Below the pieces are notes generated by a model that was not told the DNA's origin, did no database searches, and saw only the letters and a program-made list of their open reading frames with translations. Shown piece by piece: positions 1-64,000 of a stretch of DNA of 64,000 nt (the stretch's first letter is position 1; the number at the start of each line of letters is the position of its first letter). Source of the stretch: Polyangiales bacterium. Its GTDB lineage: Bacteria > Myxococcota_A > Polyangia > Polyangiales > Ga0077539. Position numbers and translations under genes: made by a program. Where the stretch lies: assembly GCA_046351555.1 (NCBI GenBank), contig JAXLYI010000006.1, positions 186,284 to 250,283 of the forward strand, given 5' to 3'.

Positions 1-2215
<2,215 letters not shown>

Positions 2216-2239
2216 GCGTGAGCGCGGGGCTCTGCTGGC

Positions 2240-3136
2240 ATGTGGCGTGCGTTCTCGAGCGCCATGCTCGCGCGCGAGGGACCCACGGGTCGGGTGCCGA
2301 TTCTGCTGGTGTTTGGTGTCGCAGCGTTCGTCGCCTGCACCGCGGAGCCCGACGCTTCGTCGTGGGGAGACACCTGCATCGCAGGCGATCGGCGCTCCTG
2401 CGGAACCGACGCCGAAGAGACCTGCGGGCCCGATCGCGTCTGGGGGCCGTGCCTCCCAACGCCGGAGTGCGCGGTGGGCGCCTCACGGTCTTGCTTCTGC
2501 TTCCTCAGCGCGGACATGGGGACGCAGACCTGCGAGCGGGGTGTCGATGGGGACGTTCAGTGGCGCCCGTGCTGCTCTCCATCAGGGTTCTCACCGACGA
2601 CGGCCTGCGCCTGCAAGCTGGGTTGCTGTGGTGAGGCGGGGTGCGCGCGGGGCAACGCCGCCGACGCCTGCGGGCCCGAGGGGCAGGCTTGCAGGCGCTG
2701 CGGCGTCGGGGAGCTTTGCATCGGCCAGCGCTGCGTGGCGGCCCCCTCGGGCTTCACGCTCGTGGTGGTGCGGACCTCGGTGCCCCTCATCGACCCGTCG
2801 GGGCGCGGCTGCCCGACGTGGGACTGCGGCGGCGGGGCTGCGAGCGCGCCTGACCTCTACGTGCGCGAGACCGACCGCTTCTATCGCACCCTCACGATTG
2901 CCGACTCCGCATCGCCCGAATGGAACGAGGTCGTCGCCGCGGGCCTGACCGCCGCGGAGCTCGCCCGGCCGTTCCGCTTCGAGGTCGTCGATGACGACTT
3001 CGGCGGGCTCAACGAGAGCGACGTCGTCGGGACCTTCCCGGTCACGCTCGCCCCCGAGCAGATCGCTCCGGGGAGGTTCGAACTCACGACGCGCGTGGGA
3101 GGCAGGGATGCGACCCTCACCCTCGAGATCCGCTGA
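2240..3136 (+). CDS. Cys-rich lipoprotein with C-terminal C2-like beta-sandwich domain (paralog 1)
   Basis: Signal peptide with lipobox (LLVFGVAAFVAC). Cys-rich N-terminal half. C-terminal 130 aa show a C2-like pattern (PDLYVRE..., SPEWNEVV, FEVVDDDFGGLNESDVVG). Confidence 0.7.
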   Translation: MWRAFSSAMLAREGPTGRVPILLVFGVAAFVACTAEPDASSWGDTCIAGDRRSCGTDAEETCGPDRVWGPCLPTPECAVGASRSCFCFLSADMGTQTCERGVDGDVQWRPCCSPSGFSPTTACACKLGCCGEAGCARGNAADACGPEGQACRRCGVGELCIGQRCVAAPSGFTLVVVRTSVPLIDPSGRGCPTWDCGGGAASAPDLYVRETDRFYRTLTIADSASPEWNEVVAAGLTAAELARPFRFEVVDDDFGGLNESDVVGTFPVTLAPEQIAPGRFELTTRVGGRDATLTLEIR

Positions 3137-3152
3137 CCTCCGGGCTGGTCCG

Positions 3153-4052
3153 GTGGCGCGTGGAGGCGCCACGGGTGGCGAGCCCGGTCGCCGGCCACGC
3201 GCCCTTGCGGCGTGGTGGACACGGGCGCTCCTTGCGGCCGTTCTGCCCTGCTGCACCAGCGCCGACCCCGGCCGCGCGGCGGTGGGCGACTGCACGCCCG
3301 GCGAGCACGCGACGTGCGCGTGCGACGGGTCGCAGGGCGTCCGGGTGTGTCAGCCCTCCGCGGCCTGGAGCGACTGCCTCTGCCTATCGCAATGCGCCAA
3401 CGGCGAGGCGAGGATCTGCACCTGTGACCGCGCCTGGGGGCAGCAGTTCTGCGACCGGGGGCGGTGGGCGGAGTGCGCGTGCCCCCTGTGGCTGCCGCAC
3501 GAGTCCGACGGGGGCGCGTGCCCGTGCCGCGTGGGGTGCTGTGGCGACGGCGTATGCCGCAACGGGAACGCCCCCGACGCGTGCGGACCCTCCGGGCAGG
3601 TGTGCGCCCGCTGCCAGGCGGGCGAGCTCTGCGTCGGGCAGCGGTGCTCGCCGGCGCCGACAGAGGGGCTCTCGCTGGTGGTCGTGGGCGCGTCCCTGCC
3701 GTCGTACGACCCGACGAAGCGGGGCTGCTCGACGTGGGACTGCGGCTCCGGCCCGGGGACCGCCCCGGACCCCTTCGTGCGCGACGCCCGCCTTCCCTTC
3801 CGCACCGTCTCACTGCCGAACGCCTACTCGCCCGAATGGAACGAGGTCGTCGCCACGGGCCTGACCCCCGCACAGCTCTCGGAGCCCTTCGTGCTCGAGG
3901 TCATCGACGACGACAGCCCCGAGCTGGGAGCCGACGACTTGATCGCGCGCTTCGAAGTCCGCCTGCTCCCCGCGCAGCTCGTGCCGGGGCGGCTCGTGTT
4001 CACGAGCGCGACGGGCCAGTCCCGGGTGTCCCTGACGCTCGAATTGCGGTGA
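3153..4052 (+). CDS. Cys-rich lipoprotein with C-terminal C2-like domain (paralog 2)
   Basis: Paralog of 2240-3136 with the same architecture (CARCQAGELCVGQRC..., PDPFVRD..., SPEWNEVV, VIDDDSPELGADDLIA). In-frame GTG at 3153 just after the upstream stop. An alternative ATG at 3108 overlaps gene 1. Confidence 0.65.
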   Translation: MARGGATGGEPGRRPRALAAWWTRALLAAVLPCCTSADPGRAAVGDCTPGEHATCACDGSQGVRVCQPSAAWSDCLCLSQCANGEARICTCDRAWGQQFCDRGRWAECACPLWLPHESDGGACPCRVGCCGDGVCRNGNAPDACGPSGQVCARCQAGELCVGQRCSPAPTEGLSLVVVGASLPSYDPTKRGCSTWDCGSGPGTAPDPFVRDARLPFRTVSLPNAYSPEWNEVVATGLTPAQLSEPFVLEVIDDDSPELGADDLIARFEVRLLPAQLVPGRLVFTSATGQSRVSLTLELR

Positions 4053-4254
4053 CAGACCGCCGCCTTCTCAGCCGACGCGCTCGGTCGATGCACGTGTCCG
4101 ACCGCCACACAACGCGCCGCAAATTCCGCCGCCGTGCGCGCGCTCGGGTCTGGTGCGCGGCGCGGCCGCGGTGATCCACTGGCCCTCGCGGGCGACGTTC
4201 GCGATGGGCGCGGACGACCCGTTGACGCCACCGTTGACTCCCCGAGGTGCACCG

Positions 4255-5046
4255 ATGACCGACGCCGCAGAGAAGCTCCCGACCCCCGACCTGTCGAAGC
4301 GCGTGCTCGACGCCCAGAAGGACGGCGACCGCCTCGCCGCCATGGCCCGCCAGCACGCGCGCGGCGTCGGGGCCGCCGTCGCCGAAGCGCTCGGTCCCGC
4401 CCACGGCGCCGCGATCGAGGCCGCCGTGCTCGCGCTCGCGGAGAAGGTCACCTCGCTCAACGAGGCGATGGTGTCGGCCGACGTCGCGCTCTCCGTCGAG
4501 CTCGCCGACGACGCCGCCCCGCGCGCCGCCCGCGACCGCCACGAGAAGGAGGCCCGCGAGGCCGTGGTCGACGTGCGCGAGCGCGTCGTCGGGATGTACG
4601 GCCAGGGCGTCCTCACCACCTTCCTGCTCGCGAGCGCCGCGCCGAAGGACCCCAAGCAGCTCGTCACCTGGGTCGAGCGCGCGGCCTGCGCCGTCGAGGC
4701 GGTGAAGGTCGACGCGCTCCCGGAGTGCCGCATCGAGGGCGCGAAGCCCACGCCGAAGAAGTGGGCGGCGCTGCTGCGCAAGCCCCTCGCGCCGCTCCAA
4801 CGGGCCCTCCAGGACATCGACCGCGAGGCCGCCGAGGCCGTCTCCGCGCTCACGGCGCGCAACGCGAAGCGCGACGCCTTCGAAGCCTTCGCCCCGCGGG
4901 CCGGCGAGCTCCTCGACGGGCTCCTCCGCTTCGGCAACATGGACGACGAGGCCGACCGCCTCGCGCGCCCCGTCGCCTCGCCCTCCAACGACAACAGCAA
5001 CACGCCGACGCCCGACGACCGCCCGGCCGACCCGACCCCCGCCTGA
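4255..5046 (+). CDS. Hypothetical protein (charged, Ala/Glu/Asp-rich)
   Basis: Coherent ORF with balanced K/E/D usage. ATG at 4255 is preceded by GAGGTG. No recognisable domain. Confidence 0.5.
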   Translation: MTDAAEKLPTPDLSKRVLDAQKDGDRLAAMARQHARGVGAAVAEALGPAHGAAIEAAVLALAEKVTSLNEAMVSADVALSVELADDAAPRAARDRHEKEAREAVVDVRERVVGMYGQGVLTTFLLASAAPKDPKQLVTWVERAACAVEAVKVDALPECRIEGAKPTPKKWAALLRKPLAPLQRALQDIDREAAEAVSALTARNAKRDAFEAFAPRAGELLDGLLRFGNMDDEADRLARPVASPSNDNSNTPTPDDRPADPTPA

Positions 5047-5095
5047 ACGGCGCCCTCCCCTCCCGCAGCCCCCCTCCACACGCGACAACCCCTCG

Positions 5096-5240
5096 GAAGG
5101 CCTCCCAAGCTCGGCCGTGGTTTCGAAACACGCCCGGGGAGGCCTTCCCACGGCACTCCCGCGGGCGAGAGACCCGTGGGGAGGCCTTCCCACGGCATTC
5201 CCGCGGGCGGCACTCCCGCGGGGAGGGCCTCCGTCGGCGA
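5096..5240. repeat. Intergenic direct and inverted repeats (GGGAGGCCTTCCCACGGCAYTCCCGCGGGCG twice, plus GGCCTCCC inverted copies)
   Basis: Seen directly between the convergent genes 4255-5046(+) and 5309-6022(-). Likely a bidirectional terminator or REP-like element. Confidence 0.55.
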
Positions 5241-5308
5241 TGCGTCGCGCGAGACCTGTTACGGGCTCAACCCCTTCGCGCACGTGGGGTTAGCGCTGAC
5301 GACGACGC

Positions 5309-6022
5309 TCAACCGCGCTGCGTGTGGCGGGCGAGCTCGGCGCGGAGGCGGGCGACCTCGGCTTCGGCCGCGTCGGCGCGGGCGCGCTCGGCCTCCTTGG
5401 CGGCGCGCTCAGCGTCGGCGGTTTCCTCGGCGGTGGGGAGGAGCTCGTCGCCGTGGGGCCCCATCGCGACGCGGAGCCTGGGGTGCCCGTCGAGGGTGAC
5501 GAGGCGGATCCAGCAGCCGAGCTCGCGCGACTGGACGCGGTCGCCGTCGCCCGCGAAGACCCGCACGAACCCGCGGCCCCGCACCCGTCGAAACACCTGC
5601 CAGCGCACCCGCCTCGCGTGACGAGGCGGCGCGCCCGGGTCGAACACGACGACCTCCTTGGCGCGCATGGCGTCGTAGTCGTCGGGCGCCTCGTCGTAGT
5701 CCTTCTTCCACTTCGCGCTCACCACCTCGAGCGCGAAGGCGGGGCGGTGCCCTTCCCACGTCAGCCATGTGGCGCGCTCGGGGTCGGTGCGCGCGACCCC
5801 GTCGACCACGTACACGTCCGGCGCACGACACCGCGCCGGCTTGCCCTGCTCGAAGTACCAGAACTGGTTGCCCGCCACACGCGCCACCCGCCCCTGACGC
5901 GCGAGGAAGGACGCCAGCAACGGCACGAGGAACGTCGCGATGTTGAACTGCGTCTCGTGCTCCCCCATCTCGTCCGTCTCCGGGTAGACGACCGGCGCGG
6001 GCAACGGCTTCGCGGTCTCCAT
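5309..6022 (-). CDS. Uma2-family (DUF820) putative PD-(D/E)XK endonuclease
   Basis: Translation METAKPLPAPVVYPETDEMGEHETQFNIATFLV...ALEVVS...KDYDEAPDDYDAMRAKEVVVFDP matches the Uma2 family layout. Confidence 0.6.
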   Translation of the reverse strand: METAKPLPAPVVYPETDEMGEHETQFNIATFLVPLLASFLARQGRVARVAGNQFWYFEQGKPARCRAPDVYVVDGVARTDPERATWLTWEGHRPAFALEVVSAKWKKDYDEAPDDYDAMRAKEVVVFDPGAPPRHARRVRWQVFRRVRGRGFVRVFAGDGDRVQSRELGCWIRLVTLDGHPRLRVAMGPHGDELLPTAEETADAERAAKEAERARADAAEAEVARLRAELARHTQRG

Positions 6023-6144
6023 GACGGCGTTTGTACCACGGGCGTCGCCCTCGCTGTTGCGGAGCGCGCCCGAAGCCGGTTGATGGGGTGAGGACGTCGG
6101 CGCTCCCATCCGCAGACCTCGGCGACGGATGGGCAGGTGCGATC

Positions 6145-6620
6145 ATGGCGATGGAACCTCGTTGGAGCGCCGCGGAGACGGAGTGGTCGGGCTGGATCGA
6201 TCGCGTCTTCCTGCCGGGGAGTTCGTCGGAGGGCCGCCCGCGCACCCCGACACGCTGGCGGCTTTCGAAGCGGAGCACGGCCTGCTGCCGCCGAGCGTGC
6301 GGGAGTTCTGGCGGCGTCACGCCTTCGCCCGCACCAAGACCGACCTGATCATCGCCTCGCCGGAGCCGTCGCCGGGGCGCTTCTCCGGCCGGCCGCGCGT
6401 CCATGAGTTCGGCGGGCGCGCCTTCCTGGCGATCGCGGACTCATGGCGTTACAGCCCCATCTGCCTCGTCGGCGAGAGCGCGCGGGGCCGTGGCGCGACG
6501 AGCTCGTCCGGGCGTACCCGACCTTGCGGGAGTGGTCCCCCCATGTGGTCGCGACGTTCGACGACCTGCTCGTCGACTGGAATTTCCGCCGCTGGGAAGC
6601 CACCACGGAAGGCACCTGAG
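6145..6620 (+). pseudogene. SMI1/KNR4 (SUKH-1)-like gene interrupted by two frameshifts in G-runs
   Basis: Three frames join into one sensible protein: MAMEPRWSAAETEWSGWIDRVFLPG / EFVGGPPAHPDTLAAFEAEHGLLPPSVREFWRRHAF...ICLVGESARG / WRDELVRAYPTLREWSPHVVATFDDLLVDWNFRRWEATTEGT*. The frame switches sit at GGGG runs near 6216-6219 and 6484-6487. Confidence 0.55.
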
Positions 6621-6790
6621 GCGGCGACGCGCGGGCTGACGCAGCGATCCGCCACGGTCTGTCTCCCCGAACCGAAGGTGACCGTCACGTCAGCGTCGTG
6701 AGAGGCGGATCGGCCGAAGACGGATCCGACTCCTGCAACGGCGCGGGCGGGCGTTGGAGGCCCGCGGCCTCATGCAGTACAACCCCGTCG

Positions 6791-7594
6791 ATGCAACCGA
6801 CAGCCGCGGCACAGACGCCCCGTGCCCTCCGCGCCGGTCGCGCGCGCCGCACGTACGCGCCCGCCGTCGTCCCGCTGATGCTCGCGGCGTCGCTGCTCGC
6901 GCTCCCGGTCTCGCTCCCGGCCCAGGAGCTCGCCCCCGAGGCGCCGCGGCGGCGGACCCGGTTCGGCGCGTGGCCCGTGCTCCCGTTGGGCCACGCGTGC
7001 CCGTCGAGCGCTGACGCTCTGCCCGCGCAGGGCAACTTCCTGAGCATCCGGAAGTTCTCCCCCGTCGACGCGCTCCAGGGGTGCAGCGCCCGGTGGAACG
7101 ACGGGCTCCACCGGCAGTTCTTCCGCGGGAGCCCGCCGAGCCGGCGCGGCGTCGAGTGCCTCGGCACCACGTTCGGGGTCAACCACATGATCGACCTGCG
7201 GCGCCCCGACGAGATCCTGTCGGACTCGCGGTTCGGGGGGTTCCGCTCCGAGGAGGAGGCCCTCGCCGACTTCAACCAGCGCCACCCGGAGCGCCCCATG
7301 CGCTACTTCAACGTTCGAACCACGCGCGAGACGCCCGACGAGAACCAGCGGCAGATCGAGAACGTCGTGCGCTACGTGCAGCAGTCGCTGCGCGAGGACC
7401 CGACCGCGGTCTTCTACCTCCACTGCCGCGCGGGCCGCGACCGGACGGGCGTGATGGTCGCGGCCATCGAGTCGCTCGTGGGCGGGTGCCCGTGGCCCCA
7501 GGTGCGGAGCCGGCTCTTCTCGTTCCGCTTCTCCCGGAGCTACGCCCGCCCGCTGCTTGGCCCGCTCCAGCGCGCCATCGGGGTGGAGCCGTAG
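6791..7594 (+). CDS. Secreted protein-tyrosine/dual-specificity phosphatase (CX5R)
   Basis: Signal peptide (AVVPLMLAASLLALPVSLPAQE). The catalytic P-loop YLHCRAGRDRTGVMVA matches the HCX5R(S/T) PTP signature. Confidence 0.7.
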   Translation: MQPTAAAQTPRALRAGRARRTYAPAVVPLMLAASLLALPVSLPAQELAPEAPRRRTRFGAWPVLPLGHACPSSADALPAQGNFLSIRKFSPVDALQGCSARWNDGLHRQFFRGSPPSRRGVECLGTTFGVNHMIDLRRPDEILSDSRFGGFRSEEEALADFNQRHPERPMRYFNVRTTRETPDENQRQIENVVRYVQQSLREDPTAVFYLHCRAGRDRTGVMVAAIESLVGGCPWPQVRSRLFSFRFSRSYARPLLGPLQRAIGVEP

Positions 7595-7632
7595 CGCCGG
7601 GCGGTTTGCGTGTAGGCTCCGTCGCCAAGCAA

Positions 7633-8027
7633 TGGAGCCCGCCGATTCGTCCCGCGTCTTCCGCGTGCAGATCTACTACGAGGACACCGACCACTCGGGC
7701 CTCGTCTACCACGCCAACTACCTGAAGTACTTCGAACGGGCGCGCGAGCACCTGCTCGGCGTCGACGAGCTCGTGCGGCTCTACCGCGAGGAGTCGCTCG
7801 GCTTCGTCGTGTACAAGTGCGAGCTCACCTTCCGCGAAGGCGCGGTGTTCGGCGACACGCTGGAGGTGCGGACGACGCCGCGCCTGGAGAGCGAGTACCG
7901 CGTGGCCTTCCAGCAGGACGTCTACCGCGGCGACAAGCTCCTCGTGCAGGGCCAGGTGCAGATGGTGTGCGTCGACGGTCGCCGCCAGCTCGTGAAGCTG
8001 CCGCCCTCGGTCACCGCGCGGCTGTAG
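7633..8027 (+). CDS. ybgC: Acyl-CoA thioesterase, YbgC/4HBT family
   Basis: MEPADSSRVFRVQIYYEDTDHSGLVYHANYLKYFERARE... is the hotdog-fold YbgC signature. It is followed by a TonB-like gene. Confidence 0.8.
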
Positions 8028-8073
8028 CGCGGACGGCGCGCCCTCCCGGCCCGATGTAGCATCCAACGTCCTC

Positions 8074-9255
8074 ATGAGCGCCGTGACGCAACGCCCCCGC
8101 TGGTTTGCCGCGTCGTTCGCGGCGCACGGGGCCGTCCTCGCGCTCCTCACGCTCCTGCCGCGCCCGGCGGAGCGCCCCGCCGCGCTCGTCCCGCTCGCGC
8201 CCGCGGAGCTCGCCTTCGCGCCGCTCGCCGCCCCAGAGCCCCCGCCACCGCCTCCACCGCCCGCGGCCGCGACCGAGCCCCCGCCGCCTCCGCAACCCCG
8301 CGCCCCGCCGCCGCGCGTCGTCGCCCGCCCTGCGCCCGCGCAACCTGCTCCTGCGCCCGCGCCAGCGCCCGCGCCCGCGCTCCCGCCGCCGCCCGCGCCG
8401 CCTGCCCTGCGCGCCGCGGACGTGCTTCGAACCAGCGCCGCGCTCGCCCCGTCGCTCGCGCTCGCCGCGCCCGCGCCCGACACGCGCGTGGGCCCCGCGC
8501 GCGCCGACCTCTTCGGGGGCGCGGGCGACGCGCCGCAAGGTGAGCTCGCGCGCCTCCGCGCCGCCACGCAGGGCTACGTCGGCGAGGCCCTCGCGTCGTC
8601 CACCGCCCGCGAGGCCCCCGGCGTCCGCTCGTACCTCTGGAACGTCCGCCGCCGCATGACCGAGGCCTGGCGCCCGGGCGTCGTGCGCGTGCCCAACCTC
8701 GGCGAGACGCTCCTCGCGGGCTTCATCCCGCCCGAGCGCGCGATGCGCATCCTCGGCGAGCGCTTCATGCGGCGGCAGCGCCAGCAGCTCGAGCCCACCG
8801 CGCGCGCCGCCGGCGCCGTCGACGCGATCGAGTCCATCGGCGGCATCGCCGGCAACGGACCGAGCGGCCGCCAGAACGTCCCTATCGACGCGGGCCAGGA
8901 GTCGTGGCGCCGCAACGTTCGAACGACCCGCGCCGAGGTGCAGGTCGACCAGGACCCCGCCGGGCACATCCTCGACGTGCGCGTGCTCCACTCGTCGGGG
9001 ATGACCACCTTCGACCAGGCCGCGATGGACGCCGTGCGCAACGGGCTCGCCGAAGAAGACCCCGTCCCCCTCCCCGGCGGCCGACGCTCGCGCTGGAGCT
9101 TCACCGTCGTCGCCACCCGCCGGCTCCTCACCCTCAGCGTGGGCGGCACCTTCGACGAGTCGCGCGGGTGGTTCTCCGTCCAGCTCCCCGGCCAGGTGAG
9201 CATCCGAACCCGCGTCCAGATGGAGTCCTCGGCCGCCCTCCCCGCCGGCGGGTGA
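8074..9255 (+). CDS. TonB-family protein (Pro-rich spacer plus TonB C-terminal domain)
   Basis: N-terminal TM helix, a long Pro/Ala-rich region, and C-terminal ...VQVDQDPAGHILDVRVLHSSGMTTFDQAAMDAVRN... typical of the TonB_C domain. Confidence 0.7.
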   Translation: MSAVTQRPRWFAASFAAHGAVLALLTLLPRPAERPAALVPLAPAELAFAPLAAPEPPPPPPPPAAATEPPPPPQPRAPPPRVVARPAPAQPAPAPAPAPAPALPPPPAPPALRAADVLRTSAALAPSLALAAPAPDTRVGPARADLFGGAGDAPQGELARLRAATQGYVGEALASSTAREAPGVRSYLWNVRRRMTEAWRPGVVRVPNLGETLLAGFIPPERAMRILGERFMRRQRQQLEPTARAAGAVDAIESIGGIAGNGPSGRQNVPIDAGQESWRRNVRTTRAEVQVDQDPAGHILDVRVLHSSGMTTFDQAAMDAVRNGLAEEDPVPLPGGRRSRWSFTVVATRRLLTLSVGGTFDESRGWFSVQLPGQVSIRTRVQMESSAALPAGG

Positions 9256-9366
9256 GCTGTTCCATTTCGTGACAGACGCCACAGGCGTGACACCCGGCGC
9301 AGCCCGCGCTCACGCTGTCTTTCAGCCATTTCGCGCGGCACGGGGCGTGTAGACAGCCTCGGTCGG

Positions 9367-11067
9367 ATGCGCCCCTCGCCCCGCCACCCGACGGCCGTTG
9401 TCGCGAACCGCCCTCCTGGCCGACAGTGGCACGGCATGGACCTCCCCTCCCCGCCCGCGCCCTCGACCACGCTCCGGCGCTACCAGCGGCTCGCCGAGGA
9501 GGGTGACGCCCACCTCGCCGCCGTCCTCCGCCTCGCCGCCAACGCCCTCGGCGCCCCGCACGCGCTCCTCGCCCGGCTCGACGGCCGCCGCCGCGCCTTC
9601 GACGCCGTCGTCGGCATGGAGCGCCGCGCGGCCGCGGCGTTCGTCCCGCTCTGCAACTACGCGCTGCTGCACCCCGAGGGCTTCGCCGTCGCCGACGCGC
9701 GCACCAGCGAGGCGCTCGCGGGCTTCCCCGCGGTCGCGTCGGGCGCCGTTCGCATGGTCGCGGGGGGCGCGCTGCGCGACGCGCGCGGCGAGCTCGAGGG
9801 GGCCTTCGTGGTGTTCGACCCGTCGCCCCGCGCGCTCACCGCCGCGCAGCGCGAGGGCGTCGCCGCCGCCGCCGAGGCGCTCGCCCGCCACCTCGCCCAC
9901 GCCCGCGAGCTCGACGCCGTCCGCGCGCGCCACGCCGACCACCTGCGCGACCTCGACGTGCTCCGCGGCGTCTTCCGCGGCGCGCGCCGGCTCGCGGTGG
10001 TGACCGCGGGCCCCGACGGCCGCGTCACCGCGCTCAACGAGGGCGCCGCCGCGCTGCTCGGCCGGCCGGTCGCGCCCGCGGGCCTCGCGCTGGAGAGCCT
10101 CTTCGACCGCGACGAGTGCGCGCGCGTCGCCGCCGGCCTCGGGCTCCCCGACACGCCCGTGGGCCGCGGCGAGGCCCTGCGACGTCTCGCCGCCGAGGGC
10201 GACGGCGACAGCCGCGACTGGACGTGGCGCCGCGCCGACGGGGGCCCCGCGCCCGTCCACGCCACCCTCCACGCCGCGCGCGACGAGGACGGCGCGCTCG
10301 CGGGCTACGTCGCCGTCGCGCAGGACATCACCGAGCGCCTCGCCGTCGCGCGGCTGAAGGACGAGTTCATCGCCGCGGTGAGCCACGAGCTCCGCACGCC
10401 GCTCACGTCGATCCGCGGCGCGGTGGGCCTCCTCGCGGGCGGCGTCGCCGGGCCCCTCGCGCCCGACGCCGCCGAGCTCGTCTCCCTCGCCGCCGAGCAG
10501 TGCGGCCAGCTCGAGCGCCTCGTCGACGACCTGCTCGACCTCGCCCGCCTCCGCGCCGGGCGCGTCGAGCTCCGCCGCGTCGAGCGCGCCGTCGGCCCCA
10601 TCGTGCAGCACGCCGTCGCGCTCCACGGGCCCTACGCCGCCACGCTCGACGTGACCCTCGCCGTCGCCGATGACCCCGCCACCCGCGCCGCCGCCGGCGC
10701 GCGCGTCTCCGTCGACCCCGACCGCGTGGTGCAGGTGCTCGCCAACCTGCTCTCCAACGCGGCGAAGTTCTCGCCCCCCGGCGGCGTCGTCACCGTGCGG
10801 ATGCGCCGCGCCGGCGCCTCGGTGCGCGTGCTCGTCGAGGACCGCGGCCCCGGCGTGCCCGAGGCCCTGCGCCCCCACGTGTTCGAACGCTTCATGCGGG
10901 CCGACCCGCCGGGCGTCGACGGCGCCCGCGCGCGCGGCACGGGCCTCGGCCTCGGCATCGCGAAGGGGCTCGTCGAGCGCCACGGCGGCGCCATCGGGTT
11001 CGAAACCGAGGCCGGCCGCGGCAGCACCTTCTGGTTCGACCTGCCCACCGTCGGGGGCGCGCCGTGA
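9367..11067 (+). CDS. Sensor histidine kinase (GAF/PAS plus HisKA plus HATPase)
   Basis: H-box FIAAVSHELRTPLTSI and G-boxes DRGPGVP / GTGLGLGIAKGLVERHGG. An alternative ATG start at 9436 (MDLPSP...) is possible. Confidence 0.85.
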   Translation: MRPSPRHPTAVVANRPPGRQWHGMDLPSPPAPSTTLRRYQRLAEEGDAHLAAVLRLAANALGAPHALLARLDGRRRAFDAVVGMERRAAAAFVPLCNYALLHPEGFAVADARTSEALAGFPAVASGAVRMVAGGALRDARGELEGAFVVFDPSPRALTAAQREGVAAAAEALARHLAHARELDAVRARHADHLRDLDVLRGVFRGARRLAVVTAGPDGRVTALNEGAAALLGRPVAPAGLALESLFDRDECARVAAGLGLPDTPVGRGEALRRLAAEGDGDSRDWTWRRADGGPAPVHATLHAARDEDGALAGYVAVAQDITERLAVARLKDEFIAAVSHELRTPLTSIRGAVGLLAGGVAGPLAPDAAELVSLAAEQCGQLERLVDDLLDLARLRAGRVELRRVERAVGPIVQHAVALHGPYAATLDVTLAVADDPATRAAAGARVSVDPDRVVQVLANLLSNAAKFSPPGGVVTVRMRRAGASVRVLVEDRGPGVPEALRPHVFERFMRADPPGVDGARARGTGLGLGIAKGLVERHGGAIGFETEAGRGSTFWFDLPTVGGAP

Positions 11068-12467
11068 GCCCCTCGCGCGAGCCCCCGCGCGCCGTCGCCG
11101 TCGTCGAGGACGACCGCGACACCCGCAAGCTCCTCGGGCTCTGGGTGCGCGCCGAGGGGCACGACCTCGCCGACTTCGCCGACGCCCGCGCCGCCCTCGC
11201 CGCCGACGTCGCCCGCCTCGGCGCCGTCTGCCTCGACCTCCACCTCCCCGGCGCCTCGGGGATGGACGTGCTCCGCGCCCTCCGCGAGCGCGACCCCGAC
11301 CTCCCCGTCATCGTCGTCACCGCCGAGCGCGCCGTCGACGCCGCGGTGGAGGCGATGCGCGCCGGCGCCTACGACTACCTCGTCAAGCCCGTCGACCGCG
11401 CGCGCCTCGCCCAGTCGCTCCGCCGCGCCCTCGAGAAGCGCTCGCTCGCCGAGAAGGTGCGCGCGCTCAGCGCCCGCGCCGACGCGCCGCCGCCCCCCGG
11501 CGCCCTCGTCGGGTCGAGCGCCCCCATGCGCGAGGTGCAGCGCCGCATCGAGCGCGTGCTCGACAGCGACGTCACCGTCTGCGTCTACGGCGAGAGCGGC
11601 ACCGGCAAGGAGCTCGTCGCCCGCGCCGTCCACGACCGCGGCCGGCGCAAGGCGGGGCCCTTCGTCGCGATCAACTGCGCGGCCATCCCCACCGCGCTCC
11701 AGGAGAGCGAGCTCTTCGGGCACGAGAAGGGGGCCTTCACCGGCGCCCTCGCCGCGCGCGAGGGGCGCTTCGAAGAGGCCCGCGGCGGCACCCTCTTCCT
11801 CGACGAGATCGGCGAGATGAGCGCCGCCACCCAGGCCTCGCTCCTGCGCGCGCTCCAGGAGCGCACCGTGCGGCGCCTCGGCGGGCGCGAGGAGATCCCC
11901 GTCGACGCGCGGATCGTCTGCGCCACCCACCGCGACCTCGAGGAGGAGGTGCGCGCCGGGCGCTTCCGCCAGGACCTCTACTACCGCCTCGTCGTCTACC
12001 CCATCCGCGTGCCGCCGCTGCGCGACCGCCGCGACGACCTCGCCGCCCTCGCCGCCCACTTCCTCCGCAAGCTCCGCGCGGACGTCGGGCGCGACGTGCT
12101 GCGCGTCAGCCCCGAGGCCCTCGCCGCCCTCGCCGCCTACCCGTGGCCCGGCAACGTCCGCGAGCTCGAGAACGCCCTCCACTGCGCCATGCTCGCGGCG
12201 CGCGACGGCGTGGTCGACCTGCGCGACCTGCCGCCCGCCGTCCGCGGCGCCCGCGCGCCCGGCCCGCAGCCCTCAGCCCCGCCCGACGTCGCGCCCGAGG
12301 AGTCCGACGAGGCCGGCGTCCTCCCGCTCTACGAGGTCGAGCGCCGCGCGATCGTCCGCGCGCTCCGCGCCTCGCAGGGGGGCGTGTCGCGCGCGGCCAA
12401 GCTCCTCGGCATCAGCCGCACCACCCTCTACCGCAAGCTCGCCGAGTACGGGCTGGAGGCGGGGTGA
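11064..12467 (+). CDS. Sigma-54-dependent response regulator (NtrC family: REC, AAA+, Fis HTH)
   Basis: REC (CLDLHLPG), Walker A GESGTGKE, GAFTGA motif, C-terminal HTH LLGISRTTLYRKL. The GTG start overlaps the histidine kinase stop (GTGA). Confidence 0.9.
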   Translation: MSPSREPPRAVAVVEDDRDTRKLLGLWVRAEGHDLADFADARAALAADVARLGAVCLDLHLPGASGMDVLRALRERDPDLPVIVVTAERAVDAAVEAMRAGAYDYLVKPVDRARLAQSLRRALEKRSLAEKVRALSARADAPPPPGALVGSSAPMREVQRRIERVLDSDVTVCVYGESGTGKELVARAVHDRGRRKAGPFVAINCAAIPTALQESELFGHEKGAFTGALAAREGRFEEARGGTLFLDEIGEMSAATQASLLRALQERTVRRLGGREEIPVDARIVCATHRDLEEEVRAGRFRQDLYYRLVVYPIRVPPLRDRRDDLAALAAHFLRKLRADVGRDVLRVSPEALAALAAYPWPGNVRELENALHCAMLAARDGVVDLRDLPPAVRGARAPGPQPSAPPDVAPEESDEAGVLPLYEVERRAIVRALRASQGGVSRAAKLLGISRTTLYRKLAEYGLEAG

Positions 12468-12471
12468 CGCC

Positions 12472-12855
12472 GTGGAGATCCGCACCGTCCTCGTCGCCGA
12501 CGACGACCCGGCCGTGCGCCGGATCGCGGAGCTGAGCCTCGCGCGCGTTGGGGGCTTCCGCGTCGTGCTCGCCGCCACCGGCCCCGAGGCGCTCGACGTC
12601 GCCGCCCGCGAGCGCCCCGACGTCATCGTGCTCGACGTGATGATGGGCGCGATGGACGGCGTCGCCACCCTCGCCGCCCTCCGCGCGCGCGAGGCCACCC
12701 GCGGCACCCCCGTGGTCTTCATGACCGCCCGCGCCCTCGACGAGGAGGCCGCGCGCCTCGTCGGCGTCGGCGCCGCGGGCGTCATCCGCAAGCCCTTCGA
12801 CCCGATGAAGCTCCCCGCCGAGCTCCGCCGCCTCGCCGCCGGGGGCGCGCCGTGA
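12472..12855 (+). CDS. Single-domain response regulator (CheY-like receiver)
   Basis: VLVADDDPAVRR...VIVLDVMMGAMDG...IRKPF receiver motifs. GTG start 5 nt after the upstream stop. Confidence 0.8.
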   Translation: MEIRTVLVADDDPAVRRIAELSLARVGGFRVVLAATGPEALDVAARERPDVIVLDVMMGAMDGVATLAALRAREATRGTPVVFMTARALDEEAARLVGVGAAGVIRKPFDPMKLPAELRRLAAGGAP

Positions 12856-13115
12856 GCGGCGACGTCGAGGCCCTCATCGCCGAGGCGGTGGAGGAGTTCC
12901 GCGCCGCGCTGCCCGCGCGCGCCGCCCGCGTCGCCGCGCTCGCCGCCGCGGGCGACGCCGCGGGCGTAGAGGCCGAGGCCCACGCCCTCGCCGGCGCCGC
13001 CGGGTGCTACGGCTTCGACGCCGTCGGCGAGGCCGCGCGCGCCGTCGAGCGAAGCGGCGCCGCGCACGTCCCCGCGCTCCTCGCCGCCGCGGAGGCCGCG
13101 TGCCGCCCGCGCTGA
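12852..13115 (+). CDS. Hpt (histidine phosphotransfer) domain protein
   Basis: AHALAGAAGCYGF matches the Hpt consensus (compare CheA P1 AHSIKGGAGTFGF). Overlaps the CheY stop (GTGA). Confidence 0.6.
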   Translation: MSGDVEALIAEAVEEFRAALPARAARVAALAAAGDAAGVEAEAHALAGAAGCYGFDAVGEAARAVERSGAAHVPALLAAAEAACRPR

Positions 13116-14371
13116 CCCCGAGCGACCCCTACCGCCTCGTCGGCCGCACCGTCGCGGGCCGCTACGCCGTGGGCGCCGTCCACCGCCGCACGCGCCTCGC
13201 CGTCGTCTACCGCGCGCAGCACGTCGAGCTCCGGTCGGGCGTCGCGCTGAAGGTGCTCCACCTGCCCGCGTGGGCCGCGGAGCCGCACCGTGAGCGCTTC
13301 CTCGCGCGCTTCGCGCAGGAGGCCCGCACCGTCGCCGCGCTCAACCACCCCGCGATGGCCCGCGTGCTCGACTACGGCGAGCTCGCCCTCGACGTCGGCG
13401 CCACGCCCTGGATGGCGATCGAGTGGCTCGACGGCCGCACGCTCGCCGACGACCTCGCCGCGCGCCCCGGCGGCCGCCGCTCGCCGCGCGAGGCCCTCGC
13501 GCTCCTCGGCCCCGCGCTCGACGCGATCGCCTGCGCCCACGAGGCCGGCGTCGCCCACCGCGACGTGAAGCCCGCCAACCTCCTGCTCGTCCCCGCCCGC
13601 CGCGGCGAGTCCTCGCTCCGCGTCATCGACTTCGGCATCGCCAAGGTGATGGAGCCCGAGGAGTCCGCCGACCAGGAGCACACCGCCACCCGCGCCGCCA
13701 TCGCCGCCTTCTCGCCCCTCTACGCCGCGCCCGAGCAGGTGGCCGGCTCGCGCACCGGCCCCTGGACGGACGTGCACGCGCTCGGGCTCATCCTCACGGA
13801 GCTGCTCACCGGCGCCAGCGCCTACCGCGCCGACGACGAGCGCGCGCTCTTCGCCGAGGTGCTCGACGCCGCGCGCCCCACGCCCGGCCGCGCCGGCGTC
13901 GACGTCGGCCCCTGGGAGGCCGTCCTCGCCCGCGCCCTCCACGCGCGCGGCGCCGAGCGCCACGCCGACGCGGGCGCGCTCCGGGCCGCGCTCGAGCGCT
14001 CGGTCGACGCCGCGCAGGCCGCGTGGGAGGCGCCCCTCGCGCGCAACGCCCTCGCCGACACCCGCGTCGCCGTCGGCGAGCTCCACCCCGCCCCGTCGCG
14101 CGACGACGCGCCCCGCGCCGCGCGCCGCGCGTGGGTGGCCGCCGCCGTCGCCGGCGCCCTCGCCGCGTGCGCCGCGCTCCTCTGGGCGTCGCGCCGCGCG
14201 CCCGAGCCCGCCGCGCCCGACGGGCCCGTGCCGGTGACGCCCGTCCCCGCGCCCGCCCCGGTGGCTGAGGCGCCGCCGACCTTCGCCGCGCCCGCGCGAC
14301 CGCCGTCAACGCCGCGCCGCGCCGCGCCCGCGCGCCCGCGCGCCGCCGCGCGCCCCATCGTCATCGAGTAG
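13100..14371 (+). CDS. Ser/Thr protein kinase, membrane-anchored (paralog A)
   Basis: Hanks motifs VALKVL, HRDVKPANLL, DFGIAK, APE. C-terminal TM and Pro-rich tail ending ...RPIVIE. The GTG start overlaps the Hpt gene. Confidence 0.85.
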   Translation: MPPALTPSDPYRLVGRTVAGRYAVGAVHRRTRLAVVYRAQHVELRSGVALKVLHLPAWAAEPHRERFLARFAQEARTVAALNHPAMARVLDYGELALDVGATPWMAIEWLDGRTLADDLAARPGGRRSPREALALLGPALDAIACAHEAGVAHRDVKPANLLLVPARRGESSLRVIDFGIAKVMEPEESADQEHTATRAAIAAFSPLYAAPEQVAGSRTGPWTDVHALGLILTELLTGASAYRADDERALFAEVLDAARPTPGRAGVDVGPWEAVLARALHARGAERHADAGALRAALERSVDAAQAAWEAPLARNALADTRVAVGELHPAPSRDDAPRAARRAWVAAAVAGALAACAALLWASRRAPEPAAPDGPVPVTPVPAPAPVAEAPPTFAAPARPPSTPRRAAPARPRAAARPIVIE

Positions 14372-14379
14372 AGGCCCGC

Positions 14380-15531
14380 ATGAACCTCACGCCCGGAACC
14401 GCCCTCCGCCAACGCTACGCCCCCATCGCCCCCGCCGACGACCGCGGCGCCGGCGAGGCGTGGCGCGCCCTCGACCTCGCCCGAGGTCAGCGCGAGGTGA
14501 CGCTCTCGCTCTACGGCCCCGGCAGCGCCGCGGCGGCCGCGCGCCTCGACGCGGCGGCGCGCGCGGCCGCGCACCCGTCGCTCGCCCGACCGCTCGACGT
14601 CGGCGCCGAGGGCGGCCGGGCCTTCGCGGCGTACGAGCCCTTCGCGGGGGCCTCGCTCGGCGCTCACCTCGACGCGGCGAGGGCCCGCGGCGAGCCCCCG
14701 CCGCTCGCGTGGGTGCGCGCGGTGTTCGACGCCGCGTCCGCGGCGGTGGAGGCGCTCCACGCGGCGGGCGTCGCGCACGGCGCGCTCTCGCCGGCGTCGG
14801 TGCTCGTCGGCGGCGCGGCCTTCGCGGTGTGCGTGGTCGACGCGGGGCTCGGATGCTTCGCGCGCGCCGCGGCGACGCCGGGTGCCGCCCGCGCGTCCGC
14901 CTGCGCCGCGCCCGAGCTCGCCGCGGGCGCCGAGCCCGACGCGGCGTCGGACGTGTATGCGCTCGGGGCGCTGCTGCGCGAGGCGCTCGACGGGCGCGCC
15001 GACGTCGCCGACGCCGTGGGGGAGGCGGCCGCCCTCGCGACCGCGCACGACCCGGCGGGGCGCTTCGGCTCCGTGGCCGCGCTGCGCGCCGCGCTCGCGG
15101 GCGAGTGGGAGCTCGGCGACGCGCTCGAGAGCCCCACGGTGATGTCGCCCGCGCCGACCGAGTCGCCCCCCGCAGCGCGCCGACACGGCGGCACCGCGCT
15201 CGCGGAGGACGTCGGCATCGGCGAGTCGCGCGGCGCGGCCTTCGCGGGCACGATGATCGCCGACGTCGACCAGCGCCTCGCGCGCGTCCGCCCGATCGAC
15301 GCGCCGCTCGACGCCGGCGACTTCGCGCGCGAGCTCCCGTCCGCCGCGGCGACGCCGTCGCTCCCGCCGCCCGCGCCGCGCGCGCCGACGCCCGCCCCGC
15401 CGCCGCCCGCGCCGCCCGCGGTGAGCGACGACCGCGGCCGCGCCGTGGCGGTCGCCGCGATCGCGATCATCGCGCTCGCGGGCGCCGCGATGATCGCGTG
15501 GGCGCTGCTCCACGGGGGGCGCGCGTCGTGA
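14380..15531 (+). CDS. Pseudokinase (degenerate kinase fold, C-terminal TM)
   Basis: Kinase-like topology, but the catalytic loop reads AHGALSPASVLV instead of HRDLKPxN. No VAIK lysine or DFG is evident. Starts 8 nt after kinase A. Confidence 0.6.
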   Translation: MNLTPGTALRQRYAPIAPADDRGAGEAWRALDLARGQREVTLSLYGPGSAAAAARLDAAARAAAHPSLARPLDVGAEGGRAFAAYEPFAGASLGAHLDAARARGEPPPLAWVRAVFDAASAAVEALHAAGVAHGALSPASVLVGGAAFAVCVVDAGLGCFARAAATPGAARASACAAPELAAGAEPDAASDVYALGALLREALDGRADVADAVGEAAALATAHDPAGRFGSVAALRAALAGEWELGDALESPTVMSPAPTESPPAARRHGGTALAEDVGIGESRGAAFAGTMIADVDQRLARVRPIDAPLDAGDFARELPSAAATPSLPPPAPRAPTPAPPPPAPPAVSDDRGRAVAVAAIAIIALAGAAMIAWALLHGGRAS

Positions 15532-15603
15532 GCGACCGCGCGCACCCGTTCCGTTTCGCGACACCCGTGACAGTTCCGGTGAATTGCGTCTGAGACGACC
15601 GCC

Positions 15604-17277
15604 GTGATACCCCCCAAACACACCCCCGCCATGATGCTCCTGCGGACGATCGGCGCGCGCTCGGCGCGCGAGGGGCGAGCGCCCGCCGCCCTCGCGCTCG
15701 CGCTGCTCGGCTGCGCCCGCGACGACTGGCATTTCATCGCGCGCGACGCCGCCGCCGTCACGGTCGACGTCGGCGCGGACGTCACCGCCGACGTCGCCGT
15801 CGGTTCAGACGTCACGGACGCGTCTGACGTCGCCGCCGTCACCGACGTCAGGGACGTCACCGACGCGCCCGACGTCACGGTCGCCGCGGACGTCGCCGAC
15901 GCGGCCGCCGACCGGCCCGCCGACGCGCCGCTCGACCTCTCCTGCCGCGAGGGCTCGACCTTGTGCCGCGACGAGTGCGTCGACACGTCGTCCTCGACGG
16001 TCCACTGCGGCGGGTGCAACCAGCTCTGCGGGTTCGGCCAGACGTGCACCGCCGGCCGCTGCCGCGGCGAGGCGCCCGGCACCTGCGCGGACTCGCCCTG
16101 CGGCGGCGTCTGCACCACCGGGCGCTGCACGCCGCCCGACGCGATCGCGGTCGGCGGCGCGCACGCCTGCGCCCGCCTCATCGACGGCTCGATGCGCTGC
16201 TGGGGCGGCAACGGCGCGGGGCAGCTCGGGCGCGGCACGGAGACGCCGTCCGAGCCGGCGCCCGCCTTCGTCGTGAGCCCCGCCACCACCGCCGCCCCGC
16301 TCGCCGACGTTCAGACCTTGTCCGCCGGGGCATCGCACACCTGCGCGGCGGTCGACCAGGGCACCACCGCCGGCCTCAGCAACGTGCGCTGCTGGGGCGC
16401 CAACGCCCTGCGGCAGCTCGCGCAGCCCGCCGGCCTCGCGCTCTCCGCGCGCCCCGCCGCCGTGACGGAGGTCGTCGGCGCTTCGATGCTCGCGGCGGGC
16501 GGCGACCACACCTGCGCGCTCACCGCCATGGGCTCGATGACCACGCTGCTCTGCTGGGGCAACAACGCCGACGGGCAGGCCGGCGTCGGCGTGCCGTCGG
16601 CGTTCGTCCCCTCGCCCATGCCGGTGTCGACCGCGATGCTCCCGTCGACGCGGCCCACCTTCCTCGGCGTCGCCGCGGGCGCCGAACACACCTGCGCGTG
16701 GTCGGACTCCGGCGTCTACTGCTGGGGGCGCAACAACCACGGCGCCCTCGGGCGCTCGACCACCATGGTGGTCAACGGCAACGCCGCGCCGGCCCCCGTG
16801 CCCGACGCCCTCGGCACGATCACGAAGGTCGTCGCCGGCGAGGGCTTCACCTGCGCCCTCACGCGGGGCGGGCGCACCGCCCTCAACGTCTGGTGCTGGG
16901 GCTACGGCGAGAGCGGGCGGACGGGCCTCGGCGACGCCGCCGACGCGCTGTCGCCCCGCGCGGTGATGCTCAGCGGCGCGGCGGTCGACCTCGCCGCGGG
17001 CCGCGCCCACGCCTGCGCGCTCCTCGCCACGGGCCAGGCGCTCTGCTGGGGGAGCAACGCCCGCGGCCAGCTCGGTTCCGCCGTCCCCGGCGCCGCCATG
17101 ACCCCCTCGCCGGTCTCCACGACCGTCCCCTTCGCCGCCATCGCCGCCGGCGGCGACACCACCTGCGCGCTCGCGATGGGCTCGGGCGCCGTGTACTGCT
17201 GGGGCGACAACGCCAACGGCCAGCTCGGCGCCGCGGCCCCGCCGACGAGCGCGACGCCGCTGCGGGTGACATTCTGA
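15604..17277 (+). CDS. RCC1-repeat (beta-propeller) lipoprotein with N-terminal DVT-repeat linker and Cys-rich knot
   Basis: Lipobox LALALLGCA. Repeated CWG.N..GQLG / HTCAL RCC1 blades (7 or more). N-terminal (DVTDA)n linker. Confidence 0.8.
   Translation: MIPPKHTPAMMLLRTIGARSAREGRAPAALALALLGCARDDWHFIARDAAAVTVDVGADVTADVAVGSDVTDASDVAAVTDVRDVTDAPDVTVAADVADAAADRPADAPLDLSCREGSTLCRDECVDTSSSTVHCGGCNQLCGFGQTCTAGRCRGEAPGTCADSPCGGVCTTGRCTPPDAIAVGGAHACARLIDGSMRCWGGNGAGQLGRGTETPSEPAPAFVVSPATTAAPLADVQTLSAGASHTCAAVDQGTTAGLSNVRCWGANALRQLAQPAGLALSARPAAVTEVVGASMLAAGGDHTCALTAMGSMTTLLCWGNNADGQAGVGVPSAFVPSPMPVSTAMLPSTRPTFLGVAAGAEHTCAWSDSGVYCWGRNNHGALGRSTTMVVNGNAAPAPVPDALGTITKVVAGEGFTCALTRGGRTALNVWCWGYGESGRTGLGDAADALSPRAVMLSGAAVDLAAGRAHACALLATGQALCWGSNARGQLGSAVPGAAMTPSPVSTTVPFAAIAAGGDTTCALAMGSGAVYCWGDNANGQLGAAAPPTSATPLRVTF
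15750..15910 (+). repeat. In-frame tandem repeat (GACGTCRCN units) encoding a DVT/DVA linker
   Basis: Seen directly. Lies inside the RCC1 gene. Confidence 0.6.
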
Positions 17278-17284
17278 GGGCCCC

Positions 17285-18676
17285 ATGAGTGAAGAAGCAC
17301 AGGACGTCTTCGGCCTCGTCGGGCGCGCGCTCCTCGACAAGTACCTCGTCGACCGCGTCGTCGCGAAGGGCGGCTTCGGCACCGTCTACCAGGGGCGCCA
17401 CCTCGAGCTCCAGACGCCCGTCGCGGTGAAGGTGCTGATGGTGCCCGACCGCTTCCAGGGCGACCTGCGCGAGGAGTTCCTCGAGAAGTTCAGGCTGGAG
17501 GCGCGCACCATCGCGGCGCTCAACCACCCGGCGATCGTGCGGGTGCTCGACTTCGGCACCGCCCTCTTCGCCGCCGGCGCCTCGCCCTGGATGGCGCTCG
17601 AGTGGCTCGAGGGCCACACCCTCGAGAGCGAGCTCGAGGCCCGCCTCGGCCAGCGGGGCCGCTCGCCGCGCGAGGCCCTCGCGCTCCTCCGCCCCGCCTT
17701 CGACGCCCTCGCCTGCGCCCACGAGGTCGGCATCGCGCACCGCGACGTGAAGCCCGCCAACATGATGGTCGTGCGCGCGCGCCGCGGCGAGCCCGGCCTC
17801 CGCATGCTCGACTTCGGCATCGCCAAGGTGATGGAGCCCGAGGAGCAGGCCGGCTCGGGCCACACCTCCACCCAGACCGAGCTCACCGCCTTCTCGCTGC
17901 TCTACGCCGCCCCCGAGCAGATCAGCCGCTCGCGCACCGGCCCCTGGACGGACGTGCACGCGCTCGGGCTCATCCTCACCGAGATCCTCACCGACACCCA
18001 GGCCTACCAGGCCCAGGACACCACGCAGATCTACGCCGAGATCGTCGGCCGCGAGCGCCCCACGCCCGGCCGCGCCGGCGTCGACGTCGGCCCCTGGGAG
18101 GCCGTCCTCGCCCGCGCCCTCTCCCTTCGCCCCGCCGAACGCCACGGCAACGCGGCCGACTTCCTCGCCGCCCTCGAGGCCGCCGTCGACGACGCCGACC
18201 GCGCGTGGCAGGCCGCGCGCTCGCCTTCACTCGCGCCGCACGTCGCCCACGGCGCGCCCGCGCCCGCCGCGCCCAAGCCCGACACGCTCATGGGCGCCAC
18301 CGGTGCGCGCCCCGCGCCGCGCCGCAGCCGCTACCTCCTCCCGCTGAGCGCGCTCGGCGCGCTGGCCCTCTTCGGCGCTGGCCTCTACGCGGTCGCCCGC
18401 ACCACCGCCGCAACCGCCCCCGAGGCCCACCTCGCGCAGCCGCCCGCCCGCCCCGCGCCGCCCGCCGTCGCACCGCAGGCGCCCGCGACGCAGGTGCGCG
18501 CGCCGCAACCGCCCGCGCCGCAACCGCCCGCGCCGCAAGCGCCCGCCGCAGCACCCGACGCCGGCACGCCCGCCGTCGCCGCAGCCGCCCCCGACGACGG
18601 CCGCCCCCGACGCCACCGACGCCACGCGCCCGCCGAAGGCGGCCGCGCCCCGGGCGGCGGCATCGTCATCGAGTAG
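17285..18676 (+). CDS. Ser/Thr protein kinase, membrane-anchored (paralog B)
   Basis: Hanks motifs (GGFGTVYQG, VAVKVL, HRDVKPANMM, DFGIAK). Shares 48- and 60-nt near-identical nucleotide blocks with kinase A and the same ...IVIE C-terminus. Confidence 0.85.
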   Translation: MSEEAQDVFGLVGRALLDKYLVDRVVAKGGFGTVYQGRHLELQTPVAVKVLMVPDRFQGDLREEFLEKFRLEARTIAALNHPAIVRVLDFGTALFAAGASPWMALEWLEGHTLESELEARLGQRGRSPREALALLRPAFDALACAHEVGIAHRDVKPANMMVVRARRGEPGLRMLDFGIAKVMEPEEQAGSGHTSTQTELTAFSLLYAAPEQISRSRTGPWTDVHALGLILTEILTDTQAYQAQDTTQIYAEIVGRERPTPGRAGVDVGPWEAVLARALSLRPAERHGNAADFLAALEAAVDDADRAWQAARSPSLAPHVAHGAPAPAAPKPDTLMGATGARPAPRRSRYLLPLSALGALALFGAGLYAVARTTAATAPEAHLAQPPARPAPPAVAPQAPATQVRAPQPPAPQPPAPQAPAAAPDAGTPAVAAAAPDDGRPRRHRRHAPAEGGRAPGGGIVIE

Positions 18677-18691
18677 CCCCGCGAGACCCCA

Positions 18692-19728
18692 TGCAACGCG
18701 CCGCACGCACCTGGATCTTCACCGCCGCCGGCCTCCTCACCGGCGCCACCGCCGCCGCGCAGGACGGCCCCGAGGAGGTCGCTCGCCGCGACCTGATCCG
18801 CCAGGCCGAGCGCGCCTCGCGCCACCGCCACCACGAGGAGGCCGTCGAGCTCGCGACCCGCGCCAACCAGATCCGCTCGACGCCATCGATCCAGTACTTC
18901 CTCGCGAGCGAGCACCAGACGCTCGGCCACGCGGTGGAGGCGCTCGGCTTCGCGGGCGCGTGCGTGCGGGCCGCCGAGGCCGACACGAGCCTGCGCAACC
19001 GCGAGGCGATCCTCCGCGCGTGCCGCGAGATCGAGTCCGCCGAGGAGCCCCGCGTCGGCCGCGTCACCGTGCGCGCGCCGCAGCCCCCGCCCCCGGGCCT
19101 CGCGGTCCGCGTCAACGGCGCGCCGATCGCCGCCGCGCTCGTCGGCGTGCCCTACCCCGTCGCGCCCGGCGCCGTGCGCGTGCAGGCCACCGCCGAGGGC
19201 TTCACGTCCTTCGAAGGCGCCGCGCAGGTCAGCGCGGGTCAGACCAGCACCGTCGAGATCACCCTGGCGCCCATCGCCGCGCCACCGCCTCCGCCACCAC
19301 CACCACCACCGCCTCCGCCCCCGCCGCCTCCGCCGCGAGACGCGCTCCCCCCGCCGCCGCCGCCGCCGCCACCTGCCCCGAGCGGACCCGGCGTGGGCCC
19401 CTGGATCGTCGTCGGCGCAGGTGCCGCGAGCCTCGCGCTGGCGGGCGTGTTCTACGGCCTCGCCTCGGGCGCGCGCAGCGACCGCGACGCGGCCTGCAAC
19501 GCCGGCGGCTGCGACCCGATCGCGCAGTCACACGACGGTCGTTACGCCGACCTCCTCACCGCCACCAACGCGGCCCTCGGCGTCGGCGCGGCCGCCGTGG
19601 TGGGCGGCGCCGCGTGGTACCTCGTCGCGCGCCTCACGCAGTCGTCCGGCGCCGCGCGCACCTCGCTCCGCCTCGACGTGAGCCCGCGCGCCGGCGGCCT
19701 CTCGCTCGGCCTCGGCGGCCGTTTCTGA
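18692..19728 (+). CDS. PEGA-domain protein with an 18-residue poly-proline run and C-terminal TM
   Basis: Signal peptide. The PEGA-like segment GLAVRVNGAPIAAALVGVPYPVAPGAVRVQATAEGFTSFEGAAQV. P18 then P11 runs (nt 19279-19381). C-terminal TM helix. Confidence 0.6.
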
Positions 19729-19742
19729 GCGGCCCGCGCGGG

Positions 19743-21152
19743 CTACGCCAGCCCGTGCTCCTCGAGCTTGTTGTAGAGCGTGCGGCGGCTCACGCCGAGC
19801 AGCCGCGCCGCGAGCGTGCGGTTGTTCGCCGCGCGCTGGAGCGCCGTCAGCAGCGCCTCGCGCTCGGCCTCGCGACGTCGCCCGTCGAGCGTCTGCGCCC
19901 CGTCGCCCCCCGCCGGCGGAGGAACACTCGGCGCGCCGTGCGGCGGCGTCACGCTCGGCCCCACGCGCGCGCCCTCAACGCCCGGCCCCCGCGCGAGCTC
20001 GCGCGCGACGTCCGCGCCGGTGATCAGGTCGTTGGGCGCGAGCACCACGAGGCGCTCGATGAAGTTCTGGAGCTGGCGGACGTTGCCCGGCCACGGGTGG
20101 GCCTGGAGCGCGGCCACCGCGTCGGGGGCCAGCGCCGCGTGGGGCCGCCCGTTGGCCGCGCCGTGCACCGCGCAGAAGTGGGCCGCGAGCGGCGCGACGT
20201 CCGCGGGCCGCGTGCGCAGCGGCGGCATCCACACGGGCACGACGTTGAGCCGGTAGAAGAGGTCCTCACGGAAGGTGCCCTGCGCGACGAGCTCCTCCAG
20301 GTTGCGGTGCGTCGCGGCCACGAAGCGCACGTCGATCTTCTGCGGCCGCGTGCCGCCGAGGCGCTCGACCGTCTTCTCCTGGAGCACCCGCAGGAGCTTC
20401 ACCTGCGTCGCCGGCGTGACGTCGCCCACCTCGTCGAGGAAGAGCGTGCCCCCGTGGGCCAGCTCGACGCGGCCCGGCTTCGACACGTTGGCCCCGGTGA
20501 AGGCCCCGCGCTCGTACCCGAAGAGCTCGCTCTCGAGAAGGTTGTCTGGGAGCGCCGCGCAGTGGAGCGCCACGAAGGGCCCCGCTCGCCGCGGCGACCC
20601 CTCGTGGATCGCCCGCGCCGCCAGCTCCTTGCCCGTCCCCGACTCGCCGCGGATGAGCACCGTGGCCGTCCCCTGCGCCGCCCGCGCCAGCAGCGCGTGG
20701 ACCTCGCGCATCGCGTCGGACGTCCCCACGAACGACCCCGGCGCGGCGGGCGCGGCCGGCGGGCGCTCGGCGGCGGCGCGCCCCGAGGCCAGCGCCTTCT
20801 GCACCGCGAAGAGCACCTCGTCGCGGTCGCAGGGCTTCAGCACGAAGTCGCTCGCGCCGAGCTTCATCGCCTCCACCGCGAGCGCGACCGTCCCCTGCCC
20901 GCTCATCATCACCACGGGCAGGTCGGGCCACTGCGCCCGCACCCGCTGGAGCAGCGCCATCCCGTCCATCTCGCCCATGTAGAGGTCGGTGACGAGCGCG
21001 TCGTGCGGCCGGCGCGCCAGGGCCTCCAGCGCCGCGGGCCCCGAGGAGACGTACTCCGACTCGACGCCCGCCTGCTTGAGGAGCGCCTGGAGGATGCGGC
21101 CCACGGAGGGCTCGTCGTCGACGATCAGCACGGAAGCTGCGGGGTGTGGCAT
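19743..21152 (-). CDS. Sigma-54-dependent response regulator (NtrC family)
   Basis: REC (LVTDLYMGEMDG), GESGTGKE, GAFTGA, HTH LLGVSRRTLYNKL. Confidence 0.9.
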   Translation of the reverse strand: MPHPAASVLIVDDEPSVGRILQALLKQAGVESEYVSSGPAALEALARRPHDALVTDLYMGEMDGMALLQRVRAQWPDLPVVMMSGQGTVALAVEAMKLGASDFVLKPCDRDEVLFAVQKALASGRAAAERPPAAPAAPGSFVGTSDAMREVHALLARAAQGTATVLIRGESGTGKELAARAIHEGSPRRAGPFVALHCAALPDNLLESELFGYERGAFTGANVSKPGRVELAHGGTLFLDEVGDVTPATQVKLLRVLQEKTVERLGGTRPQKIDVRFVAATHRNLEELVAQGTFREDLFYRLNVVPVWMPPLRTRPADVAPLAAHFCAVHGAANGRPHAALAPDAVAALQAHPWPGNVRQLQNFIERLVVLAPNDLITGADVARELARGPGVEGARVGPSVTPPHGAPSVPPPAGGDGAQTLDGRRREAEREALLTALQRAANNRTLAARLLGVSRRTLYNKLEEHGLA

Positions 21153-21226
21153 CGCGGGCGCGAGGATACCCGAAAGCCCCCCGCCGCCATCCCCCCACGG
21201 CGAACGCGCCGCGGCGCCGACGCCCG

Positions 21227-21256
21227 TTGACGCCGGCGCCCCCGCCGCGGTGCAAT
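21227..21256 (+). promoter_or_regulatory. Candidate sigma-70-type promoter (TTGACG-N18-TGCAAT) upstream of 21263
   Basis: Hexamers read by eye. Only 4/6 match in the -10 box. No experimental support. Confidence 0.2.
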
Positions 21257-21262
21257 CCGCGC

Positions 21263-22891
21263 ATGCGCCCGAACCGCCTCCTGCAGGCGGCCTCGCTCGC
21301 CGCCGCGCTCGCCGCGTGCGCCGACAGCGAGGTCGCGCTCGTCTACGAAGTCGACGCCGCCGGCGACACGGGCCCCGACCGCACGCTCCCGCCCGACGCC
21401 TCCACCGACGCCGCGGCGCCCTTCGACGCCACCGCCGACGCCACCGCCGACCAGGCCGCGGCCCCCGACGCGGCGGGCGACGTCGCTCCGACCGGCGACG
21501 CGACGGGCGACGGAACCCCCGCCGCCGACGCCTCCCCCACCGGCCCCGGCTGCGGCGCGCGCGAGACGTGCGGCAACGGGCTCGACGACAACTGCGACGG
21601 GCGCAGCGACGAGGGCTGCACCTGCGTCCCGGGGATGACCACGCGCTGCTACGCGGGCGCCCCGGGGCTCGCCGGCCGCGGCGCCTGCGCGCTCGGCACC
21701 GCGCGCTGCGAGGGGACAGGCGAGTTCGGGAGCTGGGGCGCCTGCGCGGGCTCCGTCGCCCCGTCGCCCGAGTCCTGCGACAACGTCGACAACGACTGCG
21801 ACGGGATGACCGACGAAGAGGTCACCCGCACCTGCTACACCGGCCCCGCCGGCACGCAGGATCGCGGCCCCTGCCGCGGCGCCACGCAGACCTGCGCCGC
21901 GGGCTCGTGGGGCGCCTGCACCGGCGACGTCACGCCCGCCACGGAGGTGTGCGACGGCGTCGACAACGACTGCGACGGGACGACCGACGAGGGACTCACC
22001 CGCCCCTGCTACGGCGGCCCCGCGGGCACGATGGGCGTCGGCGCGTGCCGCGGCGGGACGGAGACCTGCGCGATGGGCGCGTGGGGCGCCTGCGCCGGCG
22101 CGGTCACGCCCGCGACCGAGACCTGCGACGGCGCCGACAACGACTGCGACGGGACGGCCGATGAGTCGGTGACGCGGCCGTGCTACTCGGGCCCGACCGG
22201 CACGCAGGGCGTCGGGCGCTGCCGCGGGGGGGTGCAGGCCTGCGCGGCGGGCGCGTGGGGCCTGTGCGACGGGCAGGTGGGCCCGGTGACCGAGATCTGC
22301 CGCAACGGCGCCGACGACGACTGCGACGGGATGACGGACGAGGGCTGCGCCCCGTGCATCACGGCGACGGCGATGAGCTCGCCGTGGCAGGTGCACCGGG
22401 TGATGGGCCCGGTGTGCTTCGGGCGAACCTTCTCGCAGCACGGCGACCCGGGGGAGTACGAGCTCGCGTCGATCCCCGCGGAGGCCGACGGCGGGTGGCG
22501 CGCGGTCACGTCGCCGACGATCGACTTCTCCGAGTCGTCGGCCCTCTGCGGCCGCGCGTGCGAGTGCCTCAACGGCGGGGAGTTCACGTACTTCCAGACG
22601 TTCTTCGACGTGACGCCGGGCTACGCGGTCACGTCGCTCACGGTGTCGATGGGCGGCGTCGACGACGGCGCGCGGGTGACGGTGTTCAACGCGCTGTACC
22701 CGGCGGGCGTGGTCGAGCCCGGGTCGCACATCCTCCTCGGGGGCACGAGCGTCACCACCAACCTGGCGCGGTACGTCGTCCCGGGCCGCAACCGCGTGGT
22801 CATCACCCACATCGACGACTGCTGCTCCGCCCGGAGCCTCACGGGTGTGCAGGTGGTGCTCAACGGCGCCCCGCTCGCCGCGTGCATGTGA
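21263..22891 (+). CDS. Lipoprotein with five MopE-type Cys-rich 'putative metal-binding' repeats plus a C-terminal domain
   Basis: Lipobox AALAACA. Five copies of about 47 aa, C..DNDCDG.TDE..TR.CY.GP.GT.G.G.C (nt about 21590-22365), then a 170-aa non-repeat domain. Confidence 0.8.
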   Translation: MRPNRLLQAASLAAALAACADSEVALVYEVDAAGDTGPDRTLPPDASTDAAAPFDATADATADQAAAPDAAGDVAPTGDATGDGTPAADASPTGPGCGARETCGNGLDDNCDGRSDEGCTCVPGMTTRCYAGAPGLAGRGACALGTARCEGTGEFGSWGACAGSVAPSPESCDNVDNDCDGMTDEEVTRTCYTGPAGTQDRGPCRGATQTCAAGSWGACTGDVTPATEVCDGVDNDCDGTTDEGLTRPCYGGPAGTMGVGACRGGTETCAMGAWGACAGAVTPATETCDGADNDCDGTADESVTRPCYSGPTGTQGVGRCRGGVQACAAGAWGLCDGQVGPVTEICRNGADDDCDGMTDEGCAPCITATAMSSPWQVHRVMGPVCFGRTFSQHGDPGEYELASIPAEADGGWRAVTSPTIDFSESSALCGRACECLNGGEFTYFQTFFDVTPGYAVTSLTVSMGGVDDGARVTVFNALYPAGVVEPGSHILLGGTSVTTNLARYVVPGRNRVVITHIDDCCSARSLTGVQVVLNGAPLAACM

Positions 22892-22941
22892 CCGCGCGAA
22901 TGTTCGCGTTCGCCGGGCGCTTGCGTTAGGGTTTCGGCGCG

Positions 22942-24033
22942 ATGGCCCGGCCGCTCGCGTTCGCGCTCGAACCCTCGGACGTCTTCCTCGCCCTCCTGCG
23001 CCTGCGCGCGGCGGCGGAGGCCGGGCGCTGGCCCGTCGGCGTCTCCGCGCGCTTCGCGGCCGCGGCGGGGCGCGAGTTCGCGGGCCTCGAGCCCTGCGTC
23101 CGCGCGATCGGGGTCTGCTACTCCGAGCTCGAGGCGCGCCGCGTGGCCGTGGTCGACCGCGCGCCCCAGTCGCGCTTCGCCGACGTCGACGGCGCGCTCC
23201 ACCTCGCGGCGTGCTCCATCGACGTCGCGCTCGAGCTCGACCACGTCCGCGTCGCCGTCGACCGCGGCGACCGCGCCGTGCGCGACAACGGCCGGCTCCT
23301 CGCGAGCGCGCTGCGGCAGCTCCTCTGGTACGCGGTCCACTCCGACCTGCTGGTGTGCTCGCGGATGATGCTGGGCGGCGCCGAGACCTCGCCCGACCGC
23401 GTGCTCGAGTACGTCGACTCCTACCTCGCGAGCGCGTGGCCGCCGGGCGCCGCCCCCGAGCCCCCGGCGCCGGGCGCGGTCGACGCGGACGACGAGCACG
23501 AGCCCATCGCCGCCCACCCCCCCGAGCACACGGCGCTGCCCTTCCACGAGTCGACGGCGGTGTTCCACCCCGACCGGCAGTCGGGGGCGCCGGGCTTCGT
23601 CGACCTGCTGGGCGACACGGGCACCGCCGACGCGTTCGACCGCGCGAGCGTCGAGCCCACCTCGCCCTCTGGCCTGCTCGACCCCGACGTGCGCGCGAAG
23701 CTCGCGGCGGGGCGCGGCGACGGCCCCGAGCACTTCGCCCTCGGCGACGACGCGGAGTCGGGCGCGTGGCGGCGCTCGATCCTCGACGGCGTGACGCCCT
23801 CCCGCAAGCTCTCCGCCGCACTCGACGCCCTCTCCGACGACGCGCTCTTCTTCCTCGAGACGTCCGGGACGCGCTGGCCCTGCGACCACGCCAGCCTCCA
23901 GGCCGCCCGCGCGGTCCTCCTCGCGCGCGTCCCCCGCGGCGAAGCCCCCGTCGACGCCCGCGGGGTCACCCGCGCCTGGTCCGACCGCGTCGAGCGCGGC
24001 TACGACGAGCTGCGGCGGCTGGTCGAGCGCTGA
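22942..24033 (+). CDS. Hypothetical protein
   Basis: Coherent ORF with no recognisable motifs. Confidence 0.45.
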   Translation: MARPLAFALEPSDVFLALLRLRAAAEAGRWPVGVSARFAAAAGREFAGLEPCVRAIGVCYSELEARRVAVVDRAPQSRFADVDGALHLAACSIDVALELDHVRVAVDRGDRAVRDNGRLLASALRQLLWYAVHSDLLVCSRMMLGGAETSPDRVLEYVDSYLASAWPPGAAPEPPAPGAVDADDEHEPIAAHPPEHTALPFHESTAVFHPDRQSGAPGFVDLLGDTGTADAFDRASVEPTSPSGLLDPDVRAKLAAGRGDGPEHFALGDDAESGAWRRSILDGVTPSRKLSAALDALSDDALFFLETSGTRWPCDHASLQAARAVLLARVPRGEAPVDARGVTRAWSDRVERGYDELRRLVER

Positions 24034-24057
24034 CCGCCTGCGGTAGTCTCCGCGCCA

Positions 24058-24566
24058 TGCGCCGACCGATCCGCGCGGCCGCCCTGTCGCTGGCCCTCAC
24101 GCTCGCCCCCTCGCTCGCCCCCGCGATCACCGCCCGCCGCGTGACGGTGGCCGAGCTCACGCGCGCCTCCGACGACGTGGTGGTGGGCACCGTCCGCCGC
24201 TCGGTGAGCCGCTGGGAGGGGCGCCTCATCGTCACCGACCACGAGGTCGAGCTCAGCGCGGTGCTCAAGGGCCGGCTCGCGCCGCGCGCGGTGGTGGTGG
24301 TGCGCGTGGCCGGCGGCGTGGTGGGGCGCATCGGGCAGCACGTGCCCGGCGCCCCCTCGCTCGAGGACGGCGCGACGTACGTGCTCTTCCTCGCGGGCGG
24401 CGTCTCCGACGTGCGCTACCTCGCGCACATGACGGCGGCGGTGGTGCCCGTGACGCTCGACGCCGCGGGGGCGATACAGGCGCGCGCCCCCGAGTCACTC
24501 GCGGCCGGCGCGCCTTCGGTGGCGCTCGAGCGCATGGCGGGCGCGGTGCGCGCGGTGGCGCCGTGA
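24058..24566 (+). CDS. Secreted hypothetical protein
   Basis: Signal peptide MRRPIRAAALSLALTLAPSLAPA. Immediately upstream of the metalloprotease, with a 4-nt overlap. Confidence 0.5.
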
Positions 24567-25453
24567 GGCCCGCGGCGGCCGCGCTCGCGCTGTCGCTGTG
24601 TTCGCTCGCGGGCGACGCGGCGGCGTACTGCCGCTCGACCACGTCGCGCATGCGCGCCTCCGCCCTCGGGGAGTGCGTGCGCACGGGCATCCCGCTGTCG
24701 TGGCGGTCGCGCTGCACGGGCTTCTCGCTCTTCCGCGCCAACACCCCGTCGAGCGTGCCGCTGATGGAGTTCGACCGGCTGGCGCGGGTGGCGACGGAGG
24801 CGTGGGCGCGCGTCCCCTGCGACGCCGACGGCCGCGGCACCCAGTACTTCCGCGTGCTCCCCAACCTCCCGACGTGGAACCCCTCGGGCTACGACCCCCG
24901 CGGCGAGAACTCCAACACCATCTCCTTCCGGCCGCGGTGGAACGACGACGCCGTCCACCGCCCCGGCGCCATCGCGATCACCATCGCCACGTTCGACTCC
25001 TTCACCGGCGAGATCTTCGACGCCGACATGGAGATGAACGACGCGGAGTTCGACTTCTCCACCGCGCAGTCGATGTCCGACCCCTCCGCGGCCGACCTGC
25101 AGACGATCCTCACCCACGAGTTCGGGCACTTCATGGGCCTTTCGCACAGCGACAACGACCGCGCGGTGATGTGGCCCGAGGCCGGCCTCGGGGAGATCCG
25201 CCGCGACCTCACCTCCGACGACGCCGCGGGGATGTGCGCGATCTACCCCGCCGCCCAGACGCCCGCGACGCGCTGCATCGCCGTCCCCTACGGCGGCCTC
25301 ACCACGCAGCCCGGCGGCACCCGCGTCACCGGCGCCTGCGCCACCGCGCCCGGAACCTCCGCCCCCTCCCACGCTCTCATCGCCACGCTCGCCACCCTCG
25401 CCGCCCTCGCGCGCCTCCGCCGACGTGAACGATCCGTCACGCGCCCCACGTGA
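24563..25453 (+). CDS. Secreted metzincin (matrixin-like) zinc metalloprotease with probable MYXO-CTERM tail
   Basis: HEFGHFMGLSHS (HExxHxxGxxH) plus a Met-turn AVMWP. The C-terminus ...GACATAPGTSAPSHALIATLATLAALARLRRRER has a Cys-containing motif, a TM helix and an Arg-rich tail, as in MYXO-CTERM. Confidence 0.7.
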   Translation: MRPAAAALALSLCSLAGDAAAYCRSTTSRMRASALGECVRTGIPLSWRSRCTGFSLFRANTPSSVPLMEFDRLARVATEAWARVPCDADGRGTQYFRVLPNLPTWNPSGYDPRGENSNTISFRPRWNDDAVHRPGAIAITIATFDSFTGEIFDADMEMNDAEFDFSTAQSMSDPSAADLQTILTHEFGHFMGLSHSDNDRAVMWPEAGLGEIRRDLTSDDAAGMCAIYPAAQTPATRCIAVPYGGLTTQPGGTRVTGACATAPGTSAPSHALIATLATLAALARLRRRERSVTRPT

Positions 25454-25624
25454 CGCCCCTGACCCGTGACCGCCCCTCCGGGGTGTGAACGCGCGGACAC
25501 GTGCCGGCGGTTCTACGGGAATTGCCGCGGTTTCTTTCAGCGCACGGCATCGCCCCTGCCGCCGACGGGCCCGGCGCGCGCGGCACGGCGGTTGCCAAAC
25601 GGTTCCTCCGCCGGGAGGACGCCG

Positions 25625-26239
25625 ATGACCAACACCCTTACGACCCTGAACGACGCCCAGCTCCGCGACCGCCTGCTCACCCTCGACGAGGCCGCGTGGC
25701 GCGAGTTCCACCGCCGCTACGACCGCATGGTGTGGACGTGCGTGCACCGCGTGGTCGCGCGCTTCAGCGGCGTGGTCCCCTCCGACGCCCTCCACGAGAT
25801 CCGCGCGAACTTCTACGCCGCGCTGCTCGCCAACGACCTGCACAAGCTCCGCACCTTCGACGTCGAGCGCGGCAACAAGCTCGGGAGCTGGATCGGCCTC
25901 ATCGCCATCAACGCCGCGTGGGACTACCTCCGCACCTGCGCCCGCCGCCCCACCGCGCCGCTCTTCGCCGCCGAGGGCCTGCACAGCGAGGAGGCCGACC
26001 TCTTCACCGTCTCCGCCGCCCGCCAGGAGTGCGCGCGCCTCGCGGACGTCGTCGGCGGCCTCCCGCCGCGCGACCGGGAGTTCGTCCGCCTCTACTTCGT
26101 CGACGGCCGCTCCCCCCAGGAGGTGGCCGACGCCCTCGGGATGAACGTCAAGAGCGTCTACACCAAGAAGCACCGCCTCACGCGGCACCTCCGCGACGCG
26201 CTCCGCGCGCGCCTCGACGCCCTCCCCGCCGCGGCCTGA
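25625..26239 (+). CDS. ECF-type sigma-70 family sigma factor
   Basis: Region 2 (...HRVVARF...) and region 4 HTH (SPQEVADALGMNVKSVYTKKHRL). RBS GGGAGGA precedes the ATG. Confidence 0.75.
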   Translation: MTNTLTTLNDAQLRDRLLTLDEAAWREFHRRYDRMVWTCVHRVVARFSGVVPSDALHEIRANFYAALLANDLHKLRTFDVERGNKLGSWIGLIAINAAWDYLRTCARRPTAPLFAAEGLHSEEADLFTVSAARQECARLADVVGGLPPRDREFVRLYFVDGRSPQEVADALGMNVKSVYTKKHRLTRHLRDALRARLDALPAAA

Positions 26240-26250
26240 GCGAGCCTCCT

Positions 26251-26964
26251 TCAGCCCCCCGCGCCGCCCTTCGGCGCCTCCCCCTGCTCGTCCCCCGACT
26301 CCTCCAGCATCCCGTCCGGCAGGTCGTGCCCCATGCGGTTCTGCTTCGCGCGCAGGTACCCGCGGCTGTGCTCGTTGACGGGCACGGCCACGGGCACGCG
26401 CCGGACGACGCGCACCCCCTCGGCCTCCAGCCCCTCGACCTTCGCCGGGTTGTTGGTGAGCAGCGCCACCGAGCGGACGCCGAGCGCGCGCAGCATGTCG
26501 GCCGCGGGGCGGTAGCTCCGGAGGTCGTCGGGGAAGCCCAGCAGGCGGTTGGCGTCGACCGTGTCGTGCCCCTGCGACTGGAGCGCATACGCGCGGATCT
26601 TGTTGCCGAGCCCGATGCCGCGGCCCTCCTGGCGGAGGTAGAGCACCACGCCCGCGCCCGCCTCGGCGACGGCGCGCAGCGCGTGGTCGAGCTGCTCGCG
26701 GCAGTCGCACTTGAGCGAGTGGAGCGCCTCGCCCGTCCAGCACTCGGAGTGCGCGCGCGTGAGCACCGCCTCGGCGCCCGCCACCTCGCCGCGCACGATC
26801 GCGACGTGCTCCACCGGCGCGCACTCCGGGTCCGCCGAGCGCTCGCGGAACACCAGCACGCGGAACTCTCCGTACTCCGTCGGGACGAGCGCCTCGGCGT
26901 AACGATCGACGGGCGGGGGGGGCGGCGCGGAGGAGGGCGAGGGCATCGGCGGGCGCGGGAGCAT
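26251..26964 (-). CDS. ribA: GTP cyclohydrolase II
   Basis: Zinc site ...SECWTGEALHSLKCDCREQL... and ...RQEGRGIGLGNKIRAY... are RibA hallmarks. Confidence 0.85.
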   Translation of the reverse strand: MLPRPPMPSPSSAPPPPPVDRYAEALVPTEYGEFRVLVFRERSADPECAPVEHVAIVRGEVAGAEAVLTRAHSECWTGEALHSLKCDCREQLDHALRAVAEAGAGVVLYLRQEGRGIGLGNKIRAYALQSQGHDTVDANRLLGFPDDLRSYRPAADMLRALGVRSVALLTNNPAKVEGLEAEGVRVVRRVPVAVPVNEHSRGYLRAKQNRMGHDLPDGMLEESGDEQGEAPKGGAGG

Positions 26965-27038
26965 CGTCGCGCCGGGGCGCCGCCGTCAAGCGGCGCAGAA
27001 TTTCGCGCCCCGCGGCGACGGGCATATCCTCCCGCGCG

Positions 27039-27818
27039 ATGAAGATCGTCAGTTGGAACGTCAACGGCATCCGCTCGGCCCTCAAGGGCACCTTCCTCGA
27101 CTGGTTCAAGGCCACCGACCCCGACGTGTTGAGCCTCCAGGAGATCCGCGCCGAGTGGGCGGAGCTCGACCTCTTCACCCAGGGCGAGCTCTCGGCGCAT
27201 CACGACGTGTGCTGGTTCCCCGCGACGTCGAAGAAGGGCTACGCGGGCTCGGCGACGCTCACCCGCAAGAAGCTGGGCTTCACCCACACCAAGGGCCTCG
27301 GCATCCCGGCCTACGACGTCGAGGGCCGCATGGTGGTGAGCGAGCACCCGGCCTTCACCCTCGTCGCGGGCTACTTCCCCAACGCCGCCGCCGAGCTCGC
27401 GCGGCTGCCGTACAAGCGCAAGTTCTCCCGCGACCTCGCCGCGTTCGTGCGCGCGCGCCACGCCGCCGGCAAGCCCGTCGTCGTCGTCGGTGACATGAAC
27501 GTCGCCCCCGAGGAGATCGACCTCGCCAACCCCAAGACCAACCGCAAGAACCCCGGCTTCACCGACGAGGAGCGCGAGGACTTCCGCGCCTACCTGAAGG
27601 AAGACCTCGTCGACGTCTTCCGCGAGCGCCACCCCGGCGAGCCCGGGCTCTACACCTGGTGGTCGCAGCGCGGCGCCGCCCGCGCCAAGAACGTCGGCTG
27701 GCGCATCGACATCTTCCTCGTCAGCCGCCCGCTCGCTTCGAAGGTCACCGACGCGCGCATCCACCCCGACGTGCGCGGGTCCGACCACTGCCCGATCTCC
27801 CTCGACCTCGACGTGTGA
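27039..27818 (+). CDS. xth: Exodeoxyribonuclease III
   Basis: MKIVSWNVNGIRS..., ...VVGDMNVAP..., ...GSDHCPISLDLD are Xth/APE1 family motifs. Confidence 0.9.
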   Translation: MKIVSWNVNGIRSALKGTFLDWFKATDPDVLSLQEIRAEWAELDLFTQGELSAHHDVCWFPATSKKGYAGSATLTRKKLGFTHTKGLGIPAYDVEGRMVVSEHPAFTLVAGYFPNAAAELARLPYKRKFSRDLAAFVRARHAAGKPVVVVGDMNVAPEEIDLANPKTNRKNPGFTDEEREDFRAYLKEDLVDVFRERHPGEPGLYTWWSQRGAARAKNVGWRIDIFLVSRPLASKVTDARIHPDVRGSDHCPISLDLDV

Positions 27819-27821
27819 CCG

Positions 27822-28448
27822 TCACCCCCGCGGGCGCAGCCCGTCGAGCAGCACGTCCGCGACCTGCGACGCCGCCCGCTTGAGCCCGCCCGCCTCCGCG
27901 CTCCCGAGCGCCCACGTCATCGCGATCCCGTCGAGCGCGCCGAAGATCGCGCGCGCCATGATCCGCGGCGACACGTCGTCGCGCAGCTCGCCCGCGCGCT
28001 GCCCCTCGGCCACCACCGCGGCCATCAGCTCGAGGTACTCGGTGAAGCGCTTCGTCGCGTACTGCTTGAGCAGCCGCGACGACTGGCGGAGGTTCACCGT
28101 GATCACCTCAGCGAGGTCGCGCTCGCCCTCGAGGAGCCCGAGCTGGTACTCGACCACGCGCCGCACGCGCTCCGGGCCCGGCGGCAGCCCCTCCACCTCG
28201 CGCTTGAGGAGCGTCAGGAGGCGCGTGATCCGGTCTTCGAAGAGCGAGGTGAGGAGCTCGTCCTTGCCCTTGAAGTAGAGGTAGATGGTGCCGTCGGCGA
28301 CGCCCGCGGCCTTCGCGATCTCCGACACGCGGGAGGCGTAGAAGCCTTTGCGCGCGAAGACCTTCACGGCCGCGCGGAGGATGCGCTCGCGCTTCTCGAC
28401 GGCCCGGGGGTCGTCGCGGCGGCGGCCGCTGAATCGCGGTTCAGTCAC
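27822..28448 (-). CDS. TetR family transcriptional regulator
   Basis: N-terminal HTH RILRAAVKVFARKGFYASRVSEIAKAAGVADGTIYLYF. Confidence 0.85.
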   Translation of the reverse strand: MTEPRFSGRRRDDPRAVEKRERILRAAVKVFARKGFYASRVSEIAKAAGVADGTIYLYFKGKDELLTSLFEDRITRLLTLLKREVEGLPPGPERVRRVVEYQLGLLEGERDLAEVITVNLRQSSRLLKQYATKRFTEYLELMAAVVAEGQRAGELRDDVSPRIMARAIFGALDGIAMTWALGSAEAGGLKRAASQVADVLLDGLRPRG

Positions 28449-28485
28449 GCGGCGGGCGCTACCATGGGCCCGCGCGGGGCGTCAA

Positions 28486-30252
<1,767 letters not shown>

Positions 30253-30628
30253 GCGTTCACCTCTCGGTAGATCCCTTGCGCTTGCCCTCAGTGAAACGGC
30301 ATCCGCCCCGAGAACTCAAGCCCCGAATGCCGCGCTTCAGACACCGGCCCATGTGCGAACGGTGGGGTCATGTACGGGCGCCGACCAGTCGGAGGCGCCG
30401 CGCGGGGGAAGGTGCGGCAGCGGCCGGCCGGGCGCGGCGCGCAGCTCCGCTGGACAAGGTCACCCCCGGATCGTACCCTGCGTGGCCTGTTTCGGGTGGC
30501 GCCGCCTCCGCACGGACGCGTCCCCGCGCTGCCCTCCCCACGCCCTCCCCCAACACCCGCCACCACGCGCACCCATCCCCCCCGCCGCATCGGCGGTCGC
30601 GGCCGGCGCCACCACCCATGGACGTCCC

Positions 30629-41597: not shown

Positions 41598-41640
41598 AGC
41601 CGTTGCGCCGCGCGGGCGCCGCGGTGCACCCTCCCGCGCC

Positions 41641-43305
41641 ATGACGGAAGCGAACACCCCCTTCGCGCTCGCCGACGTGCTCGTCGACGCGCTCGCCGCG
41701 CTGCGCCCGATGCAGGCCACCTTCTGGGGCGTCGCCGGCCACGACCACCGCTGGGACGACCTCTCCCCCGAGGGCGCCGCGCGCGCCGCCGAGGAGCTGC
41801 GCGCGTGGCGCGCCCGGGTCGACGCGCTCCCGCCGCAGGGCGATCGCTGGGGCCGCCTCGCCGTCCACGTCATGCGCGACGCGATCGACCTCGACCTCTC
41901 GGCCTTCGAGCACGGCGACCACCGCGTCGACCTCAACAACATCGCGTCGAGCTTCCAGACGGTTCGCATGACCTTCGACGCGATGGACACCTCCACCGCC
42001 GAGGGCTGGGAACGCGTCGCCGCGCGGCTGGAGGGGGTGGGCGCGGTGCTCGAGGGCTACCGCCGCACGCTCGACGAGGGGCTCCGCCTGGGCCAGGCCG
42101 TCGCCGCCCGCCAGGTGCGCGCGGCCGTGGCGCAGGGGCGCGTCCACGCGGGCGACGGGTCGTACTTCCGCGGGCTCCCGGCGGGTTGCGAGAAGGTCGC
42201 GGGCGGGGCGCTCGCGGCGCGCGTGCGGGCCGGCGCGGAGGCGGCGTGCGCGGCCTACGGGGCGCTCTCCGACTGGCTGGAGGGCTCGTACCTCCCGCGG
42301 GCCCGCGCGGAGGACGGCGTCGGGCGCGCGCGCTACCTGCGCGAGATGCGGCGCTTCCTCGGCGCGACGCCCGACCCGGAGGAGACGTACGCCTGGGGCT
42401 GGGCCGAGGTGGCCCGCATCCGCGCGGAGATGCTCGCGCTCGCCGAGGCTATCGCGCCCGGGCGCTCGCTCGCGGAGGTGCTGACGCTGCTGCGCACCGA
42501 CCCGGCGCGCACGGCGCCCGACCGCGCGTCCTTCCTCGCGGCGATGCGCGCGCTCCAGGAGCGGGCGCTCGCCGAGCTCGACGGGAAGCACTTCGACGTG
42601 CCCGCGCAGATCCGCCGCGTGGAGGTGCGCGAGGCGCCGCCGGGCGGGCCCCTGGGCGCGTACTACGTGCCCCCGTCGGAGGATTTCTCGCGCCCCGGGA
42701 CGGTGTGGTACGCGCTCGACGGCGACGGGCCCTTCGCGCTCTACGACGAGGTGAGCACCGCGTACCACGAGGGCTTCCCGGGCCACCACCTGCAGTGCGG
42801 GGTCCAGGTGTCGCTCACCGCCGACCTCTGCCGCGTGCACCGCGTGGCCTACGGCTACTCGGGCTTCGCCGAGGGCTGGGCGCTCTACGCCGAGCAGCTC
42901 ATGCGCGAGCTCGGCTACTACGAGAAGCCCGAGCACGAGCTCGGGATGCTCGCCAACCAGATGATGCGCGCGTGCCGCGTGGTGATCGACATCGGCTCGC
43001 ACCTCGGCCTCGCCATCCCGGAGGACACATCGTTCCACCCAGGCGAGCGGTGGACGTACGAGCGCGGCGTCGAGATGATGGAGTCGTACGGCGGGATGAC
43101 GCGCGCGCACGCCGAGAGCGAGCTCACGCGCTACCTGGGCTGGCCCGCGCAGGCGATCTCGTACAAGGTCGGGCAGCGGGCGGTGCTCGCGCTGCGGGAG
43201 GAGTTCCTCCGGGCGGGGCGGGGCGGGCTGAAGGACTTCCACGCGCGCGTGCTGGCGTGCGGCAACGTGGGGCTCGACCTGCTGCGCGACGAGGTGCTGG
43301 CGTAG
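41641..43305 (+). CDS. DUF885-family protein
   Basis: Overall similarity to DUF885 proteins (...YHEGFPGHHLQ..., ...GWALYAE...). Confidence 0.6.
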   Translation: MTEANTPFALADVLVDALAALRPMQATFWGVAGHDHRWDDLSPEGAARAAEELRAWRARVDALPPQGDRWGRLAVHVMRDAIDLDLSAFEHGDHRVDLNNIASSFQTVRMTFDAMDTSTAEGWERVAARLEGVGAVLEGYRRTLDEGLRLGQAVAARQVRAAVAQGRVHAGDGSYFRGLPAGCEKVAGGALAARVRAGAEAACAAYGALSDWLEGSYLPRARAEDGVGRARYLREMRRFLGATPDPEETYAWGWAEVARIRAEMLALAEAIAPGRSLAEVLTLLRTDPARTAPDRASFLAAMRALQERALAELDGKHFDVPAQIRRVEVREAPPGGPLGAYYVPPSEDFSRPGTVWYALDGDGPFALYDEVSTAYHEGFPGHHLQCGVQVSLTADLCRVHRVAYGYSGFAEGWALYAEQLMRELGYYEKPEHELGMLANQMMRACRVVIDIGSHLGLAIPEDTSFHPGERWTYERGVEMMESYGGMTRAHAESELTRYLGWPAQAISYKVGQRAVLALREEFLRAGRGGLKDFHARVLACGNVGLDLLRDEVLA

Positions 43306-43309
43306 CGCC

Positions 43310-44596
<1,287 letters not shown>

Positions 44597-44685
44597 CGCC
44601 TCGTGGCGGGCACTCTACCACCGGCGCGGGAAGAATTGACGCGCAACGTCGCCGGCGGGGCGCGCCGGCGACGTTGCACAAGGTT

Positions 44686-47520
44686 TCAGAGGGAGGTCGG
44701 GCAGAGGTCGGGGTTGTACCCGAGGGACGTCGGCGGGGCGACCGTCGCCGCGTCGTCGTCGATGGAGAGGAGGAAGGCCACGATCTGGCGGACCTCGGCG
44801 GCGCGGTCGCCGCTCTGCAGGAAGTTGGTCGAGAGCGCGCGGTAGTGGCGCTCGAAGGTGGTGGAGAAGAGCTCCTCGAGCGTGCGCGCGTTGCCGCCGT
44901 GGAAGAAGGGCGCGCCGGTGCTCATGCCGACGAGGGCGGGCGGGTTGAAGCCGGTGGCGCCCTGCGCGGCGGTGGTCATGTTGGTGCGCACCTCGCGGAC
45001 GCGGACGCCCGCGGGGGAGACGCCCGTCTGCGTGGCGTCGAGCGTGGCGGGGAAGGTGCCGACGTCGCGCAGGGCGCAGTTGATCTGGTCGTTGTTGGCG
45101 TCCATGGGCGTGAGGCGCAGCGCGGCGGTGCGGGTCGCCCCGGCGGTGGCGGGGTTGAGCGCGGCGGGGAAGGCGGCGGGCGCGACGTACGTCCGCACGC
45201 GGAGAAGGCCCGTGGTGGGGTTGTTGTTGGTCTCGCCGGGCACGAAGAAGCGGCGCGACACCGTCCAGCCCGAGCCGCCGTGGCAGGCGGCGCAGTTGTG
45301 CGTCTGGAAGAGGGCGCGGCCCGCGGTGACGTCGGCCATGTTGAGCGAGGTGAGGCCGCGGGGGGGGCGGATGGACTTCACGTACTCGTCGACGTTGTTC
45401 CAGTCGTCGAGGACGGAGCGGGGCATGACGGCGCCGTCGGGCATGAGCTGGCGGACCGAGCCCGAGAGGCCCGCCTGCGGGGTGGCGGTGGCCACCTGCG
45501 GCGCGACGGGCGTGGTGCCGTCGAAGATGACGCGGTCGCTGTTGCCGATGGCGGGCGGGGTCGCGCCGTCGTTGGGGCGGTGGACGACCGCGCCGACGCC
45601 GCCGGAGTTGCCGCGGGTGTTGTTCTCGAAGTCGTGGGTCTCGTCGAAGATCGCGGTCCAGTTGAAGAGCCGCTGGTTGCCCATGCGGTCGAAGCTGCCG
45701 TCGAGGGAGGTGGTCTGCCGCGGGCCGCGGGCGAAGAACCACGTGACGTTGTCCGTCAGGCCGTCGGGGTGGCAGGACTCGCAGGAGTTCCACCCCTGGC
45801 CGCGGAGCGACCAGCGGGCGAGGCCGGTGACGAAGAAGCGCTGGCCGGTGTTGCGCGCGGCGTCCATCCCGGTGGGCGCGTCGGCCGACGCGGCGGCGGA
45901 CACGGCGGTCTGCGTGGAGAGCTGCACGACCGAGACGTTGCGCGACGCGGCGTTGACCACGAAGGCGCTCGAGCGCGCGTTGTCGATCGCGAGGCCCGTC
46001 GGGAGCTGCCCCGCGGGCACGGTGCCGCCGGGGTTGAGGTTGACGAAGGCCACGTCGGGCGCGCCCGCCTCGGCGAGCGTGCCGTCGGCGTTGAAGCGCA
46101 GGCGGAACACCGCGTCGGCCCCGTAGGCCGTGAGGTACGCGATGTTGCTCGTCGGCACGAACGCGATGTCCACCGGGAGCAGCGGGAAGCGCCGCGCCGC
46201 GGTGTCGGGCGTCATGCGGGTGTTGTAGAGCGCGTTCCACGTGCGGGTCATGGTGACGCGCTCGGCCGCCCGCTCCATGTTGGTGTTGGTGTCGACGACG
46301 TACACCGTGGGGTGGATCTGCGTCTTGAAGTTGTTGGCGAGGGTGGTGCCGTCGGTGAGCGTGACGGGGCCCGTCGGGCCGCGCGGCGACTCGCACATGC
46401 CGGTGATGTAGAGCCGGTTGTTGTTGAGCGCGGCGGCGTAGAGCTGGTTGGGGAAGCACCCGGTGACCGCGCCCGAGGCGCCGTCGGTGGCGCCGACGCT
46501 GTCGCGGAAGCCGGTGTCGTCGGTGGGCCCGAGGGTGATGAGCCCCTCCACCATCCCGGTGCCCGCGCTCACCCGGTACACCACGCCCTGGCGCCCGACG
46601 TCGAACGCGCTGTCGTCCGTCGGCACCCCGCTCGTGCGGGCCTGCGAGAAGAACTCCGTCACGTAGAGCGTCTCGTCGGCGTCGTCGCCGTTGCCGTTGT
46701 TGGTGACCACCAGCGCGCGCGGGTGCGCGAGGCCCGGCCGCGCGGAGGTGGTGCCGAGCAGCCCGCTCGACGCGAGCGCCGCGTTGAGGTCGATCGTGCG
46801 CGCGACCGTCATCGTGGCGGGGTCGACCTCGCTCACGGTGCCCTCGGCCCAGTTGGCCACGTAGAGCCGGCGGCCGGTGGGCGAGATCGCGATGCCGGTG
46901 GGCTCGGAGCCGACGTTCGCGCGCGCCGCGTCGAGCGCCGGGGTGCCGCGCAGGCCCGTGACGCGCACCACCTGGCGCGCCTTGCGGAGCACCACGTACG
47001 CGGCGTTGTCGTCGTTGGCCACGACGGCGGCCCAGGGCTCGCCGTCGGGCGTGGGGAGGAGGGCGGTGCGCGAGAGCGTGGTCGAGCCGCCGGCGGTCGA
47101 CACGCCGAACACCGCGACGCTGTTGGCCGTGCGGTTGACGGCGACGAGCGCGCGGTCGTCGCTCGTCAGCGCGACGGCGGAGCCCTGCGTGGTCGTCGTG
47201 CGCGCGGTCGCCGCGGGCGCGTCGGGCGCGACGTCGGGCGCGACGTCGGGCGGCGGGGTCATGTCCGGGGGAGGCGCCACGTCCGGGGGAGCGTCCGGGG
47301 GCGGCGTCACGTCGGGCGGCACCGTCATGTCGGGCGGCGGCGGCGTCATGTCGGGCGGCGGGGGCTGCGTGTCGGGCGGCACCGTCATGTCGGGCGGCGG
47401 CGTCATGTCGGCCGGAGGCGCGTCGGCCCCCGCGTCCTGCGCCGGCGTGCTGCTGTCGCACCCGTACCCGGCCAGCACCCCCGCGAACAGCAGCGGGAAC
47501 GTCCATTTCGTTCGAGTCAT
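44686..47520 (-). CDS. Lipoprotein with beta-propeller region and two c-type heme motifs (CESCH, CAACH), di-heme peroxidase/MauG-like
   Basis: Lipobox LAGYGCD. N-terminal (PPPDMT)n linker. YVANW.. propeller-like repeats. CxxCH twice in the C-terminal third. Confidence 0.6.
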   Translation of the reverse strand: MTRTKWTFPLLFAGVLAGYGCDSSTPAQDAGADAPPADMTPPPDMTVPPDTQPPPPDMTPPPPDMTVPPDVTPPPDAPPDVAPPPDMTPPPDVAPDVAPDAPAATARTTTTQGSAVALTSDDRALVAVNRTANSVAVFGVSTAGGSTTLSRTALLPTPDGEPWAAVVANDDNAAYVVLRKARQVVRVTGLRGTPALDAARANVGSEPTGIAISPTGRRLYVANWAEGTVSEVDPATMTVARTIDLNAALASSGLLGTTSARPGLAHPRALVVTNNGNGDDADETLYVTEFFSQARTSGVPTDDSAFDVGRQGVVYRVSAGTGMVEGLITLGPTDDTGFRDSVGATDGASGAVTGCFPNQLYAAALNNNRLYITGMCESPRGPTGPVTLTDGTTLANNFKTQIHPTVYVVDTNTNMERAAERVTMTRTWNALYNTRMTPDTAARRFPLLPVDIAFVPTSNIAYLTAYGADAVFRLRFNADGTLAEAGAPDVAFVNLNPGGTVPAGQLPTGLAIDNARSSAFVVNAASRNVSVVQLSTQTAVSAAASADAPTGMDAARNTGQRFFVTGLARWSLRGQGWNSCESCHPDGLTDNVTWFFARGPRQTTSLDGSFDRMGNQRLFNWTAIFDETHDFENNTRGNSGGVGAVVHRPNDGATPPAIGNSDRVIFDGTTPVAPQVATATPQAGLSGSVRQLMPDGAVMPRSVLDDWNNVDEYVKSIRPPRGLTSLNMADVTAGRALFQTHNCAACHGGSGWTVSRRFFVPGETNNNPTTGLLRVRTYVAPAAFPAALNPATAGATRTAALRLTPMDANNDQINCALRDVGTFPATLDATQTGVSPAGVRVREVRTNMTTAAQGATGFNPPALVGMSTGAPFFHGGNARTLEELFSTTFERHYRALSTNFLQSGDRAAEVRQIVAFLLSIDDDAATVAPPTSLGYNPDLCPTSL
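47215..47430 (-). repeat. In-frame tandem repeat (GTCATGTCGGGCGGCGG units) encoding a Pro-rich DMTPPPD linker
   Basis: Seen directly. Inside the heme lipoprotein gene. Confidence 0.6.
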
Positions 47521-47756
47521 CGCGTCTCCTCCCATCGGGCACGCCGCCACCGACGGGCGGCAAAAAAGAATCACACCGTGCTGTCCGCCGGCGCATGCGA
47601 CGCCAGCGGACGACCGGTGCGGAGCGAGTCTAGACGTCCCCCTGCGGCGTCGGCCCCACGGAATGTTCAATGGATGCCATTCGCTGCGCCTATCGCCCAG
47701 GTATTGAGCGCGCGCCCTTGCCATCCGCGCGCCCGCGGCGTTACGCACGCGCGGCC

Positions 47757-48746
47757 ATGGAGAGCGTTCGCGCGGTTCGAATCCGCGGGTCAGGCGGGCC
47801 GGAGGTGCTGGAGCTCGGCGAGGTCGCGTGCCGCGCGCCGGGCCACGGCGAGGTGCTCGTGTCGGTGGCGGCGGCGGGGCTCAACCGCGCCGACCTGATG
47901 CAGCGCCGCGGGCTCTACCCGGCCCCGGCGGGATACCCGCCCGACGTGCCGGGGCTGGAGTTCGCCGGGACGGTGGCGCGCGTCGGCGCGGGCGTGGCGG
48001 GCTTCGCGCCGGGCGACCGCGTGATGGGGATCACCGGCGGCGGCGCGATGAGCGAGGCCCTGGTCGCGCACCACCGCGAGCTCCTGCCGGTGCCCGAGGG
48101 GATGCCGCTGGAGGAGGCCGCGGCGATCCCGGAGGCGTTCCTCACGGCGTGGGACGCGTTGTTCGGCCAGGCGGGCGTGGGCCTCGGGGACGTGGCGCTC
48201 GTCCACGCCGCGGCGAGCGGCGTCGGGACGGCGGCCGTGCAGCTCTGCCGCGCCGCGGGGGTGCGCTCGATCGGCACGTCGCGGAGCGCTTCGAAGCTCG
48301 CCGCGGTGAAGGCGCTCGGCCTCGACGAGGCGGTGGTCCCGGGCGAGGCGGGCTTCGCGGACGCCGTCCTCGCGCTCACGGGCGGCCGCGGCGTCGACGC
48401 GACGCTCGACCCCGTCGGCGCGCGCTACCTCGCCGACAACCTCCGCGCGCTCGCCCCGCTCGGCCGCCTCGTGCTCATCGGGCTGATGGGCGGCGCGGCG
48501 GCGGAGGTGCCCCTCGGGCTCCTGCTCACGCGACGTCTGCGGGTGATGGGGACGGTGCTCCGGAGCCGCCCCCACGAGGAGAAGGCCGCCCTCGCGCAGG
48601 CCTTCGCCCGCGCCGTGCTGCCGCTCTTCGCGCGCGGCGCGCTGCGGCCCGTCGTCGACGCCGTGCGCCCGATGGCCGAGGTGCGCGCCGCCCACGAGCG
48701 CATGGAGCGGAACGATACAACCGGCAAGATCGTCCTGCGCTGGTGA
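47757..48746 (+). CDS. NADPH:quinone oxidoreductase (zinc-type ADH/MDR family)
   Basis: VLVSVAAAGLNRADLMQRRGLYP... and the GAASGVGTAAVQL Rossmann motif. Confidence 0.85.
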   Translation: MESVRAVRIRGSGGPEVLELGEVACRAPGHGEVLVSVAAAGLNRADLMQRRGLYPAPAGYPPDVPGLEFAGTVARVGAGVAGFAPGDRVMGITGGGAMSEALVAHHRELLPVPEGMPLEEAAAIPEAFLTAWDALFGQAGVGLGDVALVHAAASGVGTAAVQLCRAAGVRSIGTSRSASKLAAVKALGLDEAVVPGEAGFADAVLALTGGRGVDATLDPVGARYLADNLRALAPLGRLVLIGLMGGAAAEVPLGLLLTRRLRVMGTVLRSRPHEEKAALAQAFARAVLPLFARGALRPVVDAVRPMAEVRAAHERMERNDTTGKIVLRW

Positions 48747-48787
48747 GCGCCCGTGCGGCGCCGCCGCTGAGGGGATATCCTCGCCGC

Positions 48788-50908
48788 ATGCTTGCGCGAC
48801 GGCCGTGGCTCCTCGCACCGCTCTCCCTGGCCGTCGGGTGCGGCCTCCTCGCCGAGGCCGAGCGCACCGCGCTGCCGCTGACGGACGGCGGGATGGACGC
48901 GCCCCGCAGCGACCGCCCCGCCGCCGACCGGCCCGACGCCGACCGTGCGGACGTCGACGACGTGGGCGACGCGTTCGATGCGGGCGACGCGCTCGATGCG
49001 GGCGACGCGCTCGACGCGGCCGCGGACGACGGCGCGGCGGAGATGGACCGACCCGACGCCGACGACGTGGCCGACGCGGCCGACGTGATGGACGCGGGCG
49101 ACGCGACGAGCGCGATGGACGCGGGCGACGCGATGGACGCGGGCGACGCGACGAGCGCGATGGACGCGGGCGACGCGATGGACGCGGGCGACGCGACGGA
49201 CGCGCCGGGCGTGGCCGACGGCGGAGACGCGACGGTCTCACCGGACGTGGCCGACGTGTTCGATGTCCCCGACGGTGACGGCGCCCTGCCGGTGTGCCCG
49301 CGCCCCCGGCTGATCGCGCCCCTCTCCAACTCGGTGTCCACGGGCTCGCAGGTCCGCTTCACCTTCGCGCCGGTGCCGGGCGTGTCGACGTACCGCGTCC
49401 TGCTGTGCGTGCGGCGCGGGTGCGACGGGGTCACGCCGACGTGGTCGCGCGACGTGAGCGTCGTGGCGGAGCCGATGAGCGCGAGCGCCGTGGTGCTGCC
49501 GAGCGAGGTCCCCTCCGTCGTGCCCGGGGTGTACTGGTGGATGGTCACCTCGCGCGGGCCCGGCTGCGCGGCGGCCAGCTCCGAGCCGTGGGAGCTGCGC
49601 GTCGGCGTGGCGCCCCCGATGACCTCGGGCGACGCGACCTGGTGGGGCGCGTACGCGGACTTCAACAGCGACGGCTACGCCGACCTCGCGGTGGGCGACC
49701 CCGCCCCGAGCGCGAGCGGCTCGGGCGTGGTGTACGTGCACCACGGCTCGTCCGACGCGGTGCCCGCAAGCCCGAGCACGATGCTCACGCGCAGCGCCGC
49801 GGGGTTCGGCGGCGCCGTCGCCTCGGCGGGGGACTTCGACGGCGACGGCTACGGCGACCTCGCGGCCGCGGTCAACGGCGCGGTGCAGGTGTTCCGCGGC
49901 GGCGCGTCGGGCCTCGACAGCCGCGTCGGCAACGAGCTCGTGCCCGCAGGACTCCCCGCCGACGCCACCGAGGTGCGCGCGGTCGGCGTGGGCGACGTGA
50001 ACGGCGACGGCTTCGGCGACCTCGTCGCGCGGGCGAGCGTCACCGGCGGCGCCCGCGTGTACTTCGCCGCGGGCGGGCCGCGGGCGACGAGCTTCGTGGA
50101 GGTGCCGCGCCCGGTCGACGCGACGACGTCCACGGCGTGCCCGCTCTACGGCGCCAGCGTCGCGCCCGCGGGCGACGTCAACGGCGACGGCTTCGCGGAC
50201 TTCGCCATCGGCTGCCCCGCGACGACCCCCGGCGGCCCGTCCTCGACGGCCCCCGCGCGCGTCTACGTCGTGCTCGGCGGCGCCACCTTCGACCCGCGCG
50301 CCCCCCGCGCCGTGCCGCTCCGCCCGCCCGCGATGTCCGAGATGGGCTCGTCCTTCGGGCACCTCGTCGCGGGCGTCGGCAACGCCACGGGGACGCGCCG
50401 CGCCGCCCTCGCCGTCGGCGACGAGACCACCGGCAACCACGTGCGGCTGTTCGAGTTCGACGCCGCGAGCCCGCCCGCGGCCACGGAGGTCGCGCTCCCC
50501 GCGGGGCTTCCGGGGCTGCTGTCCGTGCTCGGCTCGCTGCGCCCGCTGACGGCGCTGACCGGCGTCGGGGACGTCAACCGCGACGGCATCGGCGACTACG
50601 CCCTCGCGTTCGGCACCGGGCTCGCGCCACTGGTGGTGCTCGTCCCCTCGCTGCAGGCGCCCGCGCGCTACAACCCCGCGCTCCTGCTCGACCCGGTGAT
50701 CGCGCTCGCCGGCGCGGGCGACGCCGACTCCGACGGCTTCGACGACCTCGCCGTCGGCTTCCGGCTCTCCGTCGGCGGCGGGCGGGTTCAGGTGTTCCGC
50801 GGCGTGTCGAGCTTCGCCGAGACGCCGACGCCCGCGCCGCGCTCGGCCCTGCTCAGCGCACCCTCCGGGCGGACGCGCTACGCGATCTCGCTGGCCGGCG
50901 GCCGCTGA
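48788..50908 (+). CDS. FG-GAP (integrin-alpha-like) repeat lipoprotein with N-terminal Asp/Ala-rich tandem repeats
   Basis: Lipobox LSLAVGCG. Multiple GDFNGDGYADLAVG / GDVNGDGFGDL FG-GAP blades. Confidence 0.8.
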   Translation: MLARRPWLLAPLSLAVGCGLLAEAERTALPLTDGGMDAPRSDRPAADRPDADRADVDDVGDAFDAGDALDAGDALDAAADDGAAEMDRPDADDVADAADVMDAGDATSAMDAGDAMDAGDATSAMDAGDAMDAGDATDAPGVADGGDATVSPDVADVFDVPDGDGALPVCPRPRLIAPLSNSVSTGSQVRFTFAPVPGVSTYRVLLCVRRGCDGVTPTWSRDVSVVAEPMSASAVVLPSEVPSVVPGVYWWMVTSRGPGCAAASSEPWELRVGVAPPMTSGDATWWGAYADFNSDGYADLAVGDPAPSASGSGVVYVHHGSSDAVPASPSTMLTRSAAGFGGAVASAGDFDGDGYGDLAAAVNGAVQVFRGGASGLDSRVGNELVPAGLPADATEVRAVGVGDVNGDGFGDLVARASVTGGARVYFAAGGPRATSFVEVPRPVDATTSTACPLYGASVAPAGDVNGDGFADFAIGCPATTPGGPSSTAPARVYVVLGGATFDPRAPRAVPLRPPAMSEMGSSFGHLVAGVGNATGTRRAALAVGDETTGNHVRLFEFDAASPPAATEVALPAGLPGLLSVLGSLRPLTALTGVGDVNRDGIGDYALAFGTGLAPLVVLVPSLQAPARYNPALLLDPVIALAGAGDADSDGFDDLAVGFRLSVGGGRVQVFRGVSSFAETPTPAPRSALLSAPSGRTRYAISLAGGR
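48886..49215 (+). repeat. Near-perfect in-frame tandem nucleotide repeats (GCGGGCGACGCGATGGACGCGGGCGACGCGACGAGCGCGATGGAC duplicated)
   Basis: Seen directly. Encodes DAGDAMDAGDATSAM repeats. Confidence 0.65.
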
Positions 50909-50914
50909 CCGCGC

Positions 50915-52170
50915 TCAGTCGTCGCGGTGACGCCGCGCGCGCCGCGGGCCCACGGGCGCCGCCGTGAAGCGCACGCCGTCGTCGATCGCGCCGCCGCGGA
51001 GCGCGCCCGTCGGCAGCGCGTGGAGGCGGTAGCTGTTCACCGGCAGCAGCAGCGGGTTGGTGCTCGCCGTGCCGCGGAGCGAGAGGGCGCCGCGCGCCTC
51101 GTCCCAGGAGCCGTCGACGTTCTCGCGCACCTGCTCGCCCTCGCGCGCGCCCTGGACGCTCACCGCCGACCACGCGAGGTAACCCCGCACGCTCCCGTCG
51201 GCCTCGAGGCGCAGCGACAGCACCACGCCCCAGCGGCTCTCCCCGCCCTCGGTCGCGCCCTGCCACGTGCGCCGCTCCGCAGGAGCCCACGCGAAGGCTG
51301 TCCCCTCCGGTCGCGCGGCCGCGTTCGCGGGAACAGGCACAGGCGCAGGCGCAGTGGAACGTGCGGGCGGGGGTTCTTCCTCGGGGCGCTCCGCGGCGGG
51401 CGGCGCGTACGCCGGTGCGGGCGCGAGGGACGGGGCGGGCGCAGGCGGCGGGTCATGGACGCCGACCCACGCGACGAAGCCCGCGGTGGCCACCGCGAAG
51501 CCCAGCGAGAGGCCGACGCCCATCGCGACCCACCACGGCAGGCGAACGCGCGTCGGGTGCCGCGACGCGGCCGCGGGCTCCGCGACGAAGGTGATCGGGT
51601 TGTCCTCGCGCAGTGGCGGCGGGCGCGAGGCGGTCGACGGGGGCGACGAAGGCCGCGCGGGCGTCGCGTAGCGGGCCGGCGGAACCTGCGACGGGCGCGG
51701 GCGCGGCACCTCGCGCTGCGCGACCGCGCCGGGGACGTACACGGGCTGACGTCCCGTCGCCTGGCGCGCGCGGCTCGACCCGCTGTCGCGCGCGAACACC
51801 TCGCGCACCGCGGCGCGCGGCGGCGGCAGCGTGCGCGGGCGAACCTCGCGGGTCACCTCCTCGGAGGCGAGGAGCAGCGCGCGAACGGCGGCCGGGGGCT
51901 GGGACACCGGGCGCGACGGCGGCTCGAGGTAGCCCTGCACCGTGGGGATCGCCTCCGTACGCTCCTCGCCGTCCTCGCGCACGGTGTCCATCACGAGGTC
52001 CGACCGCACCGTGTCCATCGCGAGGTCGTGCGCGACGTCGGGCGGGGCCGTGTCGGCCGCCAGGTCGGGCGAGCCCTCGAGAAGACGCAGATGCTCTCCC
52101 GACTGGGACGCGGCGCGCTGGGGTCGATCTCCCACGGTGCTTCCCTTCTCGCCTCGTCCCGTCACGCGTC
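50915..52170 (-). CDS. Hypothetical single-pass membrane protein
   Basis: One TM helix (LPWWVAMGVGLSLGFAVATAGFVAWVGV), Pro-rich flanks. Directly downstream of the FHA-sigma54 activator. The start is uncertain. Confidence 0.4.
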
Positions 52171-52328
52171 CGCTCATCCTCGGGGTGGTGCGCCGATGGC
52201 GCCCACTGAAATGTACAACGGCCCAAGCGCGCGCCGTTGCGCACATTCCGCACGATTCTGCGTTTCGCGTCAAGTCACCGGTTCGGAAGTTTTCACGTCG
52301 CCCGCGATTCGAACGGACGAGCGACGGC

Positions 52329-54452
<2,124 letters not shown>

Positions 54453-54480
54453 GTTATCAGGGCGAAGGGGGCGCGGGCAA

Positions 54481-56226
54481 TCAGTGGCGGTTGTTCAGGC
54501 GCGCGATGAGCATCTGCGCCTCGAGGTGCATCACCGACTTGCTCTCCTGGCCCTCCTCGGCGTCCATGATCGCGCGGAGACGCGTCACGCACTCCTGGCA
54601 CCCGTGCGGCGAGAGCGAGTCGATCGCGGTGTTGATCGAGCGGCGCACGATCATGTCGGGGATGTCGGCCCGCGCCAGCAGCGCGTTGCGGGCCTCGACG
54701 TTCTCCCCGCCCGTCCACGCGATCATGTACGCGGCCTTGCGGATGACGTTCTTGTCCTGGTCCTGGAGCTTCTGCTGGTAGCAGGCGATCTGCCCGTCCT
54801 CGCAGTCGTGCGCCACCGCCGCCACGGCGCGGATCGCCGTGAGCTGCGTGAGCACGGGGCGGATCTCCGACTCGCCGTCGGGGTTGGCCTGGATGAGACC
54901 GTCGAGCTGCTGCTGGGCCGCGGTGGCGAGGCGGTCGAAGCCGTCGAAGTCCGCGTGGCGCACGGCGCTCGCCAGCGGCATGAGCAGCGACATGCGGAAG
55001 GCCACCGCGTCGGGCGCGGCGATCTCCCGCGCCGAGATGCGGCGCATCAGCACGCCCGGGGCGCGCGGGTCACCGAGCACGACCAGGGCGGGCGCCACCG
55101 AGGGGGCCATGTCCTCGGGCGTCCCCGGGGCGGCCTCGTTGAGCACGGTGACCAGCGCGTCGAACACAGTGGCGCGCCGCGCGTCGTCGCGCGGGAGCCC
55201 GAGGGCGGTGTAGGCCACCGTCTCGGCCGCGGCGGCGCGGACGTTGGCGGGCTCCTGGCGGTTGCGCACGAGGCCGAGCAGCACGTCGATGGCGCGCGGG
55301 TCGGCGAAGTTGCGCAGCACATCGATCGCCTGCGACTTCATGAAGCCCGGCGGCATCGCGGGCATGCCCGGCTCGGTCTCGTACGAGCGGAGCAGGTCGT
55401 TGACGAGGACGTTCTCCCCCGAGATGGTGGCCATCAGGCGCGGCACGGCGGCGTCGGGGCCGAGCAGCACGAGGGCGCGCGCGCAGTTGTTGAAGGCGTT
55501 GGCGCGCGACGAGCCCGAGCGGATGTTGAGGTAGAGCCCGTACACCAGCGCGTCGGCCGCGGCGGGGTCGCCGATCTGCCCGAGCGCGTCGGCGGTGGCG
55601 CGCGCCGTGCGGATCTCCTGGTCGCGGATCGGGCGCTGGAGGAGGCGCTTGAGCGTGTCGACCGCCGAGCGGTCTTTGATGGCGCCGAGGGCGTAGACCA
55701 CCTGCTCGCGGATGGCGGGGCTGTTGCCCGAGTTGGCGCTGGCGCGGTCGATGGCGCCGAGGAGGCCCTGCACGGCCGCGGGGGTGGTGGGGTGCAGCTC
55801 GCGGAGCGCCTGCGCGGCCTGGAGCGCGACGCGCTCGGAGTCGGTGTTGCCGACGTGGAAGTTGAGCGCGCTCAGCAGCGCCGGCACCGCGCGCGGGTCG
55901 TGCGCGCCGGCGAGGATGTCGATCGCCTCCTTGCGGGTGGAGACCTCCTCGGGGTGCGCGATGAAGGACTCGGCCACGGCGGGCAGCGCCGCGTCGAGGA
56001 AGGACTTCACGGCCGGGTCGGCGACGTTGTTGGGCGGCCGCGTCATCGACAGCCGCGACTGGAAGAGCTCGCGGAGCTTGCGCATCGCGGCGGGCCGGCG
56101 GTTGTCGGCGTTGAGCTTCTTGACGTGGGTGGCCGGGTCGTTCTCGTCGTCGCAGCCGACCGCGGCGGCGCTCAGCGAGAGGCACGCGAGCAGCGCGAGC
56201 CGCGGGAAGAGTCTGTGGGTACGCAT
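54481..56226 (-). CDS. HEAT-repeat lipoprotein
   Basis: Lipobox AAAVGCD. Repeated ..DPRA...LL.AL HEAT/PBS-lyase-like units. Confidence 0.7.
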   Translation of the reverse strand: MRTHRLFPRLALLACLSLSAAAVGCDDENDPATHVKKLNADNRRPAAMRKLRELFQSRLSMTRPPNNVADPAVKSFLDAALPAVAESFIAHPEEVSTRKEAIDILAGAHDPRAVPALLSALNFHVGNTDSERVALQAAQALRELHPTTPAAVQGLLGAIDRASANSGNSPAIREQVVYALGAIKDRSAVDTLKRLLQRPIRDQEIRTARATADALGQIGDPAAADALVYGLYLNIRSGSSRANAFNNCARALVLLGPDAAVPRLMATISGENVLVNDLLRSYETEPGMPAMPPGFMKSQAIDVLRNFADPRAIDVLLGLVRNRQEPANVRAAAAETVAYTALGLPRDDARRATVFDALVTVLNEAAPGTPEDMAPSVAPALVVLGDPRAPGVLMRRISAREIAAPDAVAFRMSLLMPLASAVRHADFDGFDRLATAAQQQLDGLIQANPDGESEIRPVLTQLTAIRAVAAVAHDCEDGQIACYQQKLQDQDKNVIRKAAYMIAWTGGENVEARNALLARADIPDMIVRRSINTAIDSLSPHGCQECVTRLRAIMDAEEGQESKSVMHLEAQMLIARLNNRH

Positions 56227-56347
56227 CGCCGTCCTCGGGGGGTGGTGGGTCGCGCGGAGGGGGGTGGCGCCCGCTTCAGGGCAGTGCCGCTCCGCCCGGG
56301 CGCGACCCCGGAGGGTAGTCGTCCGCGCGACGCGATGGCAAGCGCCA

Positions 56348-57055
56348 TCAGCGCGCGACGCCGGCGAGCGCGAGGGCCGTGGCGACGCCGAGGGCGCCGA
56401 GCTCGATCCGCGGCGCGGCGGCGGCCGGGATGCGCGCGCGGAGCCTCGCGCCGATCGCGTTGCCCGCGAGGATGGCGACCGTGAGGGCGCCGGCGAGCCC
56501 GAGGGTGCGCGCGCTCACCATCCCGCCGGCGGAGTAGGCCGCGAGGCGCCCGAGGTGCATCGCCACCGCGCCCACCGCGACCGTGGAGACGTAGCCCTCG
56601 CCGGTGAGCCCGGCGGAGAGCATCAGCGGCGAGACGAGCAGCCCCGCGCCGCCCGACGTGGCGGAGATCGCGCCGATGCCGGCCGCCGCGGGCGCCATCA
56701 CCGCGGGCGACGGGCGCCAGCGCCACCACCCGAAGTGCCGCGCGACGGCGAGGCCGGCCATCGTCACCATCAGCGCTTGCATCGCCCAGGCGGGGAGCAC
56801 CACCGCGGCGAGGCCCCCGGCGAGGCTGCCGGGCAGCGCGCCCGCGACGAAGGCCCGCGCGACCGCGCGGTCGACGCTCGCGCGGTAGAGGAAGGCGCGG
56901 TGGAGGTTGCCGACGAGCAGCGCCGGCGCGGTGATCGCGAGCGCCTCGCGCGGCCCGACCGCGAGTGAGAGCGCGACCTGGAGGAGGATGCCGCCGCCGA
57001 GGCCGGCGATGGTCGTGAGGATCCCCGCGAGGACCCCGAGCGGGATCAGCGCCAT
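56348..57055 (-). CDS. TauE/SafE (TSUP, DUF81) family membrane transporter
   Basis: Polytopic. Repeated GxGGG motifs (GLGGGILL, SGGAGLL). Confidence 0.75.
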   Translation of the reverse strand: MALIPLGVLAGILTTIAGLGGGILLQVALSLAVGPREALAITAPALLVGNLHRAFLYRASVDRAVARAFVAGALPGSLAGGLAAVVLPAWAMQALMVTMAGLAVARHFGWWRWRPSPAVMAPAAAGIGAISATSGGAGLLVSPLMLSAGLTGEGYVSTVAVGAVAMHLGRLAAYSAGGMVSARTLGLAGALTVAILAGNAIGARLRARIPAAAAPRIELGALGVATALALAGVAR

Positions 57056-57140
57056 GAGCGCCACCGTGTTCCTTTCACGGGGCATTCTTTGGGTCCTCGT
57101 GGGCCATCGGGCCAATCGATTCGATGCGCGGTTGTGATAG

Positions 57141-58010
57141 ATGGCGTTTATGGTCGACGAGCTGCGGCACTTCCTGCTGGTGGTGGAGCACGGGACGTTC
57201 ACCGAGGCGGCGCGGCGGGCGCGGCTGACGCAGCCGGCGTTGAGCGCGTCGATCCGGCGGCTGGAGGATCGGCTCGGCGCGAAGCTCCTCGCGCGGGGGC
57301 GCGGCGGTGCGTCGCCGACGGCGTGCGGCGATGCGCTGGTGCCGCGCGCGCGGGCGGTGATGGCGGCGCTCTCGGAGGCCGAGCGGGCGGTGGCCGAGGT
57401 GGCGGGGCTGCAAGCGGGCGAGGTTCGCCTGGGCGCGGGGGCGACGGTGTGCACGTACCTCCTGCCGGGGTACATCAAGCGCTTCCGCGAGGCGCACCCT
57501 GCGATTCGGGTGCGACTGCGCGAGGGGCTGCGCGAGGCGCTGCTCGACGCGGTGCGGGGCGGGGAGGTCGACCTCGCGGTGGTGCCCGGTGGTGGGGGAG
57601 AGTTCTGGCGGGACGACGCGCTGGTGCTGGTGGCGGCGCCGGGGCTGAAGGCGAAGGGGGCGCCGTTCGTGACCTTCCCGCGCGGGGCCTCGACGCGGGA
57701 GCTGCTCGACCGGCACTTCCCGGAGGCCGAGGTGGTGATGGAGCTCTCGAGCATCGCGGCGGTGAAGGGCCACGTGCGGGCGGGCGTCGGGGTGGCGCTG
57801 CTCTCGCGCTTCGCGGTGGAGAGCGACCTCGCGCAGGGCCGGCTGGTGGAGGTGGCCCACCCGAAGACCCCCGTGGTCCGCACGCTCTCGCTGGCCCACC
57901 GCGGGGTCGAGCGCCTCCCGCCGGCCGCCGCGGCCCTGCGCCTGCTCCTCCTCCGCGACCGCGACCCGCGCCGACTCAAGGAACGCGCCCCTCCCTCCGT
58001 TGTCCGATGA
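57141..58010 (+). CDS. LysR-family transcriptional regulator
   Basis: N-terminal HTH LRHFLLVVEHGTFTEAARRARLTQPALSASIRRLE. Divergent from the TauE gene. Confidence 0.9.
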   Translation: MAFMVDELRHFLLVVEHGTFTEAARRARLTQPALSASIRRLEDRLGAKLLARGRGGASPTACGDALVPRARAVMAALSEAERAVAEVAGLQAGEVRLGAGATVCTYLLPGYIKRFREAHPAIRVRLREGLREALLDAVRGGEVDLAVVPGGGGEFWRDDALVLVAAPGLKAKGAPFVTFPRGASTRELLDRHFPEAEVVMELSSIAAVKGHVRAGVGVALLSRFAVESDLAQGRLVEVAHPKTPVVRTLSLAHRGVERLPPAAAALRLLLLRDRDPRRLKERAPPSVVR

Positions 58011-58100
58011 CTTTTGCAGGGTTTCGCGCCCCCCGCGGACGCGTTATCCTCCCCGGGAGGGCGCCGGGCGCACCTCCTCCCAACGAAGCGGAGAGCATCG

Positions 58101-58772
58101 ATGTCCAACACGATCACGAACGCAGACGACCTCCCCGCCCCGCCGCCGCCGGGCACCGCGGACGTCGTCGACGAGATGATGGCCGACCTGCCGGCCCCGC
58201 CGCGCGCGCGCCGCCGGGTGCTCGGCGCCCTCCTCTCCGCCGTCTCGGCGATGTCCCTCTTCCTGGCCTTCCAGTTTCGCGACGACGTCGCCTACGCGAT
58301 GGCCTCGTCGCAGCCGGTCGACCTCGGCGCGGGCGTCTCCGCGCAGCCGGCGCTCGCGGGGTCCAACCGCCTCGTGACGCTGCGCGCGGCGCCCTCGATG
58401 GCGGGCGCGGTCAACTACTCGCGCTGGATCTTCCCGGGGCAGCACCTGGTGTTCCCCGTGGCGGGGCGCGAGGGGCGCGAGGCGGTGTACGTGCAGGTGT
58501 CGCAGGACGCCGCGGGGGTCGAGGCGCTGCGGCGCGGGGAGTTCCAGGGGCGGCTGATCCCCTTCCGCGCGGCGGGCGGGCGCTACGCGGGGGTGGGCGC
58601 GTTCGTGCGGGGCCACCTCGACGGGCGCGTCAGCGGCAACACCTGGCTCCTGGTCGACGGCGCCACGCCCCGCTCGGTGGTGTGGGCGCCGTTCCTGGTG
58701 ACCTTCCTCGCCGCCCTCGCCCTGTCCAACGTCGCCCTCCTCGGGCGCCTGCTCCGGCCCGCGAAGGACTGA
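58101..58772 (+). CDS. Hypothetical membrane protein
   Basis: Coherent ORF with a TM helix (LGALLSAVSAMSLFLAF) and a C-terminal TM. Confidence 0.45.
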   Translation: MSNTITNADDLPAPPPPGTADVVDEMMADLPAPPRARRRVLGALLSAVSAMSLFLAFQFRDDVAYAMASSQPVDLGAGVSAQPALAGSNRLVTLRAAPSMAGAVNYSRWIFPGQHLVFPVAGREGREAVYVQVSQDAAGVEALRRGEFQGRLIPFRAAGGRYAGVGAFVRGHLDGRVSGNTWLLVDGATPRSVVWAPFLVTFLAALALSNVALLGRLLRPAKD

Positions 58773-58830
58773 CGGAGCATATCCCCCTCCGCCGGGCGCC
58801 CCGTCGAGCGCCCGGCGTCGCGATCCCCCT

Positions 58831-60996
58831 TCAGAACCAGTGCTTGTAGAAGTGGGCCCACGCCACGAGCGAGGCGCCCGCGACGATCAGCAGCAGGAAG
58901 AACACCCCGCCCCCGCCGCCCTCGTCCTCGGCCTCGGGGAGCGCGTCGGTCACGTCCATCGTCGCGCCCTTCGGCAGGTCGGGCGTGTACGCGAACACCT
59001 TGGCGATGCGCGCGGTGACCTTGGTGTGCACGTTGACGGCCCACCCGTTGGCCTCGAGCAGCACGCTCATGTCGCGGCGCCGCAGCTTGAGCCACGCGGT
59101 GAAGGCCGAGAGCGCGAGCACCGCGGCCACCACCCCGAGGATCGCCGCCCAGCCCGAGAGGCTGGTGAGCATGTTGACGAGGCCCGCGAGCACCGCGCCC
59201 AATCCGGCGAGGGCCACGCCGCCGCCGACGACGAGGGCGTTGATGTTGAGCCCCTCCGACGCGGGCGCCGCGGCCGCGGGCGCCGCTCCGGCCGCGGGCG
59301 CGGCGGGCGGGGGCTGGCGGGCGCGCTCGGCGGCCTCCTCGGCGTTGCGCTGCGCGGTCGTCGCGGCCTCCTCGGTCTTGTCGGAGAGGGCCTTCTGCTG
59401 CGCCTCGCTCGCGGAGTCGACCCACGACTCGAACTTCTCGTTGAGGAAGGCCCACGCGCGGCGGAAGGGCGCGTACATCGCCTCGCGGACGGAGATGGGG
59501 TTCTCGACGATCTCCTCGATCTGCGCGTCCCACTCCTTGCCTTCGCGGTCGTAGAAGACGCCGCGCTTGCCGGGGCGGAGGCGGCCCTTCTCGCCACCGG
59601 TGACGGGCGCCACCACCTCGAAGGTCGCGCCGCCCGCCTCCTTCTCCATGATCTTCGCGTAGACGAGGAAGATGAGGCTCTCGGAGGCGACGGCCTTGTG
59701 GGCCGCGCGGTCGTGCACCTGGACGCAGAAGTCCAGGCGCCGGCCGTCGATGACGAGCGAGCCCATCTCGACGAGCGCCGTCTCCGAGGGGCGGTAGATC
59801 GCGGAGAAATTGACGAAGTTGTTGGCGAGCTCGACGAGCCAGCGCACGTAGAGGAGCAGCTTCTCGAGGTTGTCGACCTCGGCGAGCTCGGGCGCGGCGG
59901 CCTTGTCGAGCTCGACGTAGTGCGCGACGCGCCCCGGGAGCGGGCCGTCGAGGTAGGCCGCGAGCTTGTCGGCGACGGGGTCGAAGGGCTCGGCGGGCTT
60001 CGACGACTCGTAGGCGCGCCAGGCGTCGAAGGTGCCCTTCGCCTTGCGCCACGCGTCGCGGGTGAGCTCCCTCACGTCGCCGCCGAGGGCGCGGCCGAGC
60101 ACCTTCGCGCGCAGGTCGGCGAAGTCGGCGGCGTAGAGGCTGTTGACGGCGGCGTTGAGGTCGAGCACGCCGCGGGCGTTGGGGGCCGCGAGGGGCGAGG
60201 CCTTGAGGTAGGCCTCGATGGCCGCGGCGTCCTTCGCGCGGAGGGCGCGGACCTCGTCCTCCTTGAGCTTGAGGGTCGCCTCGGCGGGCGCCTCCTGGCG
60301 CAGGAGGTCGCAGTGGAGGAAGTACTCCTCGAGCTTCGCGTCGAGCTTCGCGCAGAGGGCCGACGCGCCGGCGGTGTCGTCGCCCCACGCGGCGGCGGCC
60401 TTCGCCTTGCCCTTCCAGTCGAGGTACGCGCGCCCCTGGGCCTTGAACTTCTCGAGCAGCGCCGTGTCGACGCCGTCGCCGCCGCCGCGGTCCTTCACCG
60501 AGCCCACCACCGCGATCACGTCCTTGAGGAAGGCGGCGACCTCGGCCTCCGGCACCACGTCGGGCGGCACCACGCCGTCGCCGTTGGCGAGGAACTTCGA
60601 ATACCCGCCCTTGAACGCCCGCACGTCGGCGAGGGAGATCTTCGAAGCGTCCTCGGCCTTCTGCTCGCGGTCGACGCGCACGGCGGCGGCGCGGAGCTTC
60701 TCGTCCTTGATGGCGTCGAGCTTGATCGACTCGTGGCGGCCCTTCACCACCTCGCGGTCGGCGAGGCGCTCGAAGAGCCAGTCGCGGGCGCGGACGATCT
60801 GCGCGACGCGGACGCGGCCGGTCGACTCGGCGTCGACGTACTTCAGGAAGCCCTCGTCGCAGTGCAGGTCGGCGAGGGGCGCGCTGGTGGCGGCCCAGCG
60901 GGCGGGGTCGAGCGCGTCGATCTGCTCGAGGTCGGCGGCGCTCGCCACCACGAACTGGTGGATGCCGCCGAAGTTGCTGAAGCGCATCGATGCCAT
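58831..60996 (-). CDS. Large conserved-looking hypothetical protein with C-terminal multi-TM anchor
   Basis: About 720 aa with balanced K/E/D/A composition, no recognisable motifs, and three C-terminal TM helices. Confidence 0.5.
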   Translation of the reverse strand: MASMRFSNFGGIHQFVVASAADLEQIDALDPARWAATSAPLADLHCDEGFLKYVDAESTGRVRVAQIVRARDWLFERLADREVVKGRHESIKLDAIKDEKLRAAAVRVDREQKAEDASKISLADVRAFKGGYSKFLANGDGVVPPDVVPEAEVAAFLKDVIAVVGSVKDRGGGDGVDTALLEKFKAQGRAYLDWKGKAKAAAAWGDDTAGASALCAKLDAKLEEYFLHCDLLRQEAPAEATLKLKEDEVRALRAKDAAAIEAYLKASPLAAPNARGVLDLNAAVNSLYAADFADLRAKVLGRALGGDVRELTRDAWRKAKGTFDAWRAYESSKPAEPFDPVADKLAAYLDGPLPGRVAHYVELDKAAAPELAEVDNLEKLLLYVRWLVELANNFVNFSAIYRPSETALVEMGSLVIDGRRLDFCVQVHDRAAHKAVASESLIFLVYAKIMEKEAGGATFEVVAPVTGGEKGRLRPGKRGVFYDREGKEWDAQIEEIVENPISVREAMYAPFRRAWAFLNEKFESWVDSASEAQQKALSDKTEEAATTAQRNAEEAAERARQPPPAAPAAGAAPAAAAPASEGLNINALVVGGGVALAGLGAVLAGLVNMLTSLSGWAAILGVVAAVLALSAFTAWLKLRRRDMSVLLEANGWAVNVHTKVTARIAKVFAYTPDLPKGATMDVTDALPEAEDEGGGGGVFFLLLIVAGASLVAWAHFYKHWF

Positions 60997-61060
60997 GGGG
61001 AGGACTCCTCTACGGGGTGAAGGGCGGGCGGGAGGCGGGGGAGGCGGGGCGCGGGGGCGC

Positions 61061-63566
61061 TCAGCGGAAGGTCTGGACGGCGCGGCCCCACGTCCAGGCG
61101 AGGCCGAGCGTGAGGTCGTGGGAGACGCCGAGCTCGTTGCCGCGCGCGAGGCGCATGAAGGTGTCGTACGTGATGGTGAAGTTGAGCGACTGGAAGATCG
61201 GCACCGCGAGGCGGGTGTTGCCGGTGAGCAGGAAGTCGCGGGCGGTGGGGCCCGGCTGCGCGTCGCTGAAGGCCTGGTTCACCTGCGCCTTGAGCTCGGC
61301 CTGCCACGTCACCGAGCGGCCGCGGAAGGTGAAGAGGGAGTAGGGCAGGAGCTTCACCTCGCCGACGAAGACGTAGGTGGGGTCGGCGTCGCCGAGGAGC
61401 TCCTGCCACTCGACGCCGGCGCCGAGGCGCCAGGAGAAGAAGCTGTTGAGCGTGAAGGCGAGGCCGAGCGTCGGCTGGACGCGGAGGTGGTGGGGGTTGG
61501 CGGCGTCGGGCACCGTGGCCGAGCGCGGGAGGCGGTCGAACTCGGTCTCCACCAGGAGCTTCACGTCGGGCGCCGGCAGGTACCAGTGCGGCGTCGAGGC
61601 GAAGCCCGTGTAGCGGAAGTTGGAGTTGAGCTCGATGATGTCGAGGTTCTCGTTGAAGTCGCCGCCGCCGACGCTGGCGCGGCCGTAGCGCGCGCGGAGG
61701 TCGTTGAGCCAGGCCCAGTTGGGGTTGTTGGCGTTGGCGTAGACGCGCGCGTCGCCGCGCAGCGCCATCGTGTCGCTGCGCGAGAGCTGCGGGTTGCTGT
61801 AGGGCGCGATAGAGGTGCCGTCGATCCGCCCGCCGGCCGGGTTGGCGCTGTTGACGAGCTGGAAGCCGAGGTCGAGCGAGGCGTTGAACGTCCAGCGCGT
61901 CCGCCGCGCCGGGTCGACCGGGATCTGCGTGATGTCGCCCTCGTGCGGCCGGTCGAGCCACGCGGTGATGAACTCCCGCGGCCCCTGCGAGCCGTACACC
62001 TCGAGCTCGACGCCGTCGGTGGCCCCGATCCCGCCCTCGCCGCCGTCGTACACGAAGCCCGTGGTCACCACCCGGTACATCGTGTCGGGCTCCACCGCGC
62101 GGCCGTTGATCTTCACCCCGCCGTCGGTGGTGATGCCGCGGAGGATGAAGCGCCCCGCGCGGGGCGAGGTGGCGAGGTCGGCGAGCACCGAGCCCTTCAC
62201 CCGGCCGACGTAGATCCGGTCGTCGAAGGGAAGCGCCGAGGCCATGTGCAGCGCCGTGAGCCCGCCGTTGAGCGGGAAGATCTCGCGGCCCTGGACGGCG
62301 CCGCGGTTCATGATCGCGACCTCCGTCTCCGTTTCGTCGCGCATCACGTTGAGCAGGAACTCCGCGAACGCGTCGCGCTCGAGCGGCGCCGTCAGCCGGC
62401 CGCCGCGGAGGGGCGTGTTCTGCGTCGAGCAGAGCCAGTCGTGCGTGCCCGTGGTGAGCGCGCCCACCTCGGCCGGCGCCGCGCCCTGGCGAGCCTCGCG
62501 CGCGAGCCGCGGGCCGCCGAGCTCCACCGCCACGCCGCGGCCGGCGCGCGTCATCACCACCGGCACCCCGCTGCGCGACGCCTCCATCGAGGAGATGAAA
62601 TCGCTCGCGCCGTTGACCAGCATCAGGTCGGGGCGCGCCTCCTCCGGCAGGTCGCGCGCGACCGAGAGCGCCGTGTCCTCCGCGCTCGGGCCGTCGGGGT
62701 CGTGGGCCACCACCACCCAGCGCGCGCCCGCCGCGCGGGCCGCCGCCACGCCGCGCGCGATCGCCTCGGCCACCGGCTGGAGCGTCACGCCCGCCGCCCG
62801 GTCGTGCGCGATGTAGCGCAGCGTGCTGGGCCCGAGCACCGCGAGGTAGGCCACGCGGCCCTGCGGCGTGTCGAGCACCAGGGGCGCGTCGCCGGCGTCG
62901 ACCAACGCGTCGCAGAGCGCGCTCGCCGCGCCCTCGCACGCGAGGTTGGTGGCCACGTAGGGGATGCTCCGCGCGCGCATCGCGGCGGCCACGGCGACGA
63001 GCTGGTCGCGCGGCATCGCGAGGTCGCGGTGGCCGAGGGCGGTGGCGCGGATGCCCATCGCCGACGCGGCCGAGGCGAGCGCGGCGGCGTCGTGCGTCGC
63101 GGCGAAGCGGCCCATCGCCGAGGAGCCCACGAAGTCGCCGGTGTCGAGCACGAGGCGCGCCCTGCTCGCCCGCGAGGTCGGCGGCGAGCGCGGCCACCGC
63201 GGGGGCCGGCGCGCCGTCGCCGCACGCGGCCGACGCCACGCGGCCGTTGAGCTCGGCCGACACCGCGAGCCGGAGCGTCGCGCCCGACGCCGCGGGCTGC
63301 GCGGCCACCGCGGCCGCCGCCCCCTGCGCGACCGCCGCAGCCGCAGGCGCCGTGGTCGTCGCCGCGGGGGCCGCGGGCTGGGCCGCGGGCGCGGCGGGTT
63401 GCGCAGCGGGGGCCGCGGGCTGCGCGGCGGGGCGGGCGGGCTGGGCTGCGGGGCGGGCGGGCTGGGCGGGGCGCGCGGGCTGCTGCTGCGCCTGCGCTGC
63501 GACGCCGAAGGTGAGCCCGGTGAGGGTGAAGGCGAGGCCGCGGAGCGCGGACGGGGAGGTCTTCAT
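61061..63566 (-). pseudogene. Degenerate 5'-nucleotidase/metallophosphoesterase-like domain fused to an outer-membrane beta-barrel, with an apparent 1-nt frameshift near 63155-63165
   Basis: An upstream frame encodes a signal peptide, PAAQ repeats and TLRLAVSAELNGRV (aligning with the 5'-NT motif LTILHTNDHHGRL). A downstream frame continues LVLDTGDFVGSS...GHRD... and ends in a beta-barrel with an aromatic C-terminus (...TWGRAVQTFR). The two frames are offset by one base at a GCGCGCC run. Confidence 0.5.
63285..63500 (-). repeat. In-frame GC-rich tandem repeat encoding (PAAQPAR)n
   Basis: Seen directly at the 5' end of gene 61061-63566. Confidence 0.55.
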
Positions 63567-63709
63567 GAGCGAAACACCCTTCGTGCGAGAAGTTTCGGCG
63601 CGCGCGTCGCACCCGACGCGCGTTACGCGAAGCCTCTAAGCCATCGGAATCCTTCCTTTCAAGAGGAAATCCCGATGCTCCCGCGAGGGTCTTTCGATTT
63701 TCAGCAGGG

Positions 63710-64000
63710 CTACAACGAGGGGTCGTCGAACATGTAGGCCGGCAGCAGCGGCGAGGGGGTGCCGGTGGAGACGACCCAGAGCTGGTGGGCGGCGCGCGTG
63801 GCGCCGATGTGCAGGAGGTGCCGGGACTCGTCGTCGGCGGGGTACTGCGAGGCGGTGACGTCGACGAGGATCACGTAGTCGAACTCGAGGCCCTTCACCT
63901 GGCGGACGTCGGTGACCTCGACGCCGGGGCGGAAGCAGAAGTCCTGGTCGCGCACGCGCGAGAGGCGGGGGATCTCGGCGCGCTCGAGGCCGTGGAAGTA
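63710..64000 (-). CDS. UvrD/Rep-like helicase, C-terminal end (gene continues beyond the window)
   Basis: ...VKGLEFDYVILVDV...HLLHIGATRAAHQLWVV matches the UvrD_C helicase C-terminus. The ORF is open to the window edge. Confidence 0.55.
   Translation of the reverse strand, partial: YFHGLERAEIPRLSRVRDQDFCFRPGVEVTDVRQVKGLEFDYVILVDVTASQYPADDESRHLLHIGATRAAHQLWVVSTGTPSPLLPAYMFDDPSL

Follow-up and report, generated by a model that had tools for sequence, protein, structure and literature searches.

The locus raises the question of whether the His-Asp signalling genes and Hanks-type Ser/Thr kinase genes that run together on its + strand form one signalling system, and in what order phosphate would pass through it. 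The host is an uncultured freshwater myxobacterium (Polyangiales), and the window is the whole stretch of DNA analyzed, 64 kb in length. An earlier note had described six tightly packed genes on one strand, and this picture holds: all six open reading frames are present in the frames given, each with a GC3 of 0.96-0.99 (9367/9436-15531), and the junctions read from the sequence (-4, +4, -4, -16 and +8 nt) are identical in an independent gene call on the near-identical contig L085. Four junctions have the sizes given in the note, but the gap between the activator and receiver genes is 4 nt rather than 5. The cluster is indeed a conserved block, but it extends further than had been recognized: the conserved unit comprises ten genes (8074-19728), the six-gene run and four further genes that the note had missed, encoding a TonB-like protein, an RCC1-propeller lipoprotein, a canonical kinase (STK2) and a PEGA-like envelope protein (P343). 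The features of the block are as follows.

8074-9255, + strand: TonB_2 C-terminal-domain protein, 393 aa, which opens the ten-gene block (Pfam TonB_2, 6.4e-9; NCBIfam tonB_Cterm)
9259-9274, + strand: cis motif copy 1, GTTCCATTTCGTGACA, conserved; aligned with L007
9333-9348, + strand: CGGCACG-N4-GTGTAG element, identical in L007; resembles a sigma-54 -24 element
9367-11067, + strand: predicted cytoplasmic GAF-PAS-HisKA-HATPase histidine kinase (Pfam PAS, HisKA, HATPase_c)
11064-11067, + strand: histidine kinase/activator junction, GTGA overlap (-4 nt)
11064-12467, + strand: NtrC-type sigma-54 enhancer-binding response regulator, REC-AAA+-HTH_8 (Pfam Sigma54_activat, 6e-70; Response_reg; HTH_8)
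12468-12471, + strand: activator/receiver junction, gap of 4 nt
12472-12855, + strand: single-domain receiver, 127 aa (Pfam Response_reg, 3.5e-25; DD/D/T/K present)
12852-12855, + strand: receiver/Hpt junction, GTGA overlap (-4 nt)
12852-13115, + strand: minimal stand-alone Hpt, 87 aa (Pfam Hpt, 33.5 bits, above the gathering score of 24.6)
13100-13115, + strand: Hpt/STK1 junction, overlap of 16 nt
13100-14371, + strand: STK1, membrane-anchored Hanks-type kinase (Pfam Pkinase, 1.4e-26)
14372-14379, + strand: STK1/pseudokinase junction, gap of 8 nt
14380-15531, + strand: tail-anchored pseudokinase, 383 aa (Pfam Pkinase, 23.4 bits, under the gathering score of 31.7)
15548-15563, + strand: cis motif copy 2, GTTCCGTTTCGCGACA, conserved; 3' of the pseudokinase gene
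15604-17277, + strand: RCC1 lipoprotein, with an RCC1-repeat beta-propeller and a Cys-rich (Stig1/MXAN_6577-like) region (Pfam WD40_RLD, 2e-63; RCC1; Stig1; NCBIfam C_rich_MXAN6577)
17285-18676, + strand: STK2, membrane-anchored canonical paralog of STK1 (Pfam Pkinase, 9e-33)
18691-19728, + strand: P343, exported protein (weak Pfam match only)

Between positions 7500 and 21500 we found no terminator-like hairpins except one inside the RCC1 gene on the opposite strand, and no internal terminator or promoter-sized gap separates the six genes, the longest gap being 8 nt. Neither an FHA domain nor a Ser/Thr phosphatase was found within the block, which thus encodes no obvious phospho-Thr reader or eraser. 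Of the ten products, only the three Hanks-family proteins (STK1, STK2 and the pseudokinase), the TonB-like protein, P343 and the RCC1 lipoprotein carry membrane or export features. The only DNA-binding protein encoded in the block, according to Pfam, is the activator.

The domain identities that had been proposed for the His-Asp genes are borne out by Pfam. The histidine kinase (9367-11067) lacks a receiver domain in Pfam, in agreement with its earlier description as hybrid-less, and no transmembrane segment was found in it. Its sequence shows an HELRTP H-box as well as N, G1, F and G2 boxes, and its GAF domain matches PDB 4zmu (E 1.6e-8). The true start is likely ATG 9436 rather than 9367, since GC3 drops to 0.83 across 9367-9435 (0.98 downstream) and the L085 gene call places the start at the later position, yielding 543 aa. 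The activator possesses GAFTGA, Walker A and Walker B motifs and the receiver residues DD/D/T/K, and has no NCBIfam equivalog above its cut-off. The lone receiver is 83% identical to its orthologs, with a dN/dS of 0.04-0.24. The conserved His on which the note had staked its Hpt candidate is present as H44, the phosphorylatable residue within EAHALAGAAGCYGFD, and is invariant among orthologs. The AlphaFold model of the Hpt is a four-helix bundle (pLDDT 93), and its top Foldseek matches in the PDB are Hpt domains, namely 3myf (TM 0.72-0.75), ArcB, ShpA and HptB. By its Pfam score, H44 and modelled fold, the protein is a genuine Hpt. Since every catalytic residue for His-Asp transfer is present, a four-step relay from the kinase through the receiver and the Hpt to the activator is plausible; this order would be one among several wirings allowed by the gene content.

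The gene described in the note as a Ser/Thr kinase does encode a Pkinase-domain protein, STK1, with VALK, HRDVKPAN, DFG and APE retained, but its glycine-rich loop is missing in every ortholog; in the alignment to PknB, VHRRTRLAVV stands in place of LGFGGMSEV. STK1 has a transmembrane segment at 344-364 and a periplasmic tail that is rich in Pro and has IVIE-COOH at its end. A more distant relative also lacks the DFG Asp. The activity of STK1 may be weak or absent. The last gene of the run was correctly recognized as a pseudokinase: HRD reads HGA, KPxN reads SPAS, DFG reads DAG and a Ser takes the place of the beta-3 Lys, with HGALSPASVLV aligned to HRDLKPQNILL of StkP, and a transmembrane segment lies at 353-379. 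Its family comprises about 30 clusters at 50% identity, all without the catalytic Asp and Asn, and the degenerate loop pattern, H-[GLE]-x-x-x-P-x-[SC], is common to about 36 representatives. The relatives keep the beta-3 Lys, which is gone from the window copy. No characterised member was found, the family being known only as unnamed MAG proteins. The pseudokinase (dN/dS 0.18-0.56) is under purifying selection.

STK2 is 52-56% identical to STK1 and 85-96% identical to its own orthologs. By its motifs (GGFGTVY, VAVK, HRD, DFG) it is the sole canonical kinase of the block, and its tail also ends in IVIE-COOH; three hydrophobic residues followed by Glu close the C-terminus in seven of nine complete relatives. 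The RCC1 gene, whose product carries an LLGC lipobox (read from the sequence), evolves fastest in the block (44% identity). P343 has a helical N-domain and a beta domain resembling PEGA/CarboxypepD_reg, along with hydrophobic segments and a stretch of poly-Pro, and is 81% identical in L004. It is encoded beside STK2-like kinases in L008, L010, L012, L013, L016, L018, L019 and L086, and is the usual partner of kinases of this type.

The 16-nt motif occurs twice in the whole window, once per intergenic gap, and all 12 matches across 1.26 Mb are on the + strand and sit in the same two gaps of members of this clade. Repeats of G[TC]GACA in a 9-nt phase run from copy 1 to position 9295, and a conserved GAATTGCGTCTGAGAC follows copy 2 immediately 5' of the RCC1 gene start. 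Neither RNA structure nor an Rfam match was found in the copy 2 region. The element at 9333-9348 has a non-consensus -12 and was missed by the consensus search because of its three mismatches to TGGCAC-N5-TTGC. The search gave no canonical sigma-54 promoter near the cluster, with fewer matches in the window than in shuffles, and no sigma-54-like promoter was detected 5' of the RCC1 unit.

Synteny, which the note had proposed to check in related genomes, is preserved: orthologous contigs with 57-86% protein identity and differing flanks retain the gene order and the overlapping junctions, and the junctions stay tight (4-nt overlaps, gaps of 3-9 nt). Both flanks of the ten-gene block differ among relatives; the TonB-like gene is kept 5' of the histidine kinase gene in L007 and in a 28-kb contig, and the genes 5' of it are not conserved. 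Every gene of the block has a dN/dS below 1. The genetic link between His-Asp and Hanks-type signalling that the note had put forward is real and conserved, but restricted: it was seen in only three closely related lineages of one small Polyangiales clade, so a short divergence time may account for part of the conservation of order. The kinase module occurs without two-component genes in other Myxococcota MAGs. In L009 an STK1-like gene and a pseudokinase gene form a pair on their own, and in L086 an ECF sigma gene is followed by pseudokinase, STK2-like and P343-like genes, which suggests that the same sensor module is wired there to a different transcription output. The two modules have independent evolutionary histories. 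The kinase module is portable and older than its link to the His-Asp genes, and the link is a recent fusion in a narrow clade rather than a widespread design.

Our main reading, to which we assign a probability of roughly 0.5, is a lineage-specific composite cluster that joins an envelope kinase module to a His-Asp module. The older, portable module would comprise the tail-anchored pseudokinase, membrane Hanks kinases with short periplasmic tails ending in three hydrophobic residues and Glu, the exported PEGA-like protein and the RCC1-propeller lipoprotein; the module joined to it would comprise the cytoplasmic GAF-PAS histidine kinase, the NtrC-type sigma-54 activator, the lone receiver and the minimal Hpt. 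The six-gene run is predicted to form a single translationally coupled message, and the RCC1 gene, STK2 and P343 a second unit, with the same 16-nt motif flanking both. An envelope cue may be sensed by the membrane kinase module, in which STK2 would be catalytic and STK1, devoid of the glycine-rich loop, and the pseudokinase would act as partners or scaffolds. The cue could be handed to at least one His-Asp protein via Ser/Thr phosphorylation or binding. Sigma-54-dependent transcription would then be set by phosphotransfer from the kinase through the receiver and the Hpt to the activator or, alternatively, from the kinase to the activator with the receiver and the Hpt as a branch. The cluster recombines signalling parts each already known, and is interesting and narrowly distributed.

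A strictly linear relay, in which phosphate passes from the histidine kinase to the lone receiver, the Hpt and the activator receiver and the Ser/Thr kinases only modulate, is possible but less likely than not; it would be a split version of a hybrid-kinase relay, comparable to Spo0 or ShkA-ShpA-TacA. The kinase boxes and all four phospho-acceptor residues are preserved, the Hpt is genuine, and few other uses suggest themselves for a lone receiver with an Hpt. Among close relatives of the histidine kinase core, many are hybrid kinases, and the lone and activator receivers share only 32% identity over 69 residues, as expected given different phospho-donors. ShkA-ShpA-TacA, where an Hpt likewise feeds a sigma-54 activator, sets a precedent (PMC7010744). 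However, a split-hybrid origin of the lone receiver is unsupported by comparison with the fused receivers of 35 hybrid-kinase relatives, against which it outscored the activator receiver in just 10, and the nearest full-length homologs of the histidine kinase are orphans without this module. The GTGA overlap of the histidine kinase and activator genes, usually the mark of a direct cognate pair, also speaks against the linear order. It favors an ordinary pair in which the kinase acts directly on the activator, the receiver and Hpt form a phosphate sink or side branch, and the kinase genes share the transcript for co-expression. We consider such a pair doubtful, although the H-box of the histidine kinase (HELRTP) is of the phosphatase type and the split-hybrid comparison gives no support for direct kinase-receiver coupling. 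The receiver and Hpt are under purifying selection and always lie between the activator and the kinases, and phosphate sinks normally require a receiver only, with no Hpt. In a variant of this arrangement they would serve another partner, such as a hybrid kinase elsewhere or the second REC-sigma-54 activator, which is convergently encoded (19743-21152) and adjoins the block in this genome but is not conserved beside it in L004 or L005.

It is unlikely that the two modules are linked by transcription only, with the activator or another regulator at the GTTCCRTTTCGYGACA motif controlling both units and the kinase module lying at the output rather than the input end of the His-Asp pathway. Such control would agree with the position of the motif 5' of both units, its conservation and confinement to the clade with the two-component genes, the status of the activator as the sole DNA-binding protein of the block, and the conserved GGCACG element about 60 nt downstream of copy 1. 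Against it stand the lack of a canonical -12 and of any sigma-54-like promoter upstream of the RCC1 unit, the absence of a clear dyad in the motif, unlike usual NtrC-family sites, and the predicted co-translation of the first unit's kinases with the relay proteins. Within its 64 kb the window has three sigma-54 activators in addition to six kinase-like genes; in a genome so rich in both, neighbours of such types are expected and adjacency alone is weak evidence. That these are chance neighbours from abundant families, functionally unconnected and kept because the three related lineages carrying the full arrangement are close, is nevertheless very improbable: start and stop overlap at three of five junctions and no gap exceeds 8 nt, both features being kept at dS ~0.4-0.6, the block is intact where both flanks are replaced, and there is neither an internal terminator nor a gap of promoter size. 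Several points also weigh against the composite model: STK1 may be inactive, the window pseudokinase lacks the beta-3 Lys, the block has no obvious phospho-Thr reader or eraser, no canonical sigma-54 promoter was detected, and the link is confined to three close lineages in a genome where such neighbours are expected.

In the Spo0 phosphorelay of Bacillus, the non-hybrid kinase KinA, the lone receiver Spo0F, the phosphotransferase Spo0B and the terminal transcription factor Spo0A follow the same logic as the gene set in the window. However, Spo0B is a HisKA-like dimer with no Hpt bundle, the Spo0 output is not a sigma-54 activator, and the Spo0 genes are scattered, with no Hanks kinases in the same operon. 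The His-Asp relay ShkA-ShpA-TacA of Caulobacter crescentus reaches its sigma-54-dependent activator through a small Hpt encoded as a stand-alone protein (PMC7010744). The window shares this combination, and its Hpt matches ShpA (PDB 2ooc), among others, in structure, homology between the two systems being established only at the domain-family level. Unlike the window kinase, ShkA is a c-di-GMP-controlled hybrid to which receiver domains are fused, whereas the window has a separate 127-aa receiver and its genes lie in one predicted operon with Hanks kinases.

Hanks kinases are thought to form complexes with histidine kinases in the Esp system of Myxococcus xanthus, which includes the hybrid histidine kinases EspA and EspC, the Ser/Thr kinases PktA5 and PktB8, and EspB (PMC4320627). 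The likeness to the window lies in the kinase types, with no sequence orthology seen: the Esp histidine kinases are hybrid, the system has neither an Hpt nor a sigma-54 activator, its output is MrpC proteolysis and its gene arrangement differs. In the ECF43-type systems EcfP/PknT and EcfK/PknS, a membrane Hanks kinase is the sensor for a co-encoded ECF sigma factor and phosphorylates it (PMC8999054, PMC13147305). Like the Esp system and ShkA-ShpA-TacA, these pairs serve as precedents for the composite reading. The L086 relative of the window kinase module, which follows an ECF sigma gene, resembles this arrangement, whereas the window pairs its kinases with a proposed His-Asp relay and a sigma-54 activator as output, in place of an ECF sigma factor. 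Pseudokinases account for 11 of the 99 kinases of M. xanthus, in which a Pkn8-Pkn14-MrpC cascade is known (PMC6791715, PMC4320627). As in that species, a degenerate Hanks-family protein is encoded beside active kinases (PMC6791715, PMC4320627), but the window pseudokinase is a member of a distinct, tail-anchored family that has the catalytic loop pattern given above.

The window has a G+C content of 71-81%, and because many spurious ORFs occur at such a composition, reading frames were picked by the G+C content of third codon positions (GC3). In the frames assigned previously, all six genes at 9367-15531 on the plus strand have GC3 values of 0.96-0.99, and Pfam bore out their identities as histidine kinase, activator, lone receiver, Hpt protein, Hanks-type kinase (STK1) and pseudokinase, the Pkinase match of the last being weak and sub-threshold. 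An independent gene call on the near-identical contig L085 starts the histidine kinase at ATG 9436, 69 nt later than 9367, in agreement with the length of its ortholog and with a fall of GC3 to 0.83 across 9367-9435. The five junctions, read from the sequence, are -4, +4, -4, -16 and +8 nt and are identical in the L085 gene call; the two GTGA overlaps, the 16-nt overlap and the 8-nt gap of the earlier note therefore stand, whereas the gap between activator and receiver is 4 nt rather than 5. These tight junctions are kept in orthologs. A terminator scan of the block gave no terminator-like site on the plus strand, its sole match lying on the minus strand inside the neighboring RCC1 gene, and a sigma-70 promoter scan of the block gave no promoter-like site. 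With their common strand, overlapping or near-abutting codons and no internal terminator, the six genes have the makeup of a predicted operon with translational coupling.

The kinase/activator (11047-11067) and receiver/Hpt (12835-12855) junctions contain an identical 17-mer, GGGGGCGCGCCGTGAGC, at which both the kinase and the lone receiver have a GGAP C-terminus; the pseudokinase gene ends in a similar sequence, GGGGGGCGCGCGTCGTGAGC. Orthologs keep the 4-nt overlap and do not keep the junction sequence. An NCBI protein of "MAG: Polyangiales bacterium" (locus tag U0324_10915) has the same sequence as the pseudokinase.

The first gene product matches Pfam HisKA (4.8e-19), HATPase_c (1.6e-27) and PAS, and its H, N, G1, F and G2 boxes are intact (SHELRTPL, NLLSNAAKF, DRGPGV, FERF and GTGLGLGI, respectively). 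The H-box histidine and the catalytic ATP-binding domain classify it as a predicted HisKA-type sensor histidine kinase; Pfam gives no Response_reg match in its 566-aa product, which is thus not a hybrid kinase. The N-terminus is a GAF domain (PDB 4zmu, E 1.6e-8), and as hydrophobic segments are absent, the protein is a cytoplasmic GAF-PAS kinase. The activator combines Response_reg, Sigma54_activat (6e-70) and HTH_8 domains and has the receiver residues, a GAFTGA motif, Walker A (GESGTGKE) and Walker B (LFLDEIGE). Its receiver, AAA+ and C-terminal Fis-type HTH domains assign it to the predicted NtrC-family sigma-54 enhancer-binding response regulators; no protein, the activator included, reached an NCBIfam equivalog cut-off. 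The lone receiver is the most conserved gene (83% identity, dN/dS 0.04-0.24) and has all conserved residues.

The 87-aa Hpt protein scores 33.5 bits against Pfam PF01627 (cut-off 24.6), and its orthologs are annotated as Hpt. The phosphorylatable histidine, H44 within EAHALAGAAGCYGFD, is invariant across four sequences; its motif reads HALAG, with alanine in place of the lysine of H-x-x-K-G. The AlphaFold model (pLDDT 93) is a four-helix bundle (helices 2-33, 36-52, 56-68 and 70-84) with H44 on the second helix. All of the top PDB structure matches are Hpt domains, namely Shewanella 3myf (TM 0.72-0.75), ArcB, ShpA, HptB and BarA, at weak E-values of 0.3-1, which are usual for an 87-residue helical protein; sequence comparison with PDB gave marginal matches only (ArcB, E 0.44). 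Because the histidine is invariant and sits in a four-helix Hpt bundle, the objection foreseen in the earlier note, loss of this residue, falls away, and the Hpt candidate is genuine.

STK1 (13100-14371) aligns to PknB (E 4e-35) and retains the conserved VALK (beta-3 Lys), QEAR (alpha-C Glu), HRDVKPAN, DFG and APE motifs. The GxGxxG loop is missing: VHRRTRLAVV lies opposite LGFGGMSEV of PknB, with no glycine, and all orthologs are alike. A relative in another MAG (locus L009, 56% identical) has lost the DFG Asp as well. Further downstream, STK2 (17285-18676) is a paralog of STK1 (52-56% identical) with a normal GGFGTVY loop. STK1 and the pseudokinase are each membrane-anchored near the C-terminus.

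The Pro-rich periplasmic tails of the kinases finish with three hydrophobic residues and a Glu at the free C-terminus (IVIE, IIIE, VAIE, LVLE, LVVE or VVME). This ending occurs in seven of nine complete relatives, as well as in locus L086, and looks like a candidate docking peptide, for which the exported 343-aa protein P343, the RCC1 propeller and the C-domain of the TonB-like protein are candidate receptors.

Kinase C-terminal peptide
14360-14371, window: C-terminus of STK1
18665-18676, window: C-terminus of STK2
Also in the comparison loci L007, L008, L009, L010, L012, L013, L019 and L086

A protein was called a pseudokinase if it has a kinase fold and lacks one or more of three residues, the beta-3 Lys, the HRD Asp and the DFG Asp. 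The last of the six genes conforms to its earlier description, as its product aligns to StkP and PknB at E 5e-10 and has lost catalytic residues. The catalytic loop reads HGALSPAS against HRDxKPxN, with HRD Asp replaced by Ala and both Lys and Asn replaced by Ser, and DFG has become DAG with the Asp retained. Loss of the HRD Asp is family-wide, and the change of beta-3 Lys to Ser is confined to this lineage. Among 1.84 billion representative proteins, a profile search identified 31 family members at E<=1e-30. The best ~36 proteins, of 400-600 residues each, have one pattern in common: a reduced G-x-G-E-x-W loop, a beta-3 Lys, a catalytic loop H-[GLE]-x-x-x-P-x-[SC] without Asp, Lys or Asn, a mostly retained DFG Asp, a retained APE, and a transmembrane helix at the extreme C-terminus. 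None of them is informatively named, and their sources are metagenomes or MAGs labelled "Deltaproteobacteria bacterium". This common pattern, with which a dN/dS of 0.18-0.56 agrees, argues for a conserved pseudokinase family rather than a decaying gene.

The six-gene unit proposed in the earlier note does keep its order in related contigs, but the conserved unit is larger and comprises ten genes. In contigs with 57%-identical pseudokinase orthologs, the order is TonB_2, histidine kinase, activator, receiver, Hpt, STK1, pseudokinase, RCC1, STK2 and the 343-aa protein. Genes past both block ends in these relatives have no counterpart in the window, and we therefore conclude that the ten genes travel as a block.

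Additional genes of the ten-gene block
8074-9255: TonB_2 protein
15604-17277: RCC1 lipoprotein
17285-18676: STK2
18691-19728: 343-aa protein (P343)

Only two gaps in the block are promoter-sized, TonB/kinase (111-180 nt) and pseudokinase/RCC1 (72 nt). Both of these GTTCCRTTTCGYGACA gaps contain a 16-nt motif, GTTCC[AG]TTTCG[TC]GACA, followed by GTGACA-like repeats phased at 9 nt. Even with three mismatches allowed, the 64 kb contain no copy of the motif beyond these two. With one mismatch allowed, 1.26 Mb of fetched sequence gave 12 matches; each lies on the coding strand in one of these two gaps, and each belongs to the clade with the two-component genes. Also conserved are CGGCACG-N4-GTGTAG in the first gap, similar to a sigma-54 -24 box with a non-consensus -12 box, and GAATTGCGTC[TA]GAGAC in the second. 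Neither gap folds better than its shuffles or matches an Rfam family, for which reason the motif is probably a DNA element. From the motif common to both gaps, we read the block as two putatively co-regulated transcription units.

16-nt motif and repeats
9259-9295, window: TonB/kinase gap
15548-15575, window: pseudokinase/RCC1 gap
6127 and 12521, related locus L007, present in Lake Mendota-type samples
3499, related locus L001
5394, related locus L004
1224, related locus L084

Attempts to assign the motif to an ECF-type, sigma-70-type or NifA-type (TGT-N10-ACA) site were unconvincing by eye. The sigma-54 pattern TGGCAC-N5-TTGC gave 31 matches with up to two mismatches in the window, against 46 expected from shuffles, none usefully placed; the two matches that fall inside the gaps have the wrong orientation and correspond in fact to the GTGACA repeats.

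For the history of the modules, species-representative genomes were scanned with a kinase alignment and loci were mapped by tblastn. Several Myxococcota MAGs have an STK2-like kinase followed by a P343-like protein, often with RCC1-like proteins and with no two-component genes nearby. In L086 (2854-7266) and L087, an ECF sigma factor directly precedes a pseudokinase-family member, an STK2-like kinase and a P343-like protein; in L086 the family member has 39% identity and the kinase 64%, and their genes overlap by 4 nt. In L009, an STK1-like gene and a pseudokinase gene stand as a pair by themselves, flanked by a histidine-phosphatase fragment on one side and a VgrG gene on the other, and the remaining pseudokinase-family loci examined are solitary or close to VgrG. 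On the other side, neither a homolog search nor an HMM scan of the fetched loci (1.2 Mb) gave an Hpt homolog outside the clade, the nearest full-length histidine kinase homologs are orphans without activator, receiver or Hpt, and His-Asp genes elsewhere were not found travelling with the kinases. These histories indicate that the two systems became linked recently, when an older kinase cassette fused with a His-Asp cassette.

Two further neighborhoods were observed in the fetched loci. In L009 (12977-15139, minus strand) and L089 (8471-10797, minus strand), pseudokinase-family members are followed by a convergent gene for VgrG, the type VI secretion spike, with a DUF4280 gene also present in L089; this arrangement is reminiscent of kinase control of type VI secretion. 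In L082 (6730-9827) and L083 (2894-7088), 38%-identical orphan histidine kinases are divergent to a small Hanks kinase and a V4R/PAS protein, forming a second, distinct kinase-kinase neighborhood.

All four phospho-acceptor modules of the block are intact (kinase His, receiver D55, Hpt H44 and activator D58, with the DD/T/K residues). Phosphate may pass from the kinase to the receiver, then to the Hpt and finally to the activator, the order described for ShkA-ShpA-TacA (PMC7010744). The two receivers differ strongly, which fits different donors; the fused receivers of hybrid relatives are closer to the lone receiver than to that of the activator in only 10 of 35 cases. Alternatively, the kinase and the activator may be a direct pair, with receiver and Hpt as a branch. 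An origin of the lone receiver from a split hybrid kinase found no support: the receivers of the 35 hybrid relatives average 47 bits against the activator's receiver and 36 bits against the lone one.

Membrane and export features are confined to the proteins of the kinase module, which is therefore likely to be the sensor; the output would then probably be formed by the cytoplasmic His-Asp proteins together with the sigma-54 activator. A sensor of this kind parallels the kinase-activated ECF sigma factors (PMC8999054, PMC13147305). It can be speculated, at a probability of about one in four, that the kinase genes form a portable envelope-sensing cassette that can be plugged into alternative transcription outputs and here directly gates a histidine phosphorelay. 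The cassette would consist of the tail-anchored pseudokinase, membrane Hanks kinases, a PEGA-like partner and the RCC1 propeller; its output in one lineage would be an ECF sigma factor, and here it would be a complete His-Asp-His-Asp relay together with a sigma-54 activator. Ser/Thr phosphorylation or binding of the pseudokinase might gate the relay directly, and the conserved C-terminal peptide of the kinases could serve as a docking site for a periplasmic partner.

Individual cases of cross-talk between Hanks kinases and two-component systems have been documented, mostly for unlinked genes. Each ingredient of the block is already known: histidine kinases work with Hanks kinases in the Esp system (PMC4320627), and M. 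xanthus has 99 kinases, of which 11 are pseudokinases (PMC6791715). Hpt proteins are rare in the well-studied Myxococcaceae (PMC7694542). New are their combination in one predicted, translationally coupled operon, the kinase without a glycine loop and the unnamed pseudokinase family. The earlier reading thus describes a real, conserved feature but is supported only in part. Since the conserved predicted operon holds a whole candidate relay with three kinase-type genes, the glycine-loop-less kinase, the pseudokinase and the canonical kinase, it offers a compact natural test bed for joining two phosphorylation chemistries. The solubility of the histidine kinase and the small size of every part make it suitable for in vitro work. 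Two features are leads by themselves: the tail-anchored pseudokinase family, which has no name, and the hydrophobic-x3-Glu terminus of the kinases. The scope is one small clade with an uncultured organism, and the component types are each known.

The window holds six kinase-like genes and, beyond the block, two sigma-54 activators, one with an FHA domain. Because three of these Hanks kinases and both activators lie outside the block, finding the two gene types side by side is less surprising. FHA-bearing sigma-54 activators are a classical myxobacterial coupling of Ser/Thr phosphorylation to sigma-54 transcription. The other activator, convergent to the block, has no adjacent kinase, and its position is not conserved in the related loci L004 and L005. 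The phosphatase-like and thioesterase genes just upstream of the block are present in L085 and absent from more distant relatives.

Other genes of the window
6698-7594, plus strand: Tyr/dual-specificity phosphatase-like protein
7630-8027, plus strand: 4HBT thioesterase
19743-21152, minus strand: second REC-sigma-54-HTH_8 activator
28486-30315, minus strand: full-length Hanks kinase
37695-39218, plus strand: full-length Hanks kinase
43310-44614, minus strand: full-length Hanks kinase
52329-54494, minus strand: FHA-GAF-sigma-54-HTH activator

The window also contains a 1055-aa ORF (30206-33373, plus strand) that has the shoulder domain of the major vault protein as well as vault repeat domains. 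It is an unusual homolog, in a bacterium, of a component of eukaryotic vaults and is directly followed by a gene for a VWA-domain protein (33374-34528, plus strand).
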